DNA of 64,000 bases from a virus: positions 32,001 through 96,000 of IMG/VR virus record IMGVR_UViG_3300022925_000008. One strand, given 5' to 3'. The translations under genes and the position numbers were made by a program. Each line of letters begins with the position of its first letter. The stretch's first letter is position 1. The notes below the pieces were generated by a model that had not been told where the DNA came from, made no database searches, and saw only the letters and a program-made list of their open reading frames with translations. Shown here piece after piece: positions 1 through 64,000 of the stretch.

Positions 1-546
1 CTCATTCCACCATTGAGGGGTTTCTCTTTTTTTCCACTTTGCAATATCCTGTTTTGCAATCCAATAGTAGTTACGATAAGAAGCGATAGAGTTTTTTTCT
101 ACGATACATTGGGGGTAATGTTGCATAGCAGGAATTGGTTGAGTGAATGGACCATCAAACATATCAGTAGGAGGAAATAAAAGATAATCAGACAGTTTTC
201 TAATGGATTCATGCACTTTCCCATAGCGATAAGTATATTCATCACCCAACGCTATCCACATATCATATAGCCACTGATAATTCTTTATAGAATCTCGAAC
301 CCAAATGGCAGATGGGTGGTTTATATGAGAAGCTTTATAGAGAACAGAATTCATTTCACCATTTTTTAGAAAGTACCGTTTAATAGATCTTCCATTTGCG
401 GTTTTGCCCATCCACATAGTACCATCAATAACTCTATGCGCTGTAGAAAGTAACTGCGCGTATTCAATATTCATCTTGACAACATGTTTGTCACAATGCA
501 TTTGCGCGCAAATAACAGGGTCTTTGTGCAAATAAAAGATATTCAA
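1..546 (-). CDS. Pyrimidine-dimer DNA glycosylase / endonuclease V-like protein (runs off left edge)
   Basis: Not in ORF track; manual translation from TTG at 546 overlapping the thyX stop: xNIFYLHKDPVICAQMHCDKHVVKMNIEYAQLLSTAHR...HINHPSAIWVR...YRYGKVH...YRNYY...KWKKRETPQWW, the typical pattern of this family. Confidence 0.75.
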   Translation of the reverse strand, partial: MNIFYLHKDPVICAQMHCDKHVVKMNIEYAQLLSTAHRVIDGTMWMGKTANGRSIKRYFLKNGEMNSVLYKASHINHPSAIWVRDSIKNYQWLYDMWIALGDEYTYRYGKVHESIRKLSDYLLFPPTDMFDGPFTQPIPAMQHYPQCIVEKNSIASYRNYYWIAKQDIAKWKKRETPQWWNE

Positions 547-1223
547 CTTTGAATTTCCTCAACAGCTGCCGTTACATCTGGAAAGTGTGTTTCAAGGATT
601 TCCCAAGCGGTCTTTGCTACGTCCATGTGTTCTTTCTGAGTACCATGGCCCATCCTAAGATCACAATAGTGGATCCACGAGCGAAGAGTGCCGGACATGT
701 ACAACGTAGTCTCGGTCAATCCCTCGGGCAGTAATGCTCGAGCTTGCTCTTTTGCAATGCCAGTGTTTAGTGCCATTTCATAGTAATCTTTGGCGACTCT
801 AGATACTTCGGCTTGCATCTCGCGGAAGACTTCTTGTGCTTTTTTCTGGCGTTCTGCATCATCATCTATTAGACTTAACTGACGATTAGTGGGATGTTGT
901 TTGCGCGCCTCTCGGTTTGTTACAAACGATTCAGAAACCGCATATCGTTGACTAAATTCTTGAAACGAGAACGAACGATGTCGTAGAATCTGCCTAGAGA
1001 TATCACGCGTCGTAGTAATTTCCATTGTAACACTGACCATCTCAAACGGAGACCAGTGCCCCTCTTTGATCAGATAACTAAGGAGTTTTTTAGCAGTTTT
1101 GGTATTATTCTGATTGGCGGGATTACTTACACGCGCTGCGTACGCTATCAACTCAGCGGCATTTTTACATCCAGTAATTGCGCTAGGGGTTGTTATACCT
1201 ACTAAACTAACTTTTGTTGTCAT
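543..1223 (-). CDS. thyX: Flavin-dependent thymidylate synthase ThyX
   Basis: RHRSFSFQEFSQRY ThyX motif, HWSPFE, ARALLP, LRSWIHY; start probably MTTKV at 1223. Confidence 0.95.
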   Translation of the reverse strand: MTTKVSLVGITTPSAITGCKNAAELIAYAARVSNPANQNNTKTAKKLLSYLIKEGHWSPFEMVSVTMEITTTRDISRQILRHRSFSFQEFSQRYAVSESFVTNREARKQHPTNRQLSLIDDDAERQKKAQEVFREMQAEVSRVAKDYYEMALNTGIAKEQARALLPEGLTETTLYMSGTLRSWIHYCDLRMGHGTQKEHMDVAKTAWEILETHFPDVTAAVEEIQS

Positions 1224-1416
1224 ACTTTCCATCCTCATATTCGCCAGGAACACTATAGTATGCAATCACACGATGTAATGCATTTACTAAATTTGTATCT
1301 GGATATCGTGTATCTTCATTTATATCTAGATCTTCTTTAAGGTGTTCAATTACAAATTGATCAAGTGCTTCGCCTTTAATCATTTCTCTTAAACGCATAA
1401 TATTATTATACCTCAA
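1207..1416 (-). CDS. Hypothetical protein
   Basis: 69 aa ORF tightly packed in operon. Confidence 0.55.
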   Translation of the reverse strand: MRYNNIMRLREMIKGEALDQFVIEHLKEDLDINEDTRYPDTNLVNALHRVIAYYSVPGEYEDGKYDNKS

Positions 1417-1435
1417 TTAAATATTTAAAACAAGT

Positions 1436-1519
1436 TGGTGGAGGGGGCTGGATTCGAACCAGCGTAGCTCTCGCGTCAGATTTACAGTCTGATGGTTTTA
1501 ACCACTCACCCACCCCTCC
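1436..1519 (-). tRNA. tRNA-Tyr(GTA)
   Basis: Reverse complement GGAGGGGTGGGTGAGTGG...AGACTGTAAATCT...long variable arm...GGTTCGAATCC...CCCCTCCACCA; encoded CCA. Confidence 0.95.
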
Positions 1520-1523
1520 GAAT

Positions 1524-1599
1524 TGGCTCCCTGTCGTGGGCTCGAACCACGGACCCAATGATTAACAGTCATTTGCTCTACCAACTGAGCTAACAGGGA
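1524..1599 (-). tRNA. tRNA-Asn(GTT)
   Basis: Reverse complement TCCCTGTTAGCTCAGTTGGTAGAGC..GACTGTTAATC..GGTTCGAGCCC..ACAGGGAGCCA; 76 nt, encoded CCA. Confidence 0.95.
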
Positions 1600-1615
1600 A
1601 TAGTGCGGCAAGTTA

Positions 1616-2293
1616 TTAAACAATAAACATCTTATCGTGTCCGACTTTGCAAGATGGATCAACCCAAATATCTATTCCGGCCATAATAGCGTCGCGACAG
1701 AAAGCAACGTCTTCAGAACACATTTCTGTGATATCATCAGAAATTTTAATTGCTTTAGGAGCGAACCATGGATATTCCATTTTTTCAAAGACACCTTTCT
1801 TGATCAAGACCCACCCAAAACCGATGTAGTCTGCCACAAAAGGCTCTTCTTTTTCTTTAATTTGATTAGAAGAAAGGAATTGGTAAGAACCGTGCTCTAG
1901 GAAGAATGATTCAGACATTACTTCTACAACGGGGGTCATTCTACTTCCATCTGTCATTGTAAAGGGTTGACAGTACCACCCAGAAGCAATATCTTTGTCC
2001 ATATCTACAAGTTTCTGAAAAGCATTATTATCAAAAACTTGATCTGAATCAATCCAAAGCATATAGTCATAATCCATACCACCAAAGGGTAATTGATTAC
2101 GTCCCCTCAACGTGGAAGCGCCAGCGACTTTACATCGAGCAAAATTCACCATAGGCGAGTAATGCTGAGATATCAGAGCTCTCCCTTTTTGAGATTGAAT
2201 GTAAGCGACCAATTCGACAATTGATGTAATAAATTTGCCAGAGTATGTTTTTCCTGGAAGACAAATTACAATTGTTTTGTCTTTAATAATCAT
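1616..2293 (-). CDS. GT-A fold glycosyltransferase-like protein typical of marine T4-like phages
   Basis: DYDYMLWIDSD DxD motif, GFGWVLIKKGVFE, SEDVAFC, WVDP...GHDK. Confidence 0.75.
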   Translation of the reverse strand: MIIKDKTIVICLPGKTYSGKFITSIVELVAYIQSQKGRALISQHYSPMVNFARCKVAGASTLRGRNQLPFGGMDYDYMLWIDSDQVFDNNAFQKLVDMDKDIASGWYCQPFTMTDGSRMTPVVEVMSESFFLEHGSYQFLSSNQIKEKEEPFVADYIGFGWVLIKKGVFEKMEYPWFAPKAIKISDDITEMCSEDVAFCRDAIMAGIDIWVDPSCKVGHDKMFIV

Positions 2294-2337
2294 ATTTTAT
2301 CTCACTTTAACAATGTGGTTAATTATATATTGAATCT

Positions 2338-2535
2338 TTATAAGGACAATGTCGCAATAATAACTATTGCCAAAACTAATGAAAATGTTGCAATACTATG
2401 CACAGTATTCATAAAATTATTTTCAAAATCAGAAGTTCTGGCGACCCACCCATTTCTGTTTTTTCTTCTTTCCATAAACGAAATCCTTAGATAAAATGAC
2501 TTAAAAAAATTGTTCCTAAAGCGATAGCAAAACAA
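2338..2535 (-). CDS. Small membrane protein (true start uncertain, probably shorter)
   Basis: Hydrophobic C-terminal helix. Confidence 0.35.
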   Translation of the reverse strand: MFCYRFRNNFFKSFYLRISFMERRKNRNGWVARTSDFENNFMNTVHSIATFSLVLAIVIIATLSL

Positions 2536-2636
2536 AGAATAGACCCGACGATCGTTTCGATTTCAGACTCGTAATAGACGATTGGTTCTTTCTTGACAGG
2601 TTTTTTATACACACATCCGACTCCGTTACCGACCAT
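2487..2636 (-). CDS. Small membrane protein (49 aa)
   Basis: GGAGG RBS before MVGNGVGC; C-terminal TM segment; upstream part of the track ORF is a shadow of the next gene. Confidence 0.5.
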   Translation of the reverse strand: MVGNGVGCVYKKPVKKEPIVYYESEIETIVGSILCFAIALGTIFLSHFI

Positions 2637-2637
2637 A

Positions 2638-3012
2638 TTAGAATATCCTCCCAAAATCAATGTTAGACCAACCTTCACTATCACACATCCATGCAGTACC
2701 ACACTTCTCGTTGACAATGATATCACCCACAGAAACCGAATGCATTCGAGTGAATTTCTGGATGCAAGACCCTTCAGGACCATATCCATTACCAACATGA
2801 AACACATCTTCGAGGGTATCAACACCCGTCACACGAGCAACTGATGAGAAATGCTCTTCCATCCAAGGTTCATAGTTTTCTGAACCGCTGAACTTGACAT
2901 CACGTTGGATTGCGATCTCGGGAAAGTCACCGAAGTCGCCGCCCCAACCAACCTTATTCAAGTGGTCTGAAGCTTCGTTGCTGAGGTGAAACTGGTGGAT
3001 TAAGTAAGACAT
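2638..3012 (-). CDS. Early protein, YodL-like domain
   Basis: MHSVSVGDII motif resembles YodL-family HSLSVSDIV; preceded by early promoter and AAGGA RBS. Confidence 0.55.
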   Translation of the reverse strand: MSYLIHQFHLSNEASDHLNKVGWGGDFGDFPEIAIQRDVKFSGSENYEPWMEEHFSSVARVTGVDTLEDVFHVGNGYGPEGSCIQKFTRMHSVSVGDIIVNEKCGTAWMCDSEGWSNIDFGRIF

Positions 3013-3038
3013 ATTCTTTCCTTTTTGCTTATGTAATT

Positions 3039-3087
3039 ATTATACCGCGCTTTTTGCTAAAAAGAAACCTATGCTAAGTTGTTGATA
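3039..3087 (-). promoter_or_regulatory. Early promoter with IHF-like upstream site
   Basis: TATCAACAACTTA - 30 nt - GGTATAAT on minus strand. Confidence 0.75.
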
Positions 3088-3090
3088 TCA

Positions 3091-3777
3091 TTACATTTTT
3101 GACGTTTTGTAGAGTTCGATAGTGTTGAGGAGTTTTTCCGACCAGTTGTCTCTGTGCTCGACAAAGACCTGCGCGGGTTCATTATCCACAGCAATTATGG
3201 TAACGAGTTGGGTAATAGGAACTCCGGTTCTCTCTTCCCACATGATGGCATATGCGGCTTCTTGTTGGAAGTAATTCTCGATATATTTTCGCAGTTTGGG
3301 TTTTCTGCTCGTTTTGTAATCGATGATTGATATTTTCCCATCAAACTCAGCAACGCAATCAACACGACCAGCAACCCCAAGATGGTCGCTGTATAGGGGA
3401 AGTTCTTGACCATATACCTTTCCAATTCGTTCGTCTAATATATCCTTTACGGTAAGAAAATTACTCACAATGTTCGGCATATACCCAGAAAGATAATTGG
3501 GGTCGTTGTTTACATATTTTTCAATAAGTTCATGAACTGCGGTGCCCCGTGTTGCCGCCCGATAAGAAATTTTATTCGCTTCTTCCTCGCCAATTCTTTT
3601 CTTCCAGGCGTTGATCGAGTCTTCGGACAAAACGCTGAGAACAGTTGTAATTGAAGGATAGTTGTTTTCTGGCGTCACATAATAACGCTTGCCATCAATT
3701 TGTGTTACTGATAGATCTTCATACCCCAAATCAACTGTACTATGTTCAAACAAGTCCCTTTCTCTTTTTTGATTCAT
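3091..3777 (-). CDS. PD-(D/E)xK exonuclease (Cas4/MGME1-like phage exonuclease)
   Basis: YPSITTVL, RGTAVHELIE, AGRVDCVAEFDGKISIIDYKTS, YFQQEAAYA. Confidence 0.85.
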   Translation of the reverse strand: MNQKRERDLFEHSTVDLGYEDLSVTQIDGKRYYVTPENNYPSITTVLSVLSEDSINAWKKRIGEEEANKISYRAATRGTAVHELIEKYVNNDPNYLSGYMPNIVSNFLTVKDILDERIGKVYGQELPLYSDHLGVAGRVDCVAEFDGKISIIDYKTSRKPKLRKYIENYFQQEAAYAIMWEERTGVPITQLVTIIAVDNEPAQVFVEHRDNWSEKLLNTIELYKTSKM

Positions 3778-4498
3778 ATTCTCTTCTTTGCTTTCGGTTT
3801 AATTTTTTTAAAATTTCTTCTTCTTTTTCAAGTTTTTTCTTTTCTTGGATAATCGTTTTCTTACTTTTATAAACAACGAACTCCATATTTTTCTGCTTGG
3901 GAATCTTAATGTCGTCATGATTATGATGAAAAACAAATTTTGTATTAGGGAATTCAGCAAACATGTTATGCCAAATGGGTCGCCAATTGCTAATCAATCT
4001 AAAGTTGTTAGTGTCTGTACGGTCACTGTACAAATACAAATCAGTGACTGATCTCATATTAAACTCAAACAAAGTGTCGAACCCATACATGTGAACTTCG
4101 GTCGCTTTGTGACGATTGCAGGCGTAGTGTACCGCCATGTGTCCGCAATTAAAATTAGTTGCTGCTTGGGGGCTTCCAGGTTCGCCACAGTAATCTGGAA
4201 CAATTAGATTAAATTCTTTTATCAGGGGGGCATATTTTAAATAGAAAGAAGATTGACTAGGGTCTTCCATCCAAATTTTCGGACGAGTGCCTAATACCCA
4301 CGGGTACATATCTAAGTTGACATGTCCTTCGCTAAGTGATTTCATCATCTTGAAATCTACCATACAGGTTGCATAAACTTCATCGCGAGGAATTGCGAAT
4401 GGAGGCATATTGCACAAAAGTTTCATGCCTGTACGTTTTTCGCTCATATAGTGAACTGACTGGTCGCCATTTCCAATTACATGGACTACTCTATTCAT
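3746..4498 (-). CDS. Putative glycosyltransferase (GT29/GT42/MptE-like Rossmann fold)
   Basis: N-terminal VHVIGNG and EVHMYGFD motifs; in glycan island. Confidence 0.5.
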   Translation of the reverse strand: MNRVVHVIGNGDQSVHYMSEKRTGMKLLCNMPPFAIPRDEVYATCMVDFKMMKSLSEGHVNLDMYPWVLGTRPKIWMEDPSQSSFYLKYAPLIKEFNLIVPDYCGEPGSPQAATNFNCGHMAVHYACNRHKATEVHMYGFDTLFEFNMRSVTDLYLYSDRTDTNNFRLISNWRPIWHNMFAEFPNTKFVFHHNHDDIKIPKQKNMEFVVYKSKKTIIQEKKKLEKEEEILKKLNRKQRREYESKKRKGLV

Positions 4499-5150
4499 TA
4501 TAAATTATCTTCCTTATTTTATCTTTTCCTTTCTGCCCCGTCCAATGCATTGCCAGTTTTTTACTACTATCCATTCCATCAAGAAGTTGTATTCTCATCC
4601 AATTGTATTTGTTAGGAAGGTCAGTAATGTGCTGCAATCTCATCAATGGACTTATACTTAGTATCTCATGAAGAACCTCTTGGTCGCCCACCTTGGGCGA
4701 TACACTACATTGCTCGACCCATTTCTTCAGCATGGGGGGTTTTCCTCTAAATGCAACTACACCAGAATTGTGCCACTTCTCGCCTCTTCTTTTAGACCAA
4801 GGTTTGTCTTCTACCATTGCGATTTTATTATCTTCGAGATGATCAAATACTCCACTCATATCACCAAGGATTTCTATGTCTGTGTCAACCCAGCAAGTTT
4901 CTTTTCCAGGAGATAGCATGAAGGTTTTGGGTTTAAGAAACCATCCATTTACTCTTTGCTTTGGAACATCGATTATATCGTCAAATCCGCTTATCTGATA
5001 CACCCATGTTTTAACTTCTTTACTAACACCAAAGTCTGCAAATATAATTGGTGTGTTGTTGTGTTTCTTATAGTTTTTGATAAACCACTCTAGCATCCAT
5101 TCGGTGTTAGAGTCACAACCTGTGATAAAACATCTATCGTAAGATTTCAT
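4491..5150 (-). CDS. Nucleotide-diphospho-sugar transferase (GT8-like)
   Basis: CWVDTD DxD, NSGVV, GDQEVL, HWTG motifs. Confidence 0.75.
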   Translation of the reverse strand: MKSYDRCFITGCDSNTEWMLEWFIKNYKKHNNTPIIFADFGVSKEVKTWVYQISGFDDIIDVPKQRVNGWFLKPKTFMLSPGKETCWVDTDIEILGDMSGVFDHLEDNKIAMVEDKPWSKRRGEKWHNSGVVAFRGKPPMLKKWVEQCSVSPKVGDQEVLHEILSISPLMRLQHITDLPNKYNWMRIQLLDGMDSSKKLAMHWTGQKGKDKIRKIIYNE

Positions 5151-5781
5151 ATTTCTTTCCTCCCCGCCAATTGTGTTTGGCGAGGCAACCTTCCTCTTTC
5201 TGTATTGTAGTGAAACTATCTTTTGCTACAACCGGCCAAGGGTAGTATTCTTCAAGGAAAGGAAACCTATCGTTGTGTAAAAATATATCTGTTGGTCCGG
5301 CATCTATCTTCGCTTGTTGTATCAAGGCGAGAGCAGCACCAGGCTTTACGCGATATGCATGCGCACCAGGAAAGTATTGCTTAGAAACTAGATCAACAGG
5401 TCCAAGCCCTTCAGGATATTTAAACCTGCCATAACTGGGTTGCCCCAAAGAAATACACCCTTTGTGGTTAATGAATTCGGGAAGATGACTCACTGCCACA
5501 GCGTCATGCTCAAATATTTGCAATTCCTGTTTTTTAGAGACGCTAAGTTTCCAAAGAGTATAATGAGATAAGAACGCCGACATGCAAGACTCAAGGTAAG
5601 AATATTTCTCGAAAAAGTTCTCTATAGGCAAACCCTCCTCTTTAAACAACTCGTGTGGTTTGTCTTTGGGGGTTATGGCAGGAAACATAGTGGTGCCAAA
5701 TTCTTTGGTTGATCTAATACATCTTTCTGCCGAAGCAACGGAACGTGGATTGTCCATTATAGTTATAACAAATGATTTCAT
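5134..5781 (-). CDS. GT25-like glycosyltransferase (paralog 3)
   Basis: FVITI...SAFLSHYTLWK...IFEHDA...GAHAY; start MKSFV at 5781. Confidence 0.75.
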   Translation of the reverse strand: MKSFVITIMDNPRSVASAERCIRSTKEFGTTMFPAITPKDKPHELFKEEGLPIENFFEKYSYLESCMSAFLSHYTLWKLSVSKKQELQIFEHDAVAVSHLPEFINHKGCISLGQPSYGRFKYPEGLGPVDLVSKQYFPGAHAYRVKPGAALALIQQAKIDAGPTDIFLHNDRFPFLEEYYPWPVVAKDSFTTIQKEEGCLAKHNWRGGKKYEILR

Positions 5782-6470
5782 AGTGTCGTCGTCGATTTTA
5801 TTTTTTGTATAGCGGTGGCATATACACCCATACATCCAAGCATGTTAGGCATAAGTTGTTTGCACATAATCGCGTCGTTGGGCCATGCACCGTATTCTTT
5901 AACGAGTTTCAGTAATTTTTTTGCGCCCTTTGGGTTTATATAGTAAGCAGAATTTCCAGGTAAACCTTGTGGTAAGTTATGGTCGTCGATCCATGGCACA
6001 GGCACTACTTTTTTGCCATGAATAATATCATGATACAATGCCGATTTACGGGTAGCGCCTCGTGGATCATTTAAAGATACTATATTGTAACTCAAATTAT
6101 CAAAGAAAGCAAGGTCTAATTGTCTAATGAATATAGCATCATGCTCAAAGACCAAAAAAGGTTCTTCGTTTTCAGCGCATTTATTCCACAACATCCAATG
6201 TGATAGAAAACACGCCATTCGTTTCTTAGGGTCTTTGGTTTCATATGGCGTCTTTCGCATGCCGCTTTGAATATCCAGGATTTCTTTATCCCATGGGTAG
6301 TTCCATTTGATACCGCGATTAAAAAACCCAGAAGTGACATCTTTAGGTTCTGCTGCTTTGAATTTACTAATCGTAAACTGATTATTAAAATGATTAGAAC
6401 TGTCGATCAATCGGTCAGCGGCTGAAAACGAATCAACGTTTTTTGATAGTGTTATGACAAATGCTTTCAT
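5778..6470 (-). CDS. GT25-like glycosyltransferase (paralog 2)
   Basis: AFVITL...ACFLSHWMLW...VFEHDA...GNSAYYINPKGAKKL. Confidence 0.8.
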   Translation of the reverse strand: MKAFVITLSKNVDSFSAADRLIDSSNHFNNQFTISKFKAAEPKDVTSGFFNRGIKWNYPWDKEILDIQSGMRKTPYETKDPKKRMACFLSHWMLWNKCAENEEPFLVFEHDAIFIRQLDLAFFDNLSYNIVSLNDPRGATRKSALYHDIIHGKKVVPVPWIDDHNLPQGLPGNSAYYINPKGAKKLLKLVKEYGAWPNDAIMCKQLMPNMLGCMGVYATAIQKIKSTTTL

Positions 6471-7159
6471 TAATTACCATGAGAAGTATTTAGATTTACT
6501 TTATTATACCTTACTGGAGAAGGAAAAACAAACTCCATATGAACGTTTAAAGAATTGATATGGAAATCAGATTGTTCTAATCCCCATTTCTCGGAAGCAT
6601 GCAATAGTTTTCTAGCACCTTTAGGAGTGAGACAATATGCTGCGGTTCCAGGAGACATTGTTTGATTTTGATATAATGTGTTCTTGTAATACTTTAACGG
6701 GAAATCAGCGGGAAAGTCATGAACGCCTGGAAAAGGAATATGGCTATACTTGCATAAGTGGGGGTGGTTTGCCAGCACTGTGGGTGGTTTGAAACAATAT
6801 TCAAACGTAAGAAATAAGAACTCGTCAAACGGCGTTGGTTGGTAAGGGGCGATACAAACAGCATCGTGCTCTATAAATGCCATTGGTTGTTTTGCGTCTA
6901 TTACTGCTTCGCAAAATTTTAAATTGTTGAATAAACAACTCTTCTTGATTTTATACTTGTGGGGTTCGTTTTTACTAATCCCGTCAAGTCTTCCATTCTT
7001 TACGTTAGGGTAAGGGAAGTCTTCTTCGTTAAGGGTTTCTGGCGTAATCCCTGGATGCATCTTAACGTCCCATCCGTATTTTGTAAAAGAATCAAATGCT
7101 TTCTTTGCTTGTTTCTCTGAATCTTCTCTGCCCTCGATATAAACTATCTGTCCCTTCAT
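6470..7159 (-). CDS. GT25-like glycosyltransferase (paralog 1)
   Basis: SCLFNN...FIEHDA...GTAAYCLTPKGARKL. Confidence 0.7.
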   Translation of the reverse strand: MKGQIVYIEGREDSEKQAKKAFDSFTKYGWDVKMHPGITPETLNEEDFPYPNVKNGRLDGISKNEPHKYKIKKSCLFNNLKFCEAVIDAKQPMAFIEHDAVCIAPYQPTPFDEFLFLTFEYCFKPPTVLANHPHLCKYSHIPFPGVHDFPADFPLKYYKNTLYQNQTMSPGTAAYCLTPKGARKLLHASEKWGLEQSDFHINSLNVHMEFVFPSPVRYNKVNLNTSHGN

Positions 7160-7902
7160 TTATTGCTGCCGTGCTCATTGTTTGCTCGCAACCCTTTGAA
7201 ATGACGACAGTGTTTGATCAGGGGAGATTCATTCCAAGCGTGTGTGGCATTTTTCGATAGTCGAGTATGTTTCACCCCATTTTTTGTCGATAAAGAAATC
7301 ATATAATCGTGCACATGACTATCGGTCCATCCAGATTCAATCTGCGTGATTTTGCCGTTATCATATAGATCCATTACAGTATCCCACCACTCATTATTAT
7401 ATGAATGTTCTTTGTCAAATATTACGAACCCAGTTTCAGCGTGCCTTGTTTTTCTATGAAGAAAAGAAGTATACGTGCCTTCGTTGATAAGGGATTTCAT
7501 CCATTCATTACTTGGCGCTGATTCAAAGAGAACATCAGCATCTACCCAAACCATATATCTGTTTTGTTGCGACCTAATAGCCTCGTTCATCGCATAAACT
7601 TTATAACAAAAGCGGTCAGCGTCCCAAAAGTAATAAAGGTTTTTGTTATACACGTCACTATTGCATTCGACATTGGGTGGTATTTTAGAATTTTTAATAG
7701 GCATGAACCATTCTTTAAATTTCTGAATTCTTTCTTCGGGTAATTTATAATATTTTACACGCTCTCTGTCTTCGGGAAGTTCCTGATCCAGATAAACTGA
7801 GATAGTGCAATTGCTGGGTAGGTATTTTTCGCAAGAAGTTACCATGTCATGCCCCCACTTATGCTTTTCGGCGAATGTTGTAACAATATTAAATTCTTGC
7901 AT
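7156..7902 (-). CDS. GT-A glycosyltransferase-like protein
   Basis: RFCYKV, MVWVDAD DxD, ETGFV, WTDSHV. Confidence 0.7.
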   Translation of the reverse strand: MQEFNIVTTFAEKHKWGHDMVTSCEKYLPSNCTISVYLDQELPEDRERVKYYKLPEERIQKFKEWFMPIKNSKIPPNVECNSDVYNKNLYYFWDADRFCYKVYAMNEAIRSQQNRYMVWVDADVLFESAPSNEWMKSLINEGTYTSFLHRKTRHAETGFVIFDKEHSYNNEWWDTVMDLYDNGKITQIESGWTDSHVHDYMISLSTKNGVKHTRLSKNATHAWNESPLIKHCRHFKGLRANNEHGSNK

Positions 7903-8239
7903 GTCTTCTCTCTATGTCTTCTTCTACGCACAATTTTCCATACTGCACTTCGAGTATTGAACAGGGTTCGTCAAACGGATTGCAACCTTGGTGCCATGTA
8001 CCTTGGGGTATTACACAAGTTTCATACTCGCTGTAAACTCTTTCGGACTTGCTCTTTTCGTCTTCTAGATATAAAGTGAATTTACCTTTAAGGACAAACC
8101 AATGCTCGTTTCGTTTGAAATGACGTTGAAAAGATAACGCGCCTCCAGGTTCTAAGATTAATTCTTTGACTTTTACGCTAGGTTCTTTTTCAACAAGGAC
8201 ATGCCACCAACCCCAGTCTCTTTTATTTATTTCGTTCAA
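7889..8239 (-). CDS. Cupin, mannose-6-phosphate isomerase type II C-terminal domain
   Basis: RDWGWW, VKELILEPGGALSFQRHFKRNEHW, WH...N, ILEVQYG...EEDIER. Confidence 0.85.
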   Translation of the reverse strand: MNEINKRDWGWWHVLVEKEPSVKVKELILEPGGALSFQRHFKRNEHWFVLKGKFTLYLEDEKSKSERVYSEYETCVIPQGTWHQGCNPFDEPCSILEVQYGKLCVEEDIERRHARI

Positions 8240-9188
8240 TGTCAGCCTCTACCATCATAGCAACCAAACTACCGATTGGTGTTTTGGGTTCCCAACCCAA
8301 TACTCTTTTAGCCTTTGCTGGATTGCCCAGAAGAACATCCAATTCTGCCGGACGAACGAAAGCAGGGTCTTGATAAACATAATTGCTCCAGTCTTCAATA
8401 CCGATCTCCATAAACGCCAAGTCTAGAAAATCTTTAATAGTGTAGGTAGATCCGGTAGCGATCACAAAATCATCAGGTTCGTTATGCTGTAGCATCATCC
8501 ACATTGCTTCTACGTAATCGCCGCTAAACCCCCAATCACGTTTAGAATCTAGATTACCCAAAGAAACTTTGTCCTGAATCCCTAACGAAATTTTAGCAAC
8601 AGCGTCGGTTATTTTTCGAGTAACAAATTCGATTCCACGCACAGGACTTTCGTGATTGAACAGAATGCCATTGGCGGCAAACATACCATAACTCTCACGA
8701 TAGTTGACCACCATATTATGTGCAAATGTTTTTGCAACACCATAGGGCGACCGAGGAACAAAATTAGTGTTTTCGTCTTTGGGTTGAGATCCCCCACAAT
8801 TTCCATACATTTCAGAAGTGCTTGCTTGATAGATCTTAGTATGGGGAGAGAAATTCTTGACGGCCTCCAAAACATAAAGCACGCCCATAGCATTTACATT
8901 AGAAGTATATACTGGGGTGTCCCAACTCGACCCAACGAAACTCATAGCAGCAAGATTGTATAGTTCGTCGGGAAGGGTTTTCTTTATCACATTTTGGATA
9001 CTACACTGATCAGTCATATCAGCGTTAATAAATTCAACGCCTCTGACATTTAACCAATCTAAATTGGCGTAGGATTGATTTACTCGGCGGGAAGATAAAC
9101 CATATACTTTATACCCCTTTCCTAACAAAAGTTTAGCTAGGTAAGCGCCGTCTTGACCCATTATGCCTGTAATCAAAGCAGTTTTCAT
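8223..9188 (-). CDS. gmd: GDP-mannose 4,6-dehydratase
   Basis: TGIMGQDGAYLA, YNLAAMSFV, YQASTSEMYG, SPYGVAK, NHESP.RG..FVTRKI, GNLD.KRDWG. Confidence 0.95.
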   Translation of the reverse strand: MKTALITGIMGQDGAYLAKLLLGKGYKVYGLSSRRVNQSYANLDWLNVRGVEFINADMTDQCSIQNVIKKTLPDELYNLAAMSFVGSSWDTPVYTSNVNAMGVLYVLEAVKNFSPHTKIYQASTSEMYGNCGGSQPKDENTNFVPRSPYGVAKTFAHNMVVNYRESYGMFAANGILFNHESPVRGIEFVTRKITDAVAKISLGIQDKVSLGNLDSKRDWGFSGDYVEAMWMMLQHNEPDDFVIATGSTYTIKDFLDLAFMEIGIEDWSNYVYQDPAFVRPAELDVLLGNPAKAKRVLGWEPKTPIGSLVAMMVEADIERNK

Positions 9189-9190
9189 AA

Positions 9191-9559
9191 TCAATTAGTC
9201 CTATGACTTTTATGTTCAGTTATTTCCGAGTCAGTCAATTTATCTATAATCTTTTTAACTCGTGCTCTTTCGTCGTTAAACATATAGACGCACCTTGCCA
9301 GTTGAACAAACTCCTCATCAAACAACCCGTCGATTTCTTTCGATCTTTTGCCCTCTTCAACATTCCAACAGGCCATGTTGATTGACTTCAATATGTACTT
9401 CAAGTCTTGACCAATCCGGTCAGGCAAATTGCATTTTTCTGCTATGTCTTTGAGTTTATCCAACTCTAAATTAGTGTCGAGTCCATGCTGTCTTTTTATC
9501 TCTAAAATGGTAATTTTATCTAACAACTCACCAACGCTGATTGGTACTTCAATCTTCAT
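9191..9559 (-). CDS. Conserved protein (DUF6165-like), commonly next to sugar genes
   Basis: VPISVGELLDKITILEIK...W.VEE...LAR.VY..ND.RA..K..I. Confidence 0.65.
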   Translation of the reverse strand: MKIEVPISVGELLDKITILEIKRQHGLDTNLELDKLKDIAEKCNLPDRIGQDLKYILKSINMACWNVEEGKRSKEIDGLFDEEFVQLARCVYMFNDERARVKKIIDKLTDSEITEHKSHRTN

Positions 9560-10323
9560 AATAAAAAATTCACCTTAGTTCCATTCTGTTGAGCCCATGT
9601 TACATGATTATGATTTCTATTAGTATATACTCTAATTTTATCGTAAGGTTTGTATAGATGAGCTAAATGGAAGAAACCTGAGTTGGCCCCTATATGGTAA
9701 TGAGCATGCTTCATACAGTAGGCAATGTGTTTGATAGAATTGGGCGAAAAGGGTTTCTTCTGCTCGATGTGAAGTTCTCCTCCGTTTATTGTGATAATTT
9801 TATATCCCATATCTCCATATATTTTTCTCACAGAGGCAACTTGACTTGGATTTATGGATCTAGATTGATCTTGTGAGTCCCACTGTTCTGTTACATACTT
9901 GTCGGGGAGATCCATATATTCAGAAAGATCCTCAACATCAAGCTCAGGTAAGGTTTTTATATATTGAGTAATCTCAAACGTAGCTACCGGCACCTTGTTA
10001 AAATAGTAATAGGTCTCTACGTCTGCATATCCTTTCTTGCGAAGATAGATTACCCATTCGTTTTCTAGCAGATCCCCTACTGGGTGGTTAATTAAATTAA
10101 TATGCCCTTTGGGAATTAACTCAAGAAGTTCTTTCCATGAGTTGTTTTTCTTATCATTCTGACCCCATTGTCTAGAACTAAGGTGCACATTAACTTCAGT
10201 GTTGTGATGCACAGAATATTGATACATGAGAAGAAGGGTGTGGATTCTATCCCCAAGTCCTGCTACAGTATAAGGTTGACCATTACCTCTTGATCTACAG
10301 TTAACAGCAATATTCTTTACCAT
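9556..10323 (-). CDS. Putative GT-B glycosyltransferase (fucosyl/heptosyl-transferase-like)
   Basis: AGLGDRI near N-terminus, IGANSGFFHLA near C-terminus. Confidence 0.5.
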   Translation of the reverse strand: MVKNIAVNCRSRGNGQPYTVAGLGDRIHTLLLMYQYSVHHNTEVNVHLSSRQWGQNDKKNNSWKELLELIPKGHINLINHPVGDLLENEWVIYLRKKGYADVETYYYFNKVPVATFEITQYIKTLPELDVEDLSEYMDLPDKYVTEQWDSQDQSRSINPSQVASVRKIYGDMGYKIITINGGELHIEQKKPFSPNSIKHIAYCMKHAHYHIGANSGFFHLAHLYKPYDKIRVYTNRNHNHVTWAQQNGTKVNFLL

Positions 10324-11141
10324 CCAAACGCACCGAGGATAACATCTGGTTTATTACCTTTCGAGTTAGGTTTATCCAAAGAAGTTGGGAATACCAATTG
10401 CTCATCTGTGAACTCTACAAGATCATTTCTGACATAAGATACCTCTATAACCTCTGCCATTGTCTTACCTTTCACCCCAAACAAACCAACATAGTTGTTA
10501 GCATGAATATGATAAGGGGTGAAGTTGGCAGATAAATTCTTCAGCGCCTTTTCTATAAGTGAAAGACGATTAACATCAGAACAGTAATGAAGAAACCAAT
10601 GAAACTCTAAAATAATTTGTGAAAACTGACCTAAAGTATTTTGTGAGACATTAGCAAATGCTTGCCATTCAGCTCCTTCAATATCACATTGCAACAACAT
10701 ATCCTTTTCTTGGGTATGATTATTATCTTCAATAATAGTGGATATAGTTTTCAGAGGTCCCTCATTCTTAGGACCAATCCCTGTCTTATGAAAGATCAGA
10801 TTGGGGTGCTGTACAGGGGATCCTCTGACAGTATGATCATACATGTGGATGTCATATCCATAATCTTTTATTTGTTCTTCCCACTTAGCTGTTTTACCAA
10901 CCCCGAATGAATATGCAACATTACCTTTGGGTATCAGTTGCTCGAGCATAATGTATCCCCCGTCTCGTTCGCCTCCGACACGAATCATATCGAGGTCTTT
11001 CACTCTTTTAGGATTGAGGTTCTTTAAAACATCTGCTATTCGATTTTGATTGAGTTCGTAGTAGAGCTGCTCATGTGATTGAAGTTTGGAATATCCTGAC
11101 GGCCATCCTGGTTTTCCTGTCCACTCATATATTCCTTGCAT
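10317..11141 (-). CDS. FkbM/METTL24-like SAM methyltransferase
   Basis: RVGGERDGGY, YSFGVG, YDHT, LQCDIEGAEW, QIILEFH, HIHANN. Confidence 0.8.
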   Translation of the reverse strand: MQGIYEWTGKPGWPSGYSKLQSHEQLYYELNQNRIADVLKNLNPKRVKDLDMIRVGGERDGGYIMLEQLIPKGNVAYSFGVGKTAKWEEQIKDYGYDIHMYDHTVRGSPVQHPNLIFHKTGIGPKNEGPLKTISTIIEDNNHTQEKDMLLQCDIEGAEWQAFANVSQNTLGQFSQIILEFHWFLHYCSDVNRLSLIEKALKNLSANFTPYHIHANNYVGLFGVKGKTMAEVIEVSYVRNDLVEFTDEQLVFPTSLDKPNSKGNKPDVILGAFGW

Positions 11142-11934
11142 AGTCTACTCCTACTTGTTTTAATAATTGCTCTACGTTTTCTCCACCCAAAGGCAATTTG
11201 TCTTTCAGGAAAAAATGTATAAAATGAGCGTCAGTGATTTTGTTTTCATCCACAGCAGTATACAATGCATTGAATTTCCAGTCTAGGTGTTTCACATTCA
11301 TCTTTTCTTTTTTGATCCACCAATTGAGCAGGGTTTGATCGGTTGACCATTTCCAAGCACCAAGACCATCAACAAACCTTTGGAACTCATAACGCTTTAG
11401 GAATTGTTGCGGGGATTGACCTTTGAGGTATTTGGCAAAAGACTTATTCATAACCATTAACCCCATGTTGAAGAACTCTCCTCCAGAGGTGTTCCATTTC
11501 CAGTCAACGTCCGTCAAAGAGGAGTATTGCATTCTAGAGTAATTGGTAATTTTATCTTTGTACCATTTTTGAATGGGCGCGTCTCTTTCACAGACGGCTG
11601 CAAAATCATGATCACCAATCTCGTCAAACAAGTTTGGTGCAGAATCCTTTATAAAGATATCGGCGTCGACAATGGCTATCTGATCGTAGCGATCAAAATA
11701 TTTAAATGCGTTTTCTTTTTCATAGATAGGAAGATATCCGCCATATTTCATATATGACTCTTCAGATCTATTTGAAGTAAAAATGTCTGGTCTGATTCGA
11801 AGAATTGGTTTCTTTTGAACTATATGATCGATGTTGTATCTTTTGCAATATGTTGCAGCCGATTCAATACACTTATCGTATAGGTTAGACCTTTTGCCGC
11901 CCACGTAAACTTGGTAAATCAAACTCTGCATCAT
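11125..11934 (-). CDS. GT8-like glycosyltransferase
   Basis: IVDADIF DxD, FFNMGLMV, TDQTLLN, WKFNALY, FIHFF. Confidence 0.8.
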   Translation of the reverse strand: MMQSLIYQVYVGGKRSNLYDKCIESAATYCKRYNIDHIVQKKPILRIRPDIFTSNRSEESYMKYGGYLPIYEKENAFKYFDRYDQIAIVDADIFIKDSAPNLFDEIGDHDFAAVCERDAPIQKWYKDKITNYSRMQYSSLTDVDWKWNTSGGEFFNMGLMVMNKSFAKYLKGQSPQQFLKRYEFQRFVDGLGAWKWSTDQTLLNWWIKKEKMNVKHLDWKFNALYTAVDENKITDAHFIHFFLKDKLPLGGENVEQLLKQVGVDYARNI

Positions 11935-12052
11935 ACAACTCGCTTTGTCTCATATTTTCTTTAGGTTTAGGAGAACTAAACCTTTTCTCAGACTTATACT
12001 TATCGTTTCTTTTTTTCTTGTTTCTCACGTCAAACTTTGAATATTTGGCCAT
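11885..12052 (-). CDS. Small basic protein (55 aa)
   Basis: Manual translation MAKYSKFDVRNKKKRNDKYK...; ATGA overlap with upstream stop. Confidence 0.6.
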   Translation of the reverse strand: MAKYSKFDVRNKKKRNDKYKSEKRFSSPKPKENMRQSELYDAEFDLPSLRGRQKV

Positions 12053-12468
12053 CACTTCTTCCAAAACTTTCCTTGTGTTAATTTAATGACTACCGTAAAA
12101 GGGTTGTAATAATATTTAAAGGTCCAATCGTATTGTGCGTAATCTTTTTCATAGTCAATTCTATTAGACCATTTACGTTTCCAATTATCCACATACATTC
12201 CATCATGATAAAGAATGGCGTGACCACCACCATTCACTGTTACAAAACAAACCCTGAACTTTCTTGTCAGTAACATCCACAAAAACTTTAATCTACTTTG
12301 ACCAGCAAGCAACCAAGCAACAGTGAGTGCATAGTCTTCACAATCGCCTTGATCTTTATCAAGACTAACGTCTAACACGCGCCAATAATCTGCTACTTCA
12401 TATTGATCTTTGTCATACTCATACTCAAACAATGAGTTTACTTTTTCTACGGACTTGATCTTATCCAT
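12052..12468 (-). CDS. Transglutaminase-like cysteine peptidase (BTLCP/C93-like)
   Basis: Y..D....DYW, GDCEDYA catalytic Cys motif, GHAIL, VDN. Confidence 0.75.
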   Translation of the reverse strand: MDKIKSVEKVNSLFEYEYDKDQYEVADYWRVLDVSLDKDQGDCEDYALTVAWLLAGQSRLKFLWMLLTRKFRVCFVTVNGGGHAILYHDGMYVDNWKRKWSNRIDYEKDYAQYDWTFKYYYNPFTVVIKLTQGKFWKK

Positions 12469-12469
12469 G

Positions 12470-12613
12470 TTATTTGCCTTGCCCTCTATATTTTTTATAA
12501 TTTGCTTTCTTCTTCTTGTTCATAGAAGACGTGTTGAAGTGTCCTCTGCCAATAGAAGTTCCTTTGGGTTTGTGCTCAACTTTGGTATTACTAGACGATA
12601 ATGCCTTTGCCAT
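12470..12613 (-). CDS. Small basic protein (47 aa)
   Basis: Manual translation MAKALSSSNTKVEHKPKGTSIGRG...KKYRGQGK; overlaps lysozyme stop. Confidence 0.65.
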   Translation of the reverse strand: MAKALSSSNTKVEHKPKGTSIGRGHFNTSSMNKKKKANYKKYRGQGK

Positions 12614-13059
12614 CAGATACTCTCCAACCTAACCATTAGTCGTTCAGCGCGATTGGTCACCTGCTTGTGCCATCGCGAGTCGCGTCCCTCAACTGCGGCT
12701 TCTTTCCAGTCGCCTGCATCGAGTGCAGCGTTGAATTTCTTAAACTTAGACAAACGTGTTCTACCCATGTTGAACATCATGTTGACCACGATCTGTTGGA
12801 CCTCTTCGGGAAAGTTGTCAAACGTCCCTTCGCCGTATAAAGCGTGACACTCACTGATTGAGGTGTCAAGGTCTTTTTCAAAACATTCCCATACTCGTTC
12901 TTCGGAGATTGGTGTTCCGAATTCTTGACCCCATTCGGGATCTTCGTTGATGACAAGGTGCCCCACGCCAAAGGTGTGGTAACCGAGATGGTCTGCATAT
13001 ATTTCATACTTCACACCCTCGTCTACTTTTAGTGTTTCGAAAATTTCTTCACGATTCAT
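12613..13059 (-). CDS. T4-type lysozyme (GH24 muramidase)
   Basis: DEGVKYEIYADHLGYHTFGVGHL (E..D..T triad), VNMMFNMG, F.KF..AL..GDW..AA.E..DSRW.KQV..RA. Confidence 0.92.
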   Translation of the reverse strand: MNREEIFETLKVDEGVKYEIYADHLGYHTFGVGHLVINEDPEWGQEFGTPISEERVWECFEKDLDTSISECHALYGEGTFDNFPEEVQQIVVNMMFNMGRTRLSKFKKFNAALDAGDWKEAAVEGRDSRWHKQVTNRAERLMVRLESI

Positions 13060-13249
13060 TTAATTTCTCCAATGTTGAGAGCAATTCATCGTATTTTGCG
13101 ATTTGCTCTAGTTCTTTTTCTAGCGTTTCCATAAAGTCACCATGTTCCGCCACCCCTACAGGATTATCGAGAAAAGTTTCCCAATTACAAATATGTTTTG
13201 CGCGCTGTCCCTGTAAATACATTTTCATTGCTTCTTTAATAAGAGTCAC
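13049..13249 (-). CDS. Conserved hypothetical protein
   Basis: NPVGVAEHGD motif; operon packing. Confidence 0.6.
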   Translation of the reverse strand: MTLIKEAMKMYLQGQRAKHICNWETFLDNPVGVAEHGDFMETLEKELEQIAKYDELLSTLEKLNES

Positions 13250-13968
13250 TTAATTCCCATCCATTCTTTTGTCATTATGTAGTCGCGAACAAAGTCGCTA
13301 CGGATGATGTCTTCCCACCCAAACTCAACATGCGTGAAACTCTTCATGTTGTCTAGAATACTTAAAAACTGGTTTACACCATTCTTATCTTTTTCTTGTT
13401 TAAAATCACTCTGATAGTAATCACCACAAAATACTATTTTGGTTGCTTGACCCACCCGTGTGATAACAGAATCCAACTCGTGAAAGTTTAGGTTCTGCAT
13501 CTCATCTACCAGAATGATACTGCTATCATATGTCACGCCTCTTATATATGAGGTTGATTCAAACGTGATATAATTGTTATGTACCAATTTGTCATATGCT
13601 TTCGGGTCGTTAAATAACTCAGTAGCAGCTGCACGATATGGTCCTGTGTATGCGTTGAGTTTCTCTTCAATAGTTCCTGGCAAGTAACCCATTTCTCGAG
13701 TAGGCACTACACTCCGAATGATGTGTAATGTATCAAACGGCGAGTTCTTATCCATGACCTCTTCTAGTGCAAGATACATAGCAAGAAATGTCTTACCAGT
13801 GCCGGCAGTACCCGTAAGTGCAAGATGATCGCCATCGCGCCAACCTTGCCACGCGTCTTCTTGGTGTGGAGTTATAGGTGCAATAGTCACCAATTGATCC
13901 AGGCGAATCTTCATGTCTGGAATAGTGGTTTTAATAGAAGGAATTTGTTGTGATTGTTTTTTCATCAA
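13246..13968 (-). CDS. phoH: PhoH-family ATPase
   Basis: GTAGTGKT, RSVVP..EMGYLPG..EEK, YIRG.T, DEMQN, TRVG, CGDYYQSD, DIIRS. Confidence 0.93.
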   Translation of the reverse strand: MMKKQSQQIPSIKTTIPDMKIRLDQLVTIAPITPHQEDAWQGWRDGDHLALTGTAGTGKTFLAMYLALEEVMDKNSPFDTLHIIRSVVPTREMGYLPGTIEEKLNAYTGPYRAAATELFNDPKAYDKLVHNNYITFESTSYIRGVTYDSSIILVDEMQNLNFHELDSVITRVGQATKIVFCGDYYQSDFKQEKDKNGVNQFLSILDNMKSFTHVEFGWEDIIRSDFVRDYIMTKEWMGIK

Positions 13969-14246
13969 TAAGTTTTTATTGTGTTGTCTACAAATCCATG
14001 CTTGCGCTTCTTTTCGGCGGACAATTGGCTGTTGCCACCAGAGCCTTTCTTAATTGTCTTGAGCAGATCTCTCCAATCTCCAGATGTTTTTGATAAAACG
14101 CCTCCAGACTGAGTAACAATTTCAGGGGTGCCAAGGTGGACTTGCACCCATTCACCTTGTGCAACTAGTTCTTCTTTTTTTGAAATAGAGAGGATCATTT
14201 CTTTAACCTCGCCAGTTTCTATATTTCTTAAATCGTATGTTGGCAT
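13965..14246 (-). CDS. FmdB-like (degenerate zinc-ribbon) conserved T4-like protein
   Basis: MPTYDLRNIETGE N-terminus; W.DLL..IK. Confidence 0.55.
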   Translation of the reverse strand: MPTYDLRNIETGEVKEMILSISKKEELVAQGEWVQVHLGTPEIVTQSGGVLSKTSGDWRDLLKTIKKGSGGNSQLSAEKKRKHGFVDNTIKTY

Positions 14247-14818
14247 TAACTTACCTTAAATTCAAATTGTGATTCGCCCAGCCGTCTAGGTTTCCATCCA
14301 GTATTTATTAAAGAATTAACTGCTTTTGTTACCCCCTCCTTTCCAATGCCGTGCACCCAAGAATAATCATCTCCGAAAATAGATCCGCCAAATTTCACTT
14401 TCTTTTTACAAAGAAGAAGATCTGCTTTACACCCTTCGTATCCGTGGTCACCGTCGACATATGCCCAATCAAAGTAGTTGTCGGGGAATTCGTTTAAAAA
14501 ATCTATAGAGAATTTACGGTGTATTTTTACGTTTGGTAAACTACCAAAACGGGCAACAACTTTATCATAAACTCTTTCGTAATAAGCGTCCCAATCTTTT
14601 CGCGATTTTGATCCAATCTTTTCAGCGTAACGATCGAGTAGTCGTTCAGTGAGAGGTTCCGGTGTTTGCCATGGATCAACCATATGAAACTCTTTAAGAT
14701 TACGATTGATAAATTTCGCAGAAGAATTTCCCTCCCAAATCCCAATTTCAACCCCGATAGAATTTGGCGGAATAAAAGGCAACACGTTAACAACCTGTGT
14801 ATTAGTACCATGCATCAT
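14246..14818 (-). CDS. Class I SAM methyltransferase (Methyltransf_24-like)
   Basis: GVEIGIWEG.SS, VDPW, DWAYVDGDH.Y, GGSIFGDDY. Confidence 0.85.
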   Translation of the reverse strand: MMHGTNTQVVNVLPFIPPNSIGVEIGIWEGNSSAKFINRNLKEFHMVDPWQTPEPLTERLLDRYAEKIGSKSRKDWDAYYERVYDKVVARFGSLPNVKIHRKFSIDFLNEFPDNYFDWAYVDGDHGYEGCKADLLLCKKKVKFGGSIFGDDYSWVHGIGKEGVTKAVNSLINTGWKPRRLGESQFEFKVS

Positions 14819-14833
14819 AATGTATTTTCCTTT

Positions 14834-14856
14834 AAAAAAGTGCCCCGAAGGGCACT
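14834..14856 (-). terminator. Rho-independent terminator
   Basis: AGTGCCC-TTCG-GGGCACT followed by T run (C(UUCG)G loop). Confidence 0.8.
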
Positions 14857-14870
14857 CCGTTAGATGAGGA

Positions 14871-15029
14871 TCACCCCCTTGTGACTTGTTGTATCGCCGC
14901 GTCTAAGAATGCTTGTTTTCTTAGCATCTTATGGGCAGCTTCTCCCTTTCCTTTTTTATTTAACTTGTGAATATAATGTCCAAGTTCCCTAGAGTCTTTC
15001 TTTAAACGTTCTATTTGGTTTACTACCAT
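14871..15029 (-). CDS. Small hypothetical protein (52 aa)
   Basis: Manual translation MVVNQIERLKKDSRELGHYIHKL...; AAGGAG RBS. Confidence 0.6.
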   Translation of the reverse strand: MVVNQIERLKKDSRELGHYIHKLNKKGKGEAAHKMLRKQAFLDAAIQQVTRG

Positions 15030-15068
15030 AGGCAAGTCTCCTTGTTATCGATTTGGTTATTCACATAA

Positions 15069-15503
15069 TCATTCTGGGATTAAGTCTGGGTATGCCTCCT
15101 GTATTAATTTTTTGGTTAATCCTTTCACGGGGTTTTGTTTGTTGATCATAGACACTAGTAATTTAGCGTCTTCGGGATGCACGGTTTCAAGAATGTCAAG
15201 AAATTTCTTTTCACGCTTAAACGCTGGCATATTTTCTGAATCACGAACTCCTTTAACAAAATATTTAAGATTAACATTCTGTTTAAGAAAGGTAGATGGC
15301 GGGGTTCCAACTGAGCAAGGGGTGTATGGCGGTTCTCCACCAGGCAAGTTCCATTGAATCTTGTCGTCAAAAATACCCCTAAGTAGATCTTTTAAAGGCC
15401 ATGATTCGTGTTTCTTTAAAATATTAATCTTTTCTTTTCTAGATTTTACTTTAACGAAATCTTCGAATACTTCGAATACTTCTAATCTTTTGTTTGCTGT
15501 CAT
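15069..15503 (-). CDS. Conserved T4-like hypothetical protein
   Basis: WNLPGGEPPY, KREKKF..ILE..HP.DA.LL motifs. Confidence 0.7.
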   Translation of the reverse strand: MTANKRLEVFEVFEDFVKVKSRKEKINILKKHESWPLKDLLRGIFDDKIQWNLPGGEPPYTPCSVGTPPSTFLKQNVNLKYFVKGVRDSENMPAFKREKKFLDILETVHPEDAKLLVSMINKQNPVKGLTKKLIQEAYPDLIPE

Positions 15504-15567
15504 ATCAACTTACCTCATATATTATATATAAATCGCATATACTACATTCCCTAACGCTAGAAGCTTT

Positions 15568-15596
15568 ATTATACTTTTCTTTGTTGTGAATGTCAA
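15568..15596 (-). promoter_or_regulatory. Consensus sigma70 promoter
   Basis: TTGACA-17 nt-TATAAT. Confidence 0.8.
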
Positions 15597-16003
15597 GCCA
15601 AATGTTTGCTGTGAATTTTGCAACCTATAAACTCATTATAATAATCGTCTTTTAAAAGAACATCATTTTCGAACTGATGCTTTGCTTCGTAATAAGAGCA
15701 TTGCCCTTTGGTTCTACATAGATCAAGGATATATCGTTCGTATGCGTTTGCTCCGTTCTTCTCCACTTGTTCTTTTAGGAGAACACTAGAACCGTAATAG
15801 GACATCCAATCGCTCTCTACTCGGGTCTTTTTTCGTCTCTTTCGGGACTTGGTGACAGGAAGAATTTTGCTTCGCCAGAATAGTTTCTTGCCAATATATT
15901 TCATACCGGTTTCTTTTTCGTGAATACAATAAACAAACCCAGCGAGAGATTCTAATTCTTCCGCGCTGGGTTCAAAGGGTTTATTGTTGAAAATCCATGT
16001 CAT
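15593..16003 (-). CDS. GIY-YIG-like protein
   Basis: GFVYCI......KYIGKK, YYGSS, YYEAK.QF, YYNEFI. Confidence 0.7.
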   Translation of the reverse strand: MTWIFNNKPFEPSAEELESLAGFVYCIHEKETGMKYIGKKLFWRSKILPVTKSRKRRKKTRVESDWMSYYGSSVLLKEQVEKNGANAYERYILDLCRTKGQCSYYEAKHQFENDVLLKDDYYNEFIGCKIHSKHLA

Positions 16004-16029
16004 AGTATTTACTTATATATCTGGTTACT

Positions 16030-16182
16030 CTAACTTTCATTCTCCCTTTCTTTCCATTCACTATTCATATCATCACCGCACATTGGACAGAATATGGGAA
16101 GTTCGTCACAATCTCGCACTATTAATGACATGTCACAATCACAAGCAGGACATTCGCAGTCGTAAGAATACCAATCGCTCAT
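16030..16182 (-). CDS. Zinc-ribbon protein (50 aa)
   Basis: Manual translation MSDWYSYDCECPACDCD...FCPMCG; ATGA overlap with nrdJ stop. Confidence 0.65.
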   Translation of the reverse strand: MSDWYSYDCECPACDCDMSLIVRDCDELPIFCPMCGDDMNSEWKERENES

Positions 16183-18098
16183 ACGATTTCACAGTTACCA
16201 GCAGCACAAGCTAGTTCTTGACTGCCCACTGTGGTATCGCTCAATTCGTATTCGCTCAGTTCTGCCCAATTTACATTTTTTGGCATAAGACCTAATAACT
16301 CTTTATATCCTTTCTCATCAGTGTCTTGATACGGAGCTTGCTTGTACGTATGGTCGCTGAAAGGTAAAAACGACACGCCGCTCATAGAGTCGAAATTTTT
16401 ATATGTCCACGCACCTACTTCCATCCACTCGTGCTCTTTGACAGAGATCGTCACAGATGGTTTGTGCTCGCACCAGTGTTTCTGATAAACCAACCACATT
16501 TCTAACTGTTCGATAGCCGTCATGTCAGTACGGAACACAGCACCTTTGTCTACCTTTACCGGAAACGAGAACACAACGGTTTGCGCCGGATTCATCTGAT
16601 CGTCTTCGACAGGAAATCCTCTGTCAATCATAAACTGAGTCAGAGGATCTTTCTTGTCACCACGCACTGTGCGGATGTAGTAGGGGTTGTGACGAGCGTG
16701 AATACCAGAAGCAGCATCCACTAATTGAGACACAGTTCCCGAAGGTTTCACGCAGGTAATCGCTACAGACTGATTGATTCCTAATTTCTTAGAGAGTTCG
16801 GCATTAACCTTCACTGCCTCTTCTCTGAGCTCCTCTAGAAGCGTAGGAAGGTTGCCCAGTTTACCGTTGGTGTATTTGTTGTCCATAATCCCTGTCATGG
16901 AGACGCCGAGCAAACGTTCCTCTTCGCAATTCTTTTTCCATGTTTTTGGGATATACTTAAAGTTTACCAGTGACGACTGGAACGTGCCTAGAATAGTTGC
17001 GAGTCTTACTTTTTCAAGCAGGGACTCGCGGTTGTCGCTCGCGCGTACTACAACCTCAGAAAGATTACAGAACTCACGCGAGCGAAGAATGATCTCAGAA
17101 CAAGGGTTGGTGCCGAACTCATGGTCACCCACCTCTCTTCGACCAGACTTGACTGCTGCCATGTTGGCAGACTGACGATTAAAAATACCACGTTCCCCCG
17201 ATTTGGAATCGTAAAGTGCTTTCCACTCGTCCATAAAAATACCGATGTCAGGTTTCTCTGTATATGCAGCAGAGTTATTTGCTAGTGCTCTATGCCCGTA
17301 ATCATTCCACCACTGACCTGCTTTAGCGTGTCTCATTCGGTCATCAGAGAGGTTTGAGAGCGATATAAGAGCACTTCTGCGCACACCCCCTACCACTACT
17401 ATCTCTGCAATCTTACATACAATATCGTGACATTCAACGGATGTCAATTTTCGACCAGCAGCAGACTTGAATGTTTCAACACAGAACTCGAACAACGAGA
17501 CTAATGGTGCAGGACCTGACGCACGACCACCAAAGGTCTTCAACGGTGCACCTGCCTCACGAACTTTGCTCATGTCCCACGCAGGTACTTGCCCAGCATA
17601 CAGCAGACCCACAAGTTCTTTCATTGCTTTTGCCCAACCGAGTTTGCTGTCACCCACCACAATTGTAGTATCGGTATCATGAAACTCGTCAGCAACAACA
17701 GGCATCTGCGAGATATGCTGGCGTTCTACCGAGAATCCAACACCAGTACCGTTCATCAACACATAGAGGATCTCATCGAACGATGAAGGTTTGTCAACTG
17801 CAATGTATGAACAGTTATAACCCGCGATGTTCTCGCGCTTGAGTGCTTCGCCAGCAGTCATCAGACACCGCATAGAAGGCATGACCTTCTGAGTCAATAC
17901 TGCTTCTTCTAGTTCTGCTCGAAGTTTAGCAGGTAATTTATAGTCACAGGTTTCTTCAAGGTGTTCTGTGAAAAAATCAAAATATCTACCAATAGTTTCT
18001 TCCCAAGTTTCTCTTCGACCTTCTTCTGGTAACCATCGTGAGTATCGAGACAGGTGGATAAATTCTTGGTAACTGGTGGGTAGATAATTGCTGGGCAT
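16179..18098 (-). CDS. nrdJ: Class II (adenosylcobalamin-dependent) ribonucleotide reductase, monomeric type
   Basis: MPSMRCL, YNCSY, GTGVGFSV, VVGGVRRSA.ISL, TNPCSEI, FCNLSEV, KPSGTVSQL, C-terminal CAAGNC; no nrdB adjacent; start MPSNY after GAGGAG. Confidence 0.88.
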   Translation of the reverse strand: MPSNYLPTSYQEFIHLSRYSRWLPEEGRRETWEETIGRYFDFFTEHLEETCDYKLPAKLRAELEEAVLTQKVMPSMRCLMTAGEALKRENIAGYNCSYIAVDKPSSFDEILYVLMNGTGVGFSVERQHISQMPVVADEFHDTDTTIVVGDSKLGWAKAMKELVGLLYAGQVPAWDMSKVREAGAPLKTFGGRASGPAPLVSLFEFCVETFKSAAGRKLTSVECHDIVCKIAEIVVVGGVRRSALISLSNLSDDRMRHAKAGQWWNDYGHRALANNSAAYTEKPDIGIFMDEWKALYDSKSGERGIFNRQSANMAAVKSGRREVGDHEFGTNPCSEIILRSREFCNLSEVVVRASDNRESLLEKVRLATILGTFQSSLVNFKYIPKTWKKNCEEERLLGVSMTGIMDNKYTNGKLGNLPTLLEELREEAVKVNAELSKKLGINQSVAITCVKPSGTVSQLVDAASGIHARHNPYYIRTVRGDKKDPLTQFMIDRGFPVEDDQMNPAQTVVFSFPVKVDKGAVFRTDMTAIEQLEMWLVYQKHWCEHKPSVTISVKEHEWMEVGAWTYKNFDSMSGVSFLPFSDHTYKQAPYQDTDEKGYKELLGLMPKNVNWAELSEYELSDTTVGSQELACAAGNCEIV

Positions 18099-18146
18099 AT
18101 GGATGCGCTCCTCATTCGTCAAGGGGTTTTTAATTTCAGTGGAATT

Positions 18147-18175
18147 ATTATATAGTATTATTTAAATTTAGTCAA
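18147..18175 (-). promoter_or_regulatory. sigma70 promoter upstream of nrdJ
   Basis: TTGACT-17 nt-TATAAT. Confidence 0.75.
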
Positions 18176-18296
18176 CTTCTTGATCGCGCGCATTGGAAAC
18201 AAGTTCTTCTATCCTTTCAGATATTAGTTTCATTTTTTCGTTACCCGTCCAATGGAAATTAGTAAATAAATATTCTATCATTTGTTGATCAGTCAT
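18168..18296 (-). CDS. Small hypothetical protein (42 aa)
   Basis: Manual translation MTDQQMIEYLFTNFHWTG...; overlaps o-spanin stop. Confidence 0.4.
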   Translation of the reverse strand: MTDQQMIEYLFTNFHWTGNEKMKLISERIEELVSNARDQEVD

Positions 18297-18720
18297 TATT
18301 TTTCACCCATTCTTCTGCTGTAGTCCCTTCAGACTCAGTAGTTGCTTCGCGATAGTAGATGATTAACTCTTTCTGTTGTCTGACATAACGTCGAACCTCT
18401 TGGAAGTTCTCTGCCATTTTCTCGTATCCATCAGGTGTGAGAGCAAACACGACAAACTGACCGTCGAGCATCTTTTCAATCTCTTTGACCTTTTCTTCGA
18501 TGTTCTCTTCGGTAATGACAAAGAAGTTTACATTGAGTAAATCAATCTCTTGAGGAAGAGGTGGTTGATAAATGCGTAGAGGTACTTTCTCAGTTACCGT
18601 TACTATCTGTGGTTCCGGTTGGATTATCTGTTCCTTCGGACCCCACTCCAGCCTTGGCATCAGGTTGCATCCCGTCAGCAGGAGGGGTATTATCAATATC
18701 CATAAGTTCTTTTGTATCAT
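18289..18720 (-). CDS. o-spanin (Rz1-like outer-membrane lipoprotein)
   Basis: Lipobox LLLTGC, Pro-rich segment, overlaps the 3' end of i-spanin. Confidence 0.75.
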   Translation of the reverse strand: MIQKNLWILIIPLLLTGCNLMPRLEWGPKEQIIQPEPQIVTVTEKVPLRIYQPPLPQEIDLLNVNFFVITEENIEEKVKEIEKMLDGQFVVFALTPDGYEKMAENFQEVRRYVRQQKELIIYYREATTESEGTTAEEWVKNND

Positions 18721-19102
18721 CTTCTAACATCCTAAATACTTTTTCAGTTCCATTGTTAATCCGAGTCTCAATCATGCCTGGTTTAGCACGAGCAAGGCGG
18801 GTCAAGTTGTGGTCCTTAAAGACCTTCATATAATTTGATTTCTCTTTTGCCAACTCGTTATTTGCTAAGGTAAGCTTGTTCATTGCCTCACCTTGTTTCT
18901 TGGCATTTTCTTCTGCTGCTTTAAGCGATGCTTGCGCAGTATTGACAGCAAGTTCTAACTGAACTTGGTTCTCTTTGAGAGTTTTATTATTTGCTTCTAA
19001 TTGAGCAACAGAGGCTTGCAGACCCGATACAGTCACCTGATGATATGCAAACGCAGCACCACCTGCCGCAATTACTGCGAACAGCAAATATATTTTAAAC
19101 AT
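18590..19102 (-). CDS. i-spanin (Rz-like)
   Basis: N-terminal TM followed by long coiled coil. Confidence 0.75.
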   Translation of the reverse strand: MFKIYLLFAVIAAGGAAFAYHQVTVSGLQASVAQLEANNKTLKENQVQLELAVNTAQASLKAAEENAKKQGEAMNKLTLANNELAKEKSNYMKVFKDHNLTRLARAKPGMIETRINNGTEKVFRMLEDDTKELMDIDNTPPADGMQPDAKAGVGSEGTDNPTGTTDSNGN

Positions 19103-19266
19103 TATTTCACCAGTTTTTTTCTTTTTCCGTTCACTTCTATATATCCTCGAGTCAAGACCGCATATTTTTTCTTTTTCTTGGGTCCCATGTCTTTAGTGTC
19201 TTGAGGAATACCAGCGTCAGCTGCTGTTGTCATTTCTTCATCAAACATCTGTTTAAAAGTTTTCAT
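19102..19266 (-). CDS. Small basic protein with capsid-targeting-like N-terminus
   Basis: Manual translation MKTFKQMFDEEMTTADAGIPQDTKDMGPKKKKK... Confidence 0.6.
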   Translation of the reverse strand: MKTFKQMFDEEMTTAADAGIPQDTKDMGPKKKKKYAVLTRGYIEVNGKRKKLVK

Positions 19267-19616
19267 TTTGTATGTGGAGGATGGTCATACCATTTTGCAT
19301 GAGCGGCTTTCTTATATGCATCGTGATCACCGCCAAGATGTTTTTTAACAAACGCTTTATGAAAATCTTTTGGGTGGTTACCAACTCCCGAACCATTATC
19401 AACATTGTTCGCGTTATGGCTATGATCAAGAACTGCCTTTGCTACTTCAGAACCATGTTTAGATTTAATTTGATCGTGAATTTTTTTCGCCTTTCGCGCG
19501 TCTGCAGCGCTACCTTCAACCTCCGCCATTTGATGGTGAAACGCATGATTCGCTGCCATTTTTGCTAAAGATTCACTTATCTGTAAATCCTCAATTAGCT
19601 GATCAAAAGTTTTCAT
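19263..19616 (-). CDS. His-rich protein with capsid-targeting-like N-terminus
   Basis: MKTFDQLIEDLQISE; late promoter directly upstream. Confidence 0.65.
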   Translation of the reverse strand: MKTFDQLIEDLQISESLAKMAANHAFHHQMAEVEGSAADARKAKKIHDQIKSKHGSEVAKAVLDHSHNANNVDNGSGVGNHPKDFHKAFVKKHLGGDHDAYKKAAHAKWYDHPPHTK

Positions 19617-19645
19617 TTGATATTTCCTGTTTTAGTTTAAAAAGA

Positions 19646-20233
19646 CTATTTATATATCTCGCCAATTGTAAAGTGAATTGTTTTTCCAGTATTTAAATGC
19701 TGACCTTCGTACACATTTATTCCGAAAAGTTCGCCTATCGGGTAACTATTCTCGGACACACGAAACTTATCTTTTGCCGCGACTCTCTCATCAAGAGAAT
19801 CTGACAGAAGTTTTTCGTTTTTGACTCTATAGATGCCAGGTGCGATCATTTGGTCTTGCATCACAAACCACTCAGATTGTTCTTGTAACAAATCTATCAT
19901 ATCAATGCCAGACTCTTTGAGAATTTTTTCTAAATTATTTTCGGTAACACCAAAATGTTCTTTAAGAAGAAACAAAGCAGAGACATAAGAAGCGAGTCTA
20001 GAACCACCGCCAGGAACCTTGGCGAGTAATTTCTTGATGTTGAACACTAGTCTATGGAAAGTAGTGAATGCCGACTTTTCATCAGCAGATTGAATATCCT
20101 TGGTCTTTATTCTCTTACCATTTTCATCAATGATACCTAACTTATATGCATCAGTATCTTCAAACTTTGTTACAAGTAGTTTTAAAAACCGGAAAGTATA
20201 AACCAGATCTCCTGCTCTCGAAAGTATACTCAT
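19646..20233 (-). CDS. Conserved T4-like late/structural hypothetical protein
   Basis: YTFRFLKLLV..F...DAYKLGIID..G, FHRLVFNIK.LL. Confidence 0.7.
   Translation of the reverse strand: MSILSRAGDLVYTFRFLKLLVTKFEDTDAYKLGIIDENGKRIKTKDIQSADEKSAFTTFHRLVFNIKKLLAKVPGGGSRLASYVSALFLLKEHFGVTENNLEKILKESGIDMIDLLQEQSEWFVMQDQMIAPGIYRVKNEKLLSDSLDERVAAKDKFRVSENSYPIGELFGINVYEGQHLNTGKTIHFTIGEIYK
19647..19654 (-). promoter_or_regulatory. T4-type late promoter
   Basis: TATAAATA ~30 nt upstream of ATG 19616. Confidence 0.7.
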
Positions 20234-20601
20234 TATATTTTCCTTAAAAATTCTATTACTTTTTGGTCCATCTCTATTCCAGTATATTTATCATTTGGCA
20301 CTATTTTAAGAAAAATCAAAAATGGTTTTACTACCGGCCAATGATGTTCTTCTAATCTGAATTCTAACATTTTTAGTCCCGCTTCTACTCCAAAAACATT
20401 AAAGATGACAACAAGGTGATTTAGTATCAACCTCTCTGCCAAGTTTCCTCCCGAAACATATCGATTAATTAAGCGTTTTATATACTTAAACTTTTTCAGG
20501 TCTTCATGAAACTCTTCGGCGTCTATACATGTTGGATTATAGTAATGCCTTGCCGCAAACAATGTAAATACATCTTCATTTAGTCTCTCGAATAACTTCA
20601 T
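20233..20601 (-). CDS. Conserved T4-like hypothetical protein
   Basis: Y.NP.C....EF.EDL..FKYIKRL..RY.....L.ERLILNH. Confidence 0.7.
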   Translation of the reverse strand: MKLFERLNEDVFTLFAARHYYNPTCIDAEEFHEDLKKFKYIKRLINRYVSGGNLAERLILNHLVVIFNVFGVEAGLKMLEFRLEEHHWPVVKPFLIFLKIVPNDKYTGIEMDQKVIEFLRKI

Positions 20602-20974
20602 GTTTCATCCTATAATTTTCAATTGCCGCTTTGATCGCATCTTCTGCAAGGACACTACAGTGGATTTTGACGGGTGGGAGGGCAAGTTCGTCTGCGATTT
20701 CGGAGTTGGTAATACTCCCAGCTTCATCAAGACTGCGACCCTTAACCCATTCGGTAAGGAGGGAGGAAGACGCGATAGCACTTCCGCATCCGTAGGTTTT
20801 AAACCTAGCATCTTCGATAATTCCATCATCATTCACCTTTATCTGTAATTGCATAACATCGCCACACGCAGGGGCACCGACCATGCCAGTACCCACATCA
20901 CTTGCTTCTTTATCTAGCTTACCGACATTACGAGGATTCTCGTAGTGGTCCATCACTTGTTCTGAATATGCCAT
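20576..20974 (-). CDS. iscU: Fe-S cluster scaffold IscU
   Basis: YSEQVMDHYENPRNVG, GAPACGDVM, FKTYGCGSAIASSS, LPPVKIHCSVLAEDAI (three Cys, LPPVK HscA motif). Confidence 0.97.
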   Translation of the reverse strand: MAYSEQVMDHYENPRNVGKLDKEASDVGTGMVGAPACGDVMQLQIKVNDDGIIEDARFKTYGCGSAIASSSLLTEWVKGRSLDEAGSITNSEIADELALPPVKIHCSVLAEDAIKAAIENYRMKHEVIRETK

Positions 20975-21135
20975 TACCAGTTATGCACCACATTTGCCAT
21001 GATAAAAAAACAAGTCATAAAGTTAACACCAACAATTAATGTTCTCAATAGAGCAACATAATTGTCATAGGGTTCAGTCTTATCATCTGAAAATCCCCCG
21101 AGAGCATATTTCCAGATAGTCCAAAATTTAATCAT
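20974..21135 (-). CDS. Small membrane protein (53 aa)
   Basis: Manual translation MIKFWTIWKYALGGFSDDKTEPYDNYVALLRT...IMANVVHNW. Confidence 0.65.
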   Translation of the reverse strand: MIKFWTIWKYALGGFSDDKTEPYDNYVALLRTLIVGVNFMTCFFIMANVVHNW

Positions 21136-21295
21136 CACTCTCCGTCTTTAACATTGTCCAAGCACCATAGGCTAGACCTACCCAAGACAACAACTCAGCA
21201 ATACCTCCAAATAGTATTACAGAACCACATACAGCAATGAGCATACCTCCGTCCCATGTTGTACGTTCCCCTAAAAGTTTTTTAACTAAAGACAT
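21128..21295 (-). CDS. Small two-TM membrane protein (55 aa)
   Basis: Manual translation MSLVKKLLGERTTWDGGMLIAVCG...LAYGAWTMLKTE. Confidence 0.6.
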   Translation of the reverse strand: MSLVKKLLGERTTWDGGMLIAVCGSVILFGGIAELLSWVGLAYGAWTMLKTESDD

Positions 21296-22064
21296 TTTGA
21301 TCTCCCGTCCAATTTTCTAAATGTTTAATGTACTCGCCGATACTATGATCACTAAAACTATCAATCTTACCTTGCTTCAACCCCATCCAGATACCTCTTA
21401 GTTTATCTTTGACTTTTTGCCATTGAGTTAACTGTCTCACTTGACCGTAAGCATTGATATAACATGCTGTGCCGTGATGCTTGTATCCTAAAAATGCAGG
21501 CGGCACTGTAGTGACGATATCGTTATTATTTCTCCAACGATAATGTGTAACGGGTAAACTCTTGCAATATTTATTCCATCCCACTCGAGGTGATCCGTAT
21601 GTATACAATTCTTCTACTACAGTGTCTTCTAAAGTTTCGTCAAGAGTGCACCGAGCAGCAACAATAGTTGCCATAGCGGCACCCAGACTATGCCCAGTAA
21701 CCCAGACCTTGCGTTTACCCAAAACCTTTGGAGTTAAGTCTTCGCGAATCATTGGCCATAGTTCATCAACTTCGGATTTGAAACCTTTGTGTACTCGACT
21801 AACCGTTTCTGATATTACGGGTATTGCAGTTAGGTCTGCTTTAATATCATTCAGTTCTGTTGGCTCTGTTCCTCGACACGCGATTACCATATCATTTTTG
21901 TTTTGAAACCTATATGCTTGCGCTCCATCCCTGTTGTAAAATTCTACTTGAGTGAATCCTAAAACCTTAACAGCCTTTTTAGCTTCCTTTTCATCCAGAT
22001 AGGCAATGCTGCTGAGTTTTGCAAACAAAAGACTTTTATCTCTATGTGATAGTTCAGATATCAT
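21282..22064 (-). CDS. Class 3 lipase / phospholipase
   Basis: IACRGTE, VHKGF, VTGHSLGAAMA (GxSxG), YTYGSPRVG, NDIVT.VP, DHSI..Y. Confidence 0.92.
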   Translation of the reverse strand: MISELSHRDKSLLFAKLSSIAYLDEKEAKKAVKVLGFTQVEFYNRDGAQAYRFQNKNDMVIACRGTEPTELNDIKADLTAIPVISETVSRVHKGFKSEVDELWPMIREDLTPKVLGKRKVWVTGHSLGAAMATIVAARCTLDETLEDTVVEELYTYGSPRVGWNKYCKSLPVTHYRWRNNNDIVTTVPPAFLGYKHHGTACYINAYGQVRQLTQWQKVKDKLRGIWMGLKQGKIDSFSDHSIGEYIKHLENWTGDQNVFS

Positions 22065-22279
22065 TAGTGGGTCTCCATTTTTAAATTCGTGTTAGGTAAG
22101 GGGCAGTTAGAGTCTCCTTCTTCTCTGCCTCTGATTTGCATATCTACCCAATACAATTCTGCCACTATCTTATGATACCACATGCGATCATACTGATCGT
22201 GACATTTTGCTGCCTCATCTTTAAGGTCTTGCATTCGCATTTCAAGGTAGTCGTGTATCGTGGGTTTATTTCTTTGCAC
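22064..22279 (-). CDS. Hypothetical protein
   Basis: Operon packing. Confidence 0.55.
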   Translation of the reverse strand: MQRNKPTIHDYLEMRMQDLKDEAAKCHDQYDRMWYHKIVAELYWVDMQIRGREEGDSNCPLPNTNLKMETH

Positions 22280-22562
22280 TTGTTTTCTTCTTTAATTCAA
22301 GATCAGCAATACGCGCTTCGAGTTCGTCTATCTTTTTAGTGACTTTAGGATATTTCTTTCGCCACGCTGTGGGATCATCTTGTAACCATTCCCACCCGAA
22401 TTTATCGACAAGTGAATCTAAGAAAAGATCGAATTTAGCATAACACCAAAGTGCCATGTGCGTGTCTTTGAACCATGCTAAGAAAGCAGCACCAAAAACA
22501 GACCCAGCGATAGCTGTGTATATCCACAGCGTATCGCCGAACATAGCAGTTAAAGTTTCCAT
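22266..22562 (-). CDS. Membrane protein with C-terminal coiled coil
   Basis: N-terminal hydrophobic helix; late promoter upstream. Confidence 0.6.
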   Translation of the reverse strand: METLTAMFGDTLWIYTAIAGSVFGAAFLAWFKDTHMALWCYAKFDLFLDSLVDKFGWEWLQDDPTAWRKKYPKVTKKIDELEARIADLELKKKTSAKK

Positions 22563-22589
22563 ATAATACCCCCAGATGAATTCTAAGAG

Positions 22590-22597
22590 TATTTATA
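22590..22597 (-). promoter_or_regulatory. T4-type late promoter
   Basis: TATAAATA ~28 nt upstream of ATG 22562. Confidence 0.7.
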
Positions 22598-22951
22598 TCA
22601 CCAGGTGTAACGAATTTCCGTTTCTAATTTAGATTTCAACTGAGAGGCGTTCTTACCTTCGAATTTACCTTTGATAGTGAGGTTTTTATCCCATTTAAAC
22701 TTGTAACCTGCTTCAAAACTATGACCATCCGTCATATGTCCACCTTCGACATAAACCTTACCGAAGTCAGTTTTCTTTTCGAAACCTATTCGTGTATGAT
22801 TCGTAGTATCACCACGATGCATTTGATCATTAAACTTAGTTTCAGATTTGAATTCAATGTATGGGCTTGCCTTAAGATCTAAGCTCAACATCATAAACAG
22901 ACTACCAATCAAAACTACGATAACGATTGTTTCTTTCCAGTTCTTTTTCAT
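22598..22951 (-). CDS. Small outer-membrane beta-barrel (porin/KdgM-like)
   Basis: Signal peptide, alternating amphipathic strands, C-terminal IRYTW aromatic BAM-type signature. Confidence 0.6.
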   Translation of the reverse strand: MKKNWKETIVIVVLIGSLFMMLSLDLKASPYIEFKSETKFNDQMHRGDTTNHTRIGFEKKTDFGKVYVEGGHMTDGHSFEAGYKFKWDKNLTIKGKFEGKNASQLKSKLETEIRYTW

Positions 22952-23001
22952 ATTAAGTTCCTTTATAAAAGAATTATTTAGAATAAAGAAACCTAAATTG
23001 T

Positions 23002-23029
23002 GTTAAGGTCGGATTAATGTTTCGTTAAA
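23002..23029 (-). promoter_or_regulatory. Triple 11-bp-period direct repeat (OmpR-family-like box)
   Basis: TTTAAC-N5-ATTAAT-N5-CTTAAC on minus strand upstream of the barrel gene. Confidence 0.45.
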
Positions 23030-23088
23030 TTACCACTGCTATGATTATAACAACACAGTTCAACAAAGACCCGCACAGCATTCCTTTT

Positions 23089-23113
23089 AAAAAAAGGGGG
23101 ACCAAAGTCCCCC
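23089..23113 (-). terminator. Rho-independent terminator
   Basis: GGGGGAC-TTTG-GTCCCCC followed by T run. Confidence 0.8.
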
Positions 23114-23123
23114 TCCCGCTGAG

Positions 23124-23231
23124 TCAGATTATTACAAAACCAAGTAATAGTCCTATGTTTAGTCCAATGCTACACATAAGCATGAACTGGGTCTTATATA
23201 AAACTTCGCGGGAAATAAATTCCCGTTCCAT
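23124..23231 (-). CDS. Small single-pass membrane protein (35 aa)
   Basis: Manual translation MEREFISREVLYKTQFMLMCSIGLNIGLLLGFVII; GAGGAGG RBS. Confidence 0.5.
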   Translation of the reverse strand: MEREFISREVLYKTQFMLMCSIGLNIGLLLGFVII

Positions 23232-23444
23232 TTAATCCTCCTCATCTAACACGATTAAAGCGATATTTGATTTGTTCAAATGAACCTCAATACCACTCGG
23301 TTGGGTAAAAGGAATGAACTTTCTATCGTCGTTCATAACCCAAGGGATTACGTCCTTGGGTTTCAATGTGGCATAAACCTCATCGTCCCCACTTAACCTA
23401 CCACTAATCGTGCCTCCATTAACAAACGTTACTTTAACACGCAT
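23232..23444 (-). CDS. Small Sm/SH3-like hypothetical protein
   Basis: V.V.F.NG..I.G ... FIPF....G....LNK..I..I. Confidence 0.55.
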   Translation of the reverse strand: MRVKVTFVNGGTISGRLSGDDEVYATLKPKDVIPWVMNDDRKFIPFTQPSGIEVHLNKSNIALIVLDEED

Positions 23445-23461
23445 GAGTCTGTACTCCCTAT

Positions 23462-23920
23462 CTAGTCAGCGAGAGGGTTGTTCAGCACATTTTGGATCTT
23501 ATCATTTAAGCGTTTTTCAACGGCAGTAATTTTAATCTCCGTGTCTGTCTGTAAACTTTCTCTACGATTGTCAAAACGTTCAGTCGCATTGTCAATCATA
23601 TCTCTGACTTTATCTTCCATATTCCGATTCTGGTCTTCGATTCGATCCACATTTTTCTCCATCCGATTGAAGTCATCTCTCAGATCGTTCTTAATGCTTC
23701 TTGAGTAATCTATCGCTTCATCTAGTTTTGTTTCGATGACATCGTTTCGTGCTGCTATAGCGTCTGTATCGATATTCTGGATTATCTCCTTCATATCCAT
23801 ATAGTCTTTATAGAACTCGAACGCACCCCAAGTTGCACCACCCAATGTGGACAATGCTGTGAGCAAGACCATCATCTTGCCACCCTTGAATGTCATTCCT
23901 CCAAATTCGACTTCTGCCAT
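23462..23920 (-). CDS. Membrane-anchored coiled-coil protein
   Basis: N-terminal TM, heptad-rich remainder. Confidence 0.65.
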   Translation of the reverse strand: MAEVEFGGMTFKGGKMMVLLTALSTLGGATWGAFEFYKDYMDMKEIIQNIDTDAIAARNDVIETKLDEAIDYSRSIKNDLRDDFNRMEKNVDRIEDQNRNMEDKVRDMIDNATERFDNRRESLQTDTEIKITAVEKRLNDKIQNVLNNPLAD

Positions 23921-23923
23921 TTG

Positions 23924-24391
23924 TTACTCCTCATCGTCAGCAAACCGCAAATTGCGTAGCTGAGCGACCTCTGCTTGTAGTCTTTGTATCTCTAGTCTTC
24001 TTCTTTCTAGTTCCAGCTTATAGAGAGTGTTACAGTTCAGACGCTCTTTGGGTTTATCAAGCGGAATGGTTAATTTCGCATAAACCCCAACATCCTTGAC
24101 CAATCCATCAGAATCATATCCTGGCGGGTCTTCATAACCTCCTCCGTAGAGGCTGTTATATGGTCCGTTCTGGTTTATAATGCCGACAACGCCAAACTCA
24201 ACGGTGGTAGCACCACCGATAGCGTTCGCACATTCTAATTGACCAGCACGAATCCTGTCTTGTGCGTATGATCCAGACGTATTAGGTAATGCCAAGTTCA
24301 AAGAACTCGACTCCGCTAATGCTTGTTCACACGCAACTATCAATAACACCAATACTAATATTCTCATAAGTTTCATTTCACTTTCGAGCAA
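23924..24391 (-). CDS. Sec-exported protein with Cys pair and C-terminal coiled coil
   Basis: Signal peptide ...ACEQALA|ESS; LECANAIGG...LNCNTLY. Confidence 0.65.
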   Translation of the reverse strand: MLESEMKLMRILVLVLLIVACEQALAESSSLNLALPNTSGSYAQDRIRAGQLECANAIGGATTVEFGVVGIINQNGPYNSLYGGGYEDPPGYDSDGLVKDVGVYAKLTIPLDKPKERLNCNTLYKLELERRRLEIQRLQAEVAQLRNLRFADDEE

Positions 24392-24753
24392 ATCCTCGAA
24401 TTCAATATTGATTTCGTAGATCCGTCTTGAAGAGTGAGAGACTTAGTGCAAATATAAGTTACTCTATCTCTGTTACTCTTCTGAATATAGACATCAAATC
24501 TCTTTGTATCAAGATACTCTACATTAATTACATTCCCGCCCGTAACAATGAATGGAATTTTATTCCAATCGTTGTCATAGACGCCTACTCTATAAAAACG
24601 AATATCCTCACGTTTATTGAAGAGTTTCATACTTGCTTTTACTACACCATCCGTATAAGCGGTTTCCAACTTAGGATATGTGGGAGTAAAATCGTGGGCA
24701 AGCGAGGCTTGCCCACTTAGTAATGTAACCAACAATAACATGATCTGTTTCAT
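24373..24753 (-). CDS. Sec-exported pilus-chaperone-like Ig-fold protein
   Basis: Signal peptide ...GQASLA|HDFTP; beta-rich, L.N motif, ICTKS...SRICSK Cys pair. Confidence 0.5.
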   Translation of the reverse strand: MKQIMLLLVTLLSGQASLAHDFTPTYPKLETAYTDGVVKASMKLFNKREDIRFYRVGVYDNDWNKIPFIVTGGNVINVEYLDTKRFDVYIQKSNRDRVTYICTKSLTLQDGSTKSILNSRICSKVK

Positions 24754-24764
24754 ATGATTTTCCC

Positions 24765-25268
24765 TTAAATAGCGATACACTCGGCAGTTACTACTGCTTG
24801 GTATTGACCTCCAGGAAATGCCTTTCCGTATCCATAGTCTGCTTCTGATTCTACTTTAAACCACGTAGATCCAGCAATAGACAAGTCTACTTCAGTAACG
24901 TTATCATACTCTACTTTACTCGTATCATAGGCAGACATCCCAGCGTCTGATACTTGATCAACTGATGTAGCACCAGTCCAAGTTACAGTGTCGCTAAGAG
25001 CAGGAGACTCGGTAAAGGAAGTAGGGTGAGAAATCTTTGCCATATAATAATCAGCTTGGATTACATCAAACCGTACAACCGGATGCACACCGCCTGATGC
25101 CGTTGCCGTAGACAACGATTCAGGGGTTGAGTTACCGTAAACTCCAGCAGTGTCTTGCGTTACGATACACTTAGATTCCACAGTACCACTAATGGGAATC
25201 TCTTCCGCAAACGCACTAGCACAAAAGGTCAACAATACCGCCAATGATGAAAGTGTTTTATTGAACAT
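24765..25268 (-). CDS. Sec-exported fimbrial (chaperone-usher) pilin-like protein
   Basis: Signal peptide ...CASAFA|EE; I.ISGTVESKC N-terminal strand and C-terminal GGQYQAVVTAEC resembling pilin G.Y.G.V.V terminal strand. Confidence 0.55.
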   Translation of the reverse strand: MFNKTLSSLAVLLTFCASAFAEEIPISGTVESKCIVTQDTAGVYGNSTPESLSTATASGGVHPVVRFDVIQADYYMAKISHPTSFTESPALSDTVTWTGATSVDQVSDAGMSAYDTSKVEYDNVTEVDLSIAGSTWFKVESEADYGYGKAFPGGQYQAVVTAECIAI

Positions 25269-25293
25269 TATTATGTTCTCCCTTTTTGTTTGT

Positions 25294-26184
25294 TTACTTT
25301 CCATACTGTAGTCGGACCATCTCTGCGTGTCGGAGTTCCGACGCGAAAGACTGTCTCAATCCTCGTGTGTTCTTCGGCAATTCCTTTCCGGTGGGTAAAG
25401 ACCCGCCAGCAAGTTCGCCGCCGAACAGTTGAGTCTGGTAAGATATTGGCAGTGCCTTTAATGCCATTATCTGCGAATGAATAAGTTCTTGCTCTTGAGA
25501 CATCGTGTTTTCAATCACCATGCCCAGTAATTGTTCCAATCTTTCATCTACTTCTTCTAATGCTTCTTTTGCCTTTGCTCTCGCCTTTTCCTTTTCGTCT
25601 TCATCTTGTGCTTTCATATTTGCTTTACGATCTAATTCATTCTGCACTAAATCGTCTTCAAGTGGATCATAAACGTCCACTTCATTTAACTCTATCACAA
25701 ACGGATCTTGATAGCCTGGACACTGAGGGTTTGACTGAGGATCAAAACAAGGGTCAAACTTATAAGAATAGAATACTTCGGGGTCCTTTACTGTCCCGAA
25801 ACCTTCCACTTCTATAGATCCTCTACCCCAATACGATATGTCTAAAAAATCTACAGGAACTGCCTTACTGATAGAATTCCCAGGTATACCAGACCAATCG
25901 TCGGATGATCTAAAAATATATCCAGCACCACGTGCGTTCTCATTCTGCACGTGTACGATCATAGGATCTTCTGCATTCTTCTCAGTCGTATAACGATACA
26001 CAACGCCACTGACTTGTAGTCCTGCCTGTTGAGGCAGCACATTAGTCATCACCCAATTCAAACCGAACTGAGCAGCGTTGTTGGTTGTACCGAATTTAGT
26101 GCTTGTGTCAAATTCTTCAGATAAGGAGTAGCAAGAGTAACCCAGCAACACCAGCACCGCCAAGCAGTGTTTTAGTACCTTCAT
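25294..26184 (-). CDS. Sec-exported beta-rich protein with CxxPxxNPxCPGY motif and acidic coiled coil
   Basis: Signal peptide ...SCYSLS|EE. Confidence 0.6.
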   Translation of the reverse strand: MKVLKHCLAVLVLLGYSCYSLSEEFDTSTKFGTTNNAAQFGLNWVMTNVLPQQAGLQVSGVVYRYTTEKNAEDPMIVHVQNENARGAGYIFRSSDDWSGIPGNSISKAVPVDFLDISYWGRGSIEVEGFGTVKDPEVFYSYKFDPCFDPQSNPQCPGYQDPFVIELNEVDVYDPLEDDLVQNELDRKANMKAQDEDEKEKARAKAKEALEEVDERLEQLLGMVIENTMSQEQELIHSQIMALKALPISYQTQLFGGELAGGSLPTGKELPKNTRGLRQSFASELRHAEMVRLQYGK

Positions 26185-26674
26185 TCATCCCTTCCTTTTC
26201 TTTAACTCCTGGTTGAGACTCTTCATCGGTAACCCATGCTGCTTTTGCTTGATCACCAATAAGTCCATCATATGGACATGGTGTTCCTGCCATCATCATC
26301 GCGTCAAAGACTCGTTTGTCTTGACACATAGTAGAAACTGCCGCAACCTTCATACCCATATCATACAAGGTTTTGGACAGTTTGAGTCGTTCGCAGTTCT
26401 CATCGGTAACTTGCGTTCCCGTTGAGATACCTAGAATTTGTGTTTGTATTGCTCCTGCCACACCAAACGTACACAAGTCTGAATTAGACGTGTTGATAGT
26501 CGGCGTGATAGCAGATGCTGGGGGAGACTTCAACGTTGTAGTTGAGGTCGAGTTTGTATTCACATTACTGTCTGTGATAGATTCAGTTCTTATTGTGTCA
26601 TCAGGCAGAGTCGCTTCTTCACCATATGTCACACTCGCACAGAAAGCCATAACAAAGAATAGTAAGTATCGCAT
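26117..26674 (-). CDS. Sec-exported Cys-containing protein with C-terminal membrane anchor
   Basis: Signal peptide, Thr/Ser-rich linker, DLCT..ENCERLK..MCQD..PCP, C-terminal GAGVAGLLLLLI. Confidence 0.65.
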   Translation of the reverse strand: MRYLLFFVMAFCASVTYGEEATLPDDTIRTESITDSNVNTNSTSTTTLKSPPASAITPTINTSNSDLCTFGVAGAIQTQILGISTGTQVTDENCERLKLSKTLYDMGMKVAAVSTMCQDKRVFDAMMMAGTPCPYDGLIGDQAKAAWVTDEESQPGVKEKEGMNEGTKTLLGGAGVAGLLLLLLI

Positions 26675-26702
26675 CACCATATCCTAGTTATAATATCAGT
26701 GT

Positions 26703-26710
26703 TATTTATA
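26703..26710 (-). promoter_or_regulatory. T4-type late promoter heading the exported-protein operon
   Basis: TATAAATA ~25-30 nt upstream of the start codon. Confidence 0.7.
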
Positions 26711-26735
26711 AGAATTAGAGTCTAAATAGAAAACT

Positions 26736-26951
26736 TTAGGATCGACTGTCCCAATAAGATTTGCTTATTTCGCCTCGATTGGCGTCGGGGGCATCTCCCA
26801 CTCTTCGAACACGAGTGTAAACCGCGTTGGGACCACGAGTACGAACCCCAGCTGTTTGCTTCTCCCAAAGAGCAGTTTGTTTGCCACCAGGATCAGGAGG
26901 ATTATTGTCATATTCCCAAGTGGGATTATTTGGAATAGGTAACCAAGCCAT
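26736..26951 (-). CDS. Hypothetical protein
   Basis: Start/stop overlap with upstream gene. Confidence 0.6.
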   Translation of the reverse strand: MAWLPIPNNPTWEYDNNPPDPGGKQTALWEKQTAGVRTRGPNAVYTRVRRVGDAPDANRGEISKSYWDSRS

Positions 26952-28522
26952 TAGTCTTCAACCCATGTTAATGCTAAAGCCACTCTACTAATTGCCTGAG
27001 ATGAGAATACCACCGCAGAAATATTGTGATTGGGGGGAACTGCTATTCTAAGATCCGTTAGATCTACGCTACTGTTACCTCCTCCTGGAACATCTACAAC
27101 ATAAACAGGAAGATTATTACCTAATGTTACCGAACCAGTAGTAGTTGAATAATAAACAGAAGAGAATTCATCAGATTGTGTGGTGTACTCAAGATCAGGT
27201 AATGCATCAAAATCATAAAAGAGAATAACTGTTACTGGCGCTGATGAAGTTGTAGTAAATGAAGCATTAATGTTCTTGAGCAGAACTTCTCGAGTGTTGA
27301 TTTTTCCACCATATACCAGACGATTGTGAACAGTCAGTGCATGATGATAAGTATTATTTGATAAATTACCAGCAGGGTTATAAGAAATATTGGCTGCGAC
27401 AGGAAGTTTTGTATTTTGTATCAATCCTTCAATCCCACCCATCATTGACGCACCTTCAACAACAACGTTGGTTCCGCTACCGCCTAGACTAGCAGCAACG
27501 TATCCGATTTTCAAAGAAGGATTATCAATATGTACATCAATATTTTGATTAGAGTAATGAATATGATGAAAGAAAATCATATCACCGTTTATGGGATTCT
27601 CAATAGCAAATCTCAACTCACCCGCGCCTAACCAACGAAAATTAATTTGAAAGATGTTCAATTTAGTGGGATCAATAACGACAGTGGAAGCACCATTCCC
27701 ATCCAACGTATCAATATTGAAACTCTGTTGAGGAATCCAAGTGTCAGTATGAGCAACGCCTGCTTGCGGATTTGTTACAGTAGCAGTTACGCCTGTTGCG
27801 CCCGTGTCTGTAAAATTAAATGCACCTGCTTTAGGACCAACTGCAGTTGCCAAAAAACAAACTTTAGTACCAGAGTACTCTACAATCCAATTAGAATTTC
27901 CAGCAAAAGCATCAGCGATTTTACGTGCCACAGTAGCAATAGTATCCGCAGCTGTAATTGCTACAACAGTGTCTACACCATCTAATGTAATTGTAATGTT
28001 TCCTGTTCCAATGGCTGCAGCAGTGATAGTGAAATTGGAGATGTATGCTTTACCACCGTTCTGTAAAAGAACTCCGAACTGCTCTCCATCGTATCCTACT
28101 TGTAATGCTTGTTCTTGCGCGAAGAATCCCGCACGTTGAGTATATCCAGCAACGCCAGGAGAGAACTTGGCAGTGAATCGTGAGACAGCGCCTTGGCCAG
28201 GACGATAACGAACAGCACGAGCAGAACGAATAACACCGTACCCACCAATAGATGTTCCTGTAGAACATTGCATTAACGTATTAGTGGTTGTGGCAGCACC
28301 ACCTGTAGCAGTAAATGTTTCAAACTGCCTTGGATCTAATCCGTACAATCCATCTAGTTGTAATACAGGAGTGATGGGAATAGCAATTGCTTCCCCAAAC
28401 GCAGAATTAGACGTAGCACCAGGAGTGATAATATTTCCATATTGATCTGCCTGCATCTGGACTTCATATAAGGCATTGTTGTTCCTTAATAAAGTCTGTT
28501 TATTTACGTCTAATTGTGCCAT
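26951..28522 (-). CDS. Putative virion structural / fibre-like protein
   Basis: 523 aa, Thr/Gly/Ala-rich all-beta composition in late region. Confidence 0.55.
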   Translation of the reverse strand: MAQLDVNKQTLLRNNNALYEVQMQADQYGNIITPGATSNSAFGEAIAIPITPVLQLDGLYGLDPRQFETFTATGGAATTTNTLMQCSTGTSIGGYGVIRSARAVRYRPGQGAVSRFTAKFSPGVAGYTQRAGFFAQEQALQVGYDGEQFGVLLQNGGKAYISNFTITAAAIGTGNITITLDGVDTVVAITAADTIATVARKIADAFAGNSNWIVEYSGTKVCFLATAVGPKAGAFNFTDTGATGVTATVTNPQAGVAHTDTWIPQQSFNIDTLDGNGASTVVIDPTKLNIFQINFRWLGAGELRFAIENPINGDMIFFHHIHYSNQNIDVHIDNPSLKIGYVAASLGGSGTNVVVEGASMMGGIEGLIQNTKLPVAANISYNPAGNLSNNTYHHALTVHNRLVYGGKINTREVLLKNINASFTTTSSAPVTVILFYDFDALPDLEYTTQSDEFSSVYYSTTTGSVTLGNNLPVYVVDVPGGGNSSVDLTDLRIAVPPNHNISAVVFSSQAISRVALALTWVED

Positions 28523-28863
28523 TAATCTTTCTTCCTACTCCCGACAGCGTCCGCTGCAAAGAAGGCAGAGACAAGTACGGCGATTGATGCAAAATATGTT
28601 GGAGCAATGTCAGCAATTAATTTTGCTGCTTGGTCCAACCCAAACATATCAGTAAGGAAAATTCCAAACGGATATAACAATAACCCGACCAACGAGAACC
28701 ACGCCATCTTACGAATGGCATCGCGTTGTGCGTCTTGATCTTCAAGCTCTTTTCTTTTAAACTCAAGGTTCATATGTGCTTCCAACTCTTCCATAGAGAT
28801 GTGTCCATCTCCATTAGTGTCGGCAGCTTCTAACGCTTCATCAACTGTTTTCTTTGTCGCCAT
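28522..28863 (-). CDS. EF-hand-containing two-TM holin-like membrane protein
   Basis: ADTNGDGHISMEEL canonical EF-hand loop, then two TM helices; AAGGAG RBS before MATKK. Confidence 0.6.
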   Translation of the reverse strand: MATKKTVDEALEAADTNGDGHISMEELEAHMNLEFKRKELEDQDAQRDAIRKMAWFSLVGLLLYPFGIFLTDMFGLDQAAKLIADIAPTYFASIAVLVSAFFAADAVGSRKKD

Positions 28864-28978
28864 CTTCTTGCTCTCCTTCCGTTTCATCTGTATAATGATT
28901 TTTCCAATCATGATGAAGGGGAGCGACCTTAGTAACGGGTGCTTCAAATAACATTGTTAATTCGTTTTCTTTACTCAT
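28841..28978 (-). CDS. Small acidic protein (45 aa)
   Basis: Manual translation MSKENELTMLFEAPVTK...; ATGA overlap. Confidence 0.4.
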   Translation of the reverse strand: MSKENELTMLFEAPVTKVAPLHHDWKNHYTDETEGEQEDGDKENS

Positions 28979-30057
28979 TTTGTTGGTTTCGTTACCTGAC
29001 CTTTAACTGGATCAATGATTTTGGTATCGCCTTTGCTAGAAGTAGTAACTGATGCTTGTTTCTTGACAGCACGCCCAGCTTTGACAACATCATCATGACC
29101 TTCTTCGTCATCAGCAGCAACTTCTGGACTGTCCATATCGGCGTCTTTGGCCATATCCTTAGCACCTTTACCTTTAAGTTTGTCCTTCATTTCTTCATCA
29201 GAAGCAGAAGAGGGTACATGCTTATCTTTAGGAGCAGCTGCTTCCCACATTTTTGCAAGTGCCGCTTTGGTGCCTTGAACAAAGTTTGCATATTTTGCTA
29301 CAACCTCTTCTTCAAACTCAGCAACTGTGCCTTCTTGAACGGACTCTACTCTTTTAGTTTTGCGTTCCCACTCACTATGGGGTTTTCCAGATTGTTCGCC
29401 AGACTTTTTAAGAACCCATCCTGGACCCTTGGGTCTTTGACCATTTGGAAGTTTGCTGCGTTGTGTTTCTAACTTTTCTTCAAGTTCGTCTTCTTCGTTT
29501 GCTTTCTTCAGTGCTTTCTGTACACGAGGATTGTCGCTCATGCCTTTCTTAGACTTTTCAATCTTCTTGACAGCACCAGTCATGTCACCACCCATACGCT
29601 TGGCAGTTTTGATAGCAGATGACACGCCTTCAAGTTGTTCGGCAGGAACATTAAACTCTACACCGTGAGCAAACAGTACATCAACACCTTCGTCGGACTC
29701 AGCAATGATCTCGCCGTGCCCATGTTCTGTGTGTCGAACCGAAACGCTTTCTTTAGTACTTTGCTTTTCTTCGCCCTTGTACTTAGAACATTCTTCGTCG
29801 TGATTCTCAGTGGACCCGCCACATTCAGAACATTTTTTCATGCCCTTGGAATCCATTTTAATATCATCTTCATCTTCTTCTTTCATCGCTTTCTTAATTT
29901 CTTTGCGGCGATTATGAAGATACTCATCTGACTTATCAACGTCTCCGTCGTTGTCAATGTCTGCATCTGCTTTACCGACAGGATCTAATTTCTTTTTCTC
30001 ATTCACCACTACTTCCTGCCAAGCAGTGGTGATTTTGTCTACGATTTTCTTATCCAT
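28975..30057 (-). CDS. Highly charged modular internal-head/prohead-core-like protein
   Basis: KLDPVGKADADIDNDGDVDKSDEYLHNRR module, beta module VRHTEHGHG..., modules separated by xxE sites. Confidence 0.55.
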   Translation of the reverse strand: MDKKIVDKITTAWQEVVVNEKKKLDPVGKADADIDNDGDVDKSDEYLHNRRKEIKKAMKEEDEDDIKMDSKGMKKCSECGGSTENHDEECSKYKGEEKQSTKESVSVRHTEHGHGEIIAESDEGVDVLFAHGVEFNVPAEQLEGVSSAIKTAKRMGGDMTGAVKKIEKSKKGMSDNPRVQKALKKANEEDELEEKLETQRSKLPNGQRPKGPGWVLKKSGEQSGKPHSEWERKTKRVESVQEGTVAEFEEEVVAKYANFVQGTKAALAKMWEAAAPKDKHVPSSASDEEMKDKLKGKGAKDMAKDADMDSPEVAADDEEGHDDVVKAGRAVKKQASVTTSSKGDTKIIDPVKGQVTKPTK

Positions 30058-30069
30058 TGTTCCTGTCCT

Positions 30070-30345
30070 TTATAACATTTCTTGAAAATGTGTTATCAAT
30101 GCTGTAATAATGCCAGCACCAATTACCCACATTATTTTTGTCATTACATTCATGCGTTCTCGCATGGATACGACTTCGGTCTCTATCGTGTCCATTTTCT
30201 GAGACATACGATTGAGACGTTCATGAGACTCAGAGCGCCTTATTTCTAAGTCAGCAATCTTTTCCTCTACTCTTGCCATACCTACAATTACGTCTGCAAG
30301 TTTGTCGAGTTTTTCTTCGATTCTTTTTAATCTGTCTTCGGTCAT
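30070..30345 (-). CDS. Coiled-coil protein with C-terminal TM (XhlA/holin-like)
   Basis: RLKRIEEKLDKL heptads, terminal hydrophobic helix. Confidence 0.55.
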   Translation of the reverse strand: MTEDRLKRIEEKLDKLADVIVGMARVEEKIADLEIRRSESHERLNRMSQKMDTIETEVVSMRERMNVMTKIMWVIGAGIITALITHFQEML

Positions 30346-30371
30346 TTATACCCATCCTACCAATTAATAGA

Positions 30372-30638
30372 CTACCAAGCCTTACAACTCCAGTATCTTG
30401 GTGTGGTTTTATCCTTAGCAGTGTCACATTTGTGGCGTGCTCTAAAAGATTTTCGACGAGCAGGAATATTTTTCTTGATCGTCATGTTTTTATCACCAAA
30501 ATTAACCTTTTGTGCTTTACCGTCACCATCAGGATCTACGAAGACCTTAGACTTTTTCACATCTCCTCTCATCGGTTTATTGAGAGGAACTTTCTTCCCT
30601 TGATAGGTTGCTTCATCGAAATTCTTAAACCTAATCAT
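30372..30638 (-). CDS. Small basic conserved protein with capsid-targeting-like N-terminus
   Basis: MIRFKNFDE; KVNFGD.NM...RRKSFRARH.C...RYWSC..W. Confidence 0.7.
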   Translation of the reverse strand: MIRFKNFDEATYQGKKVPLNKPMRGDVKKSKVFVDPDGDGKAQKVNFGDKNMTIKKNIPARRKSFRARHKCDTAKDKTTPRYWSCKAW

Positions 30639-31870
30639 TTGTACGTCTTTCTAAAATGATTGGCAGCAGCAGTCACACCTTCATGTCCTTTATCTCGGAT
30701 CAAATCCATAACTGCCTTTTTCTTATCTAACGGTAATCTTTTATGTAAATCAACAGCGTGTTGCAAATCTTTATGTGCCATCTCTTTAGACTTACCATTA
30801 ATCTTAACTTTAACTTTTCTGCCGCCAAGACTAGGATGACTGGCATCTGCTGCTTTCGCTAACGTTTTATGAACGTCATCGTGCTTATCGTTCTTGTTAA
30901 TCTCAAAACTTAATGGCTTGGCGCTCTTTTGCTGATCTGCAGTCCAATCTCCTTCAGAAGATTTAGTACCTTTTGCAGGACCACGACGAGCACCACGCTT
31001 TGCTTGATTTGCTGCTTTACGTTTTGCAATTTCTGCTCGTTGCTTATCGGTCAATTCAGATATAAAGGTAGTAAAGGTTTTAAGATTAACAGATTCTTCA
31101 TTAGCATTCTTCATCATGTTTCTCAAACGAGCAAGTTTGTCTAACTCAGAAGGTTTGATTTTTGCTTTCTTTTCCTTATCTCTAATACGATCTAATGATT
31201 TGCCATATTCTTTTGATGATTCTTCTTTCTTAACTGGTTGCTGTTTTGCTTTTTGCCTTTGTAATTGTTTCAACCGAGCAAGTTTCTTATCCGTTTCATA
31301 TTCATGAGACAATTCTTTGTATTTGGCATCTCTTCTGCTTGGGGTGCTTTGAGCACTACCGGCCGTTGAATATGCTTTAAATGGAGATCTATGACCACCG
31401 CCGCCGGATCTCCATCCTTCACTAACATTCTTGCCTCTACCGTGTTTAACGAGATACTTGCCGGATGGATCTTTATGAACAACGCCATTATGCGTCTTGG
31501 CGTGACTATATGCAGTGTCTTTGTCGAACGTTCCCGCGTTACGATAGTCGCGGCCCTTTTCGCCTTTGGCGCCAATGTATCCTTCTTTCTGTGCAGGCAA
31601 ACCTTTATGCTTGGTTGCCGCGAAGTCTTTAACGTCTTTCTTGCTCATAGATGCTGCTGCCTTTTTTGCTTCCGGTGAAGCATTGTCTATTTCACCCTTT
31701 TGTAAACCACGGACAATACCAAAGAATTTTTGCTGTGCTTTTGATACAGATTTTTCGTCTATCTTAACAATCTTTCGATCGACAGATACCATGCGCACTC
31801 TTCTTCTACCCTTATCGTCAGTATAGACTTCGGGTTTTCTGTCTGCAGATTTAACGTTTTCTTTCTTCAT
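30635..31870 (-). CDS. Lys-rich modular internal-head-like polyprotein
   Basis: Serial short modules (SVSKAQQKFFG..KHKGLP etc.) each bounded by (L/I/V)xE-like sites; late promoter upstream. Confidence 0.55.
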   Translation of the reverse strand: MKKENVKSADRKPEVYTDDKGRRRVRMVSVDRKIVKIDEKSVSKAQQKFFGIVRGLQKGEIDNASPEAKKAAASMSKKDVKDFAATKHKGLPAQKEGYIGAKGEKGRDYRNAGTFDKDTAYSHAKTHNGVVHKDPSGKYLVKHGRGKNVSEGWRSGGGGHRSPFKAYSTAGSAQSTPSRRDAKYKELSHEYETDKKLARLKQLQRQKAKQQPVKKEESSKEYGKSLDRIRDKEKKAKIKPSELDKLARLRNMMKNANEESVNLKTFTTFISELTDKQRAEIAKRKAANQAKRGARRGPAKGTKSSEGDWTADQQKSAKPLSFEINKNDKHDDVHKTLAKAADASHPSLGGRKVKVKINGKSKEMAHKDLQHAVDLHKRLPLDKKKAVMDLIRDKGHEGVTAAANHFRKTYK

Positions 31871-31876
31871 AGACTT

Positions 31877-31884
31877 TATTTATA
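31877..31884 (-). promoter_or_regulatory. T4-type late promoter
   Basis: TATAAATA just upstream of ATG 31870. Confidence 0.6.
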
Positions 31885-32112
31885 TTACGCCAAATCTTTA
31901 TCGTGGTCTAGACCACCTTTCTTTTTCTTTACAAGAAAAGCATTTACCCTAGCATGCCCCCATTGTTGAGGCGTTGTTCCAGGACGATGCCCAGTTTTCC
32001 ACGCGGCCATCCCACGGTTGTAAACTTTACGCAAAGTGGCGAGTGATACGCCAGATTTCTTTGCCTTGTCGGCTAATGCGCCTTCAACTAAGACGAACTC
32101 TTTGAACTTCAT
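31885..32112 (-). CDS. Small protein (DUF5824-like) with capsid-targeting-like N-terminus
   Basis: MKFKEFVLVE; KKSGVS...LRKVYNRGMAAW..GHRPG.TPQQWG.ARVN.F. Confidence 0.7.
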   Translation of the reverse strand: MKFKEFVLVEGALADKAKKSGVSLATLRKVYNRGMAAWKTGHRPGTTPQQWGHARVNAFLVKKKKGGLDHDKDLA

Positions 32113-33503
32113 TGTGAACCCTTATGTTTAATGTATCCACGTTTGTCTGCTTTCTTTTTGTCTTTCTGTACTGTTGCTTTATTGAACTTACGCGCATATT
32201 TGGCAACAGGGTTTTTAGATGGATCTGATGCTTCTTCTTTCGGATTTGTTGCTTTGTTCTTTGAGTGAACGTCCTGCGCTCGGGCTCGGTCCATCATTTT
32301 GTCGTGTTTGATTTTGTCGGTTTCTTTTTCGCGATTAATTTTGTCCTTAGCTGCATCAACCCGAGAGGACTCACCATACATTTTCTTAACAGATAAAGTA
32401 TACTTTGATGGTTTTGTTTTTGCCGTTTTGTCTCCAGGTGCTGGTTTATAGGCAGCAGGATCGCTATCTGACATTTTAGATTGTTTCTTAAACTGTCGAT
32501 CTCTCGCAAGCTTGGTTGCTTTGCTCAGACCTTTGTGATATTTTGAAGGTTGAGACCCAGACCTTTTTGATATGTCTTTGTCTTGAGGAACTTCGGTAGA
32601 TTCTCCTGGGGTTGTTTTCTTCGCTTTCTTCGTAGAAGCAGGAGTTCCCCATTCTGGTTTTTCTTTATACCAGTTATCGGTTTTCTCTAAAACGATTCCA
32701 TCTAACCATTGACGGCTGACCTTGCCTTCGTCAAGTGCAACAATAACATAATTAGCACCAAGGCGATAGATGTATCCAGGTTGGTTTGACTCTTTAATAA
32801 CGACTCGGTCCCCAGGTTCAAATAATTCACCTGCAATATATTTCTCTCGAGTCTCGCTCAACTGCCCAAGATCGACATGCTGTTTGAAGTCGATTGATTC
32901 TTTAAGACCCATTCCAACGCGCACATCATTGAACAAAGATTTGGTTTCTTTAGTAGACATTCCGCGAGGAACACCCTGAGAAAATGAAGTGAAGTCGTTG
33001 TTCTTAGCATTTTCTCTTTGCTTAGAAGCAGACATTCCCGAAACGTCATCGGCGTCTGGGTCTCGCGCTCCTGCCGAAATAACAGAGATACGCTCAAAGT
33101 TATAAAATCCGTGACCTGACTTGATTCCGTTATACTTATTCAATAATGCCTCAAACTCTGCAACGCGGTCAGAACCGACAACCATGGTTATTTTACGAAA
33201 ACCTTGGTCGTATAGATTCACTGCTGCATTGAAAACACTTTTAATTTTCTTATTCAGAAGAATGTTTCGCCCGTGTTTAGGAAACATTTTACGCGAATGT
33301 TTGATCTTCTGTTCATACGAGAGGGGGTTCTTTTTTGCATCTTGAGATTGAGAGATAAAGATTTTGTATGCATTCTTTCCTGCTTTCGCAGAGAGCACAT
33401 TAAGAAGTTTTTCATGACCAATAGTTGGTGGGTTCATCCTACCAAACGTGAAGAAAATTTCTCTTTCTTCTTCGACAAGATACTGTTTAAACGAGGGGAT
33501 CAT
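32109..33503 (-). CDS. HxGH-type nucleotidyltransferase (cytidyltransferase-like) with SH3-like and basic C-terminal modules
   Basis: FTFGRMNPPTIGHEKL, MVVGSDR, SAG.RDPDA...GMSASK.R. Confidence 0.85.
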   Translation of the reverse strand: MIPSFKQYLVEEEREIFFTFGRMNPPTIGHEKLLNVLSAKAGKNAYKIFISQSQDAKKNPLSYEQKIKHSRKMFPKHGRNILLNKKIKSVFNAAVNLYDQGFRKITMVVGSDRVAEFEALLNKYNGIKSGHGFYNFERISVISAGARDPDADDVSGMSASKQRENAKNNDFTSFSQGVPRGMSTKETKSLFNDVRVGMGLKESIDFKQHVDLGQLSETREKYIAGELFEPGDRVVIKESNQPGYIYRLGANYVIVALDEGKVSRQWLDGIVLEKTDNWYKEKPEWGTPASTKKAKKTTPGESTEVPQDKDISKRSGSQPSKYHKGLSKATKLARDRQFKKQSKMSDSDPAAYKPAPGDKTAKTKPSKYTLSVKKMYGESSRVDAAKDKINREKETDKIKHDKMMDRARAQDVHSKNKATNPKEEASDPSKNPVAKYARKFNKATVQKDKKKADKRGYIKHKGSQ

Positions 33504-33955
33504 TATTTATTTCCGCCTTTTTGTTGCTTTCTAGCTATTTCTGCTTTGCGCGTCAAAGGTAATTCTTTTCGAACAAGGTTTTGAATACGAGTTTGGGGCA
33601 GTTTGTCAATTCGTTTTTCTATTTCTGCTCTACGCGCAGGCGGAACCTCGCCTCTAGATTTACCTTTAGAGAACTTCTTGAATAGATTATTCCTGACGTG
33701 TTTCTGAGCTCTTTTCTGAAGAGTGGGCAGCGTTGCCATTTTGCGACTTGCTTTGGCCCGCCCAATCTTCAGTTTGGATTTGATTTTCTTCATCATACGA
33801 CCGCGAGCGCGGCGCTGAGAAAAACTTAATTCTTCATCGAAAGATTCGCCAACAACACCACGGTGTCTTTTCTTAGCGTTCCAGCTAACTTGCTCAGGTT
33901 CCCCTGGAGTGTAATCAACTGTCAAAAAGTCTTTGAATGATAGGCGTTTAGCCAT
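33503..33955 (-). CDS. Basic protein with capsid-targeting-like N-terminus
   Basis: MAKRLSFKDFL; Arg/Lys-rich helical body. Confidence 0.65.
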   Translation of the reverse strand: MAKRLSFKDFLTVDYTPGEPEQVSWNAKKRHRGVVGESFDEELSFSQRRARGRMMKKIKSKLKIGRAKASRKMATLPTLQKRAQKHVRNNLFKKFSKGKSRGEVPPARRAEIEKRIDKLPQTRIQNLVRKELPLTRKAEIARKQQKGGNK

Positions 33956-33993
33956 CTTACTATCCTCTATTGGTTGAGACCCATACAATGTAA

Positions 33994-35208
33994 TTAGTTA
34001 GGGTTATCCCAACCCTTAACGATATCTTGCGAAAAGTTGTTGTAACTGAACTCCATTCTGTCCACCAACTTTACCGCATCACCACCAAGTTTATCAATTG
34101 CAACGTATCCTTCAGCACCTGTCACTTTATAACCTTTTCTGGTCTTAACAAAAGTTTCAATGTTTTGCAATTGATTAAGTTTATTTATAAGTTTTATTTT
34201 TGCAAATACAATTAATTTTTGCAGTTCGAACACTTTAACTAGGTTGGTTTTGTTTTTTGCAGAGAAGAACGATAACAATGCATCTAGTTTCGCTTTTTGT
34301 GTGCTCTTACCCTTTTCGCTCTTTCTAGAATCGATCTCTTTCTGATATTTGGCAGTTATCCATTTGATCAATTTCTCAGTATGGGCAGAGGAGTTCTTAA
34401 CAATTGTTCCCGCTCTTACGAAAGTATTGTTGAATTGCTCAATGTGTTGTGCCAAGACTTGGTTGGATTCTAGTTCCCGCAACGTACTACCGCTAATCTG
34501 ATTGAACAGTTTACCAATCTCGGTAAGGGTCTTGTTTATATCTGCTGTTTCTTTCTTGGTCATAGTAGCAGAAGTAAGGTCGCGCAGGAATGCGTCTTGT
34601 GACCACACTGCGGTAGTCTTGTTTAGTTTAGACACCTCCACACCAAACGATGCACTCATCGTCTCGAAGGTCTTGCCGGTGTACGTAGTGTGCCAAACGA
34701 TACCCATCTTCGCCTTCTTGATGGACGTTGCTTGTGCTTCTGGAACGGCATAGACAATCGTATTGGGATGGAAGGTAACATATTTCTGTCCATCAATAGT
34801 CTTGGTCTTTATATCTGATTGATCAAACAGAAAATCGCCCTGAATAACATTTTTGATACCAAGAGCAGGTAGATGTTTGAGCGCCAATTGAAGTTTCTTG
34901 TTCAAGTCCCCCGAGGTATCATCGTCGATATCCTGAGGGGTCTTATATACCTTGGGGTTCTTATTGAAGATACCCTTCTTAGCAACAAAGAACTTACCGT
35001 CTCGGGGGTCTGTCCCAGCAAATACAGCAGGTGCTCCATCCCACTTGACTGACACAGAACCGCCACTACCACCGAGCATGTCTCGCATGTCTCGCAGTGC
35101 AAAAATTGCTTGCCGTGTCCCGTTGACACCGCCATAGAGAACCTTATCCTCGATGTGGGTCATATGTGTGTTTTTCTGTTCCGATAATGTGTCTGCGAAT
35201 GATAACAT
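33994..35208 (-). CDS. DUF6267-like protein with ligase/nucleotidyltransferase KxDG motif
   Basis: NTHMTHIED, SVKWDGAP (motif I-like), IQGDFLF, EGYVAI..VKLVDR (motif IV/V-like). Confidence 0.7.
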   Translation of the reverse strand: MLSFADTLSEQKNTHMTHIEDKVLYGGVNGTRQAIFALRDMRDMLGGSGGSVSVKWDGAPAVFAGTDPRDGKFFVAKKGIFNKNPKVYKTPQDIDDDTSGDLNKKLQLALKHLPALGIKNVIQGDFLFDQSDIKTKTIDGQKYVTFHPNTIVYAVPEAQATSIKKAKMGIVWHTTYTGKTFETMSASFGVEVSKLNKTTAVWSQDAFLRDLTSATMTKKETADINKTLTEIGKLFNQISGSTLRELESNQVLAQHIEQFNNTFVRAGTIVKNSSAHTEKLIKWITAKYQKEIDSRKSEKGKSTQKAKLDALLSFFSAKNKTNLVKVFELQKLIVFAKIKLINKLNQLQNIETFVKTRKGYKVTGAEGYVAIDKLGGDAVKLVDRMEFSYNNFSQDIVKGWDNPN

Positions 35209-35210
35209 TT

Positions 35211-35675
35211 TTATACGTCTATATGGTGCGCTTCAACACCGTGACCAACAGCAGTTGCTCTCGTGTTTCCCGCCAACAGATGATGGTGATGATTACCGTC
35301 TTTATCTTTATGTCTTAAAATGATCGGACGATCAATCGGTTTCTTATCCTTGATCATACCTTGAACACGTTTAACTTTGTCCTTGTCTTCAACATGTTTC
35401 ATACTCATACCCATTTCGGTGTTACCGACTTTGGTGCCGTGCTTTACCTTTTCAATTGATGATCCATGCATCGCTTTATGAAAAGCATCTTTGTTTTTGG
35501 CAAAATGATGTAATGCTTTTTGAATTTTTGGATGAGTATCTTGTCTAAACTCTTTATCGTGTTTCAAAGCATCGCTTTGATGTTTTGTTTCGTCGTGCTC
35601 TTCATCCGCCAGACGTTTATGGTCTGGTTTATGATAGGTAACATCTTCTGAAATAAAATTTTTAAACTTTTTCAT
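35211..35675 (-). CDS. His-rich ParB/Srx-like protein with capsid-targeting-like N-terminus
   Basis: MKKFKNFISE; PIILR...LLAGNTRATA. Confidence 0.55.
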   Translation of the reverse strand: MKKFKNFISEDVTYHKPDHKRLADEEHDETKHQSDALKHDKEFRQDTHPKIQKALHHFAKNKDAFHKAMHGSSIEKVKHGTKVGNTEMGMSMKHVEDKDKVKRVQGMIKDKKPIDRPIILRHKDKDGNHHHHLLAGNTRATAVGHGVEAHHIDV

Positions 35676-35684
35676 TGTAATTCC

Positions 35685-37064
35685 TTAATACAGTTTGGCG
35701 AAAGGACCGAAAAGCGACCCTTTCTTTTGAGCAAGGAACGCCAAGTCTGTTAACATATTATTGAGTTTAGCGTTCTTCATTGTAAAGATTTCATTCAATA
35801 AATCCAACTGAATTAATTTTGAATTGGCGATATCTTTCTTGCCCGAACTAAATACTTTCGAAACGTTATTTTCAAATTCTTTTGCACTACGACAACCCAT
35901 CTCAACCTTCCCAGTTGCTTGTAGTTTCTTATATCGTTCAATATGCACATCTTTTTCTTTAAGAAAAGCGTCGAGTGTGGTGGGATAGTTTCTCCAAGAT
36001 CTCCAACGATTAGATTCTAATCTATTCTCTAAAAACACCTTTGATGCCATGTTCAAAGGCACCTTACCCAAACGTGCAGAAGAGGCACCAATGTCGGTGC
36101 CTTCTATTTTTAAATTATTAAACCCAGCACTGTTCTGTCGAATCTGAAACTTAATGTCCTGCGTCGACGAACCCATGTTCAACTTTGAATCCGTATTGGT
36201 GAAATTGTTTCCGGACAAAGAGAACAACAATTGTGAACTTCTATATTTAAAAGAATATTGAGTGTCGTCGAAAACGTCCATATTTTCAAGGTTCACTAAC
36301 TCCCACTTTGCAACCTTACCGGAGATCAACTTTAGAGAAATGCCCACGACTCTGCGGTCATGAAACATATCTCTTAGTATTGCATTGAACTCTGCAAGAG
36401 ACGTGCTGTTGTCTTTAATCTTAGCGTCCATGTCTCGTTTAACTTTAGTTAAATCAGACACCAACCAGATATCAGCGGGGTTCCATGTGTCCTTTTGTGC
36501 AATGCCGTAAAGAGTTCTACATCGTTCTGTGATGTATTCCATAAAACCATCGTCTCGTGAATAATGTTTGTAAGAAGTATTACCGACCTCACGATACGTG
36601 GTCAATTGTTGTTGGAAGATTGCGTTCTCCCACTCTTCATTCATGTTAGGGTAGATTTCCAAAAGTTCTTTACGATACAATTGGTAGAATTTTTTTTGGT
36701 TGGTAAACCCGTTGTTCTCGATCGATTTCTGAATCGCAAACATAGTGGCGCGTTCTTGTTGGCTGGTTGTTTCACCATCCGATCCGCCACCTTTCTTGGT
36801 GAATTGAGACTTGTCGATATCACTCCATTTGTATCCGTTGAACATTGGAGAAAATGAAGTTCCTGGTTTAAGAATCTGGGCGATATTTGTTTCTTGCGCA
36901 CGATCAACTGCCGTTAAGAATTCCTTGATCGTAGCAGTTTTGTTGATCTTCTGTTTTATGTTTCCCACAAATTGAAGTTCATCACCCGACTTGATGATTT
37001 CTGCTATCATCTGTAAGTATGGTTTCTCAAAAGTTAAGTATTTACCACCGCTCATTCCTGCCAT
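35685..37064 (-). CDS. Putative PD-(D/E)xK nuclease-like protein
   Basis: TSQQE, WNPADIWLV...VGISLK. Confidence 0.5.
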   Translation of the reverse strand: MAGMSGGKYLTFEKPYLQMIAEIIKSGDELQFVGNIKQKINKTATIKEFLTAVDRAQETNIAQILKPGTSFSPMFNGYKWSDIDKSQFTKKGGGSDGETTSQQERATMFAIQKSIENNGFTNQKKFYQLYRKELLEIYPNMNEEWENAIFQQQLTTYREVGNTSYKHYSRDDGFMEYITERCRTLYGIAQKDTWNPADIWLVSDLTKVKRDMDAKIKDNSTSLAEFNAILRDMFHDRRVVGISLKLISGKVAKWELVNLENMDVFDDTQYSFKYRSSQLLFSLSGNNFTNTDSKLNMGSSTQDIKFQIRQNSAGFNNLKIEGTDIGASSARLGKVPLNMASKVFLENRLESNRWRSWRNYPTTLDAFLKEKDVHIERYKKLQATGKVEMGCRSAKEFENNVSKVFSSGKKDIANSKLIQLDLLNEIFTMKNAKLNNMLTDLAFLAQKKGSLFGPFAKLY

Positions 37065-37169
37065 GTCATTCTCCCGTTAGGTTGGTTCCATGGACATTAT
37101 CTACTATAACATTATTGAAATCTTTTTTAAATAGAGCAGACACATTTTTAATTCCGTAATTTTCAGAAC

Positions 37170-37177
37170 TATTTATA
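37170..37177 (-). promoter_or_regulatory. T4-type late promoter
   Basis: TATAAATA at boundary between early region and late internal-protein operon. Confidence 0.7.
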
Positions 37178-37182
37178 TACAT

Positions 37183-37380
37183 TTAATACTTGGGATAATC
37201 TTCTCTGTCCTCCAATTTAAGGGTTTCTATCCTTAGTATAATTTGAGATTTTTCTTCTTCTGAATAGTCCGACCAGTTGGCAATTTCCATTGCCATTCGG
37301 TGGCACCCAATGCAATACTGACCCCATTTGGGGTCAAGTATACAAACACCAACACAGGGAGAGGGTACTCTAGTCGGCAT
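37183..37380 (-). CDS. DUF1289-family Cys-rich protein
   Basis: PSPCVGVC.LD....YCIGC.R...EI..W. Confidence 0.85.
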   Translation of the reverse strand: MPTRVPSPCVGVCILDPKWGQYCIGCHRMAMEIANWSDYSEEEKSQIILRIETLKLEDREDYPKY

Positions 37381-37573
37381 GAGATTTAGATATCATGAAC
37401 CTGTGGGTAAGAAAGGAAAACTGTATCGCATAGAAGAAAAACTTTCCTCTAGAAATAACTACAGACAAACTGGGGAGGAAATGAAACTCATCTCCCACCT
37501 TCCACATATTTTCGATATCAAATTTCATCAGCAGAAACTCCCATTGCGTCTTGCCATCTAGAATCATCGGCAC
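37370..37573 (-). CDS. Hypothetical protein
   Basis: ORF in operon. Confidence 0.45.
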   Translation of the reverse strand: MPMILDGKTQWEFLLMKFDIENMWKVGDEFHFLPSLSVVISRGKFFFYAIQFSFLTHRFMISKSHAD

Positions 37574-37835
37574 TTTTATATGTCCCGTAGAACATGTGCA
37601 TTATCTTGCCGTCTTCATATATGTAGGCAGTCGGTAAACCTTCGAGATTGCGTTCTATTTCCACAAGAGATTTTTTATCGGTCGTAAGATCAAACTCGCG
37701 AGCAAAACTAATTGCACAATCCCGAATATCTTGATAGATATCTAAAAGATCGCCTTGAAAAGATTTAACTCTAGAGATTGAAACGTCGTCTGGGGTTTGA
37801 GACATTTGCATAACAGTTATTGTATCTTCAGTCAT
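37518..37835 (-). CDS. Hypothetical protein
   Basis: ORF in operon. Confidence 0.55.
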   Translation of the reverse strand: MTEDTITVMQMSQTPDDVSISRVKSFQGDLLDIYQDIRDCAISFAREFDLTTDKKSLVEIERNLEGLPTAYIYEDGKIMHMFYGTYKSADDSRWQDAMGVSADEI

Positions 37836-38297
37836 TTATTGCTCCTCATTAATTACATAACAGGTTTTTTGTTTTTGATCCATGCCGTTGCCGATCTTAT
37901 TACCAACAATAACACCAACGATTGTTCCAACGTCCTTTCCGTTAGAAATTTTATGGCCGATTAGACCTCCAACAGCGGCACCAACCGCACCCTTTGTAGA
38001 TCCAAATAATCCACCAGTGATGCGCTCGATAGCACCGTTTTCGGTTCGTTGTGTACAAATTACAGAAGGTTCAGAGACTGGTTCTGATTTAATCCATGGG
38101 GTATTAGAACGTTGACGGTATGCCCACTCTGCTGCCTCTGATCGGTGCGGAGGGTTGGACATTGAGGAACCGTGTATAGTTCGGTCACCAGTACTGATTT
38201 CTACTTGTCGCAGAACGTGCATTACTTCATATAGTTCTGTACCAGAGGCAGGAATTGCCGTTATAATTAATACGAAAACGATTAAAAACTTAGTCAT
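37836..38297 (-). CDS. Exported glycine-zipper protein
   Basis: Signal peptide; GGLFG..GAVGAAVGGLIG...GTIVGVIVG..IG. Confidence 0.75.
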   Translation of the reverse strand: MTKFLIVFVLIITAIPASGTELYEVMHVLRQVEISTGDRTIHGSSMSNPPHRSEAAEWAYRQRSNTPWIKSEPVSEPSVICTQRTENGAIERITGGLFGSTKGAVGAAVGGLIGHKISNGKDVGTIVGVIVGNKIGNGMDQKQKTCYVINEEQ

Positions 38298-38324
38298 CTT
38301 TATTCCTTTTTTGCTCATACAGAT

Positions 38325-38372
38325 ATTATACCGCTTTTTACTATAATAAAAACCACACGTAAGTTATTGAAT
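38325..38372 (-). promoter_or_regulatory. Early promoter with IHF-like site
   Basis: ATTCAATAACTTA - 29 nt - TATAAT. Confidence 0.75.
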
Positions 38373-38375
38373 TAG

Positions 38376-38405
38376 AAAGAAAATTGGGGGGCATTTCTGC
38401 CCCCC
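38376..38405 (-). terminator. Rho-independent terminator
   Basis: GGGGGGCA-GAAA-TGCCCCCC followed by T-rich run. Confidence 0.8.
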
Positions 38406-38413
38406 ATGGGGTC

Positions 38414-38665
38414 TTACACAGCGTTGGCAGCAAGTGCCTTATAACCAGCAGCAATTACTGATTTTGACGGAGTACCAAGGCGATAAAAACCTTTGGTGTC
38501 GCCTTTACTGTTGGTTCGTTTGTTCAGGTATACGGGGAAACCTTCGAAACGAATGTTTTGAATCACTGCGCGGGGATTCTTGGCGCCGAATCGTGCGGTG
38601 ATTTGTTTTGCAGTCAATTGCTGACCTTCCATGAGTGCGTTTAATACACGAGTTGCTTGAGACAT
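38414..38665 (-). CDS. Winged helix-turn-helix protein
   Basis: VLNAL..G..LTAKQI..RFG..NPRA.I..IR..G..VY....YRLGTP. Confidence 0.75.
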   Translation of the reverse strand: MSQATRVLNALMEGQQLTAKQITARFGAKNPRAVIQNIRFEGFPVYLNKRTNSKGDTKGFYRLGTPSKSVIAAGYKALAANAV

Positions 38666-38692
38666 ATTGCCTTTTCCTATTTTCATTTAAAG

Positions 38693-39175
38693 TTACCAAT
38701 ACAATTGAGTCAGTTCTTCTTCAAGACCATACGCTTCTTCTTCCCAAGGAAAGTTGCGATACTTGTTTTCAGACAAGGTGCGCGCTTTTCCTCTGCTCGT
38801 GGTAAGAGCATTATTGAGAATCTTCGGAGTAAGTTCTCTTCGAATGTACTGCTTCGCATGTACAAGTTCATGTGCCAGCGTGCTGGCGATATCCCTTACT
38901 GCGTAAGGGAATTTTTCCTCTCCATCGTCATAATTACGACTGAGAGAAATTGCTATCATTCTAGCTCTGGTTTTTTCGCCAAAGTCACCTACGTCGCAGG
39001 TGCCATAGTCAACACAGTATCCAGAATCATTATTATCTAAACGAGGTTTCATTTCAATGCCGATTACAATCAATTCTTTACGGTCACGCTTGAAGAAATG
39101 ATTTACAACGTTGCAACCGAATTGGTGAAACCGCTCTTTTTGCGGAAACCTTCCGCTAATAACTAAATTAATCAT
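38693..39175 (-). CDS. HExxH zinc metallopeptidase-like protein
   Basis: TLAHELVHAKQY...PWEEEAY. Confidence 0.75.
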   Translation of the reverse strand: MINLVISGRFPQKERFHQFGCNVVNHFFKRDRKELIVIGIEMKPRLDNNDSGYCVDYGTCDVGDFGEKTRARMIAISLSRNYDDGEEKFPYAVRDIASTLAHELVHAKQYIRRELTPKILNNALTTSRGKARTLSENKYRNFPWEEEAYGLEEELTQLYW

Positions 39176-39181
39176 ACCAAT

Positions 39182-39230
39182 ATTATACCCTATTTTATCC
39201 ACCAAAGAAACCAGACCTATCCCCTTGATT
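39182..39230 (-). promoter_or_regulatory. Early promoter with degenerate IHF-like site
   Basis: AATCAAGGGGATA - 30 nt - TATAAT, GTTTCTTT at -35. Confidence 0.65.
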
Positions 39231-39609
39231 TTACAAACAATTTATCGCGGGGATGTGGTTCCATCCAAGATCCGTTGACATAACCAGAGACCAGACGTTT
39301 CGCTTGGCGAATGGCAATTACAATAGACTTGTCTTTGTTATCACCAAACTCTAGGATACGGTCGCACTCAACCAGTGCTTTCTGGCGACCCTTGACTTCG
39401 ATGGTTTTGGTAACACCATTCTTAAAGTATTCAACTTCGTAATTGGTGAGGGTTTCGTTCTCGGTTTCTTCTTCGATCACGCGATTTATGATCTCGTTAC
39501 ACAACGAGATAGGAACCTTAGAGACTCTTTTAGACAGAGTCTCTTCCAGAATTGCCCGACGATATTGATTGGGGATGTCTTTGTGGAAAGAATAGTTTAC
39601 TTTAATCAC
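39217..39609 (-). CDS. Hypothetical protein
   Basis: ORF in operon. Confidence 0.6.
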   Translation of the reverse strand: MIKVNYSFHKDIPNQYRRAILEETLSKRVSKVPISLCNEIINRVIEEETENETLTNYEVEYFKNGVTKTIEVKGRQKALVECDRILEFGDNKDKSIVIAIRQAKRLVSGYVNGSWMEPHPRDKLFVKSRG

Positions 39610-40568
39610 GCTGCCTCCGCCATTTTAACTGCTGTGTTAATAGCAACAACCTTACGTTGAGCACCAAATCCAAACCAAGAGGACTGCATACGTGTGTCTG
39701 CCGTTCTTCCGAGGTGATGATCAGTCATATAGGTCACAGCGTTGAGAGCGTTCCACCAAGTCCCTGGAGCGAGATCTCCTCCTGGTTGGGTTTCGACAAA
39801 GTCGAAAGTCTTTTTGGCGGTCGGCGAAAGGTCTTCGTATACCTTGACGTCTTTGCCCTTGGCAGGAAATACCTCGTTGAAGTATTTGATCATATCGGTA
39901 ACATTGGCGTTCTTTCCTGCTAGGAAATTTGCCATATCACGATACTGAGCGAATTTCTCGCTGGCAATGCCCATCTTTTCTTTTACTAAATCCGCGCTGA
40001 ACTTGTTTCGGTGATTCATCCGGACTTCGTTGTTGGACTTGGTGCCAAGAGACATCGTCAGCGTATTATTACAAACAACTCGGATAGGAGTCATTCGCAC
40101 GTTTACAGACTTCCCGTACTGATGGGGGTTAGAGAATAACATAAAGTTGTCGACCCGATCTTTACCCAAGACGTCAAAAGACTCTTTGATCTTGGCAAGA
40201 ACCCAAACGATCTCTCCACCCTTGAGGGATCCGGCAGTGTGCATTTCCATATCGCCTGCTGCACAGAAATCGCCGAAGAAGTCAAACGCTTCATCATTCT
40301 GGACAGGTTCCCAACCGTCGCCAACCATCGGGGCGAGGACTGCATTATCAGTATCGCGAAGCAAAGCATTAGTGCCTGTCTCGATCATATCGCCATCGTA
40401 GGTAACGAACGAGGGACGCTTTACCACACCCCAGTCTAATCCTGCTGCCTTTTGGAACTGACGCGGAGACAGGTCGCCAGAGACTTTAGTTCCAAGTCCG
40501 TGCCAAGGAGTCTCGCCAACATATGCCATCTTCGCTTCGCCGTTTACAATTTCTAATTCGTGACTCAT
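39606..40568 (-). CDS. DUF932-family protein
   Basis: PWHGLG, PVQN.EAF.F, TAGSLKGG..VW.LA, TPIRVVCNNTL, HR, T.W..LNAVT...DH. Confidence 0.85.
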   Translation of the reverse strand: MSHELEIVNGEAKMAYVGETPWHGLGTKVSGDLSPRQFQKAAGLDWGVVKRPSFVTYDGDMIETGTNALLRDTDNAVLAPMVGDGWEPVQNDEAFDFFGDFCAAGDMEMHTAGSLKGGEIVWVLAKIKESFDVLGKDRVDNFMLFSNPHQYGKSVNVRMTPIRVVCNNTLTMSLGTKSNNEVRMNHRNKFSADLVKEKMGIASEKFAQYRDMANFLAGKNANVTDMIKYFNEVFPAKGKDVKVYEDLSPTAKKTFDFVETQPGGDLAPGTWWNALNAVTYMTDHHLGRTADTRMQSSWFGFGAQRKVVAINTAVKMAEAA

Positions 40569-40597
40569 TCTACCACTCCTTTCATAATATTAAAATT

Positions 40598-40867
40598 TTA
40601 AACGTAGGAACAAACATCATCCCAGATGTCAGCAACCTCTTTACCAGTCATAAACCCAGCTTCTTGAGCAGAATCATCACAACCGCAGGTCGCTTCAATA
40701 AAAAGAGAAGACGCCATAATTTTCCAAGCAGCACCAAACAGCGTATTATGACGCTGAATAATAGAGGCAAGTTCATTAGCATCAGCACTTCTACCTTGAA
40801 GACAATCATTAGAGTACAAACAGATTTGCCCGTCGTCGATTGAAACATAGTCAATTGGGTGGTTCAT
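40598..40867 (-). CDS. Early hypothetical protein
   Basis: Follows early promoter and AAGGA RBS. Confidence 0.65.
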   Translation of the reverse strand: MNHPIDYVSIDDGQICLYSNDCLQGRSADANELASIIQRHNTLFGAAWKIMASSLFIEATCGCDDSAQEAGFMTGKEVADIWDDVCSYV

Positions 40868-40894
40868 AGTAGTTCCTTTTTTGTTTACAAGGTA

Positions 40895-40943
40895 ATTATA
40901 CCCTAGATCTTGTAAAATCTAAACCTAACCTAAGTTATTGATT
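40895..40943 (-). promoter_or_regulatory. Early promoter with IHF-like site
   Basis: AATCAATAACTTA - 30 nt - TATAAT. Confidence 0.8.
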
Positions 40944-41157
40944 TAGAAGAAGAAAACGTACCAACCCGACCGATATGCTGCGAATTGGAAACGAAAATTA
41001 TCGAACCCTTAGTTTCAACCCTACTTTTAGGATTATTAGCTCGCGCGGGTTTTTTAATAGCAATTTTTGAAGAAGCTAAAATTTTAATTTTTTTATTAGA
41101 AGCTAAAAATTCAGCGGTCAATTTTTCAAGCTCAAGCCTAAGTTCAACTTTATTCAT
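40930..41157 (-). CDS. Early hypothetical protein
   Basis: Follows early promoter; stop lies in next promoter motif. Confidence 0.6.
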   Translation of the reverse strand: MNKVELRLELEKLTAEFLASNKKIKILASSKIAIKKPARANNPKSRVETKGSIIFVSNSQHIGRVGTFSSSKSIT

Positions 41158-41183
41158 TTCACGTTCCTTTGGTTTATACGTAT

Positions 41184-41231
41184 ATTATACCGCAAAACAG
41201 GAGAAATAAAACTATTGGTAAGGTATTGATT
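41184..41231 (-). promoter_or_regulatory. Early promoter with IHF-like site
   Basis: AATCAATACCTTA - 29 nt - TATAAT. Confidence 0.8.
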
Positions 41232-41462
41232 TTATTCGAGTATTTGTTGGTTTTTGAGATCCGCCACTTCCTTCTTAGAGAGGTCGCGAAACTTTCTTCT
41301 GCTCACACTCCATTGTTTCTTTGGCTTTGCGAAACGAACTTCAGTTCCACCGACAGGCACATATCCAATAAGGTATGATCCCTGTGTTATGTAAACATGG
41401 TTCTGTTGTTCGTGATTGCACTTTGACCAGTCCGTAAGTTCAAGTCTATATCTATCAGCCAA
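41232..41462 (-). CDS. Early hypothetical protein (TTG start)
   Basis: GAGG RBS; TDW...NHVY...KQWS.SRRKF. Confidence 0.6.
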   Translation of the reverse strand: MADRYRLELTDWSKCNHEQQNHVYITQGSYLIGYVPVGGTEVRFAKPKKQWSVSRRKFRDLSKKEVADLKNQQILE

Positions 41463-41491
41463 AATAAATCCTCATAATATATTGAACCCCA

Positions 41492-41540
41492 ATTATACCA
41501 ACTGATGGGGCGAAAAGAAACCACTGCTAAGCCTTTGATT
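41492..41540 (-). promoter_or_regulatory. Early promoter with IHF-like site
   Basis: AATCAAAGGCTTA - 30 nt - TATAAT. Confidence 0.8.
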
Positions 41541-41706
41541 TACCTCGAGGTTTTCGAACCAAGATTGAATCGTATAATCCGTATCGCCATTTCTTGGTTA
41601 CCAACTCGTGACCATTAAACTCTATGACCTGATCTTCACCGTCTCTCTCGATCGCGCTCTTGAGGGAACTGAGACTGTTCCATTTACGACTAGTATAATC
41701 GATCAT
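41527..41706 (-). CDS. Hypothetical protein (59 aa)
   Basis: Manual translation MIDYTSRKWNSLSSLKSAIERDGED... Confidence 0.55.
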   Translation of the reverse strand: MIDYTSRKWNSLSSLKSAIERDGEDQVIEFNGHELVTKKWRYGLYDSILVRKPRGKSKA

Positions 41707-41864
41707 ATTAGTGGTTTACCTTCTCTCCAATCTAGGAAAGCATGACCTGCCAACATTATCCCGAGAAAATATTCTACAGGGTCGACAGCAAAGAAAAAGA
41801 AAAGCACTGAAAGTGCCAGTTGAATTTTGACCGAATGGTCATAAATTATATCACGTATATCCAT
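41703..41864 (-). CDS. Small two-TM membrane protein (53 aa)
   Basis: Manual translation MDIRDIIYDHSVKIQLALSVLFFFF... Confidence 0.5.
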   Translation of the reverse strand: MDIRDIIYDHSVKIQLALSVLFFFFAVDPVEYFLGIMLAGHAFLDWREGKPLI

Positions 41865-42187
41865 TATGATATCATCTCCGAAATTTCACGAGCATATTTG
41901 GGGTTTGTTACAGGGACTGCGTTGGATTTGTGGAGGGTGGCGATGCCGATAACGAAGTCTCCCGTGTACCGCTGGGACTCTCGTTTGTCGCCTCCTGCCT
42001 TTCTTGAAGTAAGAGGTGCTGACGGGTAGCGTTCTGTCTCTGCCGCGCGTTCTGTTGCATACGTCTTTGTTGGTTTGTATTCCTGAAACTTAGGCGGGAC
42101 ATATTTGACACAGACTTCTCCTTTTGGTTTACGAGGTTTACGTTTGCGACCATTAAAATCATACTTATAAGATCCGAAAACCCTCAT
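41864..42187 (-). CDS. Conserved T4-like hypothetical protein
   Basis: YTG.FVIGIATLHKSNAVPV motif; start MRVFG. Confidence 0.7.
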   Translation of the reverse strand: MRVFGSYKYDFNGRKRKPRKPKGEVCVKYVPPKFQEYKPTKTYATERAAETERYPSAPLTSRKAGGDKRESQRYTGDFVIGIATLHKSNAVPVTNPKYAREISEMIS

Positions 42188-42188
42188 G

Positions 42189-42689
42189 TTAACACGCCAC
42201 CTCCCAACTAATATAAGGACGAGTGTCTCCACTACCATTCCAGTTTACTTTGCAACCACTCGCTTCAATGAGAGGAATGACTGCCTTGAAGTTTTCAACA
42301 CCCTCATCACTGCCATCAAAACAGAACGTAGAACTTCCAGCAACTTCGGGAGGCATACAAGCAAAACCACTCACGCTGGTGTCAGGTTCATAGTCAAGAT
42401 CATCAAACGAACCGTAGAGAATACCTTCACCACCGCAGTGGTCACACTCGACGTATTCCTGATTTTCGTCGCCAAACTCACCTTCGAGAACTTGTCCATC
42501 ACCATCACAGTCAGGGCAATCTTCACCATCGCTATCAATCACACAGTCCTGCGAGTGATTGAACAATGCCTTGGTATGGTCAACATCAAAAGGAACCTCG
42601 CTCCACGCACACGACTGGCAACACGGCATGTTCCATTCCACAAACCAACCTTCGGCGCGAAGTACCTCTTGCATCTTAGCAAAACTCAT
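42189..42689 (-). CDS. Acidic protein (DUF6891-like) with inserted DnaJ-type zinc finger
   Basis: CCQSCAW; CPDCDGDG and CDHCGGEG. Confidence 0.6.
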   Translation of the reverse strand: MSFAKMQEVLRAEGWFVEWNMPCCQSCAWSEVPFDVDHTKALFNHSQDCVIDSDGEDCPDCDGDGQVLEGEFGDENQEYVECDHCGGEGILYGSFDDLDYEPDTSVSGFACMPPEVAGSSTFCFDGSDEGVENFKAVIPLIEASGCKVNWNGSGDTRPYISWEVAC

Positions 42690-42719
42690 AATAATCTTCT
42701 CTTTATTTCTGTTGTTATT

Positions 42720-42768
42720 ATTATACCATATAACACTATCAAAGAAAACCACAGGTAAGTAATTGGTT
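42720..42768 (-). promoter_or_regulatory. Early promoter with IHF-like site
   Basis: AACCAATTACTTA - 30 nt - TATAAT. Confidence 0.7.
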
Positions 42769-42777
42769 TAGAACGAA

Positions 42778-43065
42778 TTATCCATCTGCGAGCGTAGTTT
42801 TGTTCATATTTTCCCACCCAGTAATTACGTGGCGGAGAGAACGAGATAAAGCTGCTGAGTTAGAAATCTTCGAAGCATATGCTTCCACTGATTTCATTTC
42901 TTCTCGAGTAAAATCTTTTGGGTGGGGTTTGCCCAAAAATGTACTAACCAACCCAAACCCAAGTTCAAATAAGAACTGATCCAACTCTGCCTCTACTTCT
43001 TCGAAATTTTCGAGTGTGAATTCTTTGTTGAATTTTTCGCCACCAACTGATTCGATCTTACCCAT
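42778..43065 (-). CDS. Hypothetical protein
   Basis: ORF in operon. Confidence 0.6.
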   Translation of the reverse strand: MGKIESVGGEKFNKEFTLENFEEVEAELDQFLFELGFGLVSTFLGKPHPKDFTREEMKSVEAYASKISNSAALSRSLRHVITGWENMNKTTLADG

Positions 43066-43213
43066 TCAATACAACCCCAACTCCTACTGCGATAAAAGAG
43101 ACAACCATTAGAACATACAATCCAAACACTGCTAATTCTAGGCGATCAAATTTCTTTTCTTGTTCAGCAAAAGATCTCTCAATCCCTGCCATTGCTTCGT
43201 TTATCTTACTCAT
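43058..43213 (-). CDS. Small membrane protein starting MSKINEAM
   Basis: Manual translation MSKINEAMAGIERSFAEQEKKFDRLELAVFGLYVLMVVSFIAVGVGVVLNG. Confidence 0.5.
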   Translation of the reverse strand: MSKINEAMAGIERSFAEQEKKFDRLELAVFGLYVLMVVSFIAVGVGVVLNG

Positions 43214-43244
43214 GCAGACACCTCCTCCGTCTTGACAAAAATAG
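43189..43244. repeat. 56-bp direct repeat, copy 1
   Basis: CCATTGCTTCGTTTATCTTACTCATGCAGACACCTCCTCCGTCTTGACAAAAATAG. Confidence 0.9.
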
Positions 43245-43431
43245 AAGGATTTGCGTTAACAAAATGCGCTGCTGCGCTTAGGTGGCTGTCGAGTTCAGAG
43301 GGACTTATCCCGAGATGGGTGCAGTAATAGTCAGCCCATTCTTGGGTAGAGGTGATCTCTAAAGCGATTTTTGCTGCGACAAACAATCCCTGCGCGGCCT
43401 CTGGCACCATTGCTTCGTTTATCTTACTCAT
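43210..43431 (-). CDS. Hypothetical protein enclosed by direct repeats
   Basis: Begins MSKINEAM, ends IFVKTEEVSA. Confidence 0.6.
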   Translation of the reverse strand: MSKINEAMVPEAAQGLFVAAKIALEITSTQEWADYYCTHLGISPSELDSHLSAAAHFVNANPSIFVKTEEVSA

Positions 43432-43462
43432 GCAGACACATCCTCCGTCTTGACAAAAATAG
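43407..43462. repeat. 56-bp direct repeat, copy 2
   Basis: Identical to copy 1 except one C/A mismatch; 218 bp period. Confidence 0.9.
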
Positions 43463-43643
43463 TATACTCAGTGTTGTGATTTTTGTTGATCATATCAACA
43501 GCAAAACCATCGTCAAAAACTTCTGAGACGTAACCAGTAGCACGTTTGTTTTTCCGAACACCACCTTTGCCAAACGCAGGCAGAGGGAAAGTTACGTACA
43601 TACCATTCAAAAACGCTTTTGGATTATTGCTTAATTCAGTCAT
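43428..43643 (-). CDS. Small SH3-like hypothetical protein
   Basis: Ends IFVKTEDVSA; AAGGA RBS. Confidence 0.6.
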   Translation of the reverse strand: MTELSNNPKAFLNGMYVTFPLPAFGKGGVRKNKRATGYVSEVFDDGFAVDMINKNHNTEYTIFVKTEDVSA

Positions 43644-43682
43644 TTTATTTCCTTTTTTGTTTATGTTATTTAAGTTATTGAT

Positions 43683-43850
43683 TTAAAAGGATTTTTGGAA
43701 CGTTTCGGTCCACGCTTTGAATACTTCTCTGGATTCATTCTTGCTCAACCCGAATGTTGTTTCCAGAAGTTTGGGTGCACCAAACATGTTGATGCTTCCG
43801 CTTTCTCGCGTCGCGTCTAAAAACTTAAAATAAGATTCTAAATTATCCAT
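43683..43850 (-). CDS. Hypothetical protein (55 aa)
   Basis: Manual translation MDNLESYFKFLDATRESGSINMFGAPKLLETTFGLSKNESREVFKAW... Confidence 0.6.
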   Translation of the reverse strand: MDNLESYFKFLDATRESGSINMFGAPKLLETTFGLSKNESREVFKAWTETFQKSF

Positions 43851-43851
43851 A

Positions 43852-44091
43852 TTAATGTCCTATTTTAGTTTTTGGTTTCCACCCTTCAATGATTGTTTTG
43901 GCAGTGGTACCGAATCCCATACCATCAAGAACACCACGGATGTATTCGATCTCATCTGCTGCCGCAAGACCTTTGTGGTACGCACGGCTGTCATCAGACA
44001 TCGTGAAGAACCAGTCGTGGTGCTTACATTTTTCGTGGAGGATTTCGCAGATTTCTGATGCATCCTTACCGCTCAAATCTAAACGATTCAT
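43852..44091 (-). CDS. Hypothetical protein
   Basis: HDWFF.MSDDSR.Y..G motif; GGAGG RBS. Confidence 0.65.
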   Translation of the reverse strand: MNRLDLSGKDASEICEILHEKCKHHDWFFTMSDDSRAYHKGLAAADEIEYIRGVLDGMGFGTTAKTIIEGWKPKTKIGH

Positions 44092-44270
44092 TATGCCTCC
44101 TTCTTTAAGACTGTATCAATACTTTCAATCTGTTCCTTTGCCAACTTTACGCTGGCCAGTTTCAGAATTGGCGAATCTATCTCAATCGCACGAATCAGAT
44201 TCTCGATAGTAACGCGACTACCAGCAAGTTCAGCACGAGTATCACACATCTCAAAAAAATAATCATTCAT
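44091..44270 (-). CDS. Hypothetical protein (59 aa)
   Basis: Manual translation MNDYFFEMCDTRAELAGSRV...; GAGGTG RBS. Confidence 0.5.
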   Translation of the reverse strand: MNDYFFEMCDTRAELAGSRVTIENLIRAIEIDSPILKLASVKLAKEQIESIDTVLKKEA

Positions 44271-44425
44271 TATAACGCCACCTCTTCTTCTTCCGTTTCT
44301 ATTAGGTTGAGAACAAAATCCAATGCACCGAGATAACCTTCATCATACTGGTTTTCCGTTGAAGACAACTTTACTAGACTGATTCTCTCGTTAATAACAA
44401 ACTTGATATGGTCAACTAAAATCAT
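44270..44425 (-). CDS. Hypothetical protein
   Basis: Start MILVDH after GAGG. Confidence 0.55.
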   Translation of the reverse strand: MILVDHIKFVINERISLVKLSSTENQYDEGYLGALDFVLNLIETEEEEVAL

Positions 44426-44589
44426 TACGCCACCTCTGCAAAGAAGTCTTCGGGGGTATAGAACGTCCAAGTTCCGTCAATAAGATTAGACCAAGCGACC
44501 GCATCAAGATCAGAATTGGTTTTGTTACGCTCAATAACAAACTGGATTTTACCAGTAGCAACTTCAACAACATACAACTCATTAATCAT
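44425..44589 (-). CDS. Early hypothetical protein
   Basis: Start MINELY after AAGGA and early promoter. Confidence 0.55.
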   Translation of the reverse strand: MINELYVVEVATGKIQFVIERNKTNSDLDAVAWSNLIDGTWTFYTPEDFFAEVA

Positions 44590-44616
44590 TTTGGTTCCTT
44601 TTTTGTTTATAGAGTA

Positions 44617-44665
44617 ATTATACCGCATAAAGGGTAAAAAGAAAACCTCAGGTAAGTTATTGATT
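44617..44665 (-). promoter_or_regulatory. Early promoter with IHF-like site
   Basis: AATCAATAACTTA - 30 nt - TATAAT. Confidence 0.8.
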
Positions 44666-44788
44666 TTGCAGAAGTATTTGCCAAGCAGTTTCTACTTCTT
44701 GCACTGCCTCTTCATCAGAAGAAATGGAATCTTCACAATAAGAGGTTAGTGCTTGCCAGATTACCGTGGTTGCTTCGTTTATATCCAT
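44657..44788 (-). CDS. Small acidic protein (43 aa)
   Basis: Manual translation MDINEATTVIWQALTSYCED...; GGAGAGG RBS. Confidence 0.45.
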   Translation of the reverse strand: MDINEATTVIWQALTSYCEDSISSDEEAVQEVETAWQILLQNQ

Positions 44789-45135
44789 TACGCTACCTCT
44801 CCCAACCGATCGAACATAAACAGAAATTCATCCACGCTGCCTTGCCAGACTACCTTCCAATTGTCCATCGGGTAATCCTCAATATGACGAACAACAAGAG
44901 TTTTGCCAGTTACCTCATAGCGATACTCGGTGTCGCCGTGATTCTCAGCAGCACTGGTGAACTCGGCATTATCATTAGCGCGAAAGAATTTTGCCGCGAG
45001 AGGCATAGAACCCTTGAAGTTCACTGCCTTGCGGAAATACTTCGCAGCGCCGTTCAGATATCCATCATGATGGATGTAGAAAGTTTGACGACCGAATAGT
45101 TCGGAATCAAATTGGTAGGTTGCTCTAGTAGACAT
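44788..45135 (-). CDS. Early hypothetical protein
   Basis: MSTRA.....Y.HHDGY..G motif; AAGGAG RBS. Confidence 0.65.
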   Translation of the reverse strand: MSTRATYQFDSELFGRQTFYIHHDGYLNGAAKYFRKAVNFKGSMPLAAKFFRANDNAEFTSAAENHGDTEYRYEVTGKTLVVRHIEDYPMDNWKVVWQGSVDEFLFMFDRLGEVA

Positions 45136-45162
45136 AACGCTCTCCTTGGTTTCAATAGATAT

Positions 45163-45211
45163 ATTATACTAAAAATTGCCCCGAAGGGCAACTTATAGTA
45201 AGTTATTGAAT
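45163..45211 (-). promoter_or_regulatory. Early promoter with IHF-like site and embedded stem-loop
   Basis: ATTCAATAACTTA - 30 nt containing TTGCCC-TTCG-GGGCAA-TTTTT - TATAAT. Confidence 0.75.
45171..45191 (-). terminator. UUCG terminator hairpin inside promoter spacer
   Basis: TTGCCC-TTCG-GGGCAA-TTTTT. Confidence 0.7.
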
Positions 45212-45394
45212 TTAAACGTCTTTTTCGAAACCACCCGTACCCAATTCATAGAGCGGTTTAGAAAACTTATTTAAAAAACCTTCAGATTTTAAAACGCTAT
45301 AATCATCAGGGTGAACAGCGATATAAGTTTTTTCAGGGTAGGCATTTATAGCGCGTTCAACCCGCTCAATTATAGAAAGATCAGATTTAATCAT
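45212..45394 (-). CDS. Early hypothetical protein
   Basis: AAGGA RBS, follows early promoter. Confidence 0.6.
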   Translation of the reverse strand: MIKSDLSIIERVERAINAYPEKTYIAVHPDDYSVLKSEGFLNKFSKPLYELGTGGFEKDV

Positions 45395-45421
45395 TTTAAA
45401 TTTCCTTGTTTGTGAGTTGTT

Positions 45422-45469
45422 ATTATACCTCTTTTCTCTTACAAAGAAACTTCTACTAAGTTATTGATT
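45422..45469 (-). promoter_or_regulatory. Early promoter with IHF-like site
   Basis: AATCAATAACTTA - 29 nt - TATAAT. Confidence 0.8.
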
Positions 45470-45479
45470 TTAAAGGAGT

Positions 45480-45887
45480 TTAGTTACCGTCCCAGTTGAG
45501 ATCCTGTTGCTTGCCTACTGCTTCTTCTTGATCCGCAGTCGGTACACGAGAACCCTGTGAACGTCTCACGATGTCGTTGTGGTCGAACTCAGACCAATAC
45601 AACTCAAACGCAACACCGTCTTGGACACCCACAAACTGATGCCATACACCTGCAGGCACTGCCATGTATTCACCCGCGTTTAAAACTGTAGTGTCCACAA
45701 TCGCGCTATTCTCTGGCCATGTGCGAATCATCAACTTGCCCGACTCGACAAAGAACCCGTTCGACTTGGTGGTGTGATAGTGTTCAGAGCATTGAAAGTC
45801 CTTCTTGAACTCAATCCTGTGGAACTCTAATGAACCATTTGCTTCAATCTGCTGGGTCTTACCCCAGATTTTACCTGCTGATTTCAT
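45480..45887 (-). CDS. Cupin-fold protein (sugar isomerase/lyase-like)
   Basis: GKIWG, CSEHYH..K.NGFFV.SG, PAGVWHQF, FELYW. Confidence 0.75.
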   Translation of the reverse strand: MKSAGKIWGKTQQIEANGSLEFHRIEFKKDFQCSEHYHTTKSNGFFVESGKLMIRTWPENSAIVDTTVLNAGEYMAVPAGVWHQFVGVQDGVAFELYWSEFDHNDIVRRSQGSRVPTADQEEAVGKQQDLNWDGN

Positions 45888-46300
45888 AGGTCTGTTTCCT
45901 CTATCGTTATGCCACCATAGATGTAGCATTCATATTGGTCTTCATTAAAACTATTATTATCTAAGTACATCCAACCATCTTCACAATAACCTTCTTCAAC
46001 TTGTTCCTTTTCTTCTTCAGTCCACTCACCGAAAAACTTGAATTCTACGGAAACACCGTCATCCATGTAATTGGAAGCATAGTCCTCGAAACAAGTGATC
46101 TCTAATTCATCTTCATCGTCCAGAGCACTTTGAAGATAACTAACTTCGTCTTGATCCATCGGGGTGATGTGCCACTGACCACTGCGCCATGTGTCGATAA
46201 TCGTGAAACCTCGATCTCCCTTGAGCATGACCTGACGTTCTTCCACTGACTTCTTATACCGATTCATTACGGTATAAGTGATACCTTCAAGAACCTGCAT
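45884..46300 (-). CDS. Acidic hypothetical protein
   Basis: ORF in operon. Confidence 0.6.
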   Translation of the reverse strand: MQVLEGITYTVMNRYKKSVEERQVMLKGDRGFTIIDTWRSGQWHITPMDQDEVSYLQSALDDEDELEITCFEDYASNYMDDGVSVEFKFFGEWTEEEKEQVEEGYCEDGWMYLDNNSFNEDQYECYIYGGITIEETDL

Positions 46301-46628
46301 AATCCGCTTCCTTCACAAAAATACCATCAATCATCTTACCCTTGCGATCTTTGATGTCAGTCCATGCTGCTTCGAGACAATCTGTAATGTGCCAATCGTT
46401 TCGCTCCATGATGTTGATCAACACCACCATGATATCACCGATGTCGTCTTTCAGGTCTTTACCCTTACAGATGTTGTCTGACAATTCACCGACCTCTTGG
46501 ATCAATTTCAAACACTGGTCTTTGTCAGTGCTACCTTCAATCAAGTTACGGTCACGATGCCACGTTTCAATACGTGCGATCATTACATCTGTAATACCTC
46601 GTGACTCGCCATTCCACTTATCGTTCAT
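46287..46628 (-). CDS. mazG: MazG-like NTP pyrophosphohydrolase
   Basis: W..DR, KLIQEVGEL, DDIGDIMVVL, CL..AW.DIKDRKG. Confidence 0.85.
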   Translation of the reverse strand: MNDKWNGESRGITDVMIARIETWHRDRNLIEGSTDKDQCLKLIQEVGELSDNICKGKDLKDDIGDIMVVLINIMERNDWHITDCLEAAWTDIKDRKGKMIDGIFVKEADYAGS

Positions 46629-46849
46629 AATAATTTCTCCAATTCATGAAAACCACCGATTGGGGTGCCATCAATTTTGATTTGAGGAAAGGTTTTTGCT
46701 CCTACAAACTCAGCAAGGATTTCTTCTTTAGTAAAATCTTCGCCATACTGTTTGTAGGTATAGTCTAATCCACGACTGTCACAAATTTCTTTAGCACGAT
46801 TACAAAAAATGCAATCAGGTTTACCCCAAATTTCAATATCCATAACCAA
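46625..46849 (-). CDS. Glutaredoxin
   Basis: CIFC, TFPQI, IGGF. Confidence 0.92.
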   Translation of the reverse strand: MVMDIEIWGKPDCIFCNRAKEICDSRGLDYTYKQYGEDFTKEEILAEFVGAKTFPQIKIDGTPIGGFHELEKLL

Positions 46850-47033
46850 TCTCTAAATGATTTTTTTTATATATAATATCAACTTAACACGGTAGAATAA
46901 TGTCTCTTCTTCAAACAATGGTACTAGAAAAGTACCAACCCATCTCAGGAAAAACATATTACCTTTATCGTTCTTTCAGCGGTAAACTTTTTGTCAGTGA
47001 CGATATTTTAACTACAGGTGAAAAAATTGGTAG

Positions 47034-47291
47034 TTACGTTTGGGTTTCGGGATAACCCTCGTACCATCTGATTACCGTGTCAACGCGAAAAGAACGCCAA
47101 GCAGTTTTATCTAAGCACCATACTACAAGGTGTTCGGACTCGTTTTCTCTTTGCTCTAGAATTTCTGGCACGTTATGTTCTGATAACTCTGTGTTTAACG
47201 TGCATGGCATAATTCTCAGACCACCGTCATTGATCTTGTTAAACTCAACAGTAACCACACCTTTTTTTGCTGCTTCGATAAATCCTTTCAT
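47034..47291 (-). CDS. Sm-like/SH3 (WYL_2, DUF2693-like) protein
   Basis: V.V.F.K..DG..R.M.CTL ... VW.LDK.AWRSFR.D. Confidence 0.75.
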   Translation of the reverse strand: MKGFIEAAKKGVVTVEFNKINDGGLRIMPCTLNTELSEHNVPEILEQRENESEHLVVWCLDKTAWRSFRVDTVIRWYEGYPETQT

Positions 47292-47417
47292 ATCCGCTTA
47301 ACCTTATAAAAGTTAATGTGATCATCCCATCGATTGAACTTTTGTCTAATCGCACAAAAGAATAATCCGTTGTAGGGGGGTTTGGTGGTGTCTCTCTCGG
47401 GAAACAATTCGGCTTGT

Positions 47418-47639
47418 CTATACATTTTTACTCCTTTTATCAAAATAAATTCTTATAAAATATTTTCTAGCAACTGCTAATGCAAATAATATCGAAGTCA
47501 TGAAAATCGTCATCGATAGTGCAGTCATTTCGATTGATAAACAAAACGCGATTAAAACATAATTCAGAGGAAAATTTACAAAGGTTCCCAAAACCGTGTC
47601 GCTCATCGATTCTTTAAAAGCAATTTTATTGAATTTCAT
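47418..47639 (-). CDS. Small two-TM membrane protein
   Basis: Hydrophobic helices, RKY..R..F. Confidence 0.65.
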   Translation of the reverse strand: MKFNKIAFKESMSDTVLGTFVNFPLNYVLIAFCLSIEMTALSMTIFMTSILFALAVARKYFIRIYFDKRSKNV

Positions 47640-48478
47640 AACGTGCGATAATTTGTTAATAACAATTCCTTTCTATTTCCTTCATCCTCTCTATAGTTTT
47701 TACCAGAATGCATCGTGTATGTTAAATCCCATTGCGTCTGAAACCAATCTTGATACAATTCGCGCAAAACTTCATTAGAGTTGTATGTGATCATTACATT
47801 GCCCATACAATCTTGTGCATGTTCATAAAAAAGATAATGATCAAAATCTGAATGATGTTTGCCTTTCTTACCATACAAGAAAGATTTAATATCGTAGGGG
47901 GGATCAGCAAAAATAAACTCATTTGAAGTACAATCAGCAAGTAGATCTGAGTAGTCGAGATTAGTTATTAACCAATTCTGAATCAACTCTGAATATTGAG
48001 GTAATCGTTCGATGTTAGGATAACCGAAGTTTGATTGAGAGGCAGACTTACTAAATCCTGAAGATTCAGTAAGACCCGAAAAAGAACACTTATTAATAAC
48101 AAAAAAGCAAACAGAAATCCGATGTAGATCGTCAGTATTAGCAATTTCTTCTCGACATGCAAGAAAAAGTTCTTTATGTGGTGTAATTTTATCTTCATAT
48201 GAATCTGCCTCTTTCTTTAATCTAAGTAGTTCATCATACATTGCTTTCGAGTTATTTTGCAACTCTTTCCAGAAGACGTATAGATTGTAATACTTGTCAT
48301 TCACCCAGACTGGTTTCTTGGGAAACCTCTTGGTGAATTCAATGGCAACCGAACCACCGCCAAGAAACGGTTCGCGAAAAGAACGAATTGTTTCTGGAAG
48401 ATTTTGATGCAAGAATAAGAACTTTGTGGCGCGAGACTTACCGCCTGGATAACGTAACGGTGTTTTTAATTTTTTCAT
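47636..48478 (-). CDS. dam: Dam-type (D12 class) DNA N6-adenine methyltransferase
   Basis: LRYPGGKS, EPFLGGGS, F.INKCSFSG, FADPPY. Confidence 0.93.
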   Translation of the reverse strand: MKKLKTPLRYPGGKSRATKFLFLHQNLPETIRSFREPFLGGGSVAIEFTKRFPKKPVWVNDKYYNLYVFWKELQNNSKAMYDELLRLKKEADSYEDKITPHKELFLACREEIANTDDLHRISVCFFVINKCSFSGLTESSGFSKSASQSNFGYPNIERLPQYSELIQNWLITNLDYSDLLADCTSNEFIFADPPYDIKSFLYGKKGKHHSDFDHYLFYEHAQDCMGNVMITYNSNEVLRELYQDWFQTQWDLTYTMHSGKNYREDEGNRKELLLTNYRTL

Positions 48479-48496
48479 GATATAAGTATACTTTAT

Positions 48497-48700
48497 TTAT
48501 TCATCAAAGTCAATGGTTTCGTCGTCAATGGTTAAAGTATACGTTATAGTGTCAATCGATTCCGAGAAATCATAATCATCATCACCGGACCAGTTACTTG
48601 ATTCTAGCATATGGATAAATTCGTCTATAAGAAAACGTTTTCTTTTAAGATGTTCTTCTCTTTTTTTACGAAACTCTTCTATGTAAACAACATCACCCAC
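48497..48700 (-). CDS. Acidic hypothetical protein
   Basis: GGAG RBS; ORF in operon. Confidence 0.55.
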   Translation of the reverse strand: MGDVVYIEEFRKKREEHLKRKRFLIDEFIHMLESSNWSGDDDYDFSESIDTITYTLTIDDETIDFDE

Positions 48701-48710
48701 AATAGTCTCC

Positions 48711-49133
48711 TTATGATAAGAACGTTGGTTCTAAAAGTTCTCGATTCTTCAGATGTTCTTCTTCAATGTCGTCTTTGCTTTGTCCGTGGTAAGCAACTGC
48801 TAAATGATTTTCAATCATTAACTCGTTAACACTACGCCAAGCGTCAGAGTGGGCATCATATACAATGAACTCGCCCAAGATGCGTCCAAATTTACCTTTG
48901 GCATCTTTATGGGTTCTCATGGTGCATTCTTTTCCGAGCATTGTTTTAAGATACTTTCCTGCTGCTTTGCCGTAAATCTTCTCCACTTTATCTCGTGTGC
49001 GAGACTCAGGAGTATCAATCCCGTAAAGGCGAACACGCTGATCAAGATACCATATTCCAAAACCAAGATCAATGTCAACATCGACAGTATCGCCATCAAC
49101 AACTTTTCGTATTTTGCATTTATATTCATGCAT
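48711..49133 (-). CDS. Thermonuclease (SNase-like)
   Basis: VVDGDT.D, RVRLYGIDTPE, K.GRILG, VNE.MI....A. Confidence 0.92.
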   Translation of the reverse strand: MHEYKCKIRKVVDGDTVDVDIDLGFGIWYLDQRVRLYGIDTPESRTRDKVEKIYGKAAGKYLKTMLGKECTMRTHKDAKGKFGRILGEFIVYDAHSDAWRSVNELMIENHLAVAYHGQSKDDIEEEHLKNRELLEPTFLS

Positions 49134-49168
49134 TATTATCACCTCCGTCAATTAAAATTTTATTTTTA

Positions 49169-49594
49169 TTACCCACTGAGAGAAACTCCTTTACCCATCT
49201 TGATCGCGTCCCATTGCTCCGGAGTGACATCATTTAATCGATGGTGCCCAGGAGTGTCTTGTCTATACTTACTATTATACTCAGGATATGGACCATATGC
49301 TGGGTCACGAACATCCGCATTCTCTTCATCGTGAATATACAACTGAATCAGAGTGTAATGCATAATTTTCATAAGGTCTTTTCTAGCATCATGAGCACTA
49401 CCCTTGTTGCCATACCGTTTGGCATACTTGATCACATTGCCCAAGCAAAATCCAGTACCATGCCCACTGTCAATAATAACATCCGTGGCTTGATACTTGT
49501 CGGTTGCGTAGTGTTGGTCGTATGTTTTGTCGACATATTCCTGCAACTCCTTGATAAGTCTATCTTCGTAGAATTTATAATTAACCTTTGTCAT
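49169..49594 (-). CDS. DUF3310-like protein
   Basis: QHY...QATD.I...GFCLGNVIKY..RY..K....DL.K..HY. Confidence 0.8.
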   Translation of the reverse strand: MTKVNYKFYEDRLIKELQEYVDKTYDQHYATDKYQATDVIIDSGHGTGFCLGNVIKYAKRYGNKGSAHDARKDLMKIMHYTLIQLYIHDEENADVRDPAYGPYPEYNSKYRQDTPGHHRLNDVTPEQWDAIKMGKGVSLSG

Positions 49595-50139
49595 AAAGTA
49601 ATCTCTATATGTCGAACAATACTGTTGGTATCTTCGGCGTTATTGTGGTTGTGGGTTTCAACATTTTCCCAAAGAAGAAAGTTCTTTGCAATATTGTTAT
49701 ATTTAGTTTTTCTTCCTTGAATAAATTTCTCGGATTGTACCGAACCTCTATCTTTATATCTCTGCTCGACATCTTCTGATTCTAGTATCATAACGTGCAA
49801 CTCGGTGTCAGGCAAATCGAGGCAGGTCTCTAGAAGAGATGCAGTGAACAGCCTATCACCTTCAAAGATAATTGATGCATCGGTTTTTGTAATAAATTCT
49901 ATCGCCTTGGGTTGAACTGCCATGCTCAATTTATCTGTTCCCTGAGCATAACCTTCTACGTCATACCAAGGGGCATACTTACCAAACACATAACAGTTTC
50001 TTGATTTTGAATAGACGCCATCTAACAATTCTACTGGTTTGGCGGGTTGCCAATCTAATGCAAGTTTATCTAATACATTTTTAACTAAGGTTGTTTTGCC
50101 AGTTCCTGGTATACCACCAATTGCAAATATATGTCTCAT
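49591..50139 (-). CDS. P-loop kinase of base-modification loci
   Basis: GGIPGTGKT Walker A, GKY....GTD.LSM.VQP, FEGDRL. Confidence 0.8.
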   Translation of the reverse strand: MRHIFAIGGIPGTGKTTLVKNVLDKLALDWQPAKPVELLDGVYSKSRNCYVFGKYAPWYDVEGYAQGTDKLSMAVQPKAIEFITKTDASIIFEGDRLFTASLLETCLDLPDTELHVMILESEDVEQRYKDRGSVQSEKFIQGRKTKYNNIAKNFLLWENVETHNHNNAEDTNSIVRHIEITL

Positions 50140-51476
50140 GAAAAAAACTCCTCAAGCGAAGAAGATTGTTTTTGCGGGTGGTACTTATTCAACATCTCTT
50201 CGCCACCATTCTTGCGTAAATACTCAAACCATTCAGGTTTGTCCCACATAGAAGGCGAAACACCATTCCACAATGGGCGGTGCATTGGATGAGTTTGATC
50301 TTTACTTCTGTCGGTAACAAATTGTCTACGAATTGATTCATATTCCCAACTACCCAATTCTAGCATTTTTTCTCGAAAATAGCAAACAAGAGAAATACGT
50401 TCCATATCTTCCAGTTTTTTCCCAGAGGGAGGAACCAGTTCTGTGTTACCGTGTATGCCATCGTGGTTATTGATCAGCAACAAATCGCCTGGACGTATGT
50501 TAATAGCGACCCGATATTCTGGCAGAACTAGGTATCCCCCCTCCCACTCCTTATCTTTCGCAATCACTGACAGGTTGGAGAATCCTGCGTGGAGATCACC
50601 AGCGTCACGGTGAGCAGAGGTGCGAAAGTTTTTGTTCACCGTAATTGTGGTGAACGGAGTATCCTCGCCAGCGACTCTGAACCTGGGGTCAAGTTTCGCT
50701 GCTGCTTCATTCTGTACACCATACCGTTCGGGCAAGAGTCGCTGAAACTCACTCGAGAGTTTGCGCATGAACGGATAACACTTCTCGTAAGTCTCACGAT
50801 GGTGTTCAGTATATGAAGTAGCGCGACCCCATGGGATGCGAGGATATCGATCAAAAAACCCAGCTATACCAGAGAGTACCTGATTAGCATAGGTTGTATT
50901 TGATACATAGTTATCAAAGAGATCTTTTGCTGCTTGGGGTTGTAGATGATTTGGTAAAGCAAGGATCTCTTTTAATTTTGTTTCGAAGAAAGTTTCGTAG
51001 TTATAACCATCCTTTTCTATTTTAGATTTAATCCAAACGATCCCTCTTGGATCTTTTGGCGTTTCATAAGATGCGTGTCTTTTTTTAATTTCTTCGATTG
51101 GGTCTTCTGTTCTTCCGAACAAAGTTGTCTGCTCTCCATTAACGAGATATTCCATAATCTCAATCTGGGACTCATCGCACCAATTACGCCCACCTTGCCT
51201 TTCGCCTTTTGGTCCAGCAGCAAGTCCACGGTTCTGTGTAGGTTGTGCTGCGTTAACAAGACCTTCGTAAGCACATTCTTGCTCTTCTGGAGTAAAACGA
51301 TTCTTACGAAACATAAAAATGCATTCTTTCTCAGAAGGTTCGGTGCGGCCAATTTCGGAGATGGGTGCATAAAAATCCATATCTTCTTCAACTAAAAGGT
51401 CATAATCAGATTCATCCATATACTTACCAAGTTTATCTTCGCAGTTATGTTTAAATTTGGAGATAATCGTTTTCAT
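50136..51476 (-). CDS. TET/JBP-family 2OG-Fe(II) dioxygenase
   Basis: FTTITVN.NF.T..HRDAGD (HxD), IHGNT (distal H), RISLVCY.RE. Confidence 0.85.
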   Translation of the reverse strand: MKTIISKFKHNCEDKLGKYMDESDYDLLVEEDMDFYAPISEIGRTEPSEKECIFMFRKNRFTPEEQECAYEGLVNAAQPTQNRGLAAGPKGERQGGRNWCDESQIEIMEYLVNGEQTTLFGRTEDPIEEIKKRHASYETPKDPRGIVWIKSKIEKDGYNYETFFETKLKEILALPNHLQPQAAKDLFDNYVSNTTYANQVLSGIAGFFDRYPRIPWGRATSYTEHHRETYEKCYPFMRKLSSEFQRLLPERYGVQNEAAAKLDPRFRVAGEDTPFTTITVNKNFRTSAHRDAGDLHAGFSNLSVIAKDKEWEGGYLVLPEYRVAINIRPGDLLLINNHDGIHGNTELVPPSGKKLEDMERISLVCYFREKMLELGSWEYESIRRQFVTDRSKDQTHPMHRPLWNGVSPSMWDKPEWFEYLRKNGGEEMLNKYHPQKQSSSLEEFFS

Positions 51477-52438
51477 ACCATAAATTCCTCTAGTCCGGTA
51501 GATACCTGTTCAAAGTTACCAGTATCTAAGTACCATTCCATTTTATACTTTTTTATTTCATTAGTCAACCATTGTTTTTCAATGGTCTCTTCTCTTGCTT
51601 GCCACAAAGGTTTCCAGTCAATGCCATCCCAACCGTCTTGTTCCACCTTCTTAATTTCCTCTGCTTGCCTGTCAAGGTAATACCCAAGGTAACGCCCACG
51701 ACTTTTACGAAACAACTTCTTAAAGGAGCAGAGGCACGTCTCCATTGCGAAAAAGTCTGCTTTCTCGGCGACGTGAGGATATTGTAGTTTAACCTCTTGA
51801 AGTATTTCTTTCGCTTCTGATTCTAGATATGCAACCTGTTCTTTGTCCAGCTTCTTATCCACCCATTCGTCTTTACCAATGGCATAACACATACCATTAC
51901 GATGAGAGCGAGAACCGCTATGATCGTGGAACCAAAGACTATCAACATCTATATTGATATCACAACATTGTTTCAGCGTTTGCATATAAAACCAAGAAGT
52001 ATATCTTCCAAACTTATGCCAAGAGTTTACTTCTTTCCAAAGTTTGTAGAAGTTATCCACTGGATTGTCGGTAAAGTCTTTGGTGAGTGCCTCGCGTTGA
52101 GTTCGTTCACCGACCCAATCTTTATAAGAAAGAAACTGGGCAGGTAAATGCCCCTTGTTCCATTTGGTGTCCGTCTGGTAACGCAATCGTTTGTAGTTCT
52201 CGTTATTCCAATTCTCAAGTCTTTCCACACCAACCAAATGCATATCAGGAAACTCGTTCCATATTATATATGCAGTCGGCCAGTAGTAAGTATTACCGTA
52301 TAACCAAGACAACCAGAGTCGTTGCTCTTTGTTATACTCGAATCGATCAAAGAAATAATTCGTCATATACAGAGACGAGTCGCAGTCTTCAATCTCAAGA
52401 CTGCGCCCGAACCACCGTATAAAAGTATCAGTTGACAT
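51473..52438 (-). CDS. Amino-acid:DNA transferase / aGPT-pyrophosphorylase-like protein
   Basis: WLYG.TY, KFGRY..W.Y...L, S.S.RNG, ETCLC.FKK; adjacent to kinase and dioxygenase. Confidence 0.7.
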   Translation of the reverse strand: MSTDTFIRWFGRSLEIEDCDSSLYMTNYFFDRFEYNKEQRLWLSWLYGNTYYWPTAYIIWNEFPDMHLVGVERLENWNNENYKRLRYQTDTKWNKGHLPAQFLSYKDWVGERTQREALTKDFTDNPVDNFYKLWKEVNSWHKFGRYTSWFYMQTLKQCCDINIDVDSLWFHDHSGSRSHRNGMCYAIGKDEWVDKKLDKEQVAYLESEAKEILQEVKLQYPHVAEKADFFAMETCLCSFKKLFRKSRGRYLGYYLDRQAEEIKKVEQDGWDGIDWKPLWQAREETIEKQWLTNEIKKYKMEWYLDTGNFEQVSTGLEEFMV

Positions 52439-53757
52439 TAAGACTCTGAACTAAACGGGAGAACTTCAATCGTAACGTCTAGTCCCCAGTATTTCAAGAA
52501 CTCTTCATTCTCGCGAATAAGATCATCCTCTCGAACCTTAACGATTTGCGACTTGCTTGTATAATGAATTATGATAGCACCTTTATTCCAACCAGTCTGT
52601 TTCATGTGTCTCATAATATAAGCACAAGCATGACCATAAGACAGTTTGTCAGCAGTAGCAGTAACACAAGCGATACCATGCTGTTCATAGTCTATGTATT
52701 TCTTCTTCGTAAGTTCACCATCTGTGTAGGTAATCAAATTGCCTTTGATTAATCGTTCGTTCGCTTCACGAGTTTTCATCGTAATAAACGACTTGAACGT
52801 TCCGTTGAATGCTACTTTGGTAGGAATAATTCCAGACGTCAAGAAATAATCAGTCAAAAGAACTTTAACATATTCCTTTGCTGATTCATTCGTAGGATCA
52901 AAGTTTGGGAGTTTCTCAGAAACAATGCGATCAAACTGCATTTTGAGGTCGTTCTGAGAGTTTTTTCCACGGAAGGTGTCGCTTTCTCGGTTAAGACCTG
53001 AACCAAGTAGTTCTTGCACAACTGGAAGATCACTAGGATCATTAGTTAGATCTGTCCACGGAACAAAGATGGTAGAAACTTCATTCCATCGTGCCCAATC
53101 AGCAGCAGTAAGTCTAGTATTGCCATCATTAACACAATGGCTACCGTCAGGCATAACAACTACGACGATCGGAGAAAACTTTTCCCTAGCACCTTCTGGG
53201 TTTTCGTTCATATAGTCTCTGATTTTAGTTGCAGTTGCTATATTCGTTAGCACAACTCTAACCTGTTTACGAGAATATGAAAGAACAGTATCTATAGGTG
53301 TCATCACAACAGGATAAAACCCTTCTTCAATGCATTTTATGACATTTTGTGTACGCGCAGATGTTTCTGAGATGGTAGGAGTAAAATCTTCAAAGTCATC
53401 TTCAGCAATAAAATTGATTACATTCTTCATGATATCCGGATCGACTCGCCCATCACCTTTATGTGCACTGTTAACTACATTGTAGAAGTTATCAGGACAT
53501 TCAGAGAGTCCATAGTCGAGTGCCATCCACTCAGCAGAAGTAGTCATAGAGACAGAAGGTCGTGCTAAGATAAAACGGTCAATATGACCAGCGCGATAAT
53601 CATCCCAAAACTCGTTATCATGACCTAAAGATGTTACGTAAGTTAGAGGTTCACCAGCAACTTTAGAACCAATTACCTTTTTACCATTTACTCGGTTCTT
53701 CAAACCATAGAGAATACCATAGTCTGTACCGAAAATTTTAGTTTGTTCAACGTTCAT
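52438..53757 (-). CDS. GIY-YIG-like N-terminus fused to ParB/Srx-like domain
   Basis: YGILYGLKNRVNGKKVIGSK...YVTS; PIVVV...VNDGNTRL.AA; own early promoter. Confidence 0.55.
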   Translation of the reverse strand: MNVEQTKIFGTDYGILYGLKNRVNGKKVIGSKVAGEPLTYVTSLGHDNEFWDDYRAGHIDRFILARPSVSMTTSAEWMALDYGLSECPDNFYNVVNSAHKGDGRVDPDIMKNVINFIAEDDFEDFTPTISETSARTQNVIKCIEEGFYPVVMTPIDTVLSYSRKQVRVVLTNIATATKIRDYMNENPEGAREKFSPIVVVVMPDGSHCVNDGNTRLTAADWARWNEVSTIFVPWTDLTNDPSDLPVVQELLGSGLNRESDTFRGKNSQNDLKMQFDRIVSEKLPNFDPTNESAKEYVKVLLTDYFLTSGIIPTKVAFNGTFKSFITMKTREANERLIKGNLITYTDGELTKKKYIDYEQHGIACVTATADKLSYGHACAYIMRHMKQTGWNKGAIIIHYTSKSQIVKVREDDLIRENEEFLKYWGLDVTIEVLPFSSES

Positions 53758-53820
53758 ATTTTTTTCCTTAATTAATAAAGTGATTTATTTTGACCCACCT
53801 CAATGGCGGATACGAAAAGA

Positions 53821-53869
53821 ATTATACTCTATTTTTTTAAGAAAGTAAAGTTTATGTAAGTAATTGATT
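53821..53869 (-). promoter_or_regulatory. Early promoter with IHF-like site
   Basis: AATCAATTACTTA - 30 nt - TATAAT, overlapping GNAT stop. Confidence 0.75.
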
Positions 53870-54388
53870 TTGTTCAGTTTTTTTGTAAGAAGAAGCAAGA
53901 GAACCTTTTCTACCGGAGTAAAGTGCCTTGCGGATGATGGGGTCTTTGTTATAGTAGACGCCTTCTGAATAAGTCGAACCACCGATCTTGAAGATCGATA
54001 GACTGGCGCCACTTTTCTGTTTGCCCCAGAAAAAGAACCCGCATTTCTCATAGAAGGCCACAGCATCAGGTTCTGCAGAAACGCGGAAATACAATGCTTT
54101 GTTTTCTATAGCGTAACTTAAAGAATAATCAGTTAACATTCTACCCACACCCTTGCCGCGATGTTTATTAAAAGTGTGCAACAACTGCAGGTTGGCGACT
54201 TTGGGTTCTCGTTTAGAGATAGTCGTTATGATAGCGCCCAATAATTCATCGTTTTCCCACGCTCCCACGCAAAACTCCCATTGTTTCTGCATATTTGCTT
54301 TGGCAACAAAGGTTTTGGCAAATTTGTCTGCAGGATCTTCGGTAATACAAGAACGAAATTCTTCTAAAGTGCAACTACGCAACTTCAT
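53852..54388 (-). CDS. GNAT-family N-acetyltransferase
   Basis: HRGKGVGRML acetyl-CoA motif A; AV.FYEKCGF. Confidence 0.88.
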   Translation of the reverse strand: MKLRSCTLEEFRSCITEDPADKFAKTFVAKANMQKQWEFCVGAWENDELLGAIITTISKREPKVANLQLLHTFNKHRGKGVGRMLTDYSLSYAIENKALYFRVSAEPDAVAFYEKCGFFFWGKQKSGASLSIFKIGGSTYSEGVYYNKDPIIRKALYSGRKGSLASSYKKTEQNQLLT

Positions 54389-55265
54389 TATATACCCTTA
54401 CCTTGGTACCTCTACCTTGAATTCCTCTTTCTTTGGCATATTTGGTTTTTAACCACCCAGCATATTCTTCTAAGTTCCACACAAAGGGAGGAAAGGTATA
54501 ATCATGCATGAATAAAAGTTCTGAAACTGATGGACCATCGTTCAATGCAGCATCAATAAAATCAAGGGCGAATCTAAATTGTGATTCTACCTCTGCACGT
54601 TTTGTAGTAGAGCGAAAACAACGAAACTCAATAGTTCCAGTATGCTTCATACAATATGTGTTGATCGCATAACGAAACGGACGACCCATTGACACTCCGT
54701 CTTTGCCAGCAGCGTGCAGTTTAATAAAATGGTTGAAGTCCGTGGCAAGATTAATAATGTTGTTGCTCATATATTCTGGCATTTGTCGACCACCATCATA
54801 TTTAAGATACATCTTGGCACCCCTGGTTAATTTCATTTCATGATGATCATAGAATCCATAACACGCTTCGACAGTATCTTCTTGATTTTCCGCCACATAT
54901 GCTATTAGTTTTTTGAGAGCTGTAATATCATCTTTCAACCCAGGAACAAATACATGAAGGTGTCCATGATTGACAACGCTTGCTGTCGGAGTATCGCCAT
55001 GAGCAACAAATAGATCATGCAGTTCCATTACACGGTCTGCTTGTTCTTGCCATGTTTTGGTAGGTTTTGTATTAATCTCTCCACCATAAGGAGGAGATTC
55101 TCCGAGAGGATCACACGCCACATACTGGTATGGGGGATTGAGATTTAAAATGTCGGTCTCAGAATATTCCCAACTCCCCAGATGTTCTGGTATTTCTAAC
55201 CTACGATCAATATCACCCCACTCAATTTCGTAACCCCACGTAAAATCATTCTTATCAAAACTCAT
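54375..55265 (-). CDS. Amidoligase (COOH-NH2 ligase, glutamate-cysteine-ligase fold)
   Basis: TWGYEIEW, GGEIN, HGHLHV, TIEFR. Confidence 0.8.
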   Translation of the reverse strand: MSFDKNDFTWGYEIEWGDIDRRLEIPEHLGSWEYSETDILNLNPPYQYVACDPLGESPPYGGEINTKPTKTWQEQADRVMELHDLFVAHGDTPTASVVNHGHLHVFVPGLKDDITALKKLIAYVAENQEDTVEACYGFYDHHEMKLTRGAKMYLKYDGGRQMPEYMSNNIINLATDFNHFIKLHAAGKDGVSMGRPFRYAINTYCMKHTGTIEFRCFRSTTKRAEVESQFRFALDFIDAALNDGPSVSELLFMHDYTFPPFVWNLEEYAGWLKTKYAKERGIQGRGTKVRVYNEVA

Positions 55266-55948
55266 TGCAAATCCTCAAAAATATGTTTTATGTTAAATGG
55301 CACAGTACAATCGTATATTTTCATTTGATCTTTTTCAACAACATAATTATGTAACTGATCAGTTTTATGTATATCCCTTAATCCTGCGCGTCTTGCAACG
55401 TCTGCAGTAGACGTAAATATGATACCCCTTTCGTGCATACTATACCAGAGTGGACGTTCATGGTTACGAAAGGCAGTCAACGAATTGTTCTTACTGTTAA
55501 GTGCACAGACCGCCATGCTTGCGGTAGGAAAGTCAATGAATGGGTGTGAATCGTTTTCTAGACTTCTCAATATCAACTCAGAGTCATTATTAGTTTCACA
55601 CTTGTACAACCAGTTTACTTTTGGTTCTTGAGAAACAACGCCGTTGTGTGATATTGAGATATTTTCGGCAGCGAGGGGTTGGGGATATTTTAGATCAGAC
55701 GTAGAGTATCTTGTATGACCTATCATGTACAGATTGCCGTTGCTATGAATTGCATCAAAGAGATCAAACTTCTGGAAGAATTCTTCGGCGGGGATACGGT
55801 CTTTAACTGTTACCAAACCACTTTCGGTAATATATGAAAGTCCGGTCGAATGTTTTCCGCGGATTTGAGATTCATAGAATAAATTTTCAACTAGAGCGAG
55901 ATCCTCTTCTTGGACATTTTTCAAATAAATTCCCAAAACTCCGCACAT
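55262..55948 (-). CDS. Class II (Ntn) glutamine amidotransferase
   Basis: N-terminal MCGV, IRG..STG, GHTRYST, HNG, NDSE. Confidence 0.88.
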   Translation of the reverse strand: MCGVLGIYLKNVQEEDLALVENLFYESQIRGKHSTGLSYITESGLVTVKDRIPAEEFFQKFDLFDAIHSNGNLYMIGHTRYSTSDLKYPQPLAAENISISHNGVVSQEPKVNWLYKCETNNDSELILRSLENDSHPFIDFPTASMAVCALNSKNNSLTAFRNHERPLWYSMHERGIIFTSTADVARRAGLRDIHKTDQLHNYVVEKDQMKIYDCTVPFNIKHIFEDLQ

Positions 55949-56109
55949 CAATTATCTCTCTCATCTTTTTTTACAAGGTAAGTTATATTATGCCCTATTA
56001 TACTAGAATTGTCAAGGCATTTCCCACATTTCGTTCCAACTTTGTTTATCAAAAAAGGTTCTTTATCCAGCATCTTCTCAGTTATGGCATTACAAATGCA
56101 AATGTACAT
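55948..56109 (-). CDS. Bfd-like [2Fe-2S] mini-ferredoxin (53 aa)
   Basis: Not in ORF track; MYICICNAITEKML...VGTKCGKC matches Bfd CxC...GxxCxxC pattern. Confidence 0.7.
   Translation of the reverse strand: MYICICNAITEKMLDKEPFLINKVGTKCGKCLDNSSIIGHNITYLVKKDERDN
55987..56015 (-). promoter_or_regulatory. sigma70 promoter for the modification operon
   Basis: TTGACA-17 nt-CATAAT inside the Bfd-like ORF. Confidence 0.6.
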
Positions 56110-56216
56110 TACGTGAATATAGTTACGATAATTGATATTATAAGAACGTTGGATATCGTTCCACTAATAAACCCATAACAGAACTTTTCAAACAATTCGT
56201 CTTTATAGTTTTTCAT
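56109..56216 (-). CDS. Small membrane protein (35 aa)
   Basis: Manual translation MKNYKDELFEKFCYGFISGTISNVLIISIIVTIFT. Confidence 0.4.
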   Translation of the reverse strand: MKNYKDELFEKFCYGFISGTISNVLIISIIVTIFT

Positions 56217-56217
56217 A

Positions 56218-56634
56218 TTATGAAACCTCAGAAACTCTTTTTCTTAAATCGCTTGTTGAAAACCTATGGTCTCTCTTATTAAAATAAATTTCAATTCCTC
56301 GACTGGCACATATTGCGCGTCCAGTAAACTTATTATCTTTATATTCAGATCCTATTATTCTAACATCAAAATTGTACATTGTCAAGATGTCTTCGAGATC
56401 TTGTTCAGTTTGGTATGGAATAATTTCGTCGACGTATTTAATAGCATTTAGTTGTGCGTAACGTTCTACAAGGGTTTGTACCGGAGAGTTTTTGTTTGCC
56501 CGATCAACGCTAGGGTCAACCTGTAATCCGCAGATCAAATAGTCGCACTGGTCTTTTGCTTCTCGAAGCATCGCAACATGTCCTGCGTGGAGAAGATCGA
56601 AAGTGCTTGCAGTAAATCCTACTATACGTTCCAT
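56218..56634 (-). CDS. Glycerol-3-phosphate cytidylyltransferase-like (TagD-like)
   Basis: FDLLHAGH, LICGLQ.DP, P.Q.L.ER, IKYVDEI, G.EY, R.H.FSTS.LR. Confidence 0.88.
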   Translation of the reverse strand: MERIVGFTASTFDLLHAGHVAMLREAKDQCDYLICGLQVDPSVDRANKNSPVQTLVERYAQLNAIKYVDEIIPYQTEQDLEDILTMYNFDVRIIGSEYKDNKFTGRAICASRGIEIYFNKRDHRFSTSDLRKRVSEVS

Positions 56635-56831
56635 GATCTTCCTTCTTCGATGGCATCCTGCGCGCATTGAATATATTCGCGATCTTCTTCTGAAAGAATG
56701 CTCCAAAATTTACTGACTTCTAATGTAAGATCATAAACTTCATCTATGTGCTCTAGATGATAATTGGATTCCATCAATTCTTGTATATAATCTAATCTAG
56801 ATTTGATTTTTTGTCTTAACATTAATGCCAC
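56622..56831 (-). CDS. Conserved hypothetical protein
   Basis: VSKFWSILSEEDREYIQCA. Confidence 0.6.
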   Translation of the reverse strand: MALMLRQKIKSRLDYIQELMESNYHLEHIDEVYDLTLEVSKFWSILSEEDREYIQCAQDAIEEGRSWNV

Positions 56832-57481
56832 CGATAAAACTTATGAGATCCAATCCTACCAACGGGAACCATACCCCTGTCGTTGATCCAGTTTGGCGTT
56901 ACGTATGTCGCGTGATAATGTGTAGCACCTTCTGTGATGCCTCTCCAACCGCCTCGTAGAGACATCTCGGCAATGATTTGTGATTCAATATAGGCATCTG
57001 TTTCCATAGGTTCATCACTCAACCCATCACAGAACCAAGAGAAGTGACACATACCACGAACCGGAACCTCGTTACCTTTCCAGTTGGTTCGCATCACTGA
57101 CTGGTTGACAACTTCGCAGACGGTGTCGGGGAACAGATTGCTATCAACCCTGTTTAAGACTACATCAGCAACAGCAACACGCCCAGCGAAATTATCACTC
57201 CGAGACTCGTGATAAACATTAAGAGCGAGGCATTCCAATTCTTGGATTCTTGCAGCTTCCTCTGCATCTCTTGATCCGCTTGGTGCAAATTTTGGTTCTT
57301 CTTCAAGTGTTTGAAGTGGCGGTTCAATTGCCGTTGTTTCTTCAATCGGTTTGGGGATCTCATCGGTTCCTCCTAAAAATATTAGGGCACTGGTCACAAT
57401 CAAGAAAGAGAAAAATAAACCCAGGAACCATACGAATCTATTAGTCGCTTGAAATATCGGAAGGTTCTTCATATGTTGCAT
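56822..57481 (-). CDS. Membrane-anchored SleB/CwlJ-type cell wall hydrolase
   Basis: N-terminal TM; CLALNVYHESR, VV.NRV, P.TVCEVV, FSW, ATHYHA.YV.P.W, IG.H.FY. Confidence 0.9.
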   Translation of the reverse strand: MQHMKNLPIFQATNRFVWFLGLFFSFLIVTSALIFLGGTDEIPKPIEETTAIEPPLQTLEEEPKFAPSGSRDAEEAARIQELECLALNVYHESRSDNFAGRVAVADVVLNRVDSNLFPDTVCEVVNQSVMRTNWKGNEVPVRGMCHFSWFCDGLSDEPMETDAYIESQIIAEMSLRGGWRGITEGATHYHATYVTPNWINDRGMVPVGRIGSHKFYRWH

Positions 57482-57698
57482 TACCCCACACTTTTGATGA
57501 ATTCAATTTCTTTCCATACTCATTAGTAAATATCATCTCATTATCTTCCCCGTCCCAATCACAATGCACTGCATCAAACGCTTCTAATATAGCACCCCAA
57601 GTCTGAGCTGCTCCAACAATACATCCTTCTCTTCTACCCCAGTAAAAAGCAGCTGCCATACAAATTATCGTTAACAATGTTTGTTCGAATGGTTCCAT
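57441..57698 (-). CDS. Small membrane protein
   Basis: N-terminal TM; GGAG RBS. Confidence 0.55.
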   Translation of the reverse strand: MEPFEQTLLTIICMAAAFYWGRREGCIVGAAQTWGAILEAFDAVHCDWDGEDNEMIFTNEYGKKLNSSKVWGNATYEEPSDISSD

Positions 57699-57709
57699 AG
57701 ACGTTTCTC

Positions 57710-59095
57710 CTAGAAAATTTTAATAGAACTGAGTTTTTCCCCAGATACCCTCCTTCCAGCGTCGCTATTATCAAACACAGGCCCAGTGTCTTGGACAAGG
57801 TCTTGCGTAGCATTATCAATGTCATACAGTCTCATTTTAGATCGATCAACCCCAATACAAAAACGTTTATTTGAATTGGGATCGTTATATCGATTCTTCA
57901 ATTGTTTAACCATAATTTGATTGAGTCCTTCAAGTTCTTCGTTTGATACTAAAGCGAACATAAGATCCGCAGTCGCCGGTAAACCGAACGATTCAGAAGT
58001 ATCCTCAAGTCCAGGGTCAGAGTTACCAAATCCACTTCTTGTGGTTTGGGTCGCTGACATGATAGGGACATTAAACTCTACCGCCAATCCTCTCATCTCT
58101 TCGGCGATAGCCTTAATGTATGAGTAAGAATTAATTACACCGCCCATTCCCTTCATTCTTGAAGATGCACATATATTTAGATAATCTATGAAAATTATTT
58201 CTGGTTTAAATGATTTTTTTAATTTTAGTTCGTTAAGCAATGCACGGAAATGACTAGTATGCGCAGCACCAGTAGGGTATTCTTTAACAATAAGTTTACC
58301 TTTGGTTTTTGCTGCTATCTTACCAACCCGATCTCTGAATGTTTGTTTAGACATATGATCTAAAGAACCAATCGGCACGTTCATCAAATTTGCATCAATC
58401 CTCTCGGCGATACGTTCTTCGGCCATTTCCATTGTTATGTAAAGAACGTTATGACCAAGGGAAAGGCAACTGGCAGCATGATGACACATAAAGAGACTTT
58501 TACCCACGCCTGTACCAGCCAGTGCGATGTTCAGAGTCTTATTGGGAAGACCACCTTTGGTGATGGTGTTAAGGTATTCCAAATCAAAGGGAATACGGTC
58601 TTCTTGCTCATGATAAAAGTCGTATCGCTCATCTACATTTTCTAAATAGTCATGTCCAACATTAGTGTCAAAACAGACTGCCAGTGCCTCTGTTAACACA
58701 TCAGGAATTGCATTTTTAGACAATTTCTGATGCTTGCCATCAATTATCTGGATTGATTCCATGATGGCATTATACACCGCACGGTCTTGACACCACTTCT
58801 CAGTTGTGTCTAATAACCATTCACTGTCTTCTTTCTTTGCCTGAAAAATATCAGGAAGAATGTCGATAGCGTGGGTGTACATTTCTGGATTAAGACCGAC
58901 TTCATCAATCTCAATCTTAAACGCTTCGAGGGATGGAAGTTTATTATATTTGGAAACAAACTTCACTACCTGATTAAATAACTCACGGTAGATACCCTCA
59001 AAATAGTCTTTCTTAACAAACGGTAGAACCTTTCGCATAAAAGGTTCGTTGGTTAAAATGTTTCTTAAGATAGTTTTTTCTAAATCAATGTTCAT
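57710..59095 (-). CDS. 41: T4 gp41-type replicative helicase
   Basis: AGTGVGKS, YITMEM.EE, IFIDYLNI, SATQTTR, SESFGLPATAD, KQLKNRY. Confidence 0.96.
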   Translation of the reverse strand: MNIDLEKTILRNILTNEPFMRKVLPFVKKDYFEGIYRELFNQVVKFVSKYNKLPSLEAFKIEIDEVGLNPEMYTHAIDILPDIFQAKKEDSEWLLDTTEKWCQDRAVYNAIMESIQIIDGKHQKLSKNAIPDVLTEALAVCFDTNVGHDYLENVDERYDFYHEQEDRIPFDLEYLNTITKGGLPNKTLNIALAGTGVGKSLFMCHHAASCLSLGHNVLYITMEMAEERIAERIDANLMNVPIGSLDHMSKQTFRDRVGKIAAKTKGKLIVKEYPTGAAHTSHFRALLNELKLKKSFKPEIIFIDYLNICASSRMKGMGGVINSYSYIKAIAEEMRGLAVEFNVPIMSATQTTRSGFGNSDPGLEDTSESFGLPATADLMFALVSNEELEGLNQIMVKQLKNRYNDPNSNKRFCIGVDRSKMRLYDIDNATQDLVQDTGPVFDNSDAGRRVSGEKLSSIKIF

Positions 59096-59387
59096 TAATG
59101 TCCTTGGTCGCGAGTGATCCATTTCCTGCTGCTTCATCTAGAACAGTTTCTAGAATAGATCCCACAAATTCTTGAAGTTCAACATTACTAACTGAAAGAG
59201 AATCGTCAGGAGAATATATTATTGTAAAGTTAAAATTCAAACATTTCAAGGGGCCATTAAAAGAAATATTACCAAATCGGATAATAGTTTCAACAAAATC
59301 CCCTTTTAAGATTCTTATATCCCAACCCTGCGAATTATCATCGTCTGTTGGTATAAGTTCAAAATCTATTCCTTCGTGAAAACTCAT
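59085..59387 (-). CDS. Conserved protein at the T4 gp40 position
   Basis: Synteny uvsX - X - gp41. Confidence 0.5.
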   Translation of the reverse strand: MSFHEGIDFELIPTDDDNSQGWDIRILKGDFVETIIRFGNISFNGPLKCLNFNFTIIYSPDDSLSVSNVELQEFVGSILETVLDEAAGNGSLATKDINEH

Positions 59388-60409
59388 TACTCTTCTTCCA
59401 GTTCTAATTGGATTTCTGTCTTATTTCCAATCTGATACATCTTAGAAACAAATTCAGAGAACTGCGCGTCTTCTAAAATGTCTTTCCAGAATTCACTATT
59501 CAATTCACTAGCACGATACTTTTTATCTTCACGCGGTTTTTGATACCAACCGTTAGATGGTTTGACAACCCATCCACCTGCCATGGCAATGTCAAGTAGA
59601 CCAGACATCTCATCAATGCCGCCATCCCAAGTAACGCTGATTGGAATCTTGCTTTTCTCTTTTACATAACGAGACTTATCCACATTTACAATAAAATCAT
59701 ATCCAGTGATTTCGGTACCAGTTTTGTTCTGTCGTCGACCGATAATCCAGATGTTGTCGGCAGAGTAATAGATGCCAGTACCACCACCAACAATATCTTT
59801 AGGGAACAATCCAATCTCTTTGTAGGTATGATTGACCGCGAGGAGCGGAATGTTCTTCATCGTCAAATAGGGTGTGGTCATACGAAACAAACCTTTCAGT
59901 GCTTTTGCTCGTGACATATCGGCAACAGACTTCTCGTTCAAAGTATCTTCCATTTCTTTCTTCGAAGCAAGGTTGCCTATAGAATCAATGACAATAATTA
60001 CTTTCTCTTTTTTATCAATACTTTCAAGTTGTGCAATAATATCAAACTTTAATTCTTCGACGTTGGTGATTGGGATATGCAAAACTCTATCCAAATCAAT
60101 ATCAAAGGTTTCAAAGTAAGACTGAGGAGATCCAAACTCAGAATCGTAAAACATCATTACTGCTTCAGGGTCTGAATTAAGATATGCAGATGCAATTTTA
60201 AGAGCAAACGATGTCTTGAAGTGTTTTGATGGACCCGCTAGAACGGTCAACCCTGAAGAGATCCCGCCCGAGAGGGAACCAGAGAGCGCGACGTTCAACA
60301 TCGGCACGTCTGTGGGGATTTGTTCTTTATTGGCAAAGAACTCCGACTTAGACAGCACCTCTGTGTGATCTAGCTTGCTGTTCTTTTTTAGTTTCGACAT
60401 TAACGACAT
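59387..60409 (-). CDS. uvsX: UvsX RecA-like recombinase
   Basis: AGPSKHFKT, FYDSEFG, DSIGNLASKKE, DMSRAK, VNHTY, GGG..YSAD. Confidence 0.96.
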   Translation of the reverse strand: MSLMSKLKKNSKLDHTEVLSKSEFFANKEQIPTDVPMLNVALSGSLSGGISSGLTVLAGPSKHFKTSFALKIASAYLNSDPEAVMMFYDSEFGSPQSYFETFDIDLDRVLHIPITNVEELKFDIIAQLESIDKKEKVIIVIDSIGNLASKKEMEDTLNEKSVADMSRAKALKGLFRMTTPYLTMKNIPLLAVNHTYKEIGLFPKDIVGGGTGIYYSADNIWIIGRRQNKTGTEITGYDFIVNVDKSRYVKEKSKIPISVTWDGGIDEMSGLLDIAMAGGWVVKPSNGWYQKPREDKKYRASELNSEFWKDILEDAQFSEFVSKMYQIGNKTEIQLELEEE

Positions 60410-60412
60410 ATT

Positions 60413-61354
60413 TTAATTCCTGTATATAAATTCAATTGCACCATTTGCTTCAATCTCTAATGGTCTATTATCATACCACTTTCCTGTATCATTATCAAGC
60501 TCTCTACACATATCCGCGATTTCTTTCGGGGAAATGGGATATTCTGCTTTAATAGCATTTGCTGCTATCGCCACCATAATTTGGTACATTTTAGAATACC
60601 ATCCTGTTCCGGTGATTGACATATATTCTTGTGCCAAACGTTTGGGGAAGAAAGGGCAGTCTCGATAAGATGTCCAGTGTACATCTATATTTTGTGACTG
60701 TTCTTTCCTATAAGAAACAACCTGTTCTCTAAGCGCTGACGGCAGACGGTCAAGGAACGAGCTAGACTTTGCCGTTTGATATTCCCAAGCACTCATTAAG
60801 TCGTCAGGATTTATATGACGACCTTCGTTTTTAAAGAAAAAATTGAAAGCATTTGGGTATTCTGCTGGCACATAATACATCCTCGATAAATCTTTAGTCT
60901 GTTTATCTCCAATACCTTTCAGTTGTTTATTCAAAGCGAACCAGAAGTGAGGTATTTCTTCTGAGGTTATTTCTCGAGTCATCGGAAACACCAAACGAAA
61001 CTTGGGGGTAATGGGCGTACTACTAGCAGTAGAATAACACACAAACTGATATTGACCACAGATTTGTTGAAGTGTAGGTTCTAAGACGCTAGGCACAATA
61101 CCAAAATCATCAAAGTCGTCCACATCAACAGCAGCCCAACTGCCCCAACAAGTAACGTTTTTATTAGACCGAGTGCTGGATTCAATATAACGAGCAGGAC
61201 TAATAAGAGGAGAAGAATTGTTTCCACCTTTTTCACCATTTTTCTTTGATAAATTTAAAAGCATCTTCTCAAACTCATTCCAAGTTTCAAAAGATAATAC
61301 GCGGTGCGTTTTATTGTCGAAAGCGTTTTTGAATAAAGTAAGCGAATACATCAT
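60413..61354 (-). CDS. Primase-polymerase (AEP/PrimPol)-like protein
   Basis: AVDVDD (DxD), YSTASS...KFRLVFP..R, DLSR.YY.P; helical C-terminal domain. Confidence 0.65.
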   Translation of the reverse strand: MMYSLTLFKNAFDNKTHRVLSFETWNEFEKMLLNLSKKNGEKGGNNSSPLISPARYIESSTRSNKNVTCWGSWAAVDVDDFDDFGIVPSVLEPTLQQICGQYQFVCYSTASSTPITPKFRLVFPMTREITSEEIPHFWFALNKQLKGIGDKQTKDLSRMYYVPAEYPNAFNFFFKNEGRHINPDDLMSAWEYQTAKSSSFLDRLPSALREQVVSYRKEQSQNIDVHWTSYRDCPFFPKRLAQEYMSITGTGWYSKMYQIMVAIAANAIKAEYPISPKEIADMCRELDNDTGKWYDNRPLEIEANGAIEFIYRN

Positions 61355-61357
61355 ATT

Positions 61358-61406
61358 ATTATACGATATTGTTTATCAAAAAGCAACTGCATATAAGTTA
61401 TTGATA
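61358..61406 (-). promoter_or_regulatory. Early promoter with IHF-like site
   Basis: TATCAATAACTTA - 30 nt - TATAAT. Confidence 0.8.
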
Positions 61407-61409
61407 ATA

Positions 61410-63845
61410 CTAGAAATAATCATCAAGGGTTGCTTTTGGTTCATCTTCCCATCCTATAGCTTCTAGGATAGGTTTGAGTGGATCTAAAAAACTTTTGTCA
61501 TACATTGTATCATAATCAACGTAACGGTGCAGTTTAAGTTCTGTTGGTAGTCTTTCGGGGAAAGAAATAATATTCTCTCTGATGTGGTTGGGGGTTTTGA
61601 GATAAAGATATTTAATCTTTGTACCATCATCAATCATTTCGTATTTTTTCTCGATCCCTTCTTTCTTGACGTGGTAATTATATAGTAATGCACCACGAGA
61701 ATGCATTGGTGTGCCCTTACCATAAATCATTTGGCGGTCTTGGTATTTCTTTATCGCTCTTACTGTACGGGGAAATGCTATTTTTTCTGGTTCAAGTGTT
61801 CTGAATTCTGACCGAAAATCTCGAATAAATTTCTGAGCATCTTTTTCTTGACCATTTAGCAAAACATTAAAAACTTCTTTAAACTTATCGCGACAGATCT
61901 GAGGCGTCGAAGATTTTATTGCTTCAATCCCCATAATCTTGAGCTTGGGTTCATCGTACTGTACACCTTCTGAATTATGCACCTGAAGAATGTATCGTTT
62001 CTTGGCAGTCCAGATACCACGATCAGCGATTACCTCTCGCTTCATTACCATTCTATTCTCATAGGCATTGGTTTCAATTGCTTGATACTTGTACGCGCTG
62101 GCAATTGTTTTCTCGAAATGCTCACAAACATGGTCAAGAAATTTGACGGGGTTGGCGGGGCGATGCTCTTTAACCAAATCGTTCATATTGATATATACTG
62201 AATCAGTATCAATGGCAATGACGTAATCTTTCTTAGTACCGAGCAGAGTTTGTAACTCATCGTTTACTGCTTTCTCGGCACACAATATTGCCCGTTGACC
62301 CGAGGTAGTAATCGCCTCAGCGATCTTAAGATCAAAATATCTAAAGTATTGATTAGCGAGTGCACCATAAAGAGAGTTCATAAGAATCTTCACTGCCATC
62401 TGAGTATTATCTTGAATGGTCACTTCGTTGGCAAGTCGTTTGGTGGGGTTCTTGTTATATTCTTTCTGTGCGTCGAGCATTTTATTTTTGGCGGTCACTC
62501 GATCACCATAAAACTTTTTGATTACCTTCGGTATGATACCTTCAATATCTTTTCGGTAACGACTACCGTTTGCCGCCATTGTGAAGTCGCCTTCTTCCTC
62601 GTATGTAAGGGTCTCTGGTGACATGTTATACTGCACAATAATATTAGGATAAAGAGAATTCAAATCAAAAGAACAAACCCATTCATGCATACCAATCTGA
62701 GGTTCTTTGACATATCCGCCAACGATATTCTCTTTCTCTTTATATTCTTTGGGCGGAACAATGATATTTTCTTTTAGGAGTTCATTGTAAATAACAGAGT
62801 CCCATATAGTCGTTGTTCCAAACGCATCATTATAATTACATTTTGCTTTGTACGCCATAGTCATAGCGAGAGTAATCAATCCCATTTTCTCTTCAAGGCG
62901 ATCAACAAGTTCAACATCTTTAATGTTATAGTCAATAAACTTCTGATGGTCTTCGCGATATAGGTTATGCAAATTACCAAATTCTTCGTAAGATAATTTA
63001 TTTTCGCCAAGAACCTGATATGCAATATGGTCCAATTTGAATGATTCTTGTTGCCCGTAAGTTAACACACCAAATTTTTGAAATAGATCATAGTAGTCTA
63101 AACTGGCAATGCCTTCAATTTCATAAGTGATTGCGTCTTGCCCCATGCGAGTGTGAAACTTACGTTCCTTAACCAAACCCCATGGCGAAAGTTTCTTGAC
63201 GCAATCATTACCTAACAAACTACCAATGCGGTTCACTAGATATGGAATGTCAAACAATTTTGTATTCCACCCAGTTATGACGTCAGGGCAGTTCTCGTGT
63301 GTTGCCCACCAGTCAGTAAACTTTAGAAGCAAATCAACCTCGGAAGTTGCCTGATAATATGCCACTGTTTTGTCAGAAAGGGTGTTATCATATTCACCCA
63401 GACCCCACACGTAGAAAGTGTCAGAAAGATTAGACTTGCAACCAATTGCGGTAACTTCGTGCTTTGCTTCTTCTGGGTTTGGAAACCCCTGATCAGATTG
63501 AACCTCGATATCAACGCTCATCACATTAATCTTATCTCGGTCAAACTTTATTTCGTATGGGTATTTCTCTGCCAAATATTGTGTGACAAAATTAGTCATA
63601 CCATATATGGTAAAGTTTGTCACGTCTTGATAACGCTTGATAAAATCAGACGCTTCTCTGAGAGAGTCAAACTCTACGGGTTCAACCATATTCCCATAAA
63701 GGGATTTGTATTTACCGTTCGCTTTGGGCGTTTCAATAAACAGTTTGGGTTTGAATGGGATTTTCTGGGAAATTTTTTTGCCGTCTTTATATCCTCGAAA
63801 AAGAATATTATTTCCTACGCGGCACACATTGGTATAAAAATTCAT
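61410..63845 (-). CDS. 43: T4 gp43-type family B DNA polymerase
   Basis: DIE exonuclease I, GWN..FD.PY, SFDLNSLYP, K..MNSLYG, DTDS, KKRY. Confidence 0.98.
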   Translation of the reverse strand: MNFYTNVCRVGNNILFRGYKDGKKISQKIPFKPKLFIETPKANGKYKSLYGNMVEPVEFDSLREASDFIKRYQDVTNFTIYGMTNFVTQYLAEKYPYEIKFDRDKINVMSVDIEVQSDQGFPNPEEAKHEVTAIGCKSNLSDTFYVWGLGEYDNTLSDKTVAYYQATSEVDLLLKFTDWWATHENCPDVITGWNTKLFDIPYLVNRIGSLLGNDCVKKLSPWGLVKERKFHTRMGQDAITYEIEGIASLDYYDLFQKFGVLTYGQQESFKLDHIAYQVLGENKLSYEEFGNLHNLYREDHQKFIDYNIKDVELVDRLEEKMGLITLAMTMAYKAKCNYNDAFGTTTIWDSVIYNELLKENIIVPPKEYKEKENIVGGYVKEPQIGMHEWVCSFDLNSLYPNIIVQYNMSPETLTYEEEGDFTMAANGSRYRKDIEGIIPKVIKKFYGDRVTAKNKMLDAQKEYNKNPTKRLANEVTIQDNTQMAVKILMNSLYGALANQYFRYFDLKIAEAITTSGQRAILCAEKAVNDELQTLLGTKKDYVIAIDTDSVYINMNDLVKEHRPANPVKFLDHVCEHFEKTIASAYKYQAIETNAYENRMVMKREVIADRGIWTAKKRYILQVHNSEGVQYDEPKLKIMGIEAIKSSTPQICRDKFKEVFNVLLNGQEKDAQKFIRDFRSEFRTLEPEKIAFPRTVRAIKKYQDRQMIYGKGTPMHSRGALLYNYHVKKEGIEKKYEMIDDGTKIKYLYLKTPNHIRENIISFPERLPTELKLHRYVDYDTMYDKSFLDPLKPILEAIGWEDEPKATLDDYF

Positions 63846-63933
63846 AGAGTAATTCTACTACATTATATAATGAGAAACAAGTGGTCCGGACGTTTTTTTT
63901 TATTAGGGAAAACGCCGGCAAAACCTTATTAGA

Positions 63934-63999
63934 TTACATCAAATAATCTGCCGTGAAAGGCATCGGCACCATCTGATGTTGCTCAGGAGTATAAAAGAA
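63934..63999 (-). CDS. C-terminus of a gene truncated by window edge
   Basis: ...FFYTPEQHQMVPMPFTADYLM stop. Confidence 0.3.
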   Translation of the reverse strand, partial: FFYTPEQHQMVPMPFTADYLM

Positions 64000-64000
64000 T

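Follow-up and report, generated by a model that had tools for sequence, protein, structure and literature searches.

A six-gene module of an aquatic T4-like phage predicted to hypermodify thymidine in DNA, with polymerase-like tails on two of its enzymes

The window analysed here is a stretch of 64,000 nucleotides (positions 32,001 to 96,000) of IMG/VR record IMGVR_UViG_3300022925_000008, a 131-kb metagenome contig that is 73% complete. The phage is an aquatic T4-like virus, with relatives that include Kyanoviridae phage C48C1, the Melnitz phages and cyanomyophages. Six co-oriented genes (Table 1) encode a class-II glutamine amidotransferase (GATase), an amidoligase, a GNAT acetyltransferase, an amino-acid:DNA transferase (AADT), a TET/JBP dioxygenase and a P-loop kinase. 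The first-pass annotation had described this arrangement of overlapping genes, and Pfam matches, intact catalytic motifs in all six enzymes and overlaps of 1–14 bp confirmed it; the overlaps are interrupted only around a seventh, 439-aa gene.

Table 1. Features of the locus in window coordinates
Feature	Position	Strand	Basis or remark
ThyX (context)	579..1166	-	PF02511 at 151.8 bits
DUF3310, SNase, Dam	47636..49594	-	co-oriented neighbours; Pfam matches above cut-off (Dam = D12)
Six-gene module	49591-55948	-	GATase-II, divergent Amidoligase_2, GNAT, AADT, TET/JBP dioxygenase, P-loop kinase
P-loop kinase (Ploopntkinase3), candidate 5-hmdU DNA kinase, 182 aa	49591..50139	-	PF18751 31 bits, cut-off 27
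TET/JBP-family Fe(II)/2OG dioxygenase, 446 aa	50136..51476	-	Tet_JBP PF12851 87 bits, cut-off 34.9
TET C-terminal tail SSLEEFFS, candidate gp45 sliding-clamp-binding motif	50139..50162	-	resembles own gp43/gp55 tails
AADT/ADDT, ViI type, 321 aa	51473..52438	-	ADDT PF18724 88 bits, cut-off 26.2
AADT C-terminal tail TGLEEFMV, candidate clamp-binding motif	51476..51499	-	same motif
GIY-YIG-like N-domain + ParB/Srx-fold domain (DGNTR) + helical/alpha-beta C-terminal part, 439 aa	52438..53757	-	family profile, AF2 model
GNAT acetyltransferase, 178 aa	53852..54388	-	PF13673 at 53 bits
Divergent Amidoligase_2 (GS-like carboxylate-amine ligase), 296 aa	54375..55265	-	homologue Pfam matches, invariant residues
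Stand-alone class-II (Ntn) GATase, ~228 aa	55262..55948	-	PF13522 (GATase_6) 36.5 bits, cut-off 27
Sigma-70-like promoter match	55987..56015	-	upstream of GATase gene; TTGACA-17-CATAAT; 11/12 consensus matches
gp43 DNA polymerase (context)	61410..63845	-	ends KATLDDYF (ORF translation)

DUF3310, SNase and Dam had been listed with the module, an association that relatives do not keep. The three genes do not travel with it in related loci, with the sole exception of locus L044, where a Dam gene precedes the module on its upstream side, and judged by this distribution they are neighbours outside the conserved module. The sigma-70 promoter proposed earlier stands as a consensus match; however, such sites in the region are near chance in number (34 observed against 28.2 +/- 4.7 expected after shuffling), and this one falls within a 53-aa ORF. 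The presence of ThyX, also recognised in the first pass, means that the phage makes ordinary dTMP. The absence of a C5 methyltransferase (C5-MT) was upheld as well, because neither PF00145 (C5-MT) nor PF00303 (ThyA-type hydroxymethylase) is found in the 131 kb of the record (completeness 73%). Both enzymes are likewise absent from a complete 168-kb relative, and this absence favours T as the substrate of the TET protein.

The TET/JBP protein is probably a thymine dioxygenase. Its AF2 model (pLDDT 82.6) has CcTet, TET2 and NgTET1 as top Foldseek matches, and residues H289 and D291 (H289-x-D291), H342 and R360 are invariant. The P-loop kinase matches phrog_800 at 8.4e-12, carries the Walker A motif GIPGTGKTT and is weakly similar to M6 gp54 (E=0.006). 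The PHROG label of phrog_800, 'terminase small subunit', is identical to the GenBank label of M6 gp54. The AADT is 28% identical (E=3e-34) to a homologue in the Ackermannviridae phage PhaxI, which is taken here to be the ViI gp247 orthologue; this degree of identity does not fix the amino acid transferred. Compared with M6 gp51, the AADT has no overall similarity, and only the ETxLC motif matches. The essential Cys and Glu are present, as C237 (invariant) and E233 (near-invariant).

The most likely start codon of the GATase is the ATG at 55948, which gives MCGVLG and the invariant Ntn Cys. In an alignment of 13 orthologues, M1-C2, R30-G31, N102-G103 and D122 are invariant. The amidoligase is the one enzyme for which profile confirmation was partial: TET_JBP, ADDT and the P-loop kinase exceed their cut-offs, whereas the 296-aa protein itself reaches only 15 bits against a cut-off of 22 for Amidoligase_2. 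PF12224 is nevertheless matched by 49 of its 73 homologues (best 3.7e-13). G11, E13, E15, G61, E63, R198, E213 and R215 are invariant, H102 and H104 are near-invariant, and the protein's atlas neighbours are amidoligases at 0.98. Its homologues are abundant, with 697 metagenome protein clusters, and in about 78 loci the next gene downstream of the amidoligase is the GNAT.

The six genes occur together in about 80 related IMG/VR loci, where gene order is shuffled and membership is constant. Natural fusions join GATase to amidoligase (P0223), amidoligase to GNAT and HMUDK (P0137), amidoligase to HMUD2 (P0150 and P0175) and GNAT to amidoligase and HMUD2 (P0153). At the level of gene architecture, the amidoligase is thus linked to GATase, GNAT and 5-hmdU DNA kinases, a linkage that is functional and does not indicate the order of steps.

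The 439-aa gene was left in the first pass as an unexplained insert, and its product can now be described as a GIY-YIG-like and ParB-fold protein. Its family profile matches Noc/ParB in the PDB at 1.6e-4, ParB_N is matched by 13 of 25 family members and SegE_GIY-YIG weakly by 3 of 25. The AF2 model (pLDDT 86.8) has Noc, CcParB, MxParB, KorB and Srx as top Foldseek matches. The protein could serve to activate the T-dioxygenase, in the manner of the ParB-dependent subclass of 5mYOX. MxParB and CcParB are also the nearest structures of the 5mYOX-associated ParBs (PMC13229309), and the family lies within or beside the module in 48 of the roughly 80 loci. Several findings make this reading a possible but somewhat doubtful one. 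The complete 168-kb relative carries the full module without any member of the family, and on a 45-row TET tree the family is scattered, with 11–13 gains or losses, close to the values for shuffled labels. Two backbones that are 90% identical differ by a clean 1334-bp insertion comprising the 439-aa gene with its own promoter-like site, and other, unrelated genes occupy the same slot in some relatives. The family also has the additional GIY-YIG-like domain, with an invariant Glu and Asn. On this sequence evidence, the gene is a mobile cassette that is optional to the module and does not encode a core enzyme.

Two enzymes of the module end in short tails of a recognisable kind. In the TET protein, the tail (residues 439–446, pLDDT below 50) is acidic and aromatic and matches those of the phage's own gp43 (ATLDDYF) and gp55 (DLSEFLVG). 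The motif was defined after it had been sighted on TET and AADT, and the gp43 and gp55 matches were then found as predicted. Its strict form, L[DE][DE][FY] within the last 10 residues, picks out only gp43, TET and AADT among 598 ORFs, and a looser form additionally picks up gp55. Relatives keep the tails, with gp43 ending in ASLEDFF and TET in SLEGFF or SLEAFF, and the TETs of the cultured phages DLP_6 and C48C1 also have one. The GNAT tail is present in most relatives and absent from the window's own GNAT, and the kinase, GATase and amidoligase have no tail in the window or in relatives. Clamp-binding epitopes of T4 are short acidic/hydrophobic C-termini (PMC2988020). The likeness of the TET and AADT tails to those of gp43 and gp55 suggests tethering to the gp45 clamp. 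TET and AADT would thus probably be brought to DNA by this sliding clamp through their polymerase-like tails, and likewise GNAT in most relatives.

The observations made here concern gene families and their motifs, the conserved module, the fusions and the tails, and they are quite probably best explained by a post-replicative thymidine hypermodification pathway that includes clamp recruitment. From them we infer the chemistry of each step, the sequence in which the steps follow one another, the identity of the amino acid and the binding to the clamp. T in DNA would be oxidised to 5hmU by the TET/JBP dioxygenase, and the hydroxymethyl group would be phosphorylated by the P-loop kinase. The ViI-type AADT would then displace the phosphate by means of Cys237 and Glu233 and couple an amino acid to the base; by analogy with ViI this is most likely serine, linked via its hydroxyl group. 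The class-II GATase and Amidoligase_2 would act as a single glutamine-dependent amide synthetase that converts the free carboxylate of the adduct to a carboxamide, and the GNAT would acetylate the free amine. The best guess for the product is N-acetyl-O-serinamide-thymidine, with the predicted nucleoside 5-[(N-acetyl-serinamide-O-yl)methyl]-dU (C15H22N4O8, 386.14 Da); a glycine route would give 356.13 Da. As the first-pass annotation had anticipated, the predicted product matches no described base. Its T-directed scheme, ending in amidation and acetylation, is the reading best supported by the absence of C5-MT and hydroxymethylase, the AADT Cys/Glu pair and the fusions, with the chemistry inferred. 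The chemistry of the kinase and AADT is established, as is a GNAT that acts on DNA (PMC8989533), and phage T-dioxygenases exist (PMC13229309). For CmoY, ATP-dependent amide ligation on a DNA-borne carboxylate has been shown, and a glutamine-dependent version is predicted (PMC12783734).

Two counterpoints concern the kinase, which is weakly similar to proven 5-HMUDKs, and the stage at which tailoring takes place. The amidoligase, GATase and GNAT could modify a free donor before transfer instead of DNA, making an amine or amide such as an amino-acid amide or an N-acetylated diamine that the AADT then loads onto phospho-5hmU. AADTs take varied free nucleophiles, namely Gly, Ser and putrescine (PMC8989533), with free putrescine being transferred by the PhiW-14 enzyme; step order is not revealed by the fusions, and of the tailoring enzymes the amidoligase and GATase, like the kinase, lack the clamp-like tail found on TET and AADT. 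This order of events is nonetheless unlikely, given that fusions join the amidoligase to 5-hmdU kinases that act on DNA, that PaMx11 GNAT and CmoY have DNA-borne groups as substrates (PMC8989533, PMC12783734), and that GNAT has the tail in most relatives. It is less probable still that the amidoligase adds a second amino acid or amine through a peptide-like bond, with the GATase-like protein acting as an Ntn hydrolase or supplying something other than ammonia, which would yield a bigger base than the one predicted. Ligation of COOH to NH2 groups is a generic activity of Amidoligase_2 enzymes, and CmoY joins glycine to a carboxylate carried on DNA (PMC12783734), but the natural GATase-amidoligase fusion and the invariant full set of glutamine-hydrolysing residues fit a glutamine-dependent amidotransferase. 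A cytosine hypermodification starting from 5-methylcytosine is highly improbable: clade A and B phage TETs oxidise 5mC and some C5-MT/TET contigs also contain P-loop kinases (PMC8256090), but C5-MT is missing from both the record and the complete relative, the neighbours are thymidine-pathway enzymes, and C5-MT co-occurs with only 6% of phage 5mYOX pathways (PMC13229309).

The proposed thymidine pathway can be compared with several known systems. Salmonella phage ViI makes 5-NeOmdU with a 5-HMUDK (gp67/gp243), a serine:DNA transferase (gp247) and a PLP decarboxylase (gp226). Common to it and the window are a kinase, the Pfam family of the AADT together with its catalytic Cys and Glu, and the logic of activation followed by substitution. 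In ViI, 5hmU comes from a dUMP hydroxymethylase at the nucleotide level, whereas in the window TET/JBP would make it on DNA; the window has amidoligase, GATase and GNAT for tailoring in place of the PLP decarboxylase. Pseudomonas phage PaMx11 makes 5-AcNmdU with a kinase, a glycine:DNA transferase, an FAD lyase and a GNAT that likewise places an acetyl group on the amine of a thymidine adduct in DNA. Its AADT is of the M6 type, to which the window's AADT has no overall similarity (as compared with M6 gp51). The FAD enzyme is found only in PaMx11, and TET, amidoligase and GATase only in the window.

The novelty claimed earlier for the pathway was overstated, because such clusters had already been described. 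Lee et al. 2021 reported contigs from IMG/VR and GOV2 that encode 5-HMUDK and aGPT-Pplase2 along with amidoligase and glutaminotransferase (PMC8989533, section 21), including one group in which TET_JBP replaces the dUMP hydroxymethylase (PMC8989533). O'Toole et al. 2026 linked phage T-dioxygenases to GATases, P-loop kinases and AADTs (PMC13229309). Both the Lee 2021 clusters (sequences 22-25 of their Fig. 2) and the neighbourhoods of clade C1 5mYOXs in O'Toole 2026 draw on the same set of gene families (TET_JBP, P-loop kinase, AADT, GATase, amidoligase, GNAT and ParB). They too originate from IMG/VR, and post-replicative hypermodification of T is predicted for them, as here, with the function of amidoligase and GATase and the product left open there. 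In the 5mYOXs of those neighbourhoods the last conserved residue lies near position 280 (C280 in 5mYOX176), and these enzymes appear much shorter than the window's 446 aa. In contrast to the 439-aa protein, no GIY-YIG domain features in the description of the ParBs there.

CmoX/CmoY of Synechococcus phage S-B43 convert 5cxmC to 5cxmC-glycine amide, so that an ATP-dependent amide ligase acts on a base-borne DNA carboxylate, as proposed here. A sister cluster carries an AsnB-type glutamine-hydrolysing domain and has a predicted carboxamide product. CmoY differs from the window's ligase in belonging to the AMP-forming, asparagine-synthetase type instead of Amidoligase_2; its pathway also modifies cytosine, with a handle that a Cx-SAM transferase installs. 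For the tails, the comparison is with gp43, gp55 and gp33 of T4, which likewise have a short acidic/hydrophobic motif at the extreme C-terminus on a flexible linker. The window's own gp43 (TLDDYF) and gp55 (DLSEFLVG) resemble TET (SLEEFF) and AADT (GLEEFM), with binding only predicted. A literature search found no report of a DNA base-modifying enzyme with such a clamp-type tail, and the polymerase-like tails on two enzymes of the cluster are the new point relative to the literature.

Between positions 47636 and 55951, every long ORF lies on the minus strand, mostly with overlaps of 1-14 bp. This run contains a module of six genes that encode a class-II glutamine amidotransferase (GATase), an amidoligase, a GNAT, an amino-acid:DNA transferase (AADT, the ADDT family of Pfam or clade 2 aGPT-Pplase), a TET/JBP dioxygenase, and a P-loop kinase. 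The profiles expected by the first-pass annotation scored above the cut-off for TET_JBP, ADDT, and the P-loop kinase; Amidoligase_2 remained below it for the 296-aa amidoligase itself (P296) and was reached through its homologues. The source is an IMG/VR virus record, 131,197 bp long and about 73% complete, of which the window covers bases 32001-96000. The cluster is flanked by the T4-type replication genes uvsX, gp41 helicase, and gp43 (DNA polymerase), with a cell-wall hydrolase gene and a cytidylyltransferase-like gene separating the helicase from the cluster. For the helicase, the nearest counterparts are in phage C48C1 (Kyanoviridae, 68%), in Methylophilales Melnitz phages, and in cyanomyophages. 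This kinship and the T4-type flanking genes therefore indicate an aquatic T4-like myovirus. No match to the region came out of a megablast search of 50,697 phage records.

The sigma70 promoter reported upstream of the cluster does correspond to a TTGACA-17-CATAAT match, but such matches occur at a frequency near that of shuffled sequence, and the site lies inside a 53-aa ORF. This ORF (MYICICN...CGKC) is directly upstream of the GATase gene and overlaps its start. It was left out of the module because its BFD-like [2Fe-2S] match is weak (20.9 bits against a Pfam cut-off of 26) and it is conserved only in L004, a 93%-identical relative.

Features of the hypermodification cluster and other ORFs and sites discussed in the text (window coordinates)
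Feature	Position	Strand	Match or remark
Class-II GATase	55951-55262	-	Pfam PF13522, 36.5 bits vs cut-off 27
296-aa protein (P296)	55265-54375	-	no Pfam match at E<0.01
GNAT	54388-53852	-	Pfam match
439-aa protein (P439)	53757-52438	-	no Pfam match
ADDT / amino-acid:DNA transferase	52438-51473	-	PF18724, 88 bits vs cut-off 26.2
Tet_JBP	51476-50136	-	PF12851, 87.1 bits vs cut-off 34.9
Ploopntkinase3	50139-49591	-	31 bits vs cut-off 27
DUF3310, SNase, D12 Dam	downstream of Ploopntkinase3 gene	-	Pfam matches
sigma70-like promoter match	56015-55987		
Promoter-like site of P439 cassette	53849-53821		
53-aa ORF	55948-56109	-	
gp41-type helicase	57710-59137	-	
313-aa ORF	60413-61354	-	between gp43 and uvsX
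274-aa ORF	10317-11141	-	ends ...DVILGAFGW

A search of IMG/VR with the amidoligase returned 195 stretches encoding a relative, and the best 80 of these 195 were kept as related loci. TET, GATase, amidoligase, GNAT, AADT, and kinase genes occur together in practically all loci whose length permits a judgement, usually in the order TET-GATase-amidoligase-GNAT-(slot)-AADT-kinase. The order found in the window, with TET between AADT and kinase, was seen again in two loci (L009 and L080). DUF3310, SNase, and Dam, which had been counted with the cluster, do not travel with the module in the related loci. Besides the 195 stretches, relatives of P296 alone make up 697 metagenome protein clusters (291 matching representatives in a 50%-identity library), and the module is thus very common in environmental T4-like phages.

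The enzymes for the first steps retain their catalytic residues. In the TET protein, the iron triad and the 2OG-binding arginine (H289, D291, H342, and R360) do not vary among 28 sequences, and the structural model shows a TET-type double-stranded beta-helix whose top Foldseek matches are CcTet, TET2, and NgTET1 (E about 4e-9). A cysteine and a neighbouring glutamate are essential in AADTs (Lee et al. 2021, PMC8989533); in the AADT family of the window, the cysteine (C237) is invariant and the glutamate (E233) nearly so, with the PhaxI and Cr30 homologues among the members compared. The AADT is 28% identical to the PhaxI homologue (E=3e-34), which was taken as the orthologue of the ViI serine:DNA transferase. 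Comparison with the glycine-type enzyme M6 gp51 gave E=1.9, with the ETxLC motif alone in common. The sequence of the AADT is nearer to that of the serine-type enzyme of ViI than to that of the glycine-type enzyme of M6. The kinase carries a Walker A motif (GIPGTGKTT) and aligns weakly with M6 gp54, a proven 5-hmdU DNA kinase (5-HMUDK), at a BLASTP E of 0.006 with 23% identity over 99 aa. It also matches phrog_800, whose label, 'terminase small subunit', is borne by M6 gp54 in its GenBank record as well.

The substrate of the dioxygenase is likely thymine in DNA rather than 5mC, because ThyX is encoded in the record and the enzymes of the other routes are absent. Neither a C5-cytosine methyltransferase nor a ThyA-family enzyme, a family that would include the dUMP/dCMP hydroxymethylases, was found in the 131,197-bp record or in a complete 168-kb relative. 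The lack of a C5 methyltransferase, first noted for the window and used to favour T over 5mC, therefore extends to the whole record and to the complete relative. The cultured Caulobacter phage Cr30 (L003, 7998-13161) encodes homologues of TET (39%), AADT (31%), and kinase (38%) near each other, and no amidoligase, GATase, or GNAT match was found in the 17.3-kb stretch covered by the analysis. Cr30 could offer a simpler system in culture for a thymidine pathway fed by TET.

P296 scores 15 bits against Amidoligase_2 (PF12224; E=0.023), below the gathering score of 22. Its designation as an amidoligase was nevertheless borne out in three ways. PF12224 is matched by 49 of 73 full-length homologues (best 3.7e-13), and the protein atlas places P296 among amidoligases with a score of 0.98. 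In addition, the ligase signature is kept in the alignment: G11-x-E13-x-E15 (GxExE), G61/E63 (GGE), H102-x-H104 (HxH), R198, and E213-x-R215 (ExR). The only match of the P296 family profile in the PDB was spurious. The GATase carries the invariant class-II residue set, with an MCG start that provides the N-terminal cysteine nucleophile, R30-G31, N102-G103, and D122; its start is most likely the ATG at 55948, which yields MCG.

Natural fusions connect the function of the amidoligase with those of GATase, GNAT, and DNA kinase. Among the homologues of P296, P0223 is a GATase+amidoligase fusion whose GATase half aligns with the window GATase, conserved DLQ included. P0137 joins amidoligase, GNAT, and 5-hmdU DNA kinase; P0150 and P0175 join amidoligase to the HMUD2 kinase, itself a 5-hmdU DNA kinase; and P0153 joins GNAT, amidoligase, and HMUD2. 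The first-pass annotation had allowed for an unrelated amidoligase substrate such as peptidoglycan, and these fusions argue against it. The amidoligase and the GATase are proposed to form a split glutamine-dependent amide synthetase that would work with the kinase, AADT, and GNAT. A strictly conserved DLQ is found near the C-terminus of the stand-alone GATase (55262-55948, minus strand) and of its relatives. The motif may be a docking end of the GATase towards the amidoligase, because in P0223 it lies at the junction of the two halves. Two further homologues, P0252 and P0275, are fused to a TET-associated glycosyltransferase, one of them also with a low-molecular-weight phosphatase domain, which hints at further hypermodification chemistries using the same ligase.

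The kinase, AADT, and GNAT steps on thymidine are established (PMC8989533), phage T-dioxygenases have been demonstrated (O'Toole et al. 2026, PMC13229309), and CmoY forms an amide bond at a carboxylate carried on DNA (PMC12783734). Combined with the gene evidence, this chemistry suggests the following course. TET would oxidize T to 5hmU, the kinase would convert 5hmU to phospho-5hmU, and the AADT would form O-seryl (or N-glycyl) thymidine. The split amide synthetase would then produce the carboxamide, and GNAT its N-acetyl derivative. The choice of amino acid, the sequence of the two final steps, and the site of tailoring (DNA or a free donor) are inferred. The general mechanism of the module is held with good confidence; the exact product is unlikely to be precisely the one drawn here. 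The predicted end product, a thymine amino-acid adduct capped at both ends (N-acetyl and C-amide), has not been described before.

The insert noted between the GNAT and AADT genes is a real gene and not random sequence, and its product can now be identified as a GIY-YIG-like and ParB-fold protein (P439). An alignment of 25 relatives shows an N-terminal GIY-YIG-like domain with invariant Y17, G30, E76, and N93, followed by a central block 'PIxV...DGN(H/T)(T/R)..AA'. Single-sequence phmmer searches of the PDB with P439 and P296 gave nothing useful; the P439 family profile matched Noc and ParB at 1.6e-4. ParB_N is matched by 13 of 25 family members, and SegE_GIY-YIG weakly by 3 of 25. The AlphaFold model of P439 (pLDDT 86.8) has Noc, Caulobacter ParB, Myxococcus ParB, KorB, and sulfiredoxin as its best Foldseek matches. 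Across the related loci, the slot is empty (gap of 8-138 bp), carries a 439-aa family gene (19-45% identity to P439), or carries other genes, coding for about 190 or about 500 aa, without Pfam matches. In hhalign comparisons with the ParB family, two of the 500-aa slot proteins have only a 'DGNTR' stretch in common with it (probability <=5%), and the 192-aa protein of L028 has no match of this type. The 481-aa slot protein of L076 is a member of the 439-aa family.

ParB homologues have been shown to activate a dioxygenase (O'Toole et al. 2026, PMC13229309). P439 may likewise act as an activator, as it is a ParB-fold protein encoded next to the dioxygenase, the arrangement of the ParB-dependent 5-methylpyrimidine dioxygenase (5mYOX) systems of that study. 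However, the partnership is inconsistent. Of about 80 loci, 48 have a member of the 439-aa family, in some cases placed upstream of TET or at another position. The complete 168-kb relative, with its terminal repeats and the whole module, lacks one. When mapped onto a maximum-likelihood TET tree of 45 rows, presence of the family requires 11-13 changes, close to the result for shuffled labels. Two loci with about 90% DNA identity across the module (L011 and L014) differ by a clean 1334-bp insertion that bears a 439-aa family gene and its own promoter-like site. An activator role of the family thus cannot be obligatory in this lineage. A complex prediction of TET with P439 scored 0.00 and gave no verdict, being uninformative for or against binding. 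Freestanding homing-endonuclease cassettes in T4-like phages behave as such scattered clean insertions, and the 439-aa ParB-fold gene appears to be a mobile cassette.

The C-terminal ends of TET and AADT resemble those of clamp-binding proteins. The last residues are ...SSSLEEFFS in TET and ...STGLEEFMV in AADT; they are ...KATLDDYF in the gp43 polymerase of this phage and ...DSDLSEFLVG in its gp55 late sigma factor. The record also contains a gp45 sliding clamp gene (99889-100560 in record coordinates). The motif was defined after it had been seen on TET and AADT, and gp43 and gp55 then matched as predicted. Among 598 ORFs of the record, only gp43, TET, and AADT have L[DE][DE][FY] in their last ten residues; a looser pattern is found in six of 421 ORFs, adding gp55 and two unknowns. 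The 274-aa ORF is among these six. In the TET model, the chain is disordered over its final eight residues. In related loci, almost all TET tails read [ST]LE[GDEA][FM]F, AADT tails read GLExF or GLEALW, and most GNATs end in DLNSFL, GLSNFF, or TLSEFL; the conserved ends of kinase, GATase, amidoligase, and helicase are different. ASLEDFF is the gp43 ending of two relatives, whose TETs end in SLEGFF or SLEAFF. The TETs of the cultured phages DLP_6 (ATLGDFFV) and C48C1 (ISLEEFFV) are also tailed, which opens the clamp idea to bench testing.

The GNAT of the window ends in ...EQNQLLT, without the DLNSFL-type tail of most relatives. The P439 cassette, which has its own promoter-like site, begins right at the GNAT stop, so its insertion may have altered the GNAT C-terminus. 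The helicase has a C-terminal GFKF conserved in relatives, and the window copy ends in SSIKIF; this end may be a tail for binding a partner, different from the clamp motif.

In T4, the short acidic and hydrophobic C-termini of gp43, gp55, and gp33 are interchangeable sliding-clamp-binding epitopes (PMC2988020). Following this precedent, TET and AADT, together with GNAT in most relatives, are tentatively proposed as clamp clients tethered to gp45. A literature text search combining sliding clamp, hypermodification, and dioxygenase found no report of such tails. Taken jointly, the hypermodification enzymes could be gp45 clients that modify DNA directly behind the fork and yield an N-acetyl, C-amide amino-acid adduct of thymine, a reading we put at somewhat short of even. 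If true, clamp tethering would explain how a multi-step post-replicative pathway covers the whole genome before packaging, and the polymerase-like tails would be a possible mechanism coupling base modification to replication.

Thymidine hypermodifications shield the DNA of phages against nucleases, restriction enzymes among them, and new DNA chemistry and new enzymes can be drawn from them. The module that the first-pass annotation proposed as a new hypermodification pathway is real, but the pathway was already in print as a prediction. Lee et al. 2021 (PMC8989533) described metavirome contigs in which functionally unassigned 'amidoligase and glutaminotransferase' genes accompany 5-HMUDK and aGPT-Pplase2, and another group with TET_JBP in place of dUMP hydroxymethylase. 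O'Toole et al. 2026 (PMC13229309) showed that phage 5mYOXs oxidize T after replication and linked their clade C1 to GATases, P-loop kinases, and AADTs. To these published clusters, the window adds an abundant, well-conserved T4-like example of the module, the mobility of the ParB-fold cassette, the clamp-like tails, and fusion evidence for a split amide synthetase, which gives the amidoligase and GATase tailoring pair a concrete, testable predicted reaction on DNA.
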